From Candidatus Aminicenantes bacterium (GTDB lineage: Bacteria > Acidobacteriota > Aminicenantia > UBA2199), in assembly GCA_022865785.1 (NCBI GenBank), contig JALHTJ010000205.1, positions 1 through 47,730 of the forward strand: a DNA stretch of 47,730 nt, written 5' to 3'. The notes below the pieces were generated by a model. That model did not search any database, had not been told where the DNA came from, and saw only the letters and a program-made list of their open reading frames with translations. The position numbers were made by a program, and so were the translations under genes. Positions within the stretch are counted from its first letter, which is position 1, and the number at the start of each line of letters is the position of its first letter. This document shows, piece by piece, positions 1 through 47,730 of this stretch.

Positions 1-647
1 AGGGCTTCATGAATGTCCTTGCTTTCCTTGACCGGCTTGCCCGCAATCTCGACGATGACATCACCGCTTTTCAGGCCGGCCTTGGCCGCGGGGGTATCCT
101 TCTCCACCCCGGTGATCAGCACCCCTTCACCGGCCTTGACATTGAAATAAGCGGCCAGGTCGGTATCAAATTCCAGCAAATTCACTCCCAGATAAGCGCT
201 GGAGCGGATGGTCTTGGACAACTTGCTCCCATGCCAGATTAGGCGCTTCGGACGTTCGTACTTGCCCAGGACCGCTTTGACCTCCTGTGCCTTGCCGTCT
301 CGCCAGAGGCCGATCTTCAGCGCGCTGCCCGGCGCCAGTTCGCGAATGATATCCGTCAAGGACTGAGTATCGCGGATCTTCTCGCCGTTGACCGACAGGA
401 TGACGTCATCTTTCTGGATGCCGGCCTTGGTGGCGGCGCTTTCCTTTTCGACGCCCACAACCAGCACGCCGTGCGTTATGCCCAGTTTCTCGCGCTGGGA
501 GCTGTCCGGGCGCTGCACCGAAACACCGAGAAAACCGCGTTCGCTCTTTTCAGCGGCCAGCAGCGCCAGGGTCCCGGTCAATGCCAGCACCATGACCACG
601 GTCAGCGCCGCCTTCACCGTGCCGTTCATTTTTTTGAATTTATCCAT
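1..647 (-). CDS. Secreted protein with two PDZ domains. The 3' end runs off the window, and it is absent from the ORF track because no stop codon lies inside the window.
   Basis: Hand translation of the minus strand from ATG 647-645 (GGAGG at 657-653) gives MDKFKKMNGTVKAALTVVMVLALTGTLALLAAEKSERGFLGVSVQ...GVLVVGVEKESAATKAGIQKDDVILSVNGEKI...AYLGVNLLEF...GVLITGVEKDTPAAKAGLKSGDVIVEIAGKPVKESKDIHEAL. It has a hydrophobic signal-like N-terminus and two PDZ-type blocks. The frame is open for 215 codons down to position 3. Confidence 0.75.
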   Translation of the reverse strand, partial: MDKFKKMNGTVKAALTVVMVLALTGTLALLAAEKSERGFLGVSVQRPDSSQREKLGITHGVLVVGVEKESAATKAGIQKDDVILSVNGEKIRDTQSLTDIIRELAPGSALKIGLWRDGKAQEVKAVLGKYERPKRLIWHGSKLSKTIRSSAYLGVNLLEFDTDLAAYFNVKAGEGVLITGVEKDTPAAKAGLKSGDVIVEIAGKPVKESKDIHEA

Positions 648-765
648 TGTGTCCTCCTCATAAAATGCTTTTCACCCTTCAAGATGCCGGGAAGACGGAA
701 AAAGTTTCGAAAATAATTTTTTAAGGTTTTTTGTTGCGGGCAAAACAGATCCTGGGGGCTGCAGG

Positions 766-930
766 TCAGCGCGTTTTCGCGGCCACGCCCACGAACTGCC
801 TGGCATAATATTTGGCGGTCAGCTTTTCGCCGCAGGCTCGCTCGATCATCTCGTTCCAGGGCCAGCGCCAACGTTTCAACTGCCTGAACTCGCCGGCGAT
901 AGCATGGACCTTGTTCAATTGGATCTGCAA
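766..930 (-). CDS. Possible small ORF or gene remnant: a coding-like frame with no ATG or GTG start (TTG at 930 or 918).
   Basis: The frame reads ...ALQIQLNKVHAIAGEFRQLKRWRWPWNEMIERACGEKLTAKYYARQFVGVAAKTR-TGA (stop at 768-766). Third codon positions are almost all G/C, as in the real genes nearby. It is in frame with the upstream 988..2868 ORF. No RBS was seen. Confidence 0.25.
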   Translation of the reverse strand: MQIQLNKVHAIAGEFRQLKRWRWPWNEMIERACGEKLTAKYYARQFVGVAAKTR

Positions 931-987
931 AGCGGTCGAACATTGATAACGGTTCGCGGCTTTTTTTGCTTTTTTACAGCCCGAGGA

Positions 988-2868
988 TCAATTCAAATTT
1001 TTGAATTTCAATTCCCGCAGGTCGGGAAAGGCGAAAAGCCTGGTCCTGCCATTTTCCAGCAAAGTGATCCCGGATTTATCAATCCATACGTGTCCGAAAT
1101 ACGGGCCGCGGAAATTCAATTGCTTGAGAAAAACCATTTTATCGTCCTGCAAACGGTAAATTTTTCTCCACTTATCAGGTTTACCATGGCCCGGGGGCCA
1201 AGCTTCATATTCGCTGTAAAAAAAATCTCCGGGCGGAATGAAAAAGATCTGACCACGATCAGGCCCGACATCGTCCATGGTCAACGTGTCCAGGTCGAGG
1301 CGGACAATGCGCTTGTCCCGCTTGCCATAAATTTCCCTGGCATTCCCGTTATCCATTCTACTTTGGAAAAAACCGCCAAATTGAAATTCGCCGTCGATCT
1401 CCTTGACCGTTTCGCTTCCGTTGGCCAGCAGCCGGCGGATGACAAGCGATTTACCGGAATGGGAGAAGAGCAGGTGCCCGAAGTAAGCTGGCACCTTATG
1501 CGAAAATCCAAGATCCTCGACCTGGCCATCTTCCCATAGCCTGATGATGTTTGCCCTTTGGTTACCGACCAGCCAGAACTGCCGGCCGTCGATCTCGTCA
1601 TGGGCAAAAATAACAGGACCATATCTAATGGGAAATGGGGGGACATGATAGGAAAGTATCTTGGACTTTTCGCTTTTCATATCGATCACGACCAGGTCCA
1701 GGCGGACATTTTTCAGTGGCACGGCTGGTTGCCTCCCCGCCTTTTCGGCCTCTTCACGGCTTCGCTGCAGAAAAACCAGGTTTTGTCCGAATTGCCGGAA
1801 GGCGGAAAATGCATTGTTGGCCAAATAGTTATGCGGGATGCGGCGCACGGTATCCCAGGCGAGATCGTCCAGATTCAGGCGAATGACGACCATAGAATTA
1901 TCTTGCACATCATAGGCTGTCAGGAACAGCTTCCCGGGCGATCTAAAGTCGTGCCAATTCCAAATGAAGCTCTGCTTGGTGTCGATCCGGCGCTGCCGGT
2001 TTTCAGAATGGAGGGTCAGCTTTCCCAGCCAGCCAGTTCCCAACAGTTGTCCGTTTTCCAGGATATAGTAGTGCCTTTCGTCATACGCGGAGCTTTTCTG
2101 CACGATGTAGGTGACCCCCAGGGAAGCCGCAATGGCCAGGAGCAGAAGGGGAATGAACAACATCAATTGACGGCGGTTGAAGGCCTGGGCCGGTTTCAGG
2201 TCGAATTTCTTGAAGGCTAGAAAGAAGGAGATCACAAAGGGGGCGGCCATCAACAGGAAAACGGCGATGGCCGTGAGCAAGCTGGAGACATCGTAGTTTA
2301 GGTCCAGCCAAGGCCTGGGGCCCAACCAAGATGACGGCATGCCGAATTTCCAGGCGAGGCCCAGGGCGCAGGTGAACAGGCAGAGGACCATGTAACCGCA
2401 CAAGGCGATCCCGGCCCATATCGACTGGACAATGAAGTTCTCGTGAACCAGCGACAAGGAAAAGGAGATAAGGAACAAGGCGAAGTAAGCCAGGCTGAAG
2501 GCGGTGAATCCCCCGCCGAAGGCGTCGCTCCCCATGAAGCCATAGATAAGCGCGAAAGCGAGGTAAAAGAGGACGACAATTGCCAAGCGCGGCAGCAGCT
2601 TGATGAACAGCAGCCGGCGCCGGGAAATGGGCAGGGTGAGCAGGTATTCCATTCCCTTTTGCTTGCTGTCCATGGCGAACGGTGAAAGGCCGAGGAACAT
2701 GGAAAACATCAGCAGCCAGAAGCCCAGAATGATGATGATCGTTTCACCCGCGAACTGGGGCTTGCCTTGCATTAAATTTAGCAGGGCCATCAGCAGGACC
2801 ATCCCGGCCGTGGCCAGTACGAAGTACAATGACTGTTTGGAAACCTCAAGCCATTCTTTTCTGTTCAT
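988..2868 (-). CDS. ABC-2-type membrane permease (about 7 TM segments) fused to a C-terminal soluble domain of about 350 aa with unknown fold.
   Basis: This is ORF 988..2931. I prefer the start MNRKEW at 2868, which is preceded by GGAGG (revcomp of ccgcctcc). The N-terminal half has repeated hydrophobic stretches (LYFVLATAGMVLLMALLNL, IIIILGFWLLMFSMFLGL, LAIVVLFYLAFALIYGF and others). It lies last in a GntR-ABC ATPase operon. The C-terminal half is hydrophilic and beta-rich looking. Confidence 0.7.
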   Translation of the reverse strand: MNRKEWLEVSKQSLYFVLATAGMVLLMALLNLMQGKPQFAGETIIIILGFWLLMFSMFLGLSPFAMDSKQKGMEYLLTLPISRRRLLFIKLLPRLAIVVLFYLAFALIYGFMGSDAFGGGFTAFSLAYFALFLISFSLSLVHENFIVQSIWAGIALCGYMVLCLFTCALGLAWKFGMPSSWLGPRPWLDLNYDVSSLLTAIAVFLLMAAPFVISFFLAFKKFDLKPAQAFNRRQLMLFIPLLLLAIAASLGVTYIVQKSSAYDERHYYILENGQLLGTGWLGKLTLHSENRQRRIDTKQSFIWNWHDFRSPGKLFLTAYDVQDNSMVVIRLNLDDLAWDTVRRIPHNYLANNAFSAFRQFGQNLVFLQRSREEAEKAGRQPAVPLKNVRLDLVVIDMKSEKSKILSYHVPPFPIRYGPVIFAHDEIDGRQFWLVGNQRANIIRLWEDGQVEDLGFSHKVPAYFGHLLFSHSGKSLVIRRLLANGSETVKEIDGEFQFGGFFQSRMDNGNAREIYGKRDKRIVRLDLDTLTMDDVGPDRGQIFFIPPGDFFYSEYEAWPPGHGKPDKWRKIYRLQDDKMVFLKQLNFRGPYFGHVWIDKSGITLLENGRTRLFAFPDLRELKFKNLN

Positions 2869-3691
2869 AACCGCCTCCGATAAATGCTTTGATGATCTCC
2901 GCCAGAGCGATATCCTGAAAATCCAGGGCATGTTCCGCCCGCAACTCCTCGCGGAACGGGTATATATAATATTCCTTATATATCCCTTCGGTCTTGCTGA
3001 AAAAACAGGGCAGGGTTGCGGGCAGGGAGCCGGGAACCACGACCTTTTTCATTTGGCCGCGCAGCGCTTCGCTTGTTTGGTCGATGACGAATTTGCCGTC
3101 ATCCATGACCAGCACGCGCTCGGGAATTTTTTCGATCTCGCTGAAGGTATGGTTGACCGTGAGCACCGTGGCCTGGCTGGCGGCCAGGTGTTCAATCAGG
3201 GTCTCGATGAACAGCTCGCGGATATAGGGGTCGAGCATGTGCATGACCTCGTCGACCAGCAGCAGCGACGGCTTCTGCGACAAAACCAGCGATAGGTGCA
3301 GGATGGCCCGCTCGCCTGCCGACAGCTTCCTGATCCTGTCTTTTTGGCTTAGGCCAAGGCGCTTGAGCAGGCGGTCGTCGAATTCGCCGATGGCGAACAC
3401 CCGGCAATGGAAGGCGATGGCCCGCTCCACGGTCCAGTCCTCGAACAGGCTGAGGGCGTCGGAAATGAAGCCGGTCTTATTGGCAGGGGCTTCCTGCGAA
3501 CAAATCACCTGGCCTGAATCGGGCAGCAGCACGCCTGCCAGGCAGCGCAAGAAGGTGCTCTTGCCCACGCCGTTGCGGCCGGCGATCACCGCCCACTCCC
3601 CCTTGGCAAAGGAGACGCTCAGGCCGTCAATCACTTTTTTCCGGGAGAAACCCAGTGACAAATCGCGGATTTCTACAATTGCTTGGTTCAT
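2846..3691 (-). CDS. ABC transporter ATP-binding protein
   Basis: Walker A GRNGVGKST, signature LSAGERAILHLS, Walker B LLLVDEVM. Its ATGA overlap with the GntR stop (3688-3691) indicates coupling. Confidence 0.9.
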   Translation of the reverse strand: MNQAIVEIRDLSLGFSRKKVIDGLSVSFAKGEWAVIAGRNGVGKSTFLRCLAGVLLPDSGQVICSQEAPANKTGFISDALSLFEDWTVERAIAFHCRVFAIGEFDDRLLKRLGLSQKDRIRKLSAGERAILHLSLVLSQKPSLLLVDEVMHMLDPYIRELFIETLIEHLAASQATVLTVNHTFSEIEKIPERVLVMDDGKFVIDQTSEALRGQMKKVVVPGSLPATLPCFFSKTEGIYKEYYIYPFREELRAEHALDFQDIALAEIIKAFIGGGYEQKRMA

Positions 3692-4053
3692 TTTTTGATC
3701 CTCTCTGCAAGTTGCTTGATGTCTTCCAGGGTAAAGCCGAGCGATACGGCCTTCTCCAGGAAATTCTTGAATTCGCTTTCCAGCATGGCCTTGCGCAGCG
3801 AGTCCTGTCGCCCGGCGGGGACCCTGACCCGGCTGCCGCTGCCGCTGCGGTTCTCGCTGAAGCCCTCAGCCTCCAAAGCGTAATACGCCTTTGCGACGGT
3901 GTTGGGATTGAGCTTGAGCAGCTTGGCCAGGTCGCGAATGGACGGCAGCAGGTCGCCGTCGCGCAAACCGCCGGAAAGCACTTCCAGCTTGATCGCCTGG
4001 ATAACCTGCTGGTAGACCGGCAGAGGCGATTTCGCGTCGATTGTCAGGTTCAT
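3688..4053 (-). CDS. GntR-family transcriptional regulator, short YtrA-like type
   Basis: A 121-aa protein with a winged-HTH block: PLPVYQQVIQAIKLEVLSGGLRDGDLLPSIRDLAKLLKLNPNTVAKAYYALEAEGF. It is the first gene of an ABC operon, as in ytrA-type loci. Confidence 0.85.
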   Translation of the reverse strand: MNLTIDAKSPLPVYQQVIQAIKLEVLSGGLRDGDLLPSIRDLAKLLKLNPNTVAKAYYALEAEGFSENRSGSGSRVRVPAGRQDSLRKAMLESEFKNFLEKAVSLGFTLEDIKQLAERIKK

Positions 4054-4077
4054 GGCCTTTTCCTCCCGGTTTTCATT

Positions 4078-4114
4078 GTATTACTATTATAATACACTTT
4101 CTCGTTTTTGTCAA
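4078..4114 (-). promoter_or_regulatory. Consensus sigma70-type promoter for the GntR operon, with an overlapping inverted repeat that is a candidate autoregulatory operator.
   Basis: On the minus strand: TTGACA (4114-4109), 17 nt, TATAAT (4091-4086). The inverted repeat GTATTA-N6-TAATAC at 4078-4095 overlaps the -10. Confidence 0.6.
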
Positions 4115-4329
4115 CTAAAATATTTCCTTGGCTTGCTTTTTAAAATGGCTAGGAAAATTAAAGGCTGGATTGTAGCCGTACCAATTCCTGGTTTTCAAAT
4201 TCGCTGGCAGGACCGGCAAGTTCTTATTGATTATCCTTTATATATGTGACTTGTCCGACCACAGTCAATGAATTAAGAGTTTTTCCCAGTTGCGCCGGGG
4301 GCGGTTTTCAAGTATAATAGCCGGCGAAG

Positions 4330-4402
4330 GGCGGCGTAGCTCAGTCGGTAGAGCAGACGGCTCATATCCGTTATGTCGGGGGTTCAATTCCCTCCGCCGC
4401 TA
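4330..4402 (+). tRNA. tRNA with CAU anticodon (elongator Met or Ile2/lysidine type; not an initiator). No encoded CCA.
   Basis: Hand-folded cloverleaf: acceptor GGCGGCG/CGCCGCU (G1:U72), D stem GCTC/GAGC, anticodon stem GACGG/CCGTT with loop CTCATAT, variable loop ATGTC, T arm GGGGG-TTCAATT-CCCTC, discriminator A. It lacks the 1:72 mismatch and the GGG/CCC anticodon stem of initiator tRNAs. Confidence 0.85.
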
Positions 4403-4445
4403 TTTTTTCCCCAGGCAGAAAAAGGGGGAATATGCCGCGACACCC

Positions 4446-5798
4446 ATGAAACGCCTGTTCCCGGAATTCAAGAAAAACATCGAAGCCCATGAACTCGTCC
4501 GCCTCAACGATACCGTCATCTTCGGCTTTTCCGGAGGCAAGGATTCGGTGACCCTGGCGGTATTGCTTCAGGAGCTGCAAAAGCATATCCCCTTCCGTCT
4601 GCTGGCCGCCTACTTCAACCACGGCCTGCGCAGCGACGCCGGGGAAGAAGAGAAGTGGGTGCGCGCGTTCTGTGCCGCCCGCGGCATCGAGCTGGAGACC
4701 GGCAGCCGCGACCTGCGCCGCTTTCGCGAGGAAAACCGCCTGAACCTGGAGCACGCCGCCTCGCTTTCGCGCTACGATTTTTTCGCGACGCTGGCAAAAA
4801 AAATCCCCGGCGCCCGCGTGGCCACGGCCCACAACCGCTCCGACCTGAGCGAGACCTTCTTCATCAAGCTGTTCCGCGGCAGCGGCCTGCAGGGCCTTTC
4901 GGCCATCTTCCAGAACAAGGAGAAAAAGATCATTCGCCCGCTGCTGATCTTTTCCGAGGCGCAGATCCTGGCTTTCCTGGAGCGGAACCTGATTCAATTC
5001 TACCAGGACCCCAGCAACCTGCAAGACGATTTTTTGCGCAACCGCATCCGCCACCGGCTGATGCCGGTCGTCAAACAGATCGAGCCCGAAAGCGAGGAGC
5101 GCATTTTCAGGACCGTGCTGCTCATCCAGGACGAATTCGATTATTTCCAGGGCCAGGCGCAAATGATCCTTGATAGGAAACTGCTCCTGGGCGCCGTGCT
5201 TCCCGCAAAGGCGTTCGCGGGACTGCACCAGGCCCAAGCCCGCCACCTGGCCCGCGAATACCTGCGCCGGCAGAAAGGCAACCTGCTGGGCGTGGGCTTC
5301 GAGCACATCGCCGATTTTTTACAGAGCCTGGAAACGGGCCGCGGCCTGTCCCTGCCCGGGCTGAACCTGAAGTTCGCCAAGGGCTGGATCTTCCCGGAAA
5401 AGACGCGCATCGGCGAATACAGGGTGGAGATCGCGGCAGAAGGGCGCTGGCCCCTCGCCGAAATCGGCCGTGTAATCACGGCAAAAAAGTCTGCCCGTTT
5501 TCGCCTGCCCAAAGACAATTCCCAAATCGTGGTGCCGGCGGCGCTCCTGAAATTTCCCCTGCTTGCCCGCCCGGCGCGCCGTACCGACAAGTATCGCAAG
5601 ATCCATGCGCCCTACCGGCAGAGCGTCTTTGAAATGATCCGCAGTTCCGGGGTACCGGCCCCGCTGCGCCGCCTGTGCCCGCTGCTGGAGAACGGCGACC
5701 ACGAACTCATCTGGGTCTGCGGATCGCCGCTGGCCCAGGCCTTCGCAGTGGACGATCCCAGCCAGGGCCCCTTTGTTTGCATCCAGGTCAAACCCTGA
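4446..5798 (+). CDS. tilS: tRNA(Ile)-lysidine synthase
   Basis: PP-loop motif GFSGGKDSVTL near the N-terminus, about 450 aa. The start was moved to ATG 4446 (MKRLFPEF) because the track ORF start at 4290 would read through the tRNA gene. Confidence 0.85.
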   Translation: MKRLFPEFKKNIEAHELVRLNDTVIFGFSGGKDSVTLAVLLQELQKHIPFRLLAAYFNHGLRSDAGEEEKWVRAFCAARGIELETGSRDLRRFREENRLNLEHAASLSRYDFFATLAKKIPGARVATAHNRSDLSETFFIKLFRGSGLQGLSAIFQNKEKKIIRPLLIFSEAQILAFLERNLIQFYQDPSNLQDDFLRNRIRHRLMPVVKQIEPESEERIFRTVLLIQDEFDYFQGQAQMILDRKLLLGAVLPAKAFAGLHQAQARHLAREYLRRQKGNLLGVGFEHIADFLQSLETGRGLSLPGLNLKFAKGWIFPEKTRIGEYRVEIAAEGRWPLAEIGRVITAKKSARFRLPKDNSQIVVPAALLKFPLLARPARRTDKYRKIHAPYRQSVFEMIRSSGVPAPLRRLCPLLENGDHELIWVCGSPLAQAFAVDDPSQGPFVCIQVKP

Positions 5799-6090
5799 CC
5801 GGGCAGAAACTCACTGAATTCATTTAAAACATTCCAGGAATGCTGCCTGCGGGGCTTTTTCCGACATCTACTTCAGCTAAATCCCGTCCGCATTCCGGCC
5901 GGGAAGCGACTCCGCCCATTTTTCTCTAAAATGGGCTGCGTACGCCGATTCAGCAGATGATCGGAAGCGCCCCGGCTGCGAATGCATAGGATATCAGAAA
6001 GAGCCCCAACTTATATCACCGGAAAATGGTGGTGCGGCCCGGCCTGAGGGTTTGCAAATCGCTCGCCGCTATAATAATATACAATTCACC

Positions 6091-7575
6091 ATGCCAGACA
6101 AGCAACTGCCAGAAATATTGAAAAAGCCGCACATCTGGTGCTTCAGCACCTATTTCGCCGAAGGCTTCCCATATTCCATCATCCGCTCCGTTTCCACGCT
6201 ATTCTTCCGCGACATGGGCGTCAGCCTGGAAGGCGTGGGGTTGACCACCTTTTTCGGACTGCCCTGGATCCTGAAATTCTTCTGGGGGCCGCTGGTCGAC
6301 GAATTCGCCAGCAAGCGCCGCTGGCTGCTGGCCATGCAGGCCGCCCTGGCCGTCATGATCGGGGCCACGGCCTTCCTGGTCCCCCTGCCCGGCGGCGTAC
6401 GCCTGATCGCCATCGTGCTTTTCATCGGGGCTTTCGTGGCCGCCACCCACGATATTGCCATCGACGGCTACTACCTGGCCGCCCTGGATAAGCAGGAGCA
6501 GGCCAAGTTCCTGGGCTACCGGGTGATGGCCTATCGCGTGGCCATGCTCACCGGCAGCGGCGTAATTGTGACCATCGGCACCGCGATCGGCTGGTTGGCG
6601 GCATTCCTCAGCGCCGGTCTGCTGCTGGGACTGTTGACCGCCTACCACTATTTTTTCCTGCCCGAATGCGAAACGCAGCGGCGCCCTTTCGGGCAGATGC
6701 TGCGGCTGATATGCAAACCGCGACTGTTTTCCTATGCCCTGGCGCTTGCCGCCGCGGTGACGGCCCTGGTATTGTTTTTCAACTCGGCCCGCTACCAGAG
6801 CTGGCAACAGACGGCACCGCTGCTGAAAGAACTGAATTTTCCGCGCAGCGTCGGCTTGGGGCTGCTGCTGGCCCTGGTGCTCATGGCCGTGTTCCGCAAG
6901 AAGCTGGCCGCGGTCATGACCCGCGACCCCGATTCTTTTTACGGCAAGGCGTTTTTGACGTTCATGGACCAGGAAAAGATTGGCGTGATCCTGGCTTTCA
7001 TCGTGCTGGTGCGTAGCGGCGAATTCATGGTCAGCTCCATGGTTTCGCCATTCCTCGTCGACCTGGGCGTCAAGCACCACTACGGCTGGATCTCGGGCGG
7101 CATCGGCCTGCCCGCTTCCATCGCCGGCGCCCTGCTGGGCGGCTGGATGATCTCCCGTTTTACTTTAAGAAAAATGATCTGGCCCTTCCTGCTGGCCCAG
7201 AACCTGACCAACGTCGCCTACATGCTGCTGGCCGGCGGGCTGGCCCGCTACCTTGCGGTCAACACCGGCGCCGTGCACCTGACCTCCGTGGGCGCGGGCA
7301 ACCTGCTGCTGGTGGCGGCCGTGCACGGTTTCGACCAGTTCGCCAGCGGCCTGGGCACAGCGGTGCTGATCACCTACCTGATGCGCATTTGCAAAAGCGA
7401 GTTCAAGGCCGCCCATTTCGCCATAGGCTCGGGACTGATGAGCCTGGGCGGGATCGTGGCCGGGATCAGCAGCGGCTTTATCGCCTCCTGGCTCGGCTAC
7501 GGCGGCATGTTCGCCATCAGTTTCCTGATCGCCGTTCCGGGCATGCTGCTCTTGTTCTGGGTGCCTAAGAAATAG
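6091..7575 (+). CDS. ampG: AmpG-family (PAT) MFS permease
   Basis: Multi-TM protein with the AmpG-like N-terminal pattern FAEGFPYSIIR...GLPWILKFFWGPLVDEFASKRRWLL. ATG at 6091 (MPDKQLPE). The track start at 6052 is non-ATG. Confidence 0.65.
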   Translation: MPDKQLPEILKKPHIWCFSTYFAEGFPYSIIRSVSTLFFRDMGVSLEGVGLTTFFGLPWILKFFWGPLVDEFASKRRWLLAMQAALAVMIGATAFLVPLPGGVRLIAIVLFIGAFVAATHDIAIDGYYLAALDKQEQAKFLGYRVMAYRVAMLTGSGVIVTIGTAIGWLAAFLSAGLLLGLLTAYHYFFLPECETQRRPFGQMLRLICKPRLFSYALALAAAVTALVLFFNSARYQSWQQTAPLLKELNFPRSVGLGLLLALVLMAVFRKKLAAVMTRDPDSFYGKAFLTFMDQEKIGVILAFIVLVRSGEFMVSSMVSPFLVDLGVKHHYGWISGGIGLPASIAGALLGGWMISRFTLRKMIWPFLLAQNLTNVAYMLLAGGLARYLAVNTGAVHLTSVGAGNLLLVAAVHGFDQFASGLGTAVLITYLMRICKSEFKAAHFAIGSGLMSLGGIVAGISSGFIASWLGYGGMFAISFLIAVPGMLLLFWVPKK

Positions 7576-7759
7576 AACGAACTCGGTGGGCGGTTGACGG
7601 TGGACGACAAGAAAATGGCCTGAGGTTCGAGATTCAATGTGATGGAATAAACAAGACATTCGTTCATGGCTTTCTTTATTCCCCCTGAACCCTATACCCT
7701 ATTCTTGACGTTCTATGTGAAGGAATAAATTCCAAATCACAAGCGGCAATTTTTACATT

Positions 7760-8056
7760 TTAATTTTTATCGACAATACCCGCTTCTTTCATATAGGCGA
7801 TTAATGCGTCTATCAAAGCTCTTGTTTTTTCAACTTCTTTATCCTGGGCTGATTGTTGAAGTGCCGCTGCGATTTTCGCACCTTTTTCCAATTCAAAAAC
7901 TCCGGCTGTGCCTTTAATGTCGTGGGCGATTTTTGCGATGTCTGCATATTTTGCTTCTTTATATAAAGCTGGAAACTCCAGGATATTTTTTGCTATGGTT
8001 TCCTTGAATTCCTTTCTCAATTCTTCCATGAAATCCGCTTCTTCATTTGTACTCAT
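7760..8056 (-). CDS. Stand-alone histidine phosphotransfer (Hpt) protein
   Basis: A 98-aa helical protein with the Hpt motif HDIKGTAGVF. Confidence 0.8.
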   Translation of the reverse strand: MSTNEEADFMEELRKEFKETIAKNILEFPALYKEAKYADIAKIAHDIKGTAGVFELEKGAKIAAALQQSAQDKEVEKTRALIDALIAYMKEAGIVDKN

Positions 8057-8095
8057 TTTTAGCTCCCATGACTAACTGTCAAAGCGCTATATTCA

Positions 8096-8791
8096 TTATT
8101 GCGGCTTGTTTTGTTCATCCCAATCTTTCGCCGCTTCCAGAACCATCTGCGTCAATGATTTGTTGATTTTGTTTTCCCTAAGATGATTGATATATTCAAT
8201 GTTGATTTTTTTTATTTCCATATCGGGTTTTACAAATTCTCCGATTGCTTCATCAACCGAGAGACCGCCGGCTTCAATATCGGCAACTTTTCCATCTTTA
8301 AAGAAAATCTTACCGTCTTGGTTTCCGATCTTTAGCGACATGATCCCCGTCTTTTTTTCCATTTCCAAGACCTGCAATATGCCAAATATGCTTATTCCTG
8401 AAATCAAGTCTTTATTTTCCGTTCTTTTTAGTATTTCATTTATCCTTTTATCAAGATCTTCAAAAAAAACCGGCTTTTTCAGGTAATCAACAATGCCATA
8501 TTCACTGAATTTTTTCTCTGATATTTCCAAATCTGTACCAGTCATGATGATAACCGGCAACCATATCTTGCGGTTATGAAGTTCTGCCAGGAATTGCAGA
8601 CCATCCATGACCGGCATCTGAATATCAAGGATGACAAGAACTATTTTGTCTTTTTTTAAAATTTCAAGGGCTTCCTGGCCATTGGCGGCGGTAAGAAAAC
8701 CATATTTATATCCTTTTTTTAACATATGATCAGTAAAAAGTTGCACAAGCGGCTTGCTGTCATCTACAAACAAAATGTTTTGTGTGCTCAT
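8096..8791 (-). CDS. Response regulator: receiver domain plus a C-terminal DUF4388-like domain
   Basis: REC domain: ILFVDDS...LVILDIQMPVMDGLQFL...IIMTG. C-terminus: ISIFGILQVLEMEKKTGIMSLKIGNQDGKIFFKDGKVADIEAGG, which matches the DUF4388 pattern from memory. Confidence 0.75.
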   Translation of the reverse strand: MSTQNILFVDDSKPLVQLFTDHMLKKGYKYGFLTAANGQEALEILKKDKIVLVILDIQMPVMDGLQFLAELHNRKIWLPVIIMTGTDLEISEKKFSEYGIVDYLKKPVFFEDLDKRINEILKRTENKDLISGISIFGILQVLEMEKKTGIMSLKIGNQDGKIFFKDGKVADIEAGGLSVDEAIGEFVKPDMEIKKINIEYINHLRENKINKSLTQMVLEAAKDWDEQNKPQ

Positions 8792-8872
8792 GAAAAATCA
8801 CCTATTTTTATGAATTTTTTTCCATTCCATACCGGTCTTAAATACTTGTTGACAAGAATTTCCCGATAAAAT

Positions 8873-9646
8873 TCAGGAGGCTTCATCGATGATGCCTTTA
8901 ACAATGGCGACAAGCTGCCGGGTCAATTTTACTAGATATTCTTGAGGTTGATCATTGGCAAAATCCATGTCCAGCTCTCTGGCAATACTTTCCAATTCTT
9001 TCAAACCAAAATATCCGGCATTGCCTTTGTATTCATGGGCAATGGCTTTAATTTTCTTTATTTGATCTTCATCGTCAGCATGCTCCAGCGCTTCGGCCAA
9101 TATTTGCAGTTTTTCTTGCGAATCCACGATGAAAATATTTTTGGCTGCATCTGAAATGGATTGATTGATTCTATATGGATGGGCATCAGCCGGAACACTC
9201 TTTTTCTCCATATCCTGGCCTTGGGAAGTTTTTTCCCAGTCATCGTGCAATTTCAAATAATCGTTGATTTTGACGAAAAAAGATTCAAAGTCTATCGGCT
9301 TGGTTATATAGCCATTGGCGCCGGCCGCAAAACTTGCATCCATGTCTTTTTTCAATGAATCCGCGGATACGGCAACAATTGCGCCAGGGAATTTCTTATT
9401 TCGCAAGCTCTGAATTACCTCATTGCCATTCATGTCAGGCAATTGGATATCCATCAGGATCAAATCCGGCTTGTTTTTTAGAGCAATTTTCAGCGCTTCC
9501 AGCCCGTTTTTAGCCAGCATTACAGAATTAAAGCCTTGATTCTCAAATTTTTTCATCATTAGCAATTGGTTGATTCGATTGTCTTCAACTATCAATATCT
9601 TTGGAGTATCTTGCATGAGAATCTGGCTGGATGGCATTTTTAACAT
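8873..9646 (-). CDS. Response regulator receiver domain fused to a C-terminal Hpt domain
   Basis: REC domain: ILIVEDNRINQ...LILMDIQLPDMNGNEV...AVSAD. Hpt motif: AHEYKGNAGYFGL. The start could be any of the Met codons at 9646, 9637 or 9616. Confidence 0.8.
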   Translation of the reverse strand: MLKMPSSQILMQDTPKILIVEDNRINQLLMMKKFENQGFNSVMLAKNGLEALKIALKNKPDLILMDIQLPDMNGNEVIQSLRNKKFPGAIVAVSADSLKKDMDASFAAGANGYITKPIDFESFFVKINDYLKLHDDWEKTSQGQDMEKKSVPADAHPYRINQSISDAAKNIFIVDSQEKLQILAEALEHADDEDQIKKIKAIAHEYKGNAGYFGLKELESIARELDMDFANDQPQEYLVKLTRQLVAIVKGIIDEAS

Positions 9647-9713
9647 TTATATATCAGGAGCAGTTGAAAGTCAAGTTTGATTAATTCTGCTGATTCAGTC
9701 TACTGATCCATTC

Positions 9714-9742
9714 TTGACTTGGAAAAATTTATTGAGCATAAT
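9714..9742 (+). promoter_or_regulatory. Candidate sigma70-type promoter of the hybrid kinase gene
   Basis: TTGACT (9714-9719), 17 nt, CATAAT (9737-9742), about 60 nt upstream of ATG 9803. Confidence 0.4.
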
Positions 9743-9802
9743 TTGGGCCAATGAATGATTGCTTTACTAATTTGCCAAAATATTTTCAATGCGGAGAATA
9801 AA

Positions 9803-12415
<2,613 letters not shown>

Positions 12416-12431
12416 TCATTTCATATTTTGA

Positions 12432-12456
12432 GATGGTCTTGCCCATCAAGGCCATC
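12432..12456 (+). terminator. Hairpin downstream of the kinase gene; a weak terminator candidate with no clear U-tract
   Basis: GATGGTCTT (12432-12440) pairs with AAGGCCATC (12448-12456), giving 9 bp including one G:U, with a 7-nt loop. Confidence 0.3.
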
Positions 12457-12599
12457 GCAGATTGTTGATGCCAGCTTGAGCAATGGGAAAATATATTTTT
12501 AATGACAACACATTAATCGTTACATCAAGCCGCTGAACTTCTTTTCCAGGCCAAAGCATCAGGAAGAAACAGGGATATTAGGGATACCGATTTGCCTGA

Positions 12600-13343
12600 A
12601 TGGAAAACAGGCGATGTCGGATGAAAACAAATTCAAAGTCAGTCTTTTTTTACTTATGGTTGTTTTTAATCATAGTCTGTGCTATCACCATGCAGATGGA
12701 AGACCACCTGATTCCAAAAATAAAGATTTCGCAGATCATCAATAAAGAAAATTTGGAAAACCCGAAAGAAATTGAGCTTCTTAGGGCGGAAATAGAACAG
12801 TACCTGACAACCAATATGACCAACAGAGCCGTCACTATGGACGAACAATCTTATGATCAATTGTCCCCGGCCCAGGCAAGTGTTTTTTTTCGCAAACTGG
12901 ATAGGGAAGAAAACACCAAGTTGATTTTGCAATACATGCTTTCCTTTTTGAACGAAATCCCCGCCGCCAACAGAACCAACGGAGAAATGATCGACCCGGT
13001 CAAACAGTTCCAGGAATTTCTCCAATCCGAAGTAGCCCTGCTGCTTGAAGAAGACGTGATCAGAGCCATTTTGCTCGAGTACAGCGAAAATGGCCTACAA
13101 GAGGCCGACAATTATTGGCACTACGAGGCCCGGGTCATGGACAAGCGCCTGGAACTGGAATACCTGCTCGCAGAGATTCCTAAAGAGCCGACGCAAACCT
13201 ATTTGCAACTTTTTAGGGTGTTGAAAAATCTTTGTTTATTCTGGTTTGACATAGGTCGCGAGGACGTGAGCCAGGCCAGGCGCAGCGATATTTACATGTA
13301 TAAACTGGCCTGCCTCCTGCAGAGTAAAATGCAAAAGAAATGA
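12600..13343 (+). CDS. Hypothetical protein, paralogue A. It has an N-terminal TM or signal segment and no recognisable domain.
   Basis: A 247-aa ORF (alternative start 12621, MKTNSK). Hydrophobic segment FFYLWLFLIIVCAITM. The remainder looks helical. It is clearly homologous to the next ORF. Confidence 0.6.
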   Translation: MENRRCRMKTNSKSVFFYLWLFLIIVCAITMQMEDHLIPKIKISQIINKENLENPKEIELLRAEIEQYLTTNMTNRAVTMDEQSYDQLSPAQASVFFRKLDREENTKLILQYMLSFLNEIPAANRTNGEMIDPVKQFQEFLQSEVALLLEEDVIRAILLEYSENGLQEADNYWHYEARVMDKRLELEYLLAEIPKEPTQTYLQLFRVLKNLCLFWFDIGREDVSQARRSDIYMYKLACLLQSKMQKK

Positions 13344-13963
13344 CAATTTCTGAAATCATCGCCAAGGATAAGTGCTATACCCAGGATGAAATAGAGCAGT
13401 TGCAGGCTGAAGTGGAGTTTTTTTTAAATAAAAAGGAGCCAAGCCAAGCCGAGATATTGTCACAAAGATCCAACCTGTTTGTTTCACCCGCGCCCTTTAA
13501 AATGCTTTTCCGAAGCAAGGAACGCAACGAAAATATCAGCCAGATCCTTCAACAGCTGGTCGCTTTCCTGATCCATATTCCCACAACATCCGAAGGCGAA
13601 AACCAAGCGCTCGGCCCACTCGACAAGTTCATGGAATGCGTCCTCTTCGAAGTGGACCTGCTTCAGGCAGATGACATAGGCAATGCCGTTTTCAACTCAG
13701 TTAACCAGATGGGTTCGCTCAATGGCGATAATGTCTGGGACTACATGGGGCGGATCATCGAAAAGAACCGGGAATTGAATGAACTGCTTATCACCGGCAC
13801 CAGCGACGCGGCAAGCAATTTTATTACCTTGTGCCTGGTTTTGGAAGAATTGTGTCTATTTTGGTTCGAGGTCAAACAAGAAGATATGCGCCGCATCCGC
13901 CTCAGCGACATTTTCACATTCAAACTGGCCCGTATTTTGCAGGACCGCTGCCGGCAAACTTGA
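13340..13963 (+). CDS. Hypothetical protein, paralogue B, with no TM segment
   Basis: A 207-aa ORF whose start overlaps the stop of paralogue A (ATGA at 13340-13343). The C-terminal block LCLFWFEVKQEDMRRIRLSDIFTFKLARILQ aligns with LCLFWFDIGREDVSQARRSDIYMYKLACLLQ. Further blocks align as well (EIEQLQAEVEFFL vs EIELLRAEIEQYL; ILQQLVAFLIHIP vs ILQYMLSFLNEIP). Confidence 0.6.
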   Translation: MTISEIIAKDKCYTQDEIEQLQAEVEFFLNKKEPSQAEILSQRSNLFVSPAPFKMLFRSKERNENISQILQQLVAFLIHIPTTSEGENQALGPLDKFMECVLFEVDLLQADDIGNAVFNSVNQMGSLNGDNVWDYMGRIIEKNRELNELLITGTSDAASNFITLCLVLEELCLFWFEVKQEDMRRIRLSDIFTFKLARILQDRCRQT

Positions 13964-14128
13964 GGATCATGAACCGCCAGGGCCAGAAAAGTGAATTGAA
14001 ATCGCGGCGAGCGCCACCAGGCTGTTGATAAAATCCAGCGCCTGGCAGGCGTTCATTCTTCAGAAGAACCTGGCGGCAAGTTCAAAATCAAAAAGCGGTT
14101 GCGATCCTGCCTTGATTCAAGGCCCGGG

Positions 14129-17100
14129 TCAAGCGCTGAAATTTTCCTCTAAAACCCGGTCCAGGGCGGCTGTCAAAAAATCCGCGTTCTGCAAATTGAA
14201 GGGCATGGGCGGCCTGATTTTCAAGACATTGTGCCAGGGCCCGTCAGTGCCGATGAGAATGCCGAGCTCGCGCATGCGGTTGACGATAAAAGCGGCTTCC
14301 TCGGCCGCCGGTTCCAGGGTCAGACGATCCTTGACCAGCTCGACGCCCAGGAAAAGACCGCTGCCGCGCACATCACCAACAAGGGGATAGCGTTTCGCAA
14401 GCGGTTGCAGCCCTTTAAGCAATTGCTCGCCGACGGTCAAGGCGTGTTCCATCAAACGCTCTTCCTGCACAATACGCAGTACGGCCTCGCCCACCGCGCA
14501 GGAAACCGGATTGCCGCCGAAGGTGCTGAAAAACTCCATGCCGTTGTCAAAAGCGGCCGCGATATCAGCCGTGGTGATCACGGCGCTGAGGGGATGGCCA
14601 TTGCCGATCGGCTTGCCGAGAACAACAATATCGGGCACCACATCCTGCTTCATGAAAGCGTAGAAATGGCTGCCGCTGCGGCCGTAGCCTGTCTGCACCT
14701 CATCGGCAATGCATAACCCTCCGGCTTGACGGACCAGGCGGTATACGTTTGCAAGATAGCCCGGGGGAAAGAATATCTGGCCGCCCACACTGGGACAACT
14801 TTCAGCGATGAATCCGGCCGGGGTCCGACCACTTTGCTGCAGCAGGTCGATGGCCTCCTGAACATGGCCGGCGTACTTGATGCCAGCCTGCGCATCGCCG
14901 GCTTTATAAGGTCCGCGATAGACATCGGCCAGTGGGACCGTGTGCACCCAGTCCGGCGCCCCGGTTCCTCCCGGTCCGTCATGCTTGTAGGGGCTGATAT
15001 CTATGAGCGATGTGGTATGCCCATGGTAGGCCGCCGCCAAAACGATCATGTCCCGTTGCCCCGTGTAAGCCCGGGCCAGGCGCAGGGCCAATTCATTGCC
15101 CTCGCTGGAGGAATTGACAAAAAAACAAACGCGCAAAGGGGCCGGCAACGTGGCAGCCAAACGCTCGGCATAGCGGTTGATGGTATCGTGGAGGTAACGC
15201 GTGTTGGTGTTGAGCAACTCCATTTGCCGCCTGGCGGCCGCCACTACTTCGGGATGACAATGTCCGACATGGGGGACGTTGTTGTAGGCGTCCAGGTAGC
15301 GGCGTCCGTTTTCATCAAAAAGGTATTGCATCCAGCCGCGGACCAGTTTGAGCGGTTCACGATAACTGAGGCTCACACTGGCGCCGATGGACATCCGCCG
15401 CGAAGCCAGGGTCTCGGCCCTGGTCGGTTCAGGATCCGGGAACAGCATTTCCGGAACAGCCAGGATCAGGTTCGGATCGGGAGAAAACGCGCCCCACAAT
15501 TCCCGATCAGCGGCGGCGGCCACCCCGGGAAAATCGCCGCCCATTTCCAGCAAATCCAGTATAATCTGAAAATGCAGGTGGGGCGTCCAGCCGCCGTTGA
15601 CATCGGCACTGCCGATCCTGCCGATGATCTGCCCTTTTTTCACCAACTGTCCCGTCTGCAACCCCGCCAGCGAATCAAGACTCAGATGGCCGTACAGCGT
15701 AAAGAAAGGCTCGCCGGCTCCGGTTTGATGCCGCAGGACGATCACCGGCCCGTAATCCAGAGGCGCCTGATTGCGGGCGCAGGCAAACACTTCGCCGCTC
15801 AGCGGGGCGCAAACCGCTGACCCGGCAGCCATGAATACATCCATGCCCAAATGCACGGTGCGATTGTTTTCGGCAAAGAGATCGTTCCCGGCAAACAAAG
15901 GCGACGTATAAAGCAGACGGGCTTCGTTGTAGCGGCCGATGCCGATCTTCACCCCGGCCTGATCCATGGCAGCCCAGAGACGCTTGCTGAGATCGGGCTC
16001 AAGGTTGTTTTCGCAATCTCCAGCCAAATGGTGACTGGCGATGCCCAAATCAAAGATCAACAGCGGTTCATGACGGAGATCATGGCCGCAGACCGCCGCC
16101 ATATTTTTTCTATTTTTTCGCAGCCACTCCCTGATCGCAGCGGCCTTTGGCAAAGGGGGCAAACCGCAGGCCTGGCGGATCCTGGCTTCGGCAAAACGCC
16201 GCTGGATGCGAAACAATTGCGGCAAGGAGCGACGGATCGATTTCTGGCTGATGGACAGGTATTCATCCTTTGGCTGCTGGCTTTGCTGCTTAACGGCCAG
16301 GCAGGCGCTCAGGCACAGGCGCAGGCGCGCTAGGTCGAAAAGAACGGCCATTTCCGATTCTTCAAGGGGAAAGACGGCGTGATAAGCGGCGGCAATTTGA
16401 GCGGCCACGGCGAGTGGATCGGGCTTATCAAGGACAGCGTAAGCCATGGCCACGGCCAGATCGCCGACCGTGTAACTGTAGACAAGGTCGCCGAAATCAA
16501 TTATCCCGACCACCTGCTGATCTTTTGTAAAAAGGTCGCCGCCGCCGCCGACCAGGACATTGTAATTATTGGCATCATTTAGAATCACACTGCGGCGCAA
16601 ATCCGGCAACAAGGGGCCGACCTGGCGATTGAAATCGGCACTGCCTGCTTCGATCAGCTTTTTGAGCAGGGGATCTTCTATAAGCGGAAGATATTTTTCA
16701 ATGCAAGCGGGAGCTTGGGCCAGTTCCCAGTAAAAATCCCTATGGGCGCCGGCAGCATCGAAATCAGCCAGGCCCTTGTCGATCTCACCCATACAGCGGC
16801 CCAGATCGCTCAAAAGGCCGGGGCTATGCCTTTTGACATTGGCCAGCGGTCGGCCCGGCAAGTAGGAAACCAGTCGCAAAAAATGCTTGTCCCCGGCCGG
16901 GGCAGTGATTTCGCTGATAAACTCACCGTTTTTCGCGGCCACGACCTGCGGACAAAAAGACAAATGATTTTTTAAATGGCACATGGCCTGATTCTGGGTT
17001 TCCAACTGGATCCGATCTTCTTTGGCGTTGGCAATTTTCAGAATATAGCGCTCCCCGGTCGCAGCGGTCATTAAAAAATTCTGATCCCGCTCGCTGGGAA

Positions 17101-17209
17101 GAGGTTGGGCACTTGCCGGCAGCTCAAACGCATTCTTTACAATGGCGGCCGCGTCAAGCGCAGTGAACTTGGGCTTGGATTGCAAAAACGACAGATCGCG
17201 GTTCTTCAT
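14129..17209 (-). CDS. Three-domain fusion protein: APH/hydroxylysine-kinase-like phosphotransferase, M23 peptidase domain, and class-III aminotransferase of the AGXT2L/phospho-lyase-like type
   Basis: N-terminus: VILNDANNYNVLV and GIIDFGD (APH catalytic and Mg motifs). Middle: HLGMD...TPHLHFQI (M23 HxxxD/HxH). C-terminus: YLFDENGRRYLDAYNNVPHVGHCHPEV, DEVQTGYGRSG, VLGKPIGNGHPLS (PLP lysine context). Confidence 0.8.
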   Translation of the reverse strand: MKNRDLSFLQSKPKFTALDAAAIVKNAFELPASAQPLPSERDQNFLMTAATGERYILKIANAKEDRIQLETQNQAMCHLKNHLSFCPQVVAAKNGEFISEITAPAGDKHFLRLVSYLPGRPLANVKRHSPGLLSDLGRCMGEIDKGLADFDAAGAHRDFYWELAQAPACIEKYLPLIEDPLLKKLIEAGSADFNRQVGPLLPDLRRSVILNDANNYNVLVGGGGDLFTKDQQVVGIIDFGDLVYSYTVGDLAVAMAYAVLDKPDPLAVAAQIAAAYHAVFPLEESEMAVLFDLARLRLCLSACLAVKQQSQQPKDEYLSISQKSIRRSLPQLFRIQRRFAEARIRQACGLPPLPKAAAIREWLRKNRKNMAAVCGHDLRHEPLLIFDLGIASHHLAGDCENNLEPDLSKRLWAAMDQAGVKIGIGRYNEARLLYTSPLFAGNDLFAENNRTVHLGMDVFMAAGSAVCAPLSGEVFACARNQAPLDYGPVIVLRHQTGAGEPFFTLYGHLSLDSLAGLQTGQLVKKGQIIGRIGSADVNGGWTPHLHFQIILDLLEMGGDFPGVAAAADRELWGAFSPDPNLILAVPEMLFPDPEPTRAETLASRRMSIGASVSLSYREPLKLVRGWMQYLFDENGRRYLDAYNNVPHVGHCHPEVVAAARRQMELLNTNTRYLHDTINRYAERLAATLPAPLRVCFFVNSSSEGNELALRLARAYTGQRDMIVLAAAYHGHTTSLIDISPYKHDGPGGTGAPDWVHTVPLADVYRGPYKAGDAQAGIKYAGHVQEAIDLLQQSGRTPAGFIAESCPSVGGQIFFPPGYLANVYRLVRQAGGLCIADEVQTGYGRSGSHFYAFMKQDVVPDIVVLGKPIGNGHPLSAVITTADIAAAFDNGMEFFSTFGGNPVSCAVGEAVLRIVQEERLMEHALTVGEQLLKGLQPLAKRYPLVGDVRGSGLFLGVELVKDRLTLEPAAEEAAFIVNRMRELGILIGTDGPWHNVLKIRPPMPFNLQNADFLTAALDRVLEENFSA

Positions 17210-17375
17210 ACTTGTTTTTCCCTTGGCCGTAACAGTATATCAGCAAAGCTTCCGGCTGACAATTTCGTATGGCAGCAGCATCCCCGGGCCGGGATCTGAA
17301 AAATGCGCGCGCCCGACAGTTGATAAAAATATTTATTGTGGTAGTATGATAGATAGGTCCAAGGCCAGGTGAAAC

Positions 17376-17774
17376 ATGGAAAAAAGAAAAAACACACGCT
17401 ACGACGTCCTGCAGGAGATGAAAGGCAAGCTGTACAACGTGGTCAGCTTCCTGGTCAACAACATCAGCATAGACGGCGTCAACCTGATCTGCAATTTTCA
17501 ACCGGTCATCGGCTCGACATATAAAATATACCTGATCCCCAACAGCGATGGCAGCCAGCAGGATTTTGAGATCGAGATCAGCCGCGCCGAAGTCGCAGCA
17601 TTCGACCCGCAAAAGTATTCCGCCCTGGCCCCGGGCCTGCTCTTTTCCGTCGGTGCCAGGTTCAAAACCCTTGACCAAAAGCAGCGGGCATTCCTGGCCG
17701 CCTTTATAAAGAAAAAATCAAACGGTTTGGAAGAAGGCTTCATCAGCAAAAACAAAATCAAGTCCGGTTCCTGA
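17376..17774 (+). CDS. PilZ domain protein (putative c-di-GMP receptor)
   Basis: RKNTR (RxxxR) at residues 4-8 and NISIDG (N/DxSxxG) about 20 residues later. 132 aa. Confidence 0.65.
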   Translation: MEKRKNTRYDVLQEMKGKLYNVVSFLVNNISIDGVNLICNFQPVIGSTYKIYLIPNSDGSQQDFEIEISRAEVAAFDPQKYSALAPGLLFSVGARFKTLDQKQRAFLAAFIKKKSNGLEEGFISKNKIKSGS

Positions 17775-17789
17775 GGTTATCGAGATTTC

Positions 17790-18380
17790 ATGAATCCCGA
17801 TCCGGTCGCGGTCATCGTCCTGGCCGGGGGGCGCAGCCGGCGCATGAACCGGGAAAAATCCCTGCTCCTGGACAACAACGGCCGACCTTTGATCGAAGCG
17901 ATCATCGCCCAGCTCCGCCCCTTTTTTACCGGGATCATGATCAGCGCCGGAGACAAGGACAAATTCGCTTTCCTGAACCTGCCGGTCATCATGGACGAAG
18001 CTCCGGGACAGGGCCCGCTATTGGCCATTTTGACCGCCCTGCGGGCGTCGCCCCAGGCCGGCAATTTCATTATGGCCTGCGATATTCCCGTCATCCATAT
18101 TCCATTCATACAAAAGATCCTGGCCCGGTCGCCGCGTTATGAGATCGTGGTCCCGTGCTATAAAGACGGGAAATTCGAACCGCTTTTTGCCTTTTATCAT
18201 CGCAGCATCATCGCGGCCATCGAAAGGCAGATCGGGACCGGGGACCTGAGAATATCATCCCTGTTCCGGACCTGCCGCACCGGCTTCGTGCCCATGGACG
18301 GGCAAAAATGGTTCCGCAATCTGAATACCCTGGAGGAGTACTATGCCTACCTTAAAAGCGAAAAAAAAACCGTCTCCTAA
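17790..18380 (+). CDS. mobA: Molybdenum cofactor guanylyltransferase
   Basis: VIVLAGGRSRRMNREKSLL, PGQGPLLAILTAL, MACDIP. 196 aa. Confidence 0.8.
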   Translation: MNPDPVAVIVLAGGRSRRMNREKSLLLDNNGRPLIEAIIAQLRPFFTGIMISAGDKDKFAFLNLPVIMDEAPGQGPLLAILTALRASPQAGNFIMACDIPVIHIPFIQKILARSPRYEIVVPCYKDGKFEPLFAFYHRSIIAAIERQIGTGDLRISSLFRTCRTGFVPMDGQKWFRNLNTLEEYYAYLKSEKKTVS

Positions 18381-19095
18381 AACCCGCCGGAATGCGAGGC
18401 TGGTGCCTCTGCCCGAAGAGGCTTTGCTGACCATCGAGGTCGACGGCCGCACCCTGAGCCGCTTGAGCTGCTCGCCCTTCGACCGCAGGGAACTGGTCCT
18501 GGGCTGGCTTTTCTCCCAGGGACTGCTGCAGACCCCGGGCGATGCCGCCGCCCTGCGCTTCCAGGCCGACCGGGCCCTGGTGCGCTTGCGGCCCACAGCC
18601 GCGCCGCGCCTGGAACAATACCACCCGGTCCAGGTGGTTGCCTGCTCGGGCGGCGACGTGCAGCCGGGCCTGTTTTCTAATCCGCCCAAAACAACCAGGA
18701 AATACGCTTTCACCCTGCCGCAGGCGATCCGCCTGATGGAGCAGCTGCCCGGGCGAACACCCCTGTTCAAAAAGCACGGCGGCATTCACTGCTCCATGCT
18801 GGCCGATATGCGCGAGCAAAGCATCCTGGTCAGCCGGGAAGACATCAGCCGCAGCAACAGCGTGGACAAGGTCATCGGCTGGGGGCTCGTCCACGGCGCC
18901 GATTTTTCTCGCACCGCCCTTTTCATCACCGGCCGCGTTTCGGCGGAGATGGCCCTGAAGGTGCTGCATGCAGGCATCCCGGCCCTGGTTTCCCAGACCA
19001 CCCTGACCGGCAAGGCCCTGGAGATCGTGCGCCAAAGTGGCCTGACCCTGATCGGCCACGTGCTCAAGCCGCGGCCCATCCTGCTCAATTTCTAA
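18343..19095 (+). CDS. fdhD: Formate dehydrogenase accessory sulfurtransferase FdhD
   Basis: LTIEVDGRTL..SPFDRRELVLGWLFSQGLL, HGGIHCS, SRSNSVDKVIGW, ITGRVSAEMALKVLHAGIPALVS. It overlaps mobA by 38 nt. Confidence 0.8.
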   Translation: MPTLKAKKKPSPKTRRNARLVPLPEEALLTIEVDGRTLSRLSCSPFDRRELVLGWLFSQGLLQTPGDAAALRFQADRALVRLRPTAAPRLEQYHPVQVVACSGGDVQPGLFSNPPKTTRKYAFTLPQAIRLMEQLPGRTPLFKKHGGIHCSMLADMREQSILVSREDISRSNSVDKVIGWGLVHGADFSRTALFITGRVSAEMALKVLHAGIPALVSQTTLTGKALEIVRQSGLTLIGHVLKPRPILLNF

Positions 19096-19109
19096 TGCGC
19101 GGGCATATG

Positions 19110-19362
19110 CGGCCGCGGTTTGAATCACTTTTTATACATACACATGCCCTTTTCAACTCATCCCCAGCCCCTTCTCTTGCGAAAAGAAGGGGAATCATCT
19201 TACCCCCCTCTCTTTTGGAAAGAGAGGTACGCATCGCTATGCCGAGGTTTTACGAGGTATCCAGCAATGCCATCCCGCAACGCAGGGGGCTGGGGTGAGT
19301 TTGCCTTGGGCTCTTTCCATCAGGTTTTTGCATAATTGAATGCATTCACGGCCGCGGTTTGA
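19110..19362. repeat. Hairpin-dense intergenic element of about 225 bp bounded by 14-nt direct repeats (REP/MITE-like)
   Basis: CGGCCGCGGTTTGA occurs at 19110-19123 and again at 19349-19362. Inside are an outer 10-bp pairing CCCCAGCCCC (19162-19171) / GGGGCTGGGG (19286-19295), hairpin 19168-19192 (12-bp stem with one mismatch) and hairpin 19207-19227 (9-bp stem). Confidence 0.6.
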
Positions 19363-19414
19363 TATCCCGGGGTCCTTCTGCTATGATGCAAAAAATGCAA
19401 CTGGAGGTGTGCCC

Positions 19415-19882
19415 ATGGAAGCACAGAGCCTGAAGAGCGTAATTGAAAAAGCGGTGAAAAACGAAGAAGAGGCCCGGACCTTCTACCTTGGCTTGTACGA
19501 CCTGGTGCAGGATCCCCTGGCCAGGGAGACGCTGCAATACCTGGCCGGCGAGGAGCTCGCCCACAAGGAATTCCTGCTGGCCTATCTTAAAGGCGAGAAA
19601 AAATTTGTCGCCCTGGCCATGGACGCGCCCATCGATTATCATATCGCCCAGTACGCCGACAAGCCTGACCTTGAGAAAAACATGAACAGCAGCGAGGTCT
19701 ACCTGGTGGCCGCCCACCGCGAATGGAATTCATACAATTTTTACAAGGGCCTGGCCGAGGCGCAGCCCGGCGGTGAAGTCAGGGACATGCTGCTGCAAAT
19801 GGCCAACCAGGAGCTGAAACACAAGGAAAAGGTCGAGTACCTCTATTCCAACACCGCTTTTCCGCAGACCTCCGGCGGCTGA
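19415..19882 (+). CDS. Ferritin-like / rubrerythrin-family diiron four-helix-bundle protein
   Basis: ATG at 19415 follows GGAGG (19403-19407). Two E...ExxH pairs are present (NEEEARTFY...GEELAHKEF and HREWNSYNFY...NQELKHKEK). It is a paralogue of the C-terminal part of 45323..45877. Confidence 0.7.
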   Translation: MEAQSLKSVIEKAVKNEEEARTFYLGLYDLVQDPLARETLQYLAGEELAHKEFLLAYLKGEKKFVALAMDAPIDYHIAQYADKPDLEKNMNSSEVYLVAAHREWNSYNFYKGLAEAQPGGEVRDMLLQMANQELKHKEKVEYLYSNTAFPQTSGG

Positions 19883-19986
19883 GCCTGAATAAAAAAGTAG
19901 ATGAGTAGATGGGTTAGGAAAACCGCCTAAAGTCGCTGTCAGTGCTGTTGCCCCTTCTACCCATCAACACATCAAAGAAAACACTT

Positions 19987-20268
19987 TTATTTTTTTTTAG
20001 CTATCAGGTCCTTCAACCTGATCTTCCCCCGAATCAAGTCCTCTTTGCGGGCACGCGGCATACCCTTGACCCGGCGCTCGACTTTCAGGGCGTCGCCCCG
20101 ATCGCCGATACGGATCTTGCGGACCAGGAGCAATGGGCCGCGGCCGCGTAAATAACGCGCCCCTTTGCCGCTGCGATGGTCATTCAGGCGCCGGGCCACG
20201 TCGGTGGAGACACCCGTATAGATGCTGCCGTCGCCGCAACGAACCAAATAGAGGTACCAGATTTTCAC
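19987..20268 (-). CDS. GIY-YIG nuclease superfamily protein (small UPF0213/YhbQ-like)
   Basis: VKIWYLYLVRCGDGSIYTGVSTDVARRLNDHRSGKGARYLRGRGP, which contains the GIY..YIG-type motifs. Proposed GTG start at 20268, 4 nt after the upstream stop. The ATG-less upstream extension in the track overlaps the previous gene. Confidence 0.7.
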   Translation of the reverse strand: MKIWYLYLVRCGDGSIYTGVSTDVARRLNDHRSGKGARYLRGRGPLLLVRKIRIGDRGDALKVERRVKGMPRARKEDLIRGKIRLKDLIAKKK

Positions 20269-20272
20269 GGCG

Positions 20273-20545
20273 CTAGAACTTAATGACCTCGGACAGCAGG
20301 GAGACGCTGACCACGTATTCCAGGCTGACGTAGACCGAGCGGCGGTTGGCCTTAATACCCGAGTCGCTAGAATCGAGCACATAGCGCTCCTTGGGGGTGG
20401 AGGTCTCGCCGCTGTCGTGGACGTCAACGTCGCGCAGCAGCAGGCTGTCAGCCTGAACCGACTCCAGCCGGCCGATGTAGATCCAGGGCGAGCGGGTGTC
20501 GACCACCACTTCCTTGCCCAGCAACTCTCGCAGGGTCTCCCTCAT
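20273..20545 (-). CDS. Small LSm/Sm-fold-like protein (function unknown)
   Basis: The start MRETLRELLGKEVVV at 20545 follows GGAG. The Sm1-like pattern is LLGKEVVVDTRSPWIYIGRLESVQADSLLLRDVDV, followed by RRSVYVSLEYVVSV. The fold assignment was made by eye only. Confidence 0.45.
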   Translation of the reverse strand: MRETLRELLGKEVVVDTRSPWIYIGRLESVQADSLLLRDVDVHDSGETSTPKERYVLDSSDSGIKANRRSVYVSLEYVVSVSLLSEVIKF

Positions 20546-20561
20546 GGCCGCTCCGGGGATA

Positions 20562-21080
20562 TCATTTTTCCGTGGTTTTCTCAACGGGCGCCTGCGGGAA
20601 GAACTCATCGCGCACGGCGGAGTCGAATTGCAGGACCGAGATCAGGTAACCCCAGAACAGGAGTTCGAAAACCTTCTGTACACGGTCGAAGCTCATCAGC
20701 TTTTGCCAATCGAGATCCGGGAGCCAATGGGCAGCCCATGAGCTGAGGGTACCGATCTGCGCCGAGGCCAGCAGGCTGAAAACAGCACTCAAGACCGACA
20801 GCCAGGCGACGACCAGCAGCAGCACCCGCGCCCAGTTCTTGCGCAGCAGCAGCTGGCCGAAGATGAGCCAGGCGATGATCAGGATCACGGCCGCGACCAT
20901 CAGGCTGAAAAACAGCAGAGAGCCGGAGGGTAATCCGCGCCAGCCGAACCTCCCGAAGTCACCGCTTTGAAACGGTTTCAGGACGAGCGAGGCCACAATG
21001 GCCCCGGCGACAGATTTCAAAACAAAATAGACAACAAAAATACCGCGCAGGCGGTATAACTTGATTGACGGACTGCTCAT
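20562..21080 (-). CDS. Integral membrane protein, hypothetical (about 4 TM)
   Basis: Hydrophobic segments IFVVYFVLKSVAGAIVASLVL, LLFFSLMVAAVILIIAWLIFGQLLL, VLLLVVAWLSVLSAVFSLLA and VFELLFWGYLISVL. The start overlaps the upstream stop (ATGA). Confidence 0.6.
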   Translation of the reverse strand: MSSPSIKLYRLRGIFVVYFVLKSVAGAIVASLVLKPFQSGDFGRFGWRGLPSGSLLFFSLMVAAVILIIAWLIFGQLLLRKNWARVLLLVVAWLSVLSAVFSLLASAQIGTLSSWAAHWLPDLDWQKLMSFDRVQKVFELLFWGYLISVLQFDSAVRDEFFPQAPVEKTTEK

Positions 21081-21799
21081 GACACACCTCCTAATAAAAT
21101 CCTTGGATTCTGGCGGCTGAGGATCTCGAACTTGATCGTGCCGCCGCAGAAACGTTCGACCAGGTCCATCACGTCCCTTGCTGCCGTCTCAAGATCCACT
21201 GCCGCTACCGGCGGCAGGGCGTCGAGGTTGAATTCGATGGCTGTCGTTTGCGGCAGGGTGAGGGTGTGGTTGGCCTGGCGCCAGATCCAGCGCCGGGTCA
21301 TGACCTTCTCCCCCTCGCTAAAAATGTATTCCCCGGCCAGCGGGCGTTCGATCGCTTCCGACCCGAAAGCAATGAATTCTTCCAGGCCCGAAGCCGGGAG
21401 CAGGGCGATATCGTGCTCCAGGACATCAATGGCGTGGCTGCCCACGGGCAGCAGGTGGCGCAGGGAGACGATGTTGCCGATGTCGACCAGGGCATTGATC
21501 GAAGGAAGTTCCTGGCCGCGCAGCACGCGGCGCAGCAGCGCCTCGATCGAGGGGCGGTTGTCGCCGGGCTTGAAGCCGAGCTGACGGAACGCTTCCCGCC
21601 AGGAGGCCAGGCGCGGTTCCGCGGTCAGCGTTTCTACCTGCAGCCGCTCACGGACAAGCGCCTCCTCACTGCGCAACAGCTCGACCAATTCCGGGGAGGA
21701 ATCACCGTTTTTTACCTCATGAGCCAGCACCACGCCGCGCCGGTATTCGGGAAAGCGGGCGAACACTTCGTCGGCGATTGTGTATGTCAGATCCTTCAT
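21077..21799 (-). CDS. Stand-alone B3/B4 (PheT-like tRNA-binding/editing) domain protein
   Basis: The start MKDLTY at 21799 follows GGAGG. The pattern FPEYRRGVVLAHEVKNG...WREAFRQLGFKPGDNRPSIEALLRRVLRGQELPSINALVDIGNIVSLRHLLPVGSHAID is typical of B3_4 domain proteins. Confidence 0.65.
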   Translation of the reverse strand: MKDLTYTIADEVFARFPEYRRGVVLAHEVKNGDSSPELVELLRSEEALVRERLQVETLTAEPRLASWREAFRQLGFKPGDNRPSIEALLRRVLRGQELPSINALVDIGNIVSLRHLLPVGSHAIDVLEHDIALLPASGLEEFIAFGSEAIERPLAGEYIFSEGEKVMTRRWIWRQANHTLTLPQTTAIEFNLDALPPVAAVDLETAARDVMDLVERFCGGTIKFEILSRQNPRILLGGVS

Positions 21800-21873
21800 C
21801 ACGGCCTCCATATCGAATTGTTCATAGTATGCAAAATAAAAAGCAATAATTCAATTAAGAAAAGATCCATCCC

Positions 21874-23061
21874 CTACCCTTCCTGCCAGTGCCTCAGCAT
21901 CAAGGCCAGCAGTGGCACTCCGGCCAGGAGGAAAAATCCGCCCAGGGCGACAAAGGCTACGGACAGGGAAAAGGCGTCGACCAGGCGCCCGAACAGCGGC
22001 GAGATGATCACGAAAGTCACGCTGCCGACCATGGCAGCAACCGAAAGCACCGTGGCCCGGACATCGGAACCCACGGCATGGTTCAGTCGCTCCATCAGCA
22101 CCGGGTAGGCCAGGTTCCACAAAAAAGCGTTGGCCGGGACCAGGAACAGCAGCAAGGGACTGGGAAAAAGGCCCAGGCCAATGAAGAAAAACGGACTGAG
22201 CAAAGCCAGGAACAACGGCAGTTTCGTGCCGAAGCGCTCACAGAAACGGTGGGAGCGGGAACCGCCCCAAGCGCCGGCCAGCTGGAAGACGGCGAACAGG
22301 ATGCCGAACCACGCCACCCCGATGCCCAGCTCCCGGTAATGGAGAAAGTAGGCCCACACCCCGGCAAGCTGGCATGCCATGAGCAGGCCCGAAAACAGGA
22401 CCAGCGGCCGGAGTTGGGCCTGGCTCAGGCAGAAGCGGCAGATGCGCAGGATATCGCGAAGGGGATTTTTTCCGGGGCATTTTTCGCGCTCGGGCTCAAC
22501 CAGGGCCAGGGCCAGGGGTAGCATGAACAAGGTGGAGACGATGTTGATTACGAACGGCAGGCGCAGGAAAAATAAGGCGAGCAGCCCGCCGGCCACCGAC
22601 GACAGCGCCGTGCCCGTGCGCGTGAACAGGATGGCCCGGCCTTCAATGTGCTTGTATTCGCCCTGGCGCCCGATCTGGCCCAGGCTGTCGTAGATCAAGG
22701 CCGAATCGCAGCCCGAGCGCATGCTGATGCTTACGGCCAAAGTCAGTTCGGCCAGGACAAAAACGGGAAAGCTGCGGCCAATGGTGTAGACGGCCAGGCC
22801 CAGTGGCATGAAAATCCCTGCCACGATCAGCGTTTTCCGGCGGCCGATGACATCGGCCAGGTAGCCGGAAGGTACTTCGAGCAGCAGGACCGACAGATGG
22901 AAAGCGGCCTGGATCGTGAAGATCTGGGTGGAATTCAGGCCGTTGGCCGTGTAATACAGGATCAGTACCGGAGCGATCAGGTAAAATTCGCCCAGGAACT
23001 TGAAAGCGTACATTTTCCGGAAATTGCTGCTTATGCGTGTGACTGTGCCGGGCGCGTTCAT
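21874..23061 (-). CDS. MFS transporter
   Basis: 395 aa, about 12 hydrophobic segments, MFS-type loop GYLADVIGRRKTL. Confidence 0.8.
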   Translation of the reverse strand: MNAPGTVTRISSNFRKMYAFKFLGEFYLIAPVLILYYTANGLNSTQIFTIQAAFHLSVLLLEVPSGYLADVIGRRKTLIVAGIFMPLGLAVYTIGRSFPVFVLAELTLAVSISMRSGCDSALIYDSLGQIGRQGEYKHIEGRAILFTRTGTALSSVAGGLLALFFLRLPFVINIVSTLFMLPLALALVEPEREKCPGKNPLRDILRICRFCLSQAQLRPLVLFSGLLMACQLAGVWAYFLHYRELGIGVAWFGILFAVFQLAGAWGGSRSHRFCERFGTKLPLFLALLSPFFFIGLGLFPSPLLLFLVPANAFLWNLAYPVLMERLNHAVGSDVRATVLSVAAMVGSVTFVIISPLFGRLVDAFSLSVAFVALGGFFLLAGVPLLALMLRHWQEG

Positions 23062-23080
23062 TTCTGTTTCTTGGTTAAGG

Positions 23081-23100
23081 GGGTTTGATGAATCAAACCC
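23081..23100 (-). terminator. Hairpin between eno and the MFS gene (8-bp stem, no U-tract); a weak terminator or processing candidate
   Basis: GGGTTTGA-tgaa-TCAAACCC at 23081-23100. Confidence 0.3.
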
Positions 23101-23107
23101 TTAGGCT

Positions 23108-24500
<1,393 letters not shown>

Positions 24501-24530
24501 AGCAATCATTAAAAAAAGCCCTGCCGGCTA

Positions 24531-24558
24531 TTGATATTTCAAAAAATTGTCCTATAAT
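24531..24558 (+). promoter_or_regulatory. Near-consensus sigma70-type promoter of the protease/OMP cassette
   Basis: TTGATA (24531-24536), 16 nt, TATAAT (24553-24558), followed by GGAGGA and ATG 24612. Confidence 0.55.
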
Positions 24559-24611
24559 GCCATCTTGCAAAGATAATTTTATTAATCTGTCAATTTTTGT
24601 GGAGGAAACAA

Positions 24612-26201
24612 ATGAAAAAACAATTGCTGTTAATGACATGGGTGTTTTTGGCGGCGGCTGCCTTACCGTCAGCCGATGTGGGTCCATCTCTATTGTACTG
24701 GGATAACACGCTGCAATCTCAGAAAGTATCCTCCGCACAAAGCCTGGCGGAGTTGCGGACTTTTTTTGACGCGGAAATGGGCAAAGGCAATCTGGTGCTG
24801 GACCTGGTGCAGGTCGACACTATCGCCAAAATGGAACATCGTCGTTATAACCAATTTTACAGGGGTATCCCGGTTTTTGGCGGACAGTTGGTATTTCATG
24901 AAAAGAGCGGTCGATTAACTGGATTGAATGGCGAGTACTACTCCATTAATGCAGTTGCTACCCAACCGAAGCTGAACAGTCCGGAAGCAGAAAAGATATT
25001 CATGCAGTTTCTTGCCTGGCAAGATACATTGGAGTTGAGCGAACCGAGCGTGCTTTACATCTATCCCGTTTCCGATGATGAGTACCGTCTGGCTTATCGC
25101 GTCACGGTGAGCCAGGAGCTGGGATTTTCCCAAACCGGGCTGATTGATGCCTTCGATGGCACGGTTTTACTTTCTTTTTCAAATATCAAAGACGCGCAAG
25201 CGGTCATTGGCATCGGAACCGGATATCATAATGATCAAATGAAACTGGTGCTTTCCCAGGATAATATCGGTTACTGGATGGCCACAGATGACACAAGTAT
25301 CCGGCCGGTCAAGCAGCTCACGCTGGATTACAATCATAGCATTTACAACAATCAGTCCGAGGTACCATCGAGCTCGAACGGCGTTTTTGCCAAGGATACC
25401 AACGTCAATGTGCATACCTACCTGGGCTGGGTATACGATTACTATTATCTGATGCATGGCCGTCACGGCATTGATAATCATAATTTGAAAATTGTCGCCT
25501 ATAACCATATTTTTAGTTCCAGCTTGCATGATAATGCCTATTGGGATGGTACCAATAAATACATGGTATTCATGGATCCATTGAATACGCAGTGGCAAAT
25601 CGGCGCCGGGCTGGATGTGGTCGGGCATGAACTCACCCATGGGGTTACCGATTACACGTCCAAGCTGATATATCAATTCCAATCCGGGGCATTGAACGAA
25701 GCGTTTTCGGATATTATGGGAACGATCATCGAATTTCATTTTCAACCGGCCGGGGCCGGTTTTAACAAGGCCGATTGGGTTGTGGGCGAGGATATCTACC
25801 CGACCTATAGCAGCACAAACTACATGCGCAGTCTTGCCAATCCCAATGCCAAAACCACGAGTTATGGGCCCTATCCCTGCCATTTGAGTCAGTATATCAA
25901 TCTTCCCGGAAGCAATGACTACGGAGGAGTGCACTACAACTGCACCATTTTCGGGCATGCCTTTTATTTGCTGGCCAATGGCGGCACCAACCCCATATCC
26001 CATCGTGCCGTCACCAGCATCGGCATTGCCAAAGCAGCCCAGATTTACTACCGGGCCTTTACCCACTATCTGACTTCAACCGCCAGTTTTGTCCAAGCCG
26101 CCAACGCACTGCTCCAGTCAGCAAAAGATTTATATGGGGCGAGCAGCGCCGAATACGGACAGGTTTTGCAGTCGCTGTTGGCTGTCGGCTTTACCGCCTA
26201 A
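24612..26201 (+). CDS. Secreted thermolysin-like M4 zinc metallopeptidase
   Basis: Signal peptide MKKQLLLMTWVFLAAAALPSA. Zinc site VVGHELTHGV (HExxH) plus GALNEAFSDIMG (the third ligand Glu). An N-terminal propeptide-like region is present. Confidence 0.9.
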   Translation: MKKQLLLMTWVFLAAAALPSADVGPSLLYWDNTLQSQKVSSAQSLAELRTFFDAEMGKGNLVLDLVQVDTIAKMEHRRYNQFYRGIPVFGGQLVFHEKSGRLTGLNGEYYSINAVATQPKLNSPEAEKIFMQFLAWQDTLELSEPSVLYIYPVSDDEYRLAYRVTVSQELGFSQTGLIDAFDGTVLLSFSNIKDAQAVIGIGTGYHNDQMKLVLSQDNIGYWMATDDTSIRPVKQLTLDYNHSIYNNQSEVPSSSNGVFAKDTNVNVHTYLGWVYDYYYLMHGRHGIDNHNLKIVAYNHIFSSSLHDNAYWDGTNKYMVFMDPLNTQWQIGAGLDVVGHELTHGVTDYTSKLIYQFQSGALNEAFSDIMGTIIEFHFQPAGAGFNKADWVVGEDIYPTYSSTNYMRSLANPNAKTTSYGPYPCHLSQYINLPGSNDYGGVHYNCTIFGHAFYLLANGGTNPISHRAVTSIGIAKAAQIYYRAFTHYLTSTASFVQAANALLQSAKDLYGASSAEYGQVLQSLLAVGFTA

Positions 26202-26211
26202 GGAGCATATC

Positions 26212-27610
<1,399 letters not shown>

Positions 27611-27697
27611 GCAGCAAAGAAACTGCAAACTCCAGAAATAAAAAAAGACCGGCAATTTCATCTGGCCCGCTTCATTTTATTCTTTGATTTTTATTCA

Positions 27698-28837
27698 TTA
27701 TTCCAATTTCTTGCTGAACCTTAACGAACTTAGAATCAAGAGAGTGATGCCCATGGCAAAAAGCATTAAAGTCTCAAACCAAAGGGATGAAAAACCGATT
27801 CCCTTCAGCACAATGCCGCGCAGGATAATAATGTAATATTTCAAAGGTATTAAATAGGTCACATATTGAACGATCCGCGGCATGTTCTCTATCGGGAAAG
27901 CAAAGCCGGAAAGATAAATCATGGGCATCATTACCGCGAACACAGAGGCCATCATTGCCTGTTGTTGGGTTTTGGATACTGTTGAAATAAATAAACCGAT
28001 ACCTAAATTCGACAGAACAAAAAGCAATGAGGCGAAAAGAAGAAACGGTATGCTGCCACGCACGACGATGCCGAACCACTGGGTCATTACCACCATTACA
28101 ATCAATAGAACAGCAAAACCTATAAGGGTAAAAGGAATTAATTTGCCAAGTATAAGTTGATAATTTTTTATCGGCGTAACGATCAATTGCTCAAGCGTGC
28201 CGATCTCGCGTTCTTTTACAACCGCCATTGACATCAAGGAGATCGTTGAGATCATCAGCAGCAGGCCTAAAATTCCCGGCAGCATGTAATTGCGTGTCTT
28301 CATTTCCGGATTGTACCAAACGCGGACTTCAGGGATCAATGAACCGCTCACAGCGATTTTCATTCCCAGTTTGTCCTTTATATCCATGGTAATGCTCTTT
28401 GAAAAATCGGTCGTAATTCCCTGGATGTAGCCGAGCGCAATTGATGCCTTATTACCGTCAGATCCTTCAAATAGAGTTTGCAGCGGGGTCGTTTCGCGTC
28501 TGTTTATTCTCTTTTCGAAATCCTTGGGAATCACTATGGCCACTAGAGTTTTTCCCATATTTAAAAGCTCGGTTACCTCTTCATAATCGTTAACATAGTA
28601 ATCTATTTTGAAATATCCCGATTGTTCGAACCGATTGCTAAAAACCCGGCTTGTTGAAGTTTTATCCTGATCATAAATAGTCGTATGAATAACATTAACA
28701 TCCATATTGGCGGCGTAGCCAAGAAATATCAGCTGCAGGATGGGAGCGATAAAAATCACTACGCGCATTTTCTTATCACGTTTTACCTGCAATAGCTCTT
28801 TTATAATGAATTGATAAATCGTTTTCATGGCTCTCAC
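27698..28837 (-). CDS. ABC-2-type transporter permease (YbhR/YbhS-like)
   Basis: 379 aa, with an N-terminal TM, a large periplasmic loop and a C-terminal 5-TM bundle. It is a paralogue of the upstream gene, with a 4-nt overlap. Confidence 0.85.
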   Translation of the reverse strand: MRAMKTIYQFIIKELLQVKRDKKMRVVIFIAPILQLIFLGYAANMDVNVIHTTIYDQDKTSTSRVFSNRFEQSGYFKIDYYVNDYEEVTELLNMGKTLVAIVIPKDFEKRINRRETTPLQTLFEGSDGNKASIALGYIQGITTDFSKSITMDIKDKLGMKIAVSGSLIPEVRVWYNPEMKTRNYMLPGILGLLLMISTISLMSMAVVKEREIGTLEQLIVTPIKNYQLILGKLIPFTLIGFAVLLIVMVVMTQWFGIVVRGSIPFLLFASLLFVLSNLGIGLFISTVSKTQQQAMMASVFAVMMPMIYLSGFAFPIENMPRIVQYVTYLIPLKYYIIILRGIVLKGIGFSSLWFETLMLFAMGITLLILSSLRFSKKLE

Positions 28838-29964
28838 TTATTTTTTGATTTTTTATCCGCTAAAATTGCCAGCATTGTGAAAATCACTCCAAATATTGCC
28901 AGATAGATTAATTGTTCCCAGAAAGCGGAAATTCCCGCGCCTCTCAGTAGAATTGCCCTGAGAATAACGATATAAAATTTTGCCGGAGTCACATTGGTCA
29001 GCAGCTGAATCGCACTCGGCATGCTTTCTATCGGGAAAATAAATCCGGATAAAATAAATGACGGCAGCAATGACGCTACGATCGCCGCTTGAAAGGCAAC
29101 TTGCTGCGAATCAGCTATTGTTGAGATAAATACTCCCAGGCTCAAGGCGGCAAATAAAAATACGAATGTTCCCAGCAGCAGTAAAAACAAATCCCCTTTA
29201 ATAGCTATGCCAAAGAGAACATAACCGGCAAGCAAGACAATAGTGGCATTGATAAGTGATATTACGATGTAGGGGATTGTTTTGCCCAGGATAAATTCAA
29301 GTGAAGATAACGGCGAAACATTGAGCTGTTCAATTGTGCCCCGTTCCTTTTCTCGCACAATGGAAAGCGAGATTGAAATAACCGCAGTAATGATCAAGAT
29401 CATTGCCATCAGACCGGGAATAAGAAAACGTATTGACTGCAAATCAGGGTTGAACCAAAAGCGCGGCTGCAGATCGATCGGCATATACATTTTTTTACCG
29501 GTTGCCAGCAAATATTCCTTTGTGAACTGCAGCGAATAGCTGTAGGTGGCGGCATTAACATATTGACGAATAATGTTCGCCGAAGTTCCATCCACGCCAT
29601 CAATTAAAAACTGAACTTTTACTTCCTGCTTGGACAATAATTTTCTGGACATGTCCTTGGGAAAAACAACCACAACCTGGGCAATTTTTTTGTCCAATAT
29701 TCTTTTTATCTGATCGTCATTGTCTATGTAAGTGACAAGGTCGAAATACTCCGAACTGATCAATCCGCCTATAAAATCCCTGGTGTATTCCGACCTGTCC
29801 TGATCATATACCGCGATTTTTATGTGATGCACATCGAAGTTGATCGCATAGCCGAAAATCGCCAGAAGCACAACCGGGAAGCAAAACACTATGAACAGCA
29901 TCCTTGTATCCCGCCTGAGCTGGCGTGATTCTTTTTTTGAAATTGCCAGGATTCTATTGAACAT
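28834..29964 (-). CDS. ABC-2-type transporter permease (YbhS/YbhR-like)
   Basis: 376 aa with the same architecture. It overlaps the upstream ATPase gene by 11 nt. Confidence 0.85.
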   Translation of the reverse strand: MFNRILAISKKESRQLRRDTRMLFIVFCFPVVLLAIFGYAINFDVHHIKIAVYDQDRSEYTRDFIGGLISSEYFDLVTYIDNDDQIKRILDKKIAQVVVVFPKDMSRKLLSKQEVKVQFLIDGVDGTSANIIRQYVNAATYSYSLQFTKEYLLATGKKMYMPIDLQPRFWFNPDLQSIRFLIPGLMAMILIITAVISISLSIVREKERGTIEQLNVSPLSSLEFILGKTIPYIVISLINATIVLLAGYVLFGIAIKGDLFLLLLGTFVFLFAALSLGVFISTIADSQQVAFQAAIVASLLPSFILSGFIFPIESMPSAIQLLTNVTPAKFYIVILRAILLRGAGISAFWEQLIYLAIFGVIFTMLAILADKKSKNK

Positions 29965-30895
29965 TTATCCTGTTGTCCTTTTCAATTAAATGAATGAATA
30001 CATCTTCAAGCGTTGGAGTTATTCTTTCCACACGCTTTACGGATATTCCGTTTTTGTCTCTCAACAGCTCATATATGTGCTTTTCATTGATCGTGCTGTC
30101 GTTCAGAATAACGTGTATATAGTTTCCGAAGATTGATGTCTCGCCAACCCATTTTTCTTTCTCCAGGATTTCCAAACTGTCAATTACCCGGTCACTTTCT
30201 ATTTCAAGTATGGGGTTCTTGATGTATTCTGTTTTGAGTTCTTCAGAATTTCCCTGGGCAATCAGCCGGCCGGAATTGATTAAAATAATATCATTGCAAA
30301 ATTCTGCTTCATCCAGGTAGTGGGTTGTAACCAGAACCGTGGTTCCGCCTCCGGAAAGGTCGTTGATCAAATCCCAAAAATTTCGGCGCGAGATCGGGTC
30401 GACTCCGCTTGTCGGTTCGTCAAGGAACACAATCTTGGGTTCATGAATAACCGCAGTGCCCAAAGCCAAGCGTTGCTTGATTCCTCCCGGCAAAGAACCG
30501 GTTATGACATTTTCCATGTTCTCAAGATTGGCCACTTTCAACACCCATTTTTTTCTTTCTTCATATTTCTTCCCGTCTAACCCGTAGATTCCGGCAAAGA
30601 ATCTGATGTTTTCGGCAACGGTCAAATCGTTATAAAGAGAGAATTTTTGCGACATGTAGCCAATATTTTTTTTCACCATGTTCGGTTCGTTCTTAATACT
30701 GTAACCGCCAACAAACGCATCGCCGGATGTCGGTTCCAATATCCCGATCAGCATTTTTATTGTAGTGGATTTGCCGGCTCCGTTAGCGCCCAGGAAACCA
30801 AATATCTCGCCGGTCCTGACATTGAATGAAATTTGATCTACCGCGGTAAATTTTCCAAAGCTCTTGGTCAGATGACTTACTTCTATGGCATCCAT
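29954..30895 (-). CDS. ABC transporter ATP-binding protein (single NBD)
   Basis: Walker A GANGAGKSTT, signature LPGGIKQRLAL, Walker B IVFLDEPTSGVD. Confidence 0.9.
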   Translation of the reverse strand: MDAIEVSHLTKSFGKFTAVDQISFNVRTGEIFGFLGANGAGKSTTIKMLIGILEPTSGDAFVGGYSIKNEPNMVKKNIGYMSQKFSLYNDLTVAENIRFFAGIYGLDGKKYEERKKWVLKVANLENMENVITGSLPGGIKQRLALGTAVIHEPKIVFLDEPTSGVDPISRRNFWDLINDLSGGGTTVLVTTHYLDEAEFCNDIILINSGRLIAQGNSEELKTEYIKNPILEIESDRVIDSLEILEKEKWVGETSIFGNYIHVILNDSTINEKHIYELLRDKNGISVKRVERITPTLEDVFIHLIEKDNRINVQ

Positions 30896-32232
30896 TAATA
30901 AATAACCCTTCCTAAGGATTTTTCCAATTTCACTTGGGCGACCCGGGAATCCACTTCTGCCGTCTTCAGATTTGTTTCGGCCTGCAGTTTTAAAGTTTCC
31001 GCATCAATTAAATCCGTACTCGTTGCCAATTGCATATTATATTTTTCGCAAGTAATACGATAGTTTTCCAGCGCCTGATTAAGTGTTTCTTTACTCACGT
31101 TTACTTGCGCTTCATACTTAATGAGATTAAGGTAGTTTACATAAACTTCCAATTGAATGTTTTCTTTGAGCTGCTCGAGATTGGTTTCAAGTTGAACTTC
31201 AGTTTGCACAGCTTGCGAAACTTGAGATTGGGTCAGACCCCAGTTCCAGATGTCCCAGCTGAAGGTTACAGCCAGATCCCAGTTGGAATTGAATTCATTC
31301 CTGGCCGGTTGAAATCTTGGATTGGGATTACCGTAATTATAATTTCCGCTTAAATAAACTGCCGGAAGCCGATTGGCCTTGGCGGCGCTTACGCTTTTCC
31401 TGCTTGCCTCGACACGGTAAGACAATGATTTCAACTCTTGGCGATTGCCGGTTGCCTCACTGATAATATCGGCAATTTGATACTCAGCACTATTAACCGC
31501 TGGTTCGCTGGCAGCAACTCTGGTCGCTGAAGTTAGATCGATTCCAATAGCCTTATTAAAAGTGATTCTGGCAAGCTCTAAATTATTCTCCGCTTCAATG
31601 AGCAAAAGTTGCGTGTTGGCATATTGAACTTCCAGTTTCAACAGATCATTCTTTGCCAGCATTCCGTTCTCATAAAAACTTTTTGTATTCTTTAGATGTT
31701 CTGCCATCTGTTGAAGACTTTGCCTGACCAATTTATTGATCTCAGCGGCTTTATAGTAATTCCAATAAGTGCTGTAAATGACAAATGCAGCTTCATTTTC
31801 CTCTTTGGCGTAATCTTTTTCTGAAGCCAACAAGTTTAATTTCGCAGATTTTTTTAGCGAAAGCAATTTGCCGCCGGTAAAAAGCGGCTGGCTGAAACCG
31901 AGCTTGAAGGTGTAGTTGTTCAGCAGCGCTTCGGAAATTCTGATCGGATTCAAAGCAAAAGGCATGGTTACTTCAAAAGGGGGAATATTATTACTCAATC
32001 TTGTGTAATTCCCTAACAATTTGAACTGCGGCAAGAATTGACTGCTTATTTCTGTCAGTTTAGAGTCGGCATAATTTAATTTGGATTTGTACTTTTTGAG
32101 ATCCTTGCTGTTTTGCAATCCCATGGCCATACTTTCCCTGAGAGTCAGGATTTTCTCCTGGGCCAACAGCGAATTCGCCATAAAAATAACAATTAATAAT
32201 TTTTTCATTTTTATTTCCTTTTTATTTTGCAT
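30895..32232 (-). CDS. TolC-family outer membrane efflux protein
   Basis: 445 aa. Signal peptide (MKKLLIVIFMANSLLAQE, alternative start 32208). Two-fold repeated coiled-coil/beta pattern typical of OEP proteins. The stop shares one nucleotide with the downstream ATG. Confidence 0.8.
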   Translation of the reverse strand: MQNKKEIKMKKLLIVIFMANSLLAQEKILTLRESMAMGLQNSKDLKKYKSKLNYADSKLTEISSQFLPQFKLLGNYTRLSNNIPPFEVTMPFALNPIRISEALLNNYTFKLGFSQPLFTGGKLLSLKKSAKLNLLASEKDYAKEENEAAFVIYSTYWNYYKAAEINKLVRQSLQQMAEHLKNTKSFYENGMLAKNDLLKLEVQYANTQLLLIEAENNLELARITFNKAIGIDLTSATRVAASEPAVNSAEYQIADIISEATGNRQELKSLSYRVEASRKSVSAAKANRLPAVYLSGNYNYGNPNPRFQPARNEFNSNWDLAVTFSWDIWNWGLTQSQVSQAVQTEVQLETNLEQLKENIQLEVYVNYLNLIKYEAQVNVSKETLNQALENYRITCEKYNMQLATSTDLIDAETLKLQAETNLKTAEVDSRVAQVKLEKSLGRVIY

Positions 32233-32237
32233 CGGCT

Positions 32238-33146
32238 TTACTTACCCATGTAATGGATAAAGACATTTTCCAATGATGGCGGGATCATTCTTTTGCTAAT
32301 TTCAGCGATTGAATTTTCTGCAAACAATTGACTGATAAGTGCATAATCTGTTTCATATGCGGCTATGGCAATGTTAAGCCTGTCGCCATACATCTGCACT
32401 TCAAAACCTGTTGATGATTTTATGAGGTTGTACGCCGCTCGCACCGGTGCGCAGACTATCTCCAGTATTTGCATATTCATGGAATCTTTCACATTTTGCG
32501 GCGTATCGCAGCTGATTATTTTTCCCTTGTCCATCAGTGCCACGCGGTTGCATCTTTCGGCTTCGTCCAGGTAAGGAGTGGACATGAATATCGTAATCCC
32601 TTCTTTTAAAAGGTTTGACAGTATCTTCCAGAAATCTCGCCGCGAAACCGGATCTACACCGGTGGTCGGCTCATCAAGAAAAATTATTTTCGGCTTATGA
32701 ATCAGTGTGCAAGCCAGGGCAAGCTTTTGCTTCATGCCGCCGGAAAGTTTGTCAGCCAGCCTGTCCCTGAATGGCGTAAGTCTTGTAAATTCGAGAAGTT
32801 CGTTTCTTCGATCTGAAAAATGCTTTACGCCATGTATATCGGCAAAAAATTCAACGTTCTCATCAACGGTCAGATCACCATAAAGTGAAAATTTTTGCGA
32901 AAGATAGCCGATTTCGTTTTTGATCAGGTTCTTTTGTTTCAACAGATCGAATCCCAGGATTTCCGCAGAACCGCTTTCCGGGACAAGCAAGCCAACCAGC
33001 ATTCTTATGGTCGTTGTTTTTCCGGCACCGTCCGGTCCGACCAAGCCGAACATTTCACCGCGGTTCACATGATAGTTTACGCCGGCCACGGCCAATAGCG
33101 GACCATAACTTTTTTTTAGATCGACTATTTTTATTGCTGCAGCCAA
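32238..33146 (-). CDS. ABC transporter ATP-binding protein (single NBD)
   Basis: Walker A GPDGAGKTTT, signature LSGGMKQKLAL, Walker B IIFLDEPTTGVD. Confidence 0.9.
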   Translation of the reverse strand: MAAAIKIVDLKKSYGPLLAVAGVNYHVNRGEMFGLVGPDGAGKTTTIRMLVGLLVPESGSAEILGFDLLKQKNLIKNEIGYLSQKFSLYGDLTVDENVEFFADIHGVKHFSDRRNELLEFTRLTPFRDRLADKLSGGMKQKLALACTLIHKPKIIFLDEPTTGVDPVSRRDFWKILSNLLKEGITIFMSTPYLDEAERCNRVALMDKGKIISCDTPQNVKDSMNMQILEIVCAPVRAAYNLIKSSTGFEVQMYGDRLNIAIAAYETDYALISQLFAENSIAEISKRMIPPSLENVFIHYMGK

Positions 33147-33162
33147 TTTTTACCCTTTATTT

Positions 33163-34128
33163 TCATAATAAAATTTCAGCATCCGCCGGCATGCCAGGTT
33201 TCAGATCAAAATCCCTGTTTGCTATTTCAATTTTAACGGCAAACACCAATTTTGTGCGCTCATCCTTGGTTTGAATATTTTTTGGAGTAAACTCCGCTTC
33301 GGGAGAGATGTAAGTGACTTTGCCTGCATATTTCCTGTCAGGGTAAGTATCAATGGTTATTTCCGCCTTTTGTCCGAGATTTATCCTGCCCAATTCAACC
33401 TCAGAGACATAAATAATCAGGTTCACTCTCGCCAGATTTGCTATCTTCACAAGTGACGACATGGGGGCGACCGTTTCGCCGACTTCCACAAACTTATTAA
33501 CTATAAAACCATCTATTGGTGATTTTACATAGCTGTCTTCAATTTGCTTTTTCAGAAGATTGACGGATGCTTTTGCTTTTCGCAAGTTGGCTTTGGCCTG
33601 GTCAATTTCCTCGACTCTGAATATTTTTCGCACTTTCATATAATTTTCTTTTGCAGATGAGAATTGCGCAATTGCTACCTGGTAGCGGGCGGATATATCT
33701 TCATATTGCTTCCGGGTAATTGACTTACTATCCCACAACTTTGTATATCTTTCAAAATCGCTTTTGGCCAGATTGAAATTAATCTCGGTTTGCTTCATCA
33801 TTTCTTCAGCCTGTTTTATATCTTCGGACCTTGCGCCTTTAAGCAGCAATTTAAGTTGTGCCTCGCTTATTTGTTCAGACGCCGCCGCCTGTTCAAGCTG
33901 GAAGCCAAGCACTTCGTGGTCGATTATGAGAATTGTATCGCCGGCTTTGACCCGTTCGCCCTCAGTTGCAATAATGGATTTTATTTCCCCGGCATTCCTT
34001 GAACTGATAGTGACATTTGTTGATTCTATTGTACCGCTGGCCTGAATGACAGCCTTGTCTCCCCCGCCCGAACATGAGAACAATGCCAGCGCCAGCAGTG
34101 CCATTACAAGTCCTTTAATTGATTTCAT
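33163..34128 (-). CDS. HlyD-family membrane fusion (periplasmic adaptor) lipoprotein
   Basis: Lipobox LALFSC. Also a barrel-sandwich block GTIESTNVTISSRNAGEIKSI...VKAGDTILIID, a long coiled coil, and C-terminal GMPADAEI. Confidence 0.85.
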   Translation of the reverse strand: MKSIKGLVMALLALALFSCSGGGDKAVIQASGTIESTNVTISSRNAGEIKSIIATEGERVKAGDTILIIDHEVLGFQLEQAAASEQISEAQLKLLLKGARSEDIKQAEEMMKQTEINFNLAKSDFERYTKLWDSKSITRKQYEDISARYQVAIAQFSSAKENYMKVRKIFRVEEIDQAKANLRKAKASVNLLKKQIEDSYVKSPIDGFIVNKFVEVGETVAPMSSLVKIANLARVNLIIYVSEVELGRINLGQKAEITIDTYPDRKYAGKVTYISPEAEFTPKNIQTKDERTKLVFAVKIEIANRDFDLKPGMPADAEILL

Positions 34129-34130
34129 TT

Positions 34131-34742
34131 TTATAACCTCTCATTTAAACACTTTGACTTATTTTGCAGAATTGTTTTTACAAATTTTATTGCCTTGTTT
34201 CCTCTGGCCTTGAGGGAAAAAGCGTAGTTGCTTAATCTCCATTCCAATACTATGAGCCTGATATAGCCTAAAACTATCACGACAAACTCTTCGACATCTA
34301 TTTCCAATTTGCAATTTTCCGGATTCATGGCGTTGACAATATCAAAAAGAGCCTTCTTTCTATTTTGAATGATGGTCTGCATTTTCTTTTTAAGAATCTC
34401 GCTTTGCTTGAATATATCCTCAGAGAATATAACCGAGGTCATTTCAACATGTTTTTCTAAATATGTGAAGTGAAATAGCATGAAGTGGCTTAATTTCTCC
34501 AAAGGATCATGAATCATGGCTATTTCCTGATTCAGTTGCTTATCAAAACCGCTGAAAAGTGTCAGGATGCCAAGAAGAATATCTTCCTTGTTTAGAAAAT
34601 GTCTGTAGATCGCCGCTTCACTGATTTTTTCTTTTCGGGCGAGTTTTCTGATCGAGAGCGAGGAATAGCCGTTCTCGTGAATAATTTTTATTGCTTGCTC
34701 AATAATATGCTTCTGCCTTGCTTCGGTGTTCAAGCGCGCCAT
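34131..34742 (-). CDS. TetR/AcrR-family transcriptional regulator
   Basis: N-terminal HTH GYSSLSIRKLARKEKISEAAIYRHFLNKEDIL. It is the first gene of the efflux operon. Confidence 0.85.
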   Translation of the reverse strand: MARLNTEARQKHIIEQAIKIIHENGYSSLSIRKLARKEKISEAAIYRHFLNKEDILLGILTLFSGFDKQLNQEIAMIHDPLEKLSHFMLFHFTYLEKHVEMTSVIFSEDIFKQSEILKKKMQTIIQNRKKALFDIVNAMNPENCKLEIDVEEFVVIVLGYIRLIVLEWRLSNYAFSLKARGNKAIKFVKTILQNKSKCLNERL

Positions 34743-34755
34743 TTTATCCTTTTGT

Positions 34756-34802
34756 TAGTTAACGTTCACTATCAATTATAAATCATTTTTTCTTTTTGTC
34801 AA
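34756..34802 (-). promoter_or_regulatory. Consensus sigma70-type promoter of the TetR/efflux operon, with a palindromic operator candidate
   Basis: On the minus strand: TTGACA (34802-34797), 16 nt, TATAAT (34780-34775). The imperfect palindrome TAGTTAACGTTCACTA (34756-34771, 14 of 18 symmetric with flanks) lies between the -10 and ATG 34742. Confidence 0.6.
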
Positions 34803-34840
34803 CTAATTCTTTGAAATTGTTAAATTATTTATTGAAAGCA

Positions 34841-34861
34841 GGGGCGGGAAAACCCCGCCCC
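34841..34861 (-). terminator. GC-rich hairpin downstream of focA; a likely intrinsic terminator separating the formate and efflux operons
   Basis: GGGGCGGG-loop-CCCGCCCC (8-bp G:C stem), followed on the minus strand by the U-rich tgctttcaataaataattt. Confidence 0.5.
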
Positions 34862-34949
34862 TACCTAATGGGAATAATTAATAATTAAAAGAACGGCGCA
34901 GTAATATTCCGGAGCTGCCCGCGCGCATAACAAAGTATTCAGAGGTTGA

Positions 34950-35804
34950 CTAGGCTTTTTTGCCCTTGCGGATATAGGTGAACCAATACAGGGTGGCCAC
35001 GAAGAAGCCGCCGCCGACGATATTGCCCAGGGTGACCGGCACCAGGTTTCTGACCAGGAAGCCGTACCAGCCGACATTGGCCAGGGATTCGGCAGACAAA
35101 CCGGCCGCGCTCGCGGCAGCCACCACTTCGTTAACCCCTTTGAGCAGCATGCCGACGGGGATGAAATACATGTTGGCGACGCTATGCTCGAATCCGGAAG
35201 CCACGAAAGCCATGATCGGAAAGAAGATGGCCCAGACCTTGCCGATGGTGTTGCGCGAGGTCAGTGCCATCCATACCGCCAGGCAGACCAGCCAGTTGCA
35301 GAGGATGCCGCGGAAGAAAGCCGGCCAGAATGCCAGGCTAACTTTGCCGGCGGCGGTTTTCAGGGCGGCAACGCCGACAGCCACGTTGGCGCCTTCCAAA
35401 AGGCCGCTGCCGAACATCAGGTAGGCTACCAACAGCGAGCCGATCAGGTTGGCCACGTAGATGACCGACCAGTTGTACAGCAGGCCGCTGAACTTGGATT
35501 TACCGTCCAGCACCGAAATGGTGATAAGAGTGTTGCCGGTGAACAGCTCCGCACCGGCTATGACGACCAGCATCAGGCCGGTGGAGAAGACAGCTCCCTT
35601 GATAAAGGCGGCCAGGCCGGCGCCGACAAACTTGGCCGCGTCATGGCCGATCATATTCGACAGTTCGCCGCCGAAACCAATGTAGGCGCCGGCCAGGATG
35701 CCCAGCACCAGCAGTTTGAACGCATTGTTCGTGGTTTTCTTGACGCAAATGTTCTCATTCAGGTCCGCGGCCACCATGGCCGGGGATTTGCAGTCGTACT
35801 CCAT
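34950..35804 (-). CDS. focA: Formate/nitrite transporter family channel (FocA-like)
   Basis: 284 aa, 6 TM, FNT signature FFPIMAFVASGFEHSVANMYFIP. It lies immediately downstream of fdhA. Confidence 0.85.
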   Translation of the reverse strand: MEYDCKSPAMVAADLNENICVKKTTNNAFKLLVLGILAGAYIGFGGELSNMIGHDAAKFVGAGLAAFIKGAVFSTGLMLVVIAGAELFTGNTLITISVLDGKSKFSGLLYNWSVIYVANLIGSLLVAYLMFGSGLLEGANVAVGVAALKTAAGKVSLAFWPAFFRGILCNWLVCLAVWMALTSRNTIGKVWAIFFPIMAFVASGFEHSVANMYFIPVGMLLKGVNEVVAAASAAGLSAESLANVGWYGFLVRNLVPVTLGNIVGGGFFVATLYWFTYIRKGKKA

Positions 35805-35819
35805 TTTTCATTCTCCTTT

Positions 35820-38543
35820 TTATGATTTAATTTTTTCTATTTGGCAGGCTGCCACTTTGAACTCGGGTATCTTGGCGATCGGGTCGAAGGCGTCGTTGGT
35901 CAGCACGTTGGCCGCGGCCTCGGCGAAATGGAAAGGGATAAACACCGAACCCAGGTCAACGCGAGGACTTTCTTGGGCCGGGATCCTGATCTCGCCGCGC
36001 CGCGACGCCACCCGCACTTCCTCGCCGTCAACGATAGCCATTTTTTTCATGTCCTGGGCGTGCATTTCCATGTACGGGCCGGCGACGTACTGCGGCAAGG
36101 CCACGGTGCGCCTGCTCATGGAACCGGTATGGTAGTGGTACAGGATGCGCCCGGTAGACAGCAGGAAAGGATATTCGGCGTCGGGCCATTCGGCCGGCGG
36201 GATGTAATCGATGGCGAAGAACTTGCCCAGGCCGCGGCTGAATTTGTCGCGATGCAGGAATTTCGTCCCCGGGTGCTCGGGATTGGGACAGGGCCATTGC
36301 AGTTTTTCGCCGTTGAGCAGGCGCTGATAGGTGATACCGGCATATTGCGGCACCAGGCGGTTAACCTCGTTAACGATGTCTTCCAGGCACTTGTAATCCA
36401 TGGCATAGCCCATGCGCGTGCTCACGTCGCGGATGGCCTCCCAGTCGATGCGCGCTTGGCCCGGAGCGGCAACGGCTTTTTCCACCCACAACACCCGGCG
36501 TTCGGTATTGGTGAAGGTGCCCTGCTTTTCGGCAAACGATGCCACCGGCAGCACCACATCGGCCAGTTGGGCGGTCTCGGTCAGGAAGATGTCCTGGACC
36601 ACCAGGAAATCGAGCTTCTCCAGGGCCAGCTTGACATGGTTGAGGTCGGGATCCGACACCATCGGGTTCTCGCCCATGATGTACAAGCCCTTTATCTTGC
36701 CTTCTGCTGCAGCATGCATGATTTCCACTACGGTCAAACCAACTTTGTCGTCGAGCTTGACTCCCCAGGCTTTTTCAAATTTCTCCCTGATAGCGGCATC
36801 GGTAACGGCCTGGTAGCCGGGATAGACATTGGGCAAAGCACCCATGTCGCAGGCCCCCTGCACGTTGTTCTGGCCGCGCAAGGGGTTGACCCCCACCGAC
36901 TCGCGGCCCACATTGCCGGTGACCATGGCCAGGTTGGCCATGGACATGACATTGTCGGTGCCGGTGGTGTGCTGAGTAATGCCCATGGAATAGACAATGG
37001 AACCGCTCTTGGCCTTGGCGTACAAACGAGCCGCCGCCTGCAGCTGTTTGGCGGGAATGCCACTGATTTTTTCCACTTTTTTCGGAGTGAAACCCTCGAC
37101 CATTTTTTTCAGAGCCTCAAAATCCTCGGTGCGAGTTTTTATGAATTCCTCATTGAGCAGCCCTTCACTGATGATCACCTGCATCATGCCGTTGGCCCAG
37201 GCCACGTCGCTGCCGTTTTTCTGGCGCAGCCACAGGCCGCCGTATTTTTCGGTGTATTTGACCAGTTCTATTTTACGCGGATCGATCACGATCAGCTTGG
37301 CGCCGTGAAAGAGAACCGCTTTCTTGATGCGCGTGGCGATGACCGGATGGGTCTCGGTGGTGTTGGAGCCGGTGACCAGGATAACCTCTGCCCGCTCAAG
37401 CTCCTCAATGGAATTGGTCATGGCGCCGGAGCCGAAAGTGCGGGCCAGGCCGGCCACGGTCGAGGCGTGGCAAAGCCGGGCGCAGTGATCGACGTTGTTG
37501 GAACCGAAGGCGGTGCGCACGAATTTCTGAAAAACAAAATTTTCCTCGTTGGTGCACTTGGCCGAAGAGAGGCCCGCCAACGCAGCAGGGCCGTGCTCTT
37601 TCTTGATGGCGCCGAATTTGTTTGCCACCAGGTCCAGGGCTTCATCCCAGCTGCTTTCAACCAGCTTACCGTCCTTGCGTATCAGGGGTTTTGTCAGGCG
37701 GTCGGGACGCTGGACGAAGTCGAGGCCGAAACGGCCCTTGACGCAGGTAGCAGCGAAGTTAGGCACCGAGTCAAAGCCCTTGACCTTGGCAATTTTATCG
37801 TCCTTGATCCAGAGCTCGAGCTGGCAGCCGACGCCGCAGTACGGGCAGGTTGTGACCACTTTCCTCTCGACGTCCTTTTTCTTCAGCTTACTTCCGTAAA
37901 CGGGTTTTTCCATCAGGGCGCCAACCGGGCAGGCCTGGACGCAGTCGCCGCAGCCGTCGCATTCCGATCCTGACCACTGGCCGGTTCCGGCCACGACATG
38001 GCTATGAATACCGCGCTGGGCCATACTCAAAACACCTTTACCCTGGATCTCGAAGCAGGCCTTGACGCAGCGTTCGCACTTGATGCACTTGGAGGAATCA
38101 TAGAACAGCACCGGCGCCGAAACATCCGGGGCCTGGGGAATCTCCTTCCAGACGGCAGCGAAAGTGCGTTTGGGCGTATCGAGGTCGTAGCGGAAGGCCA
38201 GGTCCTGGATGCCGCAGTCGCCATCGCGCTCGCAGGTGATGCAGTCGTCGTTGTGTTCGGAGAGCAGCAAGTCGGCAAGCATCCGGCGCGTCTCTTCCAG
38301 CTGCGTGTCAAAAGCCGTGATCTTCATGCCCTCCTCGACCTTGACCAGGCAGGCGGGGACCATGCCCGGCCTTCCTTCTATTTTCACCACGCACAAGCGG
38401 CAATCGCCGCTGGCGGTCACTTTTTCGTAAAAACACAAACCGGGAATATCAAAACCGTTGTCCCGGGCCACTTGCAGCAGGTTAGCTTCCTTGGCCGCCT
38501 TGATCTCCTTGCCGTCAATATTAATAGTTACCATTTCCGACAT
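35820..38543 (-). CDS. fdhA: Formate dehydrogenase catalytic subunit: NuoG-like N-terminus ([2Fe-2S], His-ligated and 2x[4Fe-4S]) plus a bis-MGD domain; cysteine type
   Basis: CFYEKVTASGDCRLC, SEHNDDCITCERDGDC, CIKCERCVKAC, CDGCGDCVQACP, TTCPYCGVGC, and active-site context HCARLCHAS (Cys where Sec-type enzymes have U). The ORF runs 907 aa without an internal stop. Confidence 0.9.
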   Translation of the reverse strand: MSEMVTINIDGKEIKAAKEANLLQVARDNGFDIPGLCFYEKVTASGDCRLCVVKIEGRPGMVPACLVKVEEGMKITAFDTQLEETRRMLADLLLSEHNDDCITCERDGDCGIQDLAFRYDLDTPKRTFAAVWKEIPQAPDVSAPVLFYDSSKCIKCERCVKACFEIQGKGVLSMAQRGIHSHVVAGTGQWSGSECDGCGDCVQACPVGALMEKPVYGSKLKKKDVERKVVTTCPYCGVGCQLELWIKDDKIAKVKGFDSVPNFAATCVKGRFGLDFVQRPDRLTKPLIRKDGKLVESSWDEALDLVANKFGAIKKEHGPAALAGLSSAKCTNEENFVFQKFVRTAFGSNNVDHCARLCHASTVAGLARTFGSGAMTNSIEELERAEVILVTGSNTTETHPVIATRIKKAVLFHGAKLIVIDPRKIELVKYTEKYGGLWLRQKNGSDVAWANGMMQVIISEGLLNEEFIKTRTEDFEALKKMVEGFTPKKVEKISGIPAKQLQAAARLYAKAKSGSIVYSMGITQHTTGTDNVMSMANLAMVTGNVGRESVGVNPLRGQNNVQGACDMGALPNVYPGYQAVTDAAIREKFEKAWGVKLDDKVGLTVVEIMHAAAEGKIKGLYIMGENPMVSDPDLNHVKLALEKLDFLVVQDIFLTETAQLADVVLPVASFAEKQGTFTNTERRVLWVEKAVAAPGQARIDWEAIRDVSTRMGYAMDYKCLEDIVNEVNRLVPQYAGITYQRLLNGEKLQWPCPNPEHPGTKFLHRDKFSRGLGKFFAIDYIPPAEWPDAEYPFLLSTGRILYHYHTGSMSRRTVALPQYVAGPYMEMHAQDMKKMAIVDGEEVRVASRRGEIRIPAQESPRVDLGSVFIPFHFAEAAANVLTNDAFDPIAKIPEFKVAACQIEKIKS

Positions 38544-38557
38544 GCATGCCTCCTTTG

Positions 38558-40180
38558 TTATTTCTCAGATTGGCTGATGGCCAACGCGAATTCGTCTTTA
38601 AAATTTTCCAGGGCGCTCTTGACCGGCATGATCAGCGACTGGCCCAAGGGGCAGAGCGATGATTTGAACATGGTTTCAGCAAGTTGCAGCAGGGTTTCCG
38701 GATCGCCCTTCTTTCCGGCCCCACGGCGGATGCGGTAGACGATATTGAGGATCTGCCGGGTGCCGATGCGGCAGGGCGCGCATTGGCCGCAGGATTCGTG
38801 GGCGAAAAACTTGGCGATGGAAAAGAGCATGTCAACGATCGAAGTGTCCTCGTTCATGACCAGTACGGCCCCGGAACCGAGCACGGCCTTGCTTTCCTTC
38901 AGGTTCTCGAAATCCATCTTCACGTCCAGCAGGGGTTCTGACAGGAACACACCGGCGGCGCCGCCGAGTAAAGCAGCTTTGAATTTTTTGCCGCCCTTGA
39001 TGCCGCCCCCGAACGAGAAAATGATCTCGCGCAAAGGCGTGCCCATGTCGGTCTCGATCAGCCCCGGATACTCGACGTGGCCGAGAATGGTAAACACCTT
39101 GGTGCCCGGGCACTTGTCGGTGCCGATCTTGCGGAACCAGCCGGCGCCATTGCTGATGATGGCCGGAATATTGGCCAGGGTTTCAACATTGTTGACCGCG
39201 GTGGGTTTCTGCCAAAGCCCGTGGCTGACCGGGTAAGGCGGCTTGACGCGCGGGTTGCCGCGCTTGCCTTCCAGCGATTCGATCAGCGCCGTTTCCTCGC
39301 CGCAGATATAGGCTCCGGCGCCCTTTTTGATTTCCAGTTCGAAGGCAAAGCCGGTCTCCAGGATGTTTTTACCCAGCAGGTTGAATTCCCGGGCCTGGTC
39401 TATGGCTTTTTGCATGCGCTCGATGGAGAGCCCGTATTCGCCGCGGATATAGACATAACCGCGGCTGGCGCCAATGGCGAAGGCGGCGATGGTCATGGCC
39501 TCGATAAGTTTGTGCGGATCACCCTCGAGGATCAGCCGGTCCTTGAAGGTTCCGGGCTCGCCTTCATCGGCGTTGCAGATGATGTATTTTTCAGCGCCCG
39601 CCGCCGTCCGCCCCGCGCCAGACGGGGCCTTACGCGTGAATTCCCATTTCATGCCGGTGGGGAATCCGGCGCCGCCGCGGCCGCGCAGCCCCGATCGCTT
39701 TACTTCTTCGATCACCTGTTCCGGGCTGAGCTTGTCGCTGAATATTTTTTCCAGGGCCCGGTAAGCGCCGGCGGCCAGGACTTCATTGATGTTTTGCGGA
39801 TCCACGGCCCAGGCTTTGTCCAGCACCACGCGGCGCTGCTCGCGCGTCAGTCCGACACGGGTTCCGGTCCGGTCAGAAGTCATGTCGCCCACATGGCCGT
39901 GGGCCAGGTCGGCGACGATCCGCCCTTTGAGCAAATGCTCCTCAATGATGCGGGCGATGTCGTTTTCCTTGACCTGAAAATAGTACATGCGGTCGGGATA
40001 AACGGTCAGGATGACGCCTTTACCGACAATGCCGACGCTGCCGCTTTCCAAGACTTTTATTTCATTCTGCAGTTTTCTCGATTGCAACTCTCTTTCCAGC
40101 CGGCGTTTGACCTGAAAAACCCCGGCCAGAACTGTTCCCTCGTCGACCGGCAGCAGGATGTGCGTACGGTAAATGCTCAT
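38558..40180 (-). CDS. NuoF/FdsB-like NAD(H)- and FMN-binding subunit with a Cys-free thioredoxin-like N-terminal domain
   Basis: SGLRGRGGAGFPTGMKWEF, NADEGEPGTFKDR, ESCGQCAPCRIG...SLCPLGQS (N3 cluster). There is no Cys in the first ~200 residues and no C-terminal ferredoxin extension. Confidence 0.85.
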   Translation of the reverse strand: MSIYRTHILLPVDEGTVLAGVFQVKRRLERELQSRKLQNEIKVLESGSVGIVGKGVILTVYPDRMYYFQVKENDIARIIEEHLLKGRIVADLAHGHVGDMTSDRTGTRVGLTREQRRVVLDKAWAVDPQNINEVLAAGAYRALEKIFSDKLSPEQVIEEVKRSGLRGRGGAGFPTGMKWEFTRKAPSGAGRTAAGAEKYIICNADEGEPGTFKDRLILEGDPHKLIEAMTIAAFAIGASRGYVYIRGEYGLSIERMQKAIDQAREFNLLGKNILETGFAFELEIKKGAGAYICGEETALIESLEGKRGNPRVKPPYPVSHGLWQKPTAVNNVETLANIPAIISNGAGWFRKIGTDKCPGTKVFTILGHVEYPGLIETDMGTPLREIIFSFGGGIKGGKKFKAALLGGAAGVFLSEPLLDVKMDFENLKESKAVLGSGAVLVMNEDTSIVDMLFSIAKFFAHESCGQCAPCRIGTRQILNIVYRIRRGAGKKGDPETLLQLAETMFKSSLCPLGQSLIMPVKSALENFKDEFALAISQSEK

Positions 40181-40635
40181 TTTCCCCTCCGCAACCCTTC
40201 GATGACTTCCGCGATGAGATCGGGGGTCAGGTTGCCGTAGACCTGGTTATTGACCATCATGGCCGGAGCCACTCCGCACACGCCCAGGCAGGATGACATT
40301 TCCAGGGTAAAGCGCTTGTCGGCGCTGGTTTCGCCGAAACCGATTCCCAGCAGCCGGATCAACTCCTTGGCTATATTCGTGGAGCCCAGCAGGTGGCAGG
40401 GCGGCGACTGGCAGACGCGGATGAGGTGCCTGCCCCGGGGTTTCAGGCTGAACATGGTGTAGAACGTGGCCACGCCGTACACGAAACTGTAGGCCAGGCC
40501 GAGGTAGTCGGCCACGGCTCGCAGGTCGGCTGCGCTCAGGTAGTGCTCGGGACTGGCATCCTGGATATCGTGCAGGATGGCCAGCAGGTTGTCGTCCGAA
40601 GCCTCGTAATTCTGCAGTATTTTTTCACGGTTCAT
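40177..40635 (-). CDS. NuoE/FdsG-like [2Fe-2S] subunit
   Basis: VCQSPPCHLLG ... SCLGVCGVAPAMMV. 152 aa. ATGA overlap with the downstream NuoF-like gene. Confidence 0.85.
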   Translation of the reverse strand: MNREKILQNYEASDDNLLAILHDIQDASPEHYLSAADLRAVADYLGLAYSFVYGVATFYTMFSLKPRGRHLIRVCQSPPCHLLGSTNIAKELIRLLGIGFGETSADKRFTLEMSSCLGVCGVAPAMMVNNQVYGNLTPDLIAEVIEGLRRGK

Positions 40636-40642
40636 ACATTCC

Positions 40643-43600
40643 TCACAGCATGGCCTCTATGGCCAATGATTCGGTCGTGCTGGCTTCCTTTTCCGGTGCC
40701 TGGTCGCGATCGCAGTGCAAACAGCGCCGCGCTTCTTCCACGGCCTCGTCCGCTGTCAATCCACGGCTGACCTCCAGGGCCAATGCGGCGACGCGCTTTA
40801 CGGCATCCTCGAGCAGAGGCTCCTTGCGTTCGATGGTCTTCAGGTAGGCCTCTTCGTCATATTGGACCTCGACCACCCGGCGCGGCTGGTCATAGAGCCG
40901 ACCTTCACGGCCTAAATAACGGTCAATGCTCACGGCCGCCAGGCGCCCTTGAGCCACGCTTTCAATCACGGTCGAGGGGTTGACGGCATCGCCGCCGGCG
41001 AATACTCCCGCGGCGCTGGTAACCATGGTGTGCGTATCCACGGCGATATGGCCGCGCTTATCCAGGTCCAGCTTGCCCCCGGTCAGTCCCAGGCTGAGCT
41101 TCTGGCCCAGGCAATAGATGATAAAACTGGCGCGGATGGTGTACTCGCTGCCAGCGACCGGGACCGGCCGGCGGCGGCCCGAATCGTCAAAATCGGCCAG
41201 CTCGGTCTTGATGCAATGGATGCCGCTGACCTTGCCGGCGCGGCCGACGATGCTGAGCGGGTTGACCAGGAAGTCCATTTCCACGTCCTCCTCCTCGGCC
41301 CCGACCACTTCTTCAAGCAGGGCCGGCATTTCGCTACGGGTGCGCCGGTAGACCAGGCGCACGTTGCCCGCTCCCAGGCGGCGGGCCAGGCGGGCGGCAT
41401 CCATGGCGGTCGAACCGCCGCCGACCACCACCACGTCATTGCCGATATTTATTTTGCGGCCCAGGTTGACCTCGCGCAGGAAATCGATGCCTGACATCAC
41501 GCCCTTGAGGTCGATGCCTTCGATATTCAGCTTCTGGGCTTGATGAGCGCCGCTGCCGATGAACACGGCGGCATAACCGCTATTCGTCAATTCGTCTATA
41601 TTGGCCACCGGAGAATTCAGTTTGATCTGCACCCCGGCCTTTTCGATGACCGCGATCTCGGCCTGCAGCTTGTCCTTGGGCAGGCGGAAATCAGGGATGC
41701 CGACCTTCATCATGCCGCCGGCCACACTCAGGGCTTCGAAAACCACCGGCTTGTAGCCCAGGCGGGTCAGGTAGAAAGCGCAGGCCAGTCCGGACGGACC
41801 GGCGCCGATCACGGCCACTTTTTCCTTGTGCGCCGGCAGCGGCGGTGCGAATCCCAGTCCTTGGTCGATGGCCCAGTCGGCGAACAGGCGCTTGATTTCG
41901 CGTATGGCCACGGCCTGGTCGTACTTGCCGCGCGAACACTTGCTTTCGCAGAAAGCCGGGCAGATCCTGGCGCAAACAATAGGGAACGGGTTGTTCTGCA
42001 TGTGCTGAAAATAGGCCTCACGCAGGCGGCCGTCGCCCATGTGCGAAACATATGAGGCGGCATCGACCCCGGCCGGGCAGGCATTAACGCAGGGAGCAAT
42101 GAATAAGGCCGCGCACACGCCGGCCGTACATTTTTTTTCCTGTATATGTTCGATATATTCGTGCTTGAAATATTTGATGGTCGAAATAACCGGGTTGGGT
42201 GCCGCCTGACCAAGACCGCAGAGTGAAGTAGCCCGTACCGTATAGGCAAGTTGTTCAAGTTTTTCAAGGTCGGCCATGGTGCCGCTGCCGTTGGTGATTT
42301 TTTCCAGCAAGTCGTACATCTGCTTCAAGCCTACCCGGCAGGGAACGCACTGGCCACACGATTCCTCGAGCGAAAATTCCAGGAAATACTTGGCCATGTT
42401 GACCATGCAGCTGTCCTCGTCCAGGACGATCAGGCCCCCGGAACCCATGATCGAGCCCAATGTTTTCAGCGACTCGTAATCAAGGGAGGTGTTCAGGTAC
42501 TTGGCCGGGATGCAGCCGCCCGAAGGCCCGCCGGTCTGGGCGGCCTTGAAGGTCTTGCCGCCGGGGATACCGCCGCCGATATCGAACACCAGTTCGCCCA
42601 GAGTGATGCCCATGGGCACTTCCACCAGGCCGGTATTGGTCACCTTGCCCGACAGGGCGAAGACCTTGGTGCCTTTGCTCCTTTCGGTGCCGATGGCGCT
42701 GAACCACTCCCAGCCATTGAGCAGAATATGGCGGACATTGGCCAGGGTCTCGACATTGTTGATCACCGAAGGCTTGCCCCACAAGCCCTTGACCGCCGGA
42801 TAAGGCGGTTTGGGCCTGGGCTGGCCGCGCTGGCCTTCGACAGAGGCCATGAGCGCCGTCTCCTCGCCGCAGACAAAAGCACCGGCCCCCATGCGCAGTT
42901 CGATGTCGAAGTGGAAAGAGGTCTCGAAAATATTTTTGCCCAGCAGCCCCATTTCGCGGGCCTGGCCGATGGCCGTGTTCAGGCGTTCGATGGCCAGGGG
43001 GTATTCGGCGCGGACGTAGATATAGCCCTTGTCGGCTCCGATGGCATAGCCGGCCAGGGCCATGCCTTCCAGCACGGCGTGCGGGTCACCCTCGAGCACG
43101 GCCCGGTCCATGAAAGCCCCGGGGTCACCTTCGTCAGCGTTGCAGAGGACGTATTTCTGGTCACTTTTGCTGTCAAAGGCGAATTTCCATTTCAGGCCGG
43201 TTGAAAAGCCGGCGCCGCCGCGGCCGCGCAGCCCCGACCTGGTGAGGGTATCGATGACCTGTTCGGGGGACATGCTGGTCACGGCCGTGCCCAGGGCCTC
43301 ATAACCGCGCTGGGCAATGTATTCGCCGATGTTTTCCGGATCGATCTTGCCGCAGTTGGACAAAACGATCTTAAGTTGCTTTTCAAAGAAAGGGATCTGC
43401 TTCTTCTGCTCGACGATCCTGCGGGCCTCGGGGACCTGCCAGAGAAATTTTTGCACCGGCCGCCCTTTGAGGAAATGCTCCTGAACGATCTCCTCGGCGT
43501 TTTCTTCCTTTAAGTTTATGTAAAAGGAACCTTCAGGATAAACGACCATGACCGGCCCCAGTTCGCAGGGGCCCATGCAGCCTGTTTCCACAACGTTAAC

Positions 43601-43717
43601 TTCTTCACTCAACCCGTTTTTTTCGATCTCCTCCAGCAGTTTCTTCTTGAGTTCATGGCTGTGGGAAGAGATACAGGCACCTCCTCCGCAGATCAGCACA
43701 TCCAGCCGTTTGTTCAT
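40643..43717 (-). CDS. Fusion protein: thioredoxin-like [2Fe-2S] domain, NuoF-like FMN/NAD(H) module, and a GltD/NfnB-like FAD/NADPH oxidoreductase module
   Basis: N-terminus: LICGGGAC...ETGCMGPC. NuoF core: SGLRGRGGAGFSTGLKWKF, NADEGDPGAFMDR, ESCGQCVPCRVG...SLCGLGQA. GltD-like part: CTAGVCAALFIAPCVNACPAG, CARICPAFCESKC, VAVIGAGPSGLACAFYL (FAD), VVVVGGGSTAMDAARLARRLGA (NADPH). It is a single 1024-aa ORF. Confidence 0.8.
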   Translation of the reverse strand: MNKRLDVLICGGGACISSHSHELKKKLLEEIEKNGLSEEVNVVETGCMGPCELGPVMVVYPEGSFYINLKEENAEEIVQEHFLKGRPVQKFLWQVPEARRIVEQKKQIPFFEKQLKIVLSNCGKIDPENIGEYIAQRGYEALGTAVTSMSPEQVIDTLTRSGLRGRGGAGFSTGLKWKFAFDSKSDQKYVLCNADEGDPGAFMDRAVLEGDPHAVLEGMALAGYAIGADKGYIYVRAEYPLAIERLNTAIGQAREMGLLGKNIFETSFHFDIELRMGAGAFVCGEETALMASVEGQRGQPRPKPPYPAVKGLWGKPSVINNVETLANVRHILLNGWEWFSAIGTERSKGTKVFALSGKVTNTGLVEVPMGITLGELVFDIGGGIPGGKTFKAAQTGGPSGGCIPAKYLNTSLDYESLKTLGSIMGSGGLIVLDEDSCMVNMAKYFLEFSLEESCGQCVPCRVGLKQMYDLLEKITNGSGTMADLEKLEQLAYTVRATSLCGLGQAAPNPVISTIKYFKHEYIEHIQEKKCTAGVCAALFIAPCVNACPAGVDAASYVSHMGDGRLREAYFQHMQNNPFPIVCARICPAFCESKCSRGKYDQAVAIREIKRLFADWAIDQGLGFAPPLPAHKEKVAVIGAGPSGLACAFYLTRLGYKPVVFEALSVAGGMMKVGIPDFRLPKDKLQAEIAVIEKAGVQIKLNSPVANIDELTNSGYAAVFIGSGAHQAQKLNIEGIDLKGVMSGIDFLREVNLGRKINIGNDVVVVGGGSTAMDAARLARRLGAGNVRLVYRRTRSEMPALLEEVVGAEEEDVEMDFLVNPLSIVGRAGKVSGIHCIKTELADFDDSGRRRPVPVAGSEYTIRASFIIYCLGQKLSLGLTGGKLDLDKRGHIAVDTHTMVTSAAGVFAGGDAVNPSTVIESVAQGRLAAVSIDRYLGREGRLYDQPRRVVEVQYDEEAYLKTIERKEPLLEDAVKRVAALALEVSRGLTADEAVEEARRCLHCDRDQAPEKEASTTESLAIEAML

Positions 43718-43729
43718 ATCGCCCTCGCT

Positions 43730-44092
43730 TTATTCCTTGACTTCGATGATGGATTCCGAAAGGGGATTGCCGTTTACCAGGTGCTCGGCTACGATCTTGC
43801 GGGCCATTTCGCCGCTGACATTACCGTAAACCACGGATGGTTTGCCTTCCTCCATGACCGTGACGATCGGTTCGTGCGAGCTCAAACCGCGTTCACCAGC
43901 CTGACGGACGATGACGTCGCGCAGGTTGCGTTTTTCCACTTCTTCAAGCAACACTTTCAGGGTTTCACGGGCGCCGGCAGCGATGCCGCTGGTACCCATG
44001 CCCACAACCACCTGCAGCCGCGTTTTTCCGGCTCGTAGCAGCATGTCCTTTTCCGTTTTTTCCCTTATCTTCTTTAAATCCTCGAGTTTCAT
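43730..44092 (-). CDS. HndB-like thioredoxin-fold ferredoxin-domain protein lacking all cysteines
   Basis: The start MKLEDLKKIREK at 44092 follows GGAG and overlaps the upstream stop as ATGA. VVVGMGTSGIAAGA and ERGLSSHEPIV align with the CGIAAG / GC.G.C..EP motifs of HndB or HydB N-termini, but with Ser in place of Cys. The 120-aa protein contains no Cys at all. Confidence 0.65.
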   Translation of the reverse strand: MKLEDLKKIREKTEKDMLLRAGKTRLQVVVGMGTSGIAAGARETLKVLLEEVEKRNLRDVIVRQAGERGLSSHEPIVTVMEEGKPSVVYGNVSGEMARKIVAEHLVNGNPLSESIIEVKE

Positions 44093-44619
44093 TTTTTCTC
44101 CTTGTTTATGGTTTGCCCAGGGCCTGCGGCTTCGGCTTTCAGGTCTCGCAAAATCTTGATGGTCTTCTGGGGATTGAGCCGGCCGTGCACCTCTTCGTCG
44201 AGCATCATGACCGGGGCCAGTCCGCAAGCTCCGAAACAACGGGCCGTGGACAGGGTATAGAAGCGATCGGCCGTGGTGCCACCCACCTTGATGCCCAATT
44301 CCTTTTCCATGACCTTGATGATGTCCGATGCCCCCTTGACATGGCAGGCCGTGCCCAGGCAGAGGTTGATGATATGATCGCCGATGGGATCCAGGCGGAA
44401 AAAATTGTAAAAGGTTATCACGCCGAAAACCTTAGCCAGGGGCACATTCAATTCACGGGCAACGAAGTGCTGAACCTCCAAGGGCAGATAACCGAAAATT
44501 TTCTGGGCCCGGTGCAGGACCTGGATCAGGGGGCCGGGAACATTGCGGCTGGCCTCGATGAATTTTTTCAGTTCCTGGTAATGGGCATTATCCGGGATAT
44601 GGAGCGGTTGAGCTTCCAT
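44089..44619 (-). CDS. NuoE/HndA-like [2Fe-2S] subunit
   Basis: The start MEAQPL at 44619 follows AGGAGG. LCLGTACHVKG ... ARCFGACGLAPVMML. Confidence 0.8.
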   Translation of the reverse strand: MEAQPLHIPDNAHYQELKKFIEASRNVPGPLIQVLHRAQKIFGYLPLEVQHFVARELNVPLAKVFGVITFYNFFRLDPIGDHIINLCLGTACHVKGASDIIKVMEKELGIKVGGTTADRFYTLSTARCFGACGLAPVMMLDEEVHGRLNPQKTIKILRDLKAEAAGPGQTINKEKK

Positions 44620-44682
44620 GCAAGCCTCCTTTTGAAAGTGAAAGACCATGATATCCCCTGCCTTGGCCTGGACAAGATCGCA

Positions 44683-45018
44683 TTACTTCGATGCGGAAAT
44701 GAGGGCGTACAATTTGCCGGCAATAGTGAAGGAATCCTCGGCTCCGGAAAGAATGAACAGGCCTTCCTGCCCGGCCCGGGCCAAAACGGCGGCTTCGGGT
44801 TCGCTGCCGCGGCTGAGGACGATGCCGGCCAGTTTTTTCAACTGGGCCACGGCCACGATGTTCAGGTGCCTTTGCACGGTGATCCACAGGCAACCTTCCT
44901 CGGCGTTGGCAATGACATCGGACAGCAGGTCGGACACGTAACCGCTCGTCACTTCCTGATCGACACCAGCAGCCAGAATTTTCAAGTCCAGCTTGTCGGC
45001 AACCTCTTTGACCAACAT
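44683..45018 (-). CDS. DRTGG-domain protein (small; function unknown); first gene of the formate operon
   Basis: 111 aa. The pattern LKILAAG...VTSGYVSDLLSDVIANAEEGCLWITVQRHLNIVAVAQLKKLAGIVLSRGSEPEAAVLARAGQEGLFIL resembles the small DRTGG proteins found next to NuoEF-type hydrogenase genes. The assignment was made by eye. Confidence 0.55.
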   Translation of the reverse strand: MLVKEVADKLDLKILAAGVDQEVTSGYVSDLLSDVIANAEEGCLWITVQRHLNIVAVAQLKKLAGIVLSRGSEPEAAVLARAGQEGLFILSGAEDSFTIAGKLYALISASK

Positions 45019-45087
45019 CTATTTTCTCCTCTTCAGCGTATCCGCGGGTAAAAAACCTGACCCTGGACGCAATCCGCGGCCGGAGTC

Positions 45088-45104
45088 ACATGAAAAATTC
45101 ATGT
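45088..45104. promoter_or_regulatory. Palindromic operator candidate in the divergent control region
   Basis: ACATGAA-AAA-TTCATGT with 7-nt perfect arms, 70 nt upstream of the DRTGG/formate operon ATG (45018). It overlaps a possible minus-strand promoter: TTGACT 45129-45124, 15 nt, TATAAC 45108-45103. Confidence 0.4.
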
Positions 45105-45170
45105 TATAAAAAATCGGCTAAAAAGTCAAGATATAATTTGAATAAAAATTTTATTTTAGATAAGAAAATT

Positions 45171-45265
45171 CCCGGCGTAGGGACGCGGCACGCCGCGCCC
45201 CTACCCTCTTCTCTCATCACGCATAACGCATCACGCATCACGATAGATCGACTGACTTGGGATTT
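45171..45265. repeat. REP-like element: GC-rich imperfect palindrome followed by about four heptad repeats
   Basis: GTAGGGACGCGGCACGCCGCGCCCCTAC (45177-45204), then ATCACGC ATAACGC ATCACGC ATCACG (45216-45242), then CTTGGGATTT (45256-45265). Confidence 0.7.
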
Positions 45266-45322
45266 GCGGATTTTCTCTTTCAATGATAATATTAAGGCGC
45301 TCAAGAATCTGGGGAGGTACCC

Positions 45323-45877
45323 ATGACCGATTTTTACAAATGCTCCATCTGCGGGAAGATCGTCAAGGTGATCGCTGAAGGCAAGGGACAGCTGGTCTGT
45401 TGCGGCGAACCCATGACGATTCTTTCCACATTCAAATCCGTTCAGGAAGTCCTGGATTTCGCCATCGAAAAAGAAGAAGAAGCCCGCCAATTCTACCTGG
45501 ATTGGTCGAACAAGCTGGACAACAAGGCCCTGCGCGAGCAATTCCTGCAGTTCGCCGGCGAGGAAAACCAGCACAAAGAGAAGCTGCAGCGGGTCAAGAG
45601 CGGCAGCACCTTCAAACCCTCGGCCAAGCAGGTGACCGACCTTAAAATCGTCGACTACCTGGTCGACATCGTACCCACTCCGGACATGGACTACCAGGAA
45701 GCCCTGATCGTGGCCATGCGCCGGGAAAAAGCCTCGTTCAAATTCTACAATGACCTGGCGGCCATGGCCGAGGACGAGCCCATGCGCGAAACCTTCCTGG
45801 CCCTGGCCCAGGAAGAAGCCAAACATAAACTGCGCCTGGAGACCTGGTACGAAAAGGAAATCTACACTGAAAACTGA
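45323..45877 (+). CDS. Desulforedoxin domain fused to a ferritin-like/rubrerythrin-type diiron domain
   Basis: The N-terminus [27 protein letters not shown] carries the Dx CxxC...CC motif. It is followed by two E...ExxH pairs ([10 protein letters not shown]...GEENQHKEK and [10 protein letters not shown]...QEEAKHKLR). GGAGG precedes the ATG. Confidence 0.75.
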
Positions 45878-45924
45878 AATGGCGGCGGCGCCAACCGCCC
45901 GGCGTCGCGACGAGGTTTAAAAAC

Positions 45925-46281
45925 ATGATTAAAGTCCGCGACATCGTCGCCCTGCTTGAGGCCGAAGTCCTATCCGGGGAAAGCAAACTGGATGAAGAGG
46001 TGAAATCGGTAGGAGCCAGCGATATGATCAGTGACATCCTGGCCCTGACCCAACCCGGGATGATGGTTCTGACCGGCTACACTTATCCGCAGGTGATCCG
46101 CACCGCCCTGGTCACCGATCTGCTGGGACTGATCGTGGTTCGCGGCAAGAACATCGCCCCGGAAACCATCGCCTATGCCCGTGAGAACAATTTTCTCCTG
46201 CTGCGCACCCGCAGCTACCTCTATTCCTCGTGCGGCAAGATCTACGCCACCGGATTGCGGGGCAGCGATGTCGGAAAATAA
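45925..46281 (+). CDS. DRTGG-domain protein (small; function unknown)
   Basis: 118 aa. VGASDMISDILALTQPGMMVLTGYTYPQVIRTALVTDLLGLIVVRGKNIAPETIAYARENNFLLLRT. It overlaps the next gene by 14 nt. Confidence 0.6.
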   Translation: MIKVRDIVALLEAEVLSGESKLDEEVKSVGASDMISDILALTQPGMMVLTGYTYPQVIRTALVTDLLGLIVVRGKNIAPETIAYARENNFLLLRTRSYLYSSCGKIYATGLRGSDVGK

Positions 46282-47215
46282 CAAACTGGCCCGCTACGCG
46301 GCCATTTTTGAGGATATCAAGGCCGGAGAGATCATGAGTTCCAACGTGGTCGAGATCTCCGCCGACAAAAAGATCGCTCACGCCAAGGAACTGATGAAGA
46401 TCAAGAAGATCTCGGGCATGCCGGTGGTTGATGAGAAAAAGCAGCTGATCGGCATCATCAGCATCGAGGACATTATTCACGCCTTCGAATTCAACAAGAT
46501 CAACGACCCCATCCACCGGATCATGTCGACCCAGGTTGTCACCATCCACAAGGACGACTCGCTGGCTGATGTGGTGGACAAGTTCGAAAATTACAAGTAC
46601 GGCCGCTTCCCGGTGGTCGACGACGATAAGCGCGTCTGCGGCATCATCAGCAAGGAAGATATCCTGCATGGCATCCTGGAAAAGTTCAACCTTATCTACA
46701 TCCACGACCAGAAACGCACCAGCACCCTGAACACAGAATACTCGGCAATTACCGGCGAAAAGCTGAAGGTCGAGGAAGCCGAATTCCACTACCAGATCGA
46801 CAGCAGCGACATCGACGCCGCCGGCACGGGCGCCGCCATGCTCAAACAGTTTCTGACCGGTAAGAATTTTCACAGCGACATCGTGCGCCGCGTCGGTGTG
46901 GCCACCTATGAGGCCGAGACAAACGTGGTCATCCACAGCCGCGGCCAGGGCGACATCTACTTTTACCAGCATGAAGACCGCTTCATCGTACGCGTGGTGG
47001 ACAACGGTATCGGCATCGAAGACCTGGACAAGGCCATGAAGGAAGGGTACTCGACCGCCCCCGATTACATCCGCGAGCGCGGCTTCGGCGCCGGCATGGG
47101 CATCGCCAACATGAAACGCTTCGCCGACAAACTGGTGATCATTTCCGAAAAGAAAGTCGGCACCCAGGTGGAGATGATCTTCTATCTGCCCACGCAGACC
47201 TGGCCTTTGATATAG
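46268..47215 (+). CDS. CBS-pair domain fused to a SpoIIAB/RsbW-like HATPase domain (putative serine kinase / anti-sigma-type regulator)
   Basis: ATG at 46268 (MSENNKLARY). Two CBS motifs (IMSSNVVEISADKKIAHAKELMKIKKISGMPVVDEKKQLIGIISIEDI and IMSTQVVTIHKDDSLADVVDKFENYKYGRFPVVDDDKRVCGIISKEDI). HATPase block EAETNVVIHS...VVDNGIGIED...GFGAGMGIANM. Confidence 0.7.
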   Translation: MSENNKLARYAAIFEDIKAGEIMSSNVVEISADKKIAHAKELMKIKKISGMPVVDEKKQLIGIISIEDIIHAFEFNKINDPIHRIMSTQVVTIHKDDSLADVVDKFENYKYGRFPVVDDDKRVCGIISKEDILHGILEKFNLIYIHDQKRTSTLNTEYSAITGEKLKVEEAEFHYQIDSSDIDAAGTGAAMLKQFLTGKNFHSDIVRRVGVATYEAETNVVIHSRGQGDIYFYQHEDRFIVRVVDNGIGIEDLDKAMKEGYSTAPDYIRERGFGAGMGIANMKRFADKLVIISEKKVGTQVEMIFYLPTQTWPLI

Positions 47216-47231
47216 GGCAAAGCGCTCCGCC

Positions 47232-47321
47232 CTGCGTGACGCGTAACGCGTGACGAGGAAAGCGTAGGGGTGGTTCGCGCGTGTCCCCGCCAGGGGGAAC
47301 CGCCCATCCTAAATCCCAAGC
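47232..47321. repeat. Second copy, in inverted orientation, of the heptad-repeat / GC-hairpin element
   Basis: GCGTGAC GCGTAAC GCGTGAC (47233-47253), then GAGGAAAGC-GTAGGGG, then hairpin GGTGGTTC...GAACCGCC (47269-47303) enclosing CCCC-gcca-GGGG, then AAATCCCAAG (47311-47320). It aligns with the reverse complement of 45171-45242. Confidence 0.7.
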
Positions 47322-47468
47322 ATCAAATCACAAACAAGCACCAAGTCCCAATGACCCAATAACCGAAACGAAGAAAATTCATTGAGATGTGCCTTGGACA
47401 GGCAATTTTAATTTGAAACAATTTGAACTTGTCCGGCGTTTAATGGATAATTACTGTCAGGAGACCGC

Positions 47469-47730
47469 ATGAAAAAGGTAATATTTTTTTTGCTGCTTTT
47501 GTCAATGGTGCTGCCGATGACCATTTTGCTCACCGCCCAGGGAGTCAAAGACCCGATCGATTATGAAATTTGGGTCCGTCTCGACCCATCCAAAAAAATG
47601 CTGCAGGGACGGGAGACCATCAGCTGGACCAACACCAGCCGCGACGCCATCCCGGATTTCTGGTTCCACCTTTACTGGAACGCCTTTAAAAATGAAAAAA
47701 GCGTCCTGATGAGCGAAGCCCGGCGCGAAG
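47469..47730 (+). CDS. Secreted M1-family-like metallopeptidase, N-terminal fragment (runs off the window)
   Basis: ATG at 47469 follows GGAG. Signal peptide MKKVIFFLLLLSMVLPMTILLTA. WVRLDPSKKMLQGRETISWTNTS...FWFHLYWNAFKN resembles the N-terminal beta domain of M1 peptidases. It is not in the ORF track because no stop lies in the window. Confidence 0.45.
   Translation, partial: MKKVIFFLLLLSMVLPMTILLTAQGVKDPIDYEIWVRLDPSKKMLQGRETISWTNTSRDAIPDFWFHLYWNAFKNEKSVLMSEARRE

Follow-up and report, generated by a model that had tools for sequence, protein, structure and literature searches.

A formate dehydrogenase operon of the HydABC (Bfu) lineage in an uncultured Aminicenantes bacterium, with predicted coupling to NAD(H) and NADP(H)

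In the HydABC ('Bfu') lineage, the ligands of the Zn/'B2' hinge are conserved in virtually all BfuB subunits and are missing from the non-bifurcating homologues (Schut 2022; Xiao 2025; PMC9304861, PMC12018979). A GltD-like module is known from StnABC and from the NfnABC enzymes of Csac and Tsib; in all of these solved or characterised relatives it is carried by the NuoG/HydA-like subunit and not by NuoF, as the original prediction had stated (PMC7483475, PMC10482914). A different arrangement has been described from genomes as the 'sub-type I BfuB' of the group A3 [FeFe] hydrogenases, in which the B3/B4 domain is replaced by DPD_II and FAD/NAD(P) domains (Zheng and Huang, 2024; PMC11406978). 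In the literature on this architecture only that genomic description was found, and no enzyme of the kind has been characterised. The operon analysed here, from an uncultured sediment-type bacterium, encodes the same fusion, with GltD on NuoF; the view that this architecture was undescribed has consequently been abandoned.

The window, that is, the whole stretch of 47,730 nucleotides, contains a tightly packed eight-gene operon on the minus strand (45018 to 34950; all operon coordinates below refer to this strand). The gene order is DRTGG, NuoE1, a Cys-free thioredoxin-like (BfuD/HndB-like) protein, a 1024-aa NuoF–GltD fusion, NuoE2, NuoF2, FdhA and FocA. According to the coordinates, adjacent genes overlap by 4 nt or are separated by 7-15 nt, apart from a gap of ~63 nt 3' of DRTGG. 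The eight reading frames lie where they had been placed before, and Pfam and NCBIfam searches agree with the first labels and with the domain dissection of every subunit. A sigma-70-like promoter candidate (TTGACT-17-TAACAT, 45101..45129, 9/12 consensus matches) is located ~80 nt upstream of the first gene, but it constitutes weak evidence because such sites are no commoner in the region than in shuffled sequence. The first gene encodes a DRTGG-domain protein of 111 aa (44683..45018; Pfam DRTGG E = 8e-7), probably with a regulatory or accessory role; it occupies an identical position in related loci, and in distant relatives DRTGG, HATPase and PHP genes are found there. The last gene encodes a FocA-type formate channel of 284 aa (34950..35804; Pfam Form_Nir_trans E = 2e-79; TIGR00790 above cut-off), which is found in Aminicenantes-type loci and is missing from several spirochaete loci.

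Module 1 comprises NuoE1, the Cys-free protein and the fusion. NuoE1 (44089..44619, 176 aa; Pfam 2Fe-2S_thioredx E = 4e-47) is a BfuC-type [2Fe-2S] subunit with predicted cluster ligands C87, C92, C128 and C132, whose top NCBIfam match is HoxE; its reading frame reaches 44649, but translation probably begins with the ATG at 44619, preceded by the ribosome-binding site AAAGGAGG. The Cys-free protein (43730..44092, 120 aa) is equivalent to HndB/HydD/'BfuD', shares 35% identity with the N-terminal [2Fe-2S] domain of the fusion, with all four Cys positions substituted, and gives a weak NCBIfam match to a 2Fe-2S ferredoxin. Its orthologues in related cassettes are 70-100% identical. A longer version of 169 aa with a TTG start was rejected as an artefact, the real start being the ATG at 44092.

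The fusion (40643-43717; 2Fe-2S_thioredx, Complex1_51K, SLBB, NADH_4Fe-4S, Fer4_20 and Pyr_redox_2) begins with a thioredoxin-like [2Fe-2S] domain, the 'B5' site (residues 1-100, 43418..43717), with invariant C10, C15, C47 and C51. Residues 101-539 (42101..43417) form a HydB/BfuB-type NuoF core with FMN/NAD(H) motifs, a B1 [4Fe-4S] cluster (predicted ligands C454, C457, C460, C500) and the Zn/'B2' hinge, whose ligands C437, T475, H524, C530 and C535 were mapped onto the site described previously (PMC9304861, PMC12018979). Residues 4-539 match the A. mobile NiFe-HydB chain 7t2r_B with 791 bits (66% identity by Foldseek across the ~425-residue resolved core) and a second HydB chain of a bifurcating hydrogenase with 769 bits. 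Among 43 diverse homologues there is no variation in the hinge residues, in the cysteines of B1 and B5 or in the FMN/NAD motifs. Judged by these features, the fusion is a HydB-type BfuB that retains every HydB/Bfu hallmark, including the hinge.

The C-terminal part (residues 540-1003, 40709..42100) is a circularly permuted GltD/NfnB-like module (Pfam Fer4_20 and Pyr_redox_2; Foldseek), which starts at C543, eight residues past hinge residue C535, at the exact position of the ferredoxin-binding 2×[4Fe-4S] (B3/B4) domain in HydB. Its two [4Fe-4S] clusters have the predicted ligands C543, C547, C582, C586, C590, C594, C999 and C1002, the last two belonging to a C-terminal RCLHC motif. The motifs also predict a Rossmann fold for FAD (G638-x-G640) and a site for NADPH (G766-x-G768-x-x-A771, Y790-R791-R792); the motifs of the latter, GxGxxA and YRR, recur in the NADPH-binding proteins NfnB, StnC and NfnA (PMC7483475). 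Alignments of the module with Tsib NfnA, Csac NfnA and StnC run from ~residue 102 to 530-567, and fusion residues 964-1003 correspond to residues 4-43 at the N-terminus of T. maritima NfnB.

The possibility that an assembly or sequencing error has merged two genes into this reading frame is practically nil, and nothing was found in its favour. Full-length homologues (~1000-1030 aa, 53-98% identity) make up more than 100 of the 120 best clusters listed at 90% identity, drawn from NCBI, JGI, ENA and Logan and belonging to several phyla, and at least 10 representatives of 50%-identity clusters cover residues ~7-125 through ~1004 of 1024. The operon gene order is repeated in about 30 independent contigs. 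In addition, the cluster ligands are invariant on both sides of the junction, the AF2 model (pLDDT 86) is confident across it, and the architecture is already in the literature (PMC11406978). The fusion, common in metagenomes, is therefore genuine, as had been supposed.

Zheng and Huang have speculated that the FAD of the GltD module plays an additional, Nfn-type bifurcating role (PMC11406978); in that case formate, NAD(H), NADP(H) and ferredoxin would all be coupled in a still ferredoxin-dependent enzyme with two bifurcation centres. In this sense, the bifurcating subunit of NfnAB/NfnSL has indeed the GltD fold, and NfnB R201, which contacts FAD N5, is kept as R678 in the fusion. Nevertheless, StnC keeps that arginine too, and its FAD has been shown not to bifurcate (PMC10482914); it is this non-bifurcating Stn/NfnA type that the module resembles most closely, with the circular permutation in common. 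Moreover, an NfnA/PyrK-like [2Fe-2S]-FAD subunit, through which electrons could leave the FAD by another route, is missing, the fusion lacks the canonical ferredoxin-docking B3/B4 domain according to Pfam and the alignment to HydB, and there is no ferredoxin gene among the operon ORFs. Such a ferredoxin-dependent enzyme is thus quite improbable.

The second diaphorase module is simpler. NuoE2 (40177..40635, 152 aa) is a [2Fe-2S] subunit with predicted ligands C75, C80, C116 and C120, and NuoF2 (38558..40180, 540 aa) is a stripped NuoF of the HydB lineage, with FMN/NAD(H) motifs and a single predicted [4Fe-4S] cluster (C464, C467, C470, C510). Its N-terminal thioredoxin-like domain has no Cys, a C-terminal Fe-S domain is lacking, and so are the Zn/B2 ligands, whose positions include S447, R485 and A534; these properties are family-wide across 120 homologues. 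The module had been called 'FdsABG-like', which is right for the domain layout, but the closest solved relatives of NuoF2 are HydB-type subunits (546 and 540 bits), ahead of the FdsB proteins of C. necator (365 bits) and R. capsulatus (306 bits). By its sequence, NuoF2 is the non-bifurcating 'sub-type II' BfuB counterpart, and module 2 would be a minimal, FdsGB-like, non-bifurcating NAD(H) module.

FdhA (35820..38543, 907 aa; TIGR01591 Fdh-alpha 869 bits, cut-off 666) contains the Pfam domains Fer2_4, NADH-G_4Fe-4S_3, Fer4 dicluster, Molybdop_Fe4S4, Molybdopterin and Molydop_binding, which identify it as the catalytic subunit of a Mo/W-bis-PGD formate dehydrogenase with a BfuA/NuoG-like N-terminus. 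Its PDB matches include, along the entire length, the FdsA-type chains 7vw6_A and 6tg9_A, as well as HydA of the NiFe-HydABCSL complex (7t2r_A) for residues 4-420. The predicted clusters are one [2Fe-2S] (C37, C48, C51, C65), one His-ligated [4Fe-4S] (H97, C101, C104, C110) and, from motifs, two ferredoxin-type and one pterin-proximal [4Fe-4S]. The enzyme is of the Cys type, since the predicted active site consists of C358-H359 with R556 and no stop codon interrupts the reading frame. With these residues and five Fe-S motifs FdhA looks catalytically competent. The presence of MobA and FdhD genes in the window, and the co-transcription of FocA, were also counted toward this competence. The MobA-like gene (17790-18380, plus strand; Pfam NTP_transf_3 E = 4e-33) and fdhD (18343-19095, plus strand; Pfam FdhD-NarQ E = 3e-46) lie outside the operon, ~17 kb off, and from their family roles are likely involved in cofactor maturation of the formate dehydrogenase.

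Related loci were compared in a census by peptide-pattern scan, which is biased to close relatives of the query and in which the taxon labels of MAGs are unreliable. The six-gene diaphorase cassette is conserved and its catalytic partner varies: FdhA in 19 loci, [FeFe] HydA in 6 and [NiFe] in 3, with one locus (L076) rearranged as Fusion-HoxUYH-NuoE2-NuoF2. Across 24 loci, identity to the window copy co-varies between the two NuoF genes (r = 0.94), so that, at the sequence level, the two modules diverge together. In three orthologous cassettes (L077-L079), NuoE1 (63-66%), BfuD (70-75%), NuoE2 (61-65%) and NuoF2 (65-66%) are identical to this extent to the window proteins, and the first BfuB is 71-73% identical to the NuoF half of the fusion but lacks GltD; L078 and L079 have a canonical 2×CxxCxxCxxxCP ferredoxin-like domain in its place and L077 no C-terminal domain at all. 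The output domain has therefore been swapped on a conserved chassis. Joint inheritance of the cassette genes, combined with exchange of the catalytic subunit, lends support to the idea that both modules work together.

Simpler loci also exist, either NuoE-fusion-FdhA (L018, L023, L025, L027) or NuoE-(BfuD)-fusion-HydA (L068, L072). Since FdhA or HydA directly follows the fusion in them, with no second NuoEF, the fusion appears to be a genuine partner of BfuA-type subunits, able to pair with them directly. These loci speak against an FdsGBA-like NAD+-dependent formate dehydrogenase (NuoE2, NuoF2, FdhA) merely co-transcribed with a separate NADH:NADP+ transhydrogenase (NuoE1, BfuD, fusion), which, without BfuA and possibly linked to ferredoxin, would serve to redistribute the reducing power gained from formate. 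Such an arrangement corresponds to the 'FDH with a built-in transhydrogenase' of the original prediction minus the physical coupling. The grouping of NuoE2-NuoF2-FdhA in the gene order would suit it, as would the predicted Bfu types without BfuA ('Type 4', PMC9304861) and the predicted NAD(H) and NADP(H) sites of module 1, joined by Fe-S clusters. However, no locus of the census (contig-truncated loci excluded) has module-1 genes without a BfuA-type catalytic gene in the cluster, and a transhydrogenase passing electrons from NADPH to NAD+ without coupling would run down the disequilibrium between NADPH and NADH in the cell. We consider this explanation unlikely.

The three-gene loci with the fusion module alone can also be read in another way, namely that FdhA assembles either with module 2 or with module 1 and that no single seven-subunit complex exists. 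FdhA with module 2 would be a simple reversible NADH-linked formate dehydrogenase operating at very low formate, comparable to the non-bifurcating Hyd1ABC of S. wolfei, and FdhA with module 1 would be the form coupled to NADH and NADPH. 'Sub-type II' BfuB-type clusters occur alone in Acidobacteriota and other phyla (PMC11406978), non-bifurcating HydABC enzymes are established by experiment (PMC7311640), and there is one BfuA-type docking subunit per operon. On the contrary, both isoenzymes active in one cell would constitute a formate-mediated, futile NADPH-to-NAD+ transhydrogenase, and the co-inheritance and fixed adjacency of the modules, across phyla and three catalytic partners, exceed what two isoenzymes need. 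This arrangement is conceivable, although we doubt it.

Our preferred reading, in which we place evenly balanced confidence, is a soluble multi-subunit Mo/W formate dehydrogenase/CO2 reductase of the HydABC ('Bfu') lineage coupled to NAD(H) and NADP(H), with NADP(H) replacing ferredoxin and with FocA as the paired formate channel. FdhA would carry a NuoG/BfuA-type Fe-S wire served by two NuoEF-type diaphorase modules inherited as a cassette. Module 1 would be a complete BfuBC core, with the B1-FMN-C1 'flavobicluster', the B5 site and the Zn/B2 hinge, and with the permuted GltD (two [4Fe-4S], FAD, NADPH site) in place of the ferredoxin-binding B3/B4. Whereas the canonical Bfu route runs, in one direction or the other, from C1 through B3/B4 to ferredoxin, here electrons would reach FAD and NADP(H) by way of the GltD clusters, so that the enzyme would link CO2/formate with the NAD(H) and the NADP(H) pools alike (2 formate + NAD+ + NADP+ <-> 2 CO2 + NADH + NADPH). 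In this reading we infer, from synteny, the co-assembly of all seven soluble proteins in one complex, and beyond that the stoichiometry of the complex, NADP(H) specificity and bifurcation or confurcation.

The energetics appear plausible: in a rough calculation, based on potentials from textbooks and on assumed ratios of the nucleotides, formate lies at -310 to -340 mV for environmental CO2/formate ratios, between NADH/NAD+ (about -290 mV) and NADPH/NADP+ (about -370 mV). In a fermenter the inferred direction would probably be toward formate, and the oxidation of NADH (about -290 mV) would be drawn along with the help of NADPH (in-vivo E' about -370 mV). Several points count against the model. 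Acceptors only about 80-100 mV apart give little thermodynamic leverage for electron splitting, and to our knowledge splitting between two such close acceptors is unprecedented for Bfu enzymes. In principle, NADP(H) could also be the substrate at the NuoF-type sites, as it is in HytB. A single fdhA gene faces two BC pairs to dock, and the three-gene versions apparently work without module 2, whose role the model does not account for. With these reservations, the fusion represents a widespread design that may let NADPH replace ferredoxin.

The operon consists of eight co-directional genes on the minus strand between 45018 and 34950, as the original prediction had it and as the ORF listing and the Pfam and NCBIfam matches bear out. 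In transcriptional order, all on the minus strand, these genes encode: a DRTGG protein (44683–45018), NuoE1 (44089–44619, its start codon being picked behind AAAGGAGG), a Cys-free Trx-like protein of 120 amino acids (43730–44092), the NuoF–GltD fusion of 1024 amino acids (40643–43717), NuoE2 (40177–40635), NuoF2, a second NuoF-like protein of 540 amino acids (38558–40180), FdhA of 907 amino acids (35820–38543), and FocA (34950–35804). The Cys-free protein, which is BfuD/HndB-like, is a paralogue of the N-terminal [2Fe-2S] domain of the fusion with all four ligand positions replaced. The genes are joined by 4-nt overlaps or by gaps of 7–15 nt, and we infer a single transcript from this spacing only, because the promoter and terminator scans returned sites no more numerous than in shuffled sequence. 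A weak promoter-like site lies 5′ of DRTGG. On the other side, the operon is bounded by a separate TetR/efflux unit, since this unit starts with its own perfect σ70 consensus (TTGACA-16-TATAAT) at 34802–34775. No RNA family, riboswitches included, was detected by the Rfam scan within the operon or close to it. A perfect 17-bp palindrome, ACATGAATTTTTCATGT (7+3+7), loosely Rex-like and located at 45087–45103, overlaps the −10 element of the putative promoter. Its 15-bp core (45089–45103) has a single copy in the window, 16 of 100 shuffles also have one, and it is matched in none of the 79 related loci gathered for comparison (L001–L079), including the 98%-identical L001; the palindrome is therefore probably not a conserved operator.

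Several other features of the window are worth recording. Two segments are low in GC compared with the 57–61% of the operon, 28000–34800 (41–42%) and 8000–10000 (37%), and they may be horizontally acquired islands. The former contains an ABC-2/ABC/OEP/HlyD efflux system and the TetR regulator behind the 34802–34775 promoter; the latter contains response-regulator genes beside a hybrid histidine kinase (9755–12415). An ORF at 14129–17209 (minus strand) encodes a protein of 1026 amino acids in which an APH-type phosphotransferase is joined to a Peptidase_M23 domain and a class-III aminotransferase. L079 has the same three-domain protein (1004 amino acids, positions 1–1259) beside a related double-NuoEF hydrogenase cluster, which shows that the protein is conserved in the lineage. 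A tRNA-Met (CAT) gene at 4330–4402 (plus strand) overlaps the 5′ end of the ORF 4290–5798, which encodes a TilS-like PP-loop ATPase; the true start of this gene is thus downstream of the tRNA. Finally, ORFs of 240, 286, 647, 247, and 207 amino acids without Pfam matches at the thresholds used are found at 45104–45826, 46112–46972 and 988–2931 on the minus strand and at 12600–13963 on the plus strand.

The first half of the fusion is a HydB-type subunit. Residues 4–539 align end to end with HydB of the bifurcating NiFe-HydABCSL (7t2r_B, 791 bits) and of [FeFe] HydABC (7q4v_B). The NuoF FMN, SLBB, and [4Fe-4S] domains that define BfuB, the B subunit of HydABC-type (Bfu) enzymes (IPR011538, IPR019554, and IPR019575), are present as their Pfam equivalents PF01512, PF10531, and PF10589, and the FMN/NAD motifs are also found. 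The cysteines of the NuoF [4Fe-4S] cluster B1 (C454, C457, C460, and C500) and those of the N-terminal [2Fe-2S] cluster B5 (C10, C15, C47, and C51) are invariant. The B2 site of A. mobile HydB comprises C438, C476/T, H525, C531, and C536 (Schut et al., 2022; PMC9304861). It is now viewed as a Zn hinge in most structures, and its His is kept in BfuB and absent from non-bifurcating homologues. Residue-by-residue alignment with this site places the hinge of the fusion at C437, T475, H524, C530, and C535, with C437, H524, C530, and C535 invariant across 43 fusion homologues. With regard to the partner subunits, the BfuC-type NuoE1 is encoded just upstream of the fusion, with only BfuD between them, and the BfuA-type subunit of the cluster is FdhA, which carries Fer2_4 and ferredoxin-type domains. 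In the window NuoE2 and NuoF2 stand between the fusion and FdhA; in L018, L023, L025, and L027 the fusion and FdhA are directly adjacent.

It is the second half that departs from the BfuB definition, which demands a C-terminal ferredoxin-type 2×[4Fe-4S] domain holding the B3/B4 clusters (IPR017896, CX2CX2CX3CP twice; PMC9304861). Pfam gave no match to a Fer4-type domain in the fusion. The alignments to HydB chains end at residues 539–544, and residues 529–619 match Fer4_20 (DPD domain II), running on into Pyr_redox_2. The GltD-type Fe-S domain starts 8 residues past hinge C535 (C543-x3-C547-P), and its two predicted [4Fe-4S] clusters would lie at the topological position of B3/B4. In the NfnABC structures of 2025, low-potential electrons reach the B3/B4 domain from C1, the swinging cluster of the NuoE-type C subunit, and the domain hands them on to ferredoxin. 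A Foldseek search leads to HydB, NfnB, and StnB for the first half and to NfnA, StnC, and NfnL for the second, and no PDB chain spans both (query-normalised TM-score at most 0.46).

The GltD module is most similar to those of Thermococcus sibiricus NfnA (367 bits), Caldicellulosiruptor saccharolyticus NfnA (365 bits), and Sporomusa ovata StnC (314 bits), all of which are circularly permuted in the same way when compared with classical NfnB. The alignments to 9n5u_A, 9bov_A, and 8oh5_C, in contrast to 4ylf_B, assign it to the permuted type that begins with PCxxxCP and ends with RCLxC. The segment EEAxRCLxC, N-terminal in T. maritima NfnB, is found at residues 964–1003 of the fusion, and C999 and C1002 are invariant. 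The FAD Rossmann, GxGxxA, and YRR motifs are the same in kind as in NADPH-binding relatives (PMC7483475). An Arg of the R201 type was considered as a sequence mark of FADs that bifurcate and set aside as uninformative, because it is conserved in bifurcating NfnB and in non-bifurcating StnC alike. The eight operon proteins gave no Pfam or NCBIfam match to an NfnA/S-type subunit (PyrK-like, [2Fe-2S] plus FAD, NAD site). These data bear on the speculation of PMC11406978 that such an enzyme still depends on ferredoxin and has a second bifurcating FAD, of the Nfn type. Given that the GltD module is of the permuted Stn type, that an NfnA-like exit is lacking, and that the ferredoxin-docking domain is absent, we regard this explanation as very unlikely.

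The fusion is not a sequencing artefact, an explanation to which practically no weight is given. More than 100 full-length homologue clusters of about 1000–1030 amino acids and 53–98% identity exist, and at least 10 representatives of 50%-identity clusters match from residues ~7–125 through ~1004 of 1024. Furthermore, the predicted cofactor ligands on either side of the junction are all invariant in an alignment of 43 diverse members, and the AF2 model is confident (pLDDT 86, pTM 0.76). The homologues carry MAG labels, which are unreliable, of Aminicenantes, Spirochaetes, Bacillota/Moorellaceae, Deltaproteobacteria, and Atribacteria. Under the same unreliable labelling, the nearest public contig, at 98% protein identity, is called Chrysiogenales and the other close relatives (84–91%) are mostly called Aminicenantes or Acidobacteria. 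The window itself most probably stems from an Aminicenantes-type bacterium.

The architecture as such is already described. Zheng and Huang reported it in 2024 from sequences of Hydrogenedentota and other phyla, calling it "sub-type I BfuB" and naming the added domain DPD_II (mSystems, PMC11406978). B3/B4 is replaced there by DPD_II (2×[4Fe-4S]) plus a FAD/NAD(P) domain, identically to the window fusion. A BfuC partner and an optional HndB-like BfuD are common to both. The examples given are BfuABC(D) clusters of group A3 in Hydrogenedentota, Syntrophus gentianae DSM 8423, and Desulfotignum balticum DSM 7044; they concern [FeFe] hydrogenases only, and the mechanistic speculation differs. The same arrangement with HydA was also recovered here in L068 and L072. 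In the window, by contrast, the partner is a formate dehydrogenase instead of an H-cluster [FeFe] hydrogenase of group A3, and a second, stripped NuoE/NuoF pair and a formate channel are added; the sections of PMC11406978 that were consulted mention neither a formate dehydrogenase link nor two BC pairs (one NuoF-type plus one NuoE-type subunit) per cluster. Both systems are known from genes alone. The HydDB rule "GltD but not NuoF", by which a partner with a NuoF domain goes to group A3, suggests that proteins with both domains had been met earlier and put in that group. Since the definition of Schut et al. requires the ferredoxin-type domain, it would, as read here, capture neither NuoF of the operon (PMC9304861). 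In the searchable literature, which includes few subscription-journal papers, no description was found under the names "NuoF-GltD", "HydB + glutamate synthase", or "Aminicenantes + FDH", nor of a sub-type I BfuB tied to formate dehydrogenase and [NiFe] modules, of a cassette with dual BC pairs, or of a swap series of ferredoxin-like, GltD, and absent output domains on an orthologous chassis.

Among characterised enzymes, the electron-bifurcating transhydrogenases StnABC of S. ovata and NfnABC (Nfn-Bfu) of C. saccharolyticus and T. sibiricus have the same components: a NuoE-like C subunit, a HydB-type B subunit with the same Zn hinge, a GltD-like FAD/NADPH module, and a NuoG/FdhA-like scaffold. 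However, in these enzymes the NuoG-like A subunit houses the GltD module as an insert; the module delivers electrons of mid potential there, and the docking site of ferredoxin is B3/B4 of the B subunit. In the window the module sits on the B subunit in place of B3/B4. The earlier statement that known enzymes place the GltD part on a HydA/NuoG-like subunit and not on NuoF is right for all solved and characterised cases. Another difference is that the A subunit of the window appears to be an active formate dehydrogenase, whereas the FDH-like domain of StnC is inactive (PMC7483475). Both NuoFs and the N-terminal Fe-S domain of FdhA find their nearest counterparts, in sequence and in structure, in the electron-bifurcating hydrogenases HydABC [FeFe] and HydABCSL [NiFe] of A. 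woodii, T. kivui, T. maritima, and A. mobile. These hydrogenases share the gene order C, D, B, A, and in relatives DRTGG/HATPase/PHP regulators accompany it. In sister loci of the window, the place of FdhA is taken by HydA (L005, L010, L014, and L022) or by [NiFe] subunits. Nonetheless, both B subunits of the window lack the ferredoxin-binding domain, the operon has two additions, a module for NADP(H) and another BC pair, and its substrate would be formate/CO2.

The reading frame of FdhA is free of stops and the catalytic residues are C358-H359 and R556, which makes it a Cys-type enzyme; it has five Fe-S binding motifs. Its NuoG-like Fe-S N-terminus, proposed from the start, is borne out by the Pfam domains and the residue mapping. 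It matches TIGR01591 at 869 bits, with no Fe_hyd_lg_C match in Pfam or NCBIfam and no Pyr_redox or Fer4_20 domain in Pfam. NuoE2–NuoF2–FdhA reproduce the FdsG–FdsB–FdsA layout of Rhodobacter capsulatus and Cupriavidus necator, i.e., a NuoG-like Fe-S plus bis-PGD alpha subunit, a NuoF-like beta subunit with FMN and one [4Fe-4S], and a NuoE-like gamma subunit. FdhA aligns with FdsA, with its Cys active site, over the full length (737 bits). The general ORF listing of the operon shows no small ORF resembling FdsD and, unlike in FdsABG, this set sits in a cassette with the BfuB–GltD module. In the literature, a precedent for joining a pterin FdhA-type subunit to an NADP(H)-binding Fe-S flavoprotein beta subunit is offered by the NADP-dependent FdhAB of Moorella thermoacetica (the domain content of FdhB is summarised in PMC5736913) and by SfrAB of Geobacter (the similarity of SfrB to GltD is stated in PMC7483475), although these are not known to involve NuoE/NuoF modules. 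About 17 kb from the operon, at 17790–19095 (plus strand), a MobA-like gene for MGD synthesis overlaps a gene for an FdhD sulfurtransferase, followed by a rubrerythrin gene (19340–19882); the MobA-like and FdhD proteins are likely maturation factors for this dehydrogenase.

NuoF2 keeps FMN and B1 only, and everything else of HydB is lost. Its N-terminal Trx-like domain is free of cysteines, as are its first 200 residues; the hinge positions are occupied by S447, R485, and A534, and the chain stops 6 residues past the H525-equivalent position. The lack of B3/B4, hinge His/Cys, and B5 is the same across 120 homologues of 464–544 amino acids and, on this account, NuoF2 is assigned to the non-bifurcating type of B subunit. 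Its layout, an N-terminal extension and a single [4Fe-4S], equals that of FdsB and fits the "sub-type II" of the literature. In a ranking by bit scores against PDB chains, NuoF2 scores higher with HydB-type proteins (546 and 540) than with Nqo1 (405) or FdsB (365 and 306). The lack of B3/B4, B5, and the hinge ligands agrees with published descriptions of non-bifurcating B subunits, the enzymes concerned being the NADH-dependent hydrogenases Hyd1ABC of S. wolfei and HydAB of S. aciditrophicus; these enzymes stand alone, whereas the stripped module of the window type is always beside a full BfuBC(D) module. Module 2, that is, NuoE2 plus NuoF2, could belong to one complex with module 1 (NuoE1, BfuD, and the fusion) and be its non-bifurcating NAD(H) port, or be an alternative partner giving a second isoenzyme. 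The latter possibility, two isoenzymes with a shared FdhA, is considered unlikely.

The way in which these modules are combined was surveyed in about 35 loci that carry the fusion with enough flanking sequence, a census biased towards relatives of the query. Loci of class I have a single BC pair: NuoE, optionally BfuD, and the fusion are followed directly by FdhA in L018, L023, L025, and L027 (Thermodesulfovibrionales and others), or by [FeFe] HydA in L068/L069 and L072. Loci of class II, to which the window belongs, have the order DRTGG–NuoE1–BfuD–fusion–NuoE2–NuoF2 and then a catalytic partner, which is FdhA in 19 loci, [FeFe] HydA with maturases in 6, and a NuoG-like protein with [NiFe] small and large subunits in 3. 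L076 is rearranged (fusion–HoxUYH–NuoE2–NuoF2). In L011, L061, and L075, the cassette is followed by both [FeFe] HydA and FdhA, which suggests formate/H2 dual-function versions. The split FdhA of L075 was also considered as a selenocysteine gene and rejected, given that the interrupting codon is TAA and is accompanied by a frame shift, i.e., a frameshift or assembly error. The identities of the two NuoF genes to the window copies co-vary (r = 0.94, 24 loci), and the catalytic gene differs even between close relatives (FdhA in L004, HydA in L005).

A search outward from NuoF2 recovered three orthologous class II cassettes, L077–L079, whose NuoE1, BfuD, NuoE2, and NuoF2 are 61–75% identical to the window proteins. 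Their first BfuB is 71–73% identical to the NuoF half of the fusion, the class I fusions being lower (55–64%). In L078 and L079, this BfuB carries a canonical 2×CxxCxxCxxxCP ferredoxin-like domain instead of GltD, and in L077 the first HydB (554 amino acids) stops right after the Zn hinge, its output domain being absent. These three loci are themselves [FeFe]-hydrogenase operons with two NuoE/NuoF pairs (BfuC1–BfuD–canonical HydB–NuoE2–NuoF2–HydA), and no description of such double-diaphorase hydrogenases was found in the literature; one of the NuoF2 clusters, P0368 (labelled Aminicenantes), occurs in 274 indexed blocks of the collection. The chassis is thus conserved, and it is modular at either end, in the catalytic subunit as well as in the BfuB output domain. 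No other evidence speaks as strongly for two points: that in functional terms the GltD module takes the place of the ferredoxin port, and that the two diaphorase modules belong together. The operon might alternatively encode two unrelated enzymes that are merely co-transcribed, an NAD-linked formate dehydrogenase and a free transhydrogenase. The class I loci speak against this explanation, which is held to be distinctly unlikely.

While the anatomy, conservation, and modularity of the operon proteins are shown, the route of the electrons can be proposed as follows. FdhA would oxidise formate or reduce CO2, and its NuoG-type cluster chain would be connected to the B1–FMN–C1 core of a BC pair, in which FMN would be the site of the NAD(H) reaction. 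In module 1, electrons would move from C1 to the GltD [4Fe-4S] pair, FAD, and NADP(H), a path replacing that from B3/B4 to ferredoxin. Overall, this would amount to: 2 formate + NAD+ + NADP+ ⇌ 2 CO2 + NADH + NADPH. Taking potentials from textbooks and assuming nucleotide ratios, a rough calculation gives E′ values of about −290 mV for NADH/NAD+, about −370 mV for NADPH/NADP+, and −340 to −310 mV for CO2/formate at ratios of 10^3–10^4; with these potentials, the coupling would be near equilibrium and reversible. The confurcating, formate-producing direction is favoured because FocA is attached and because H2-evolving sister operons occur in predicted fermenters. As a tentative overall interpretation, rather unlikely when all its parts are taken jointly, the seven soluble proteins may form one ferredoxin-independent Bfu complex whose B1–FMN–C1 core splits or merges electron pairs between NAD(H) and NADP(H). 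Such a complex would exploit the in-vivo gap of ~80–100 mV between both pools, with NADPH in the role that ferredoxin has in every characterised Bfu enzyme and the second NuoEF pair as a built-in non-bifurcating NAD(H) port, and one chassis would serve formate, [FeFe]-H2, and [NiFe]-H2 in Aminicenantes, Spirochaetota, and other uncultured anaerobes.

To our knowledge, the characterised HydABC/Bfu-type enzymes all use ferredoxin as the low-potential partner. In Stn and NfnABC, NADPH enters via the A subunit; in the operon of the window, an NADPH flavoprotein module replaces the ferredoxin-docking domain itself, while orthologous cassettes retain the ferredoxin domain. This natural domain-swap series poses the question of whether a Bfu flavobicluster can bifurcate to NADP+, and the dual-diaphorase cassette is a second design feature still to be explained. 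Present classifiers would call such enzymes "bifurcating A3 hydrogenase" or "NuoF". The matter is also relevant to the engineering of NAD(P)H-linked reduction of CO2 to formate. If the proposal is true, many uncultured fermenters among the Aminicenantes, Spirochaetota, Atribacteria-like bacteria, and Thermodesulfovibrionales could shed NADH as formate or H2 with NADPH instead of ferredoxin, and the redox-balance models of anoxic sediments and digesters would change.
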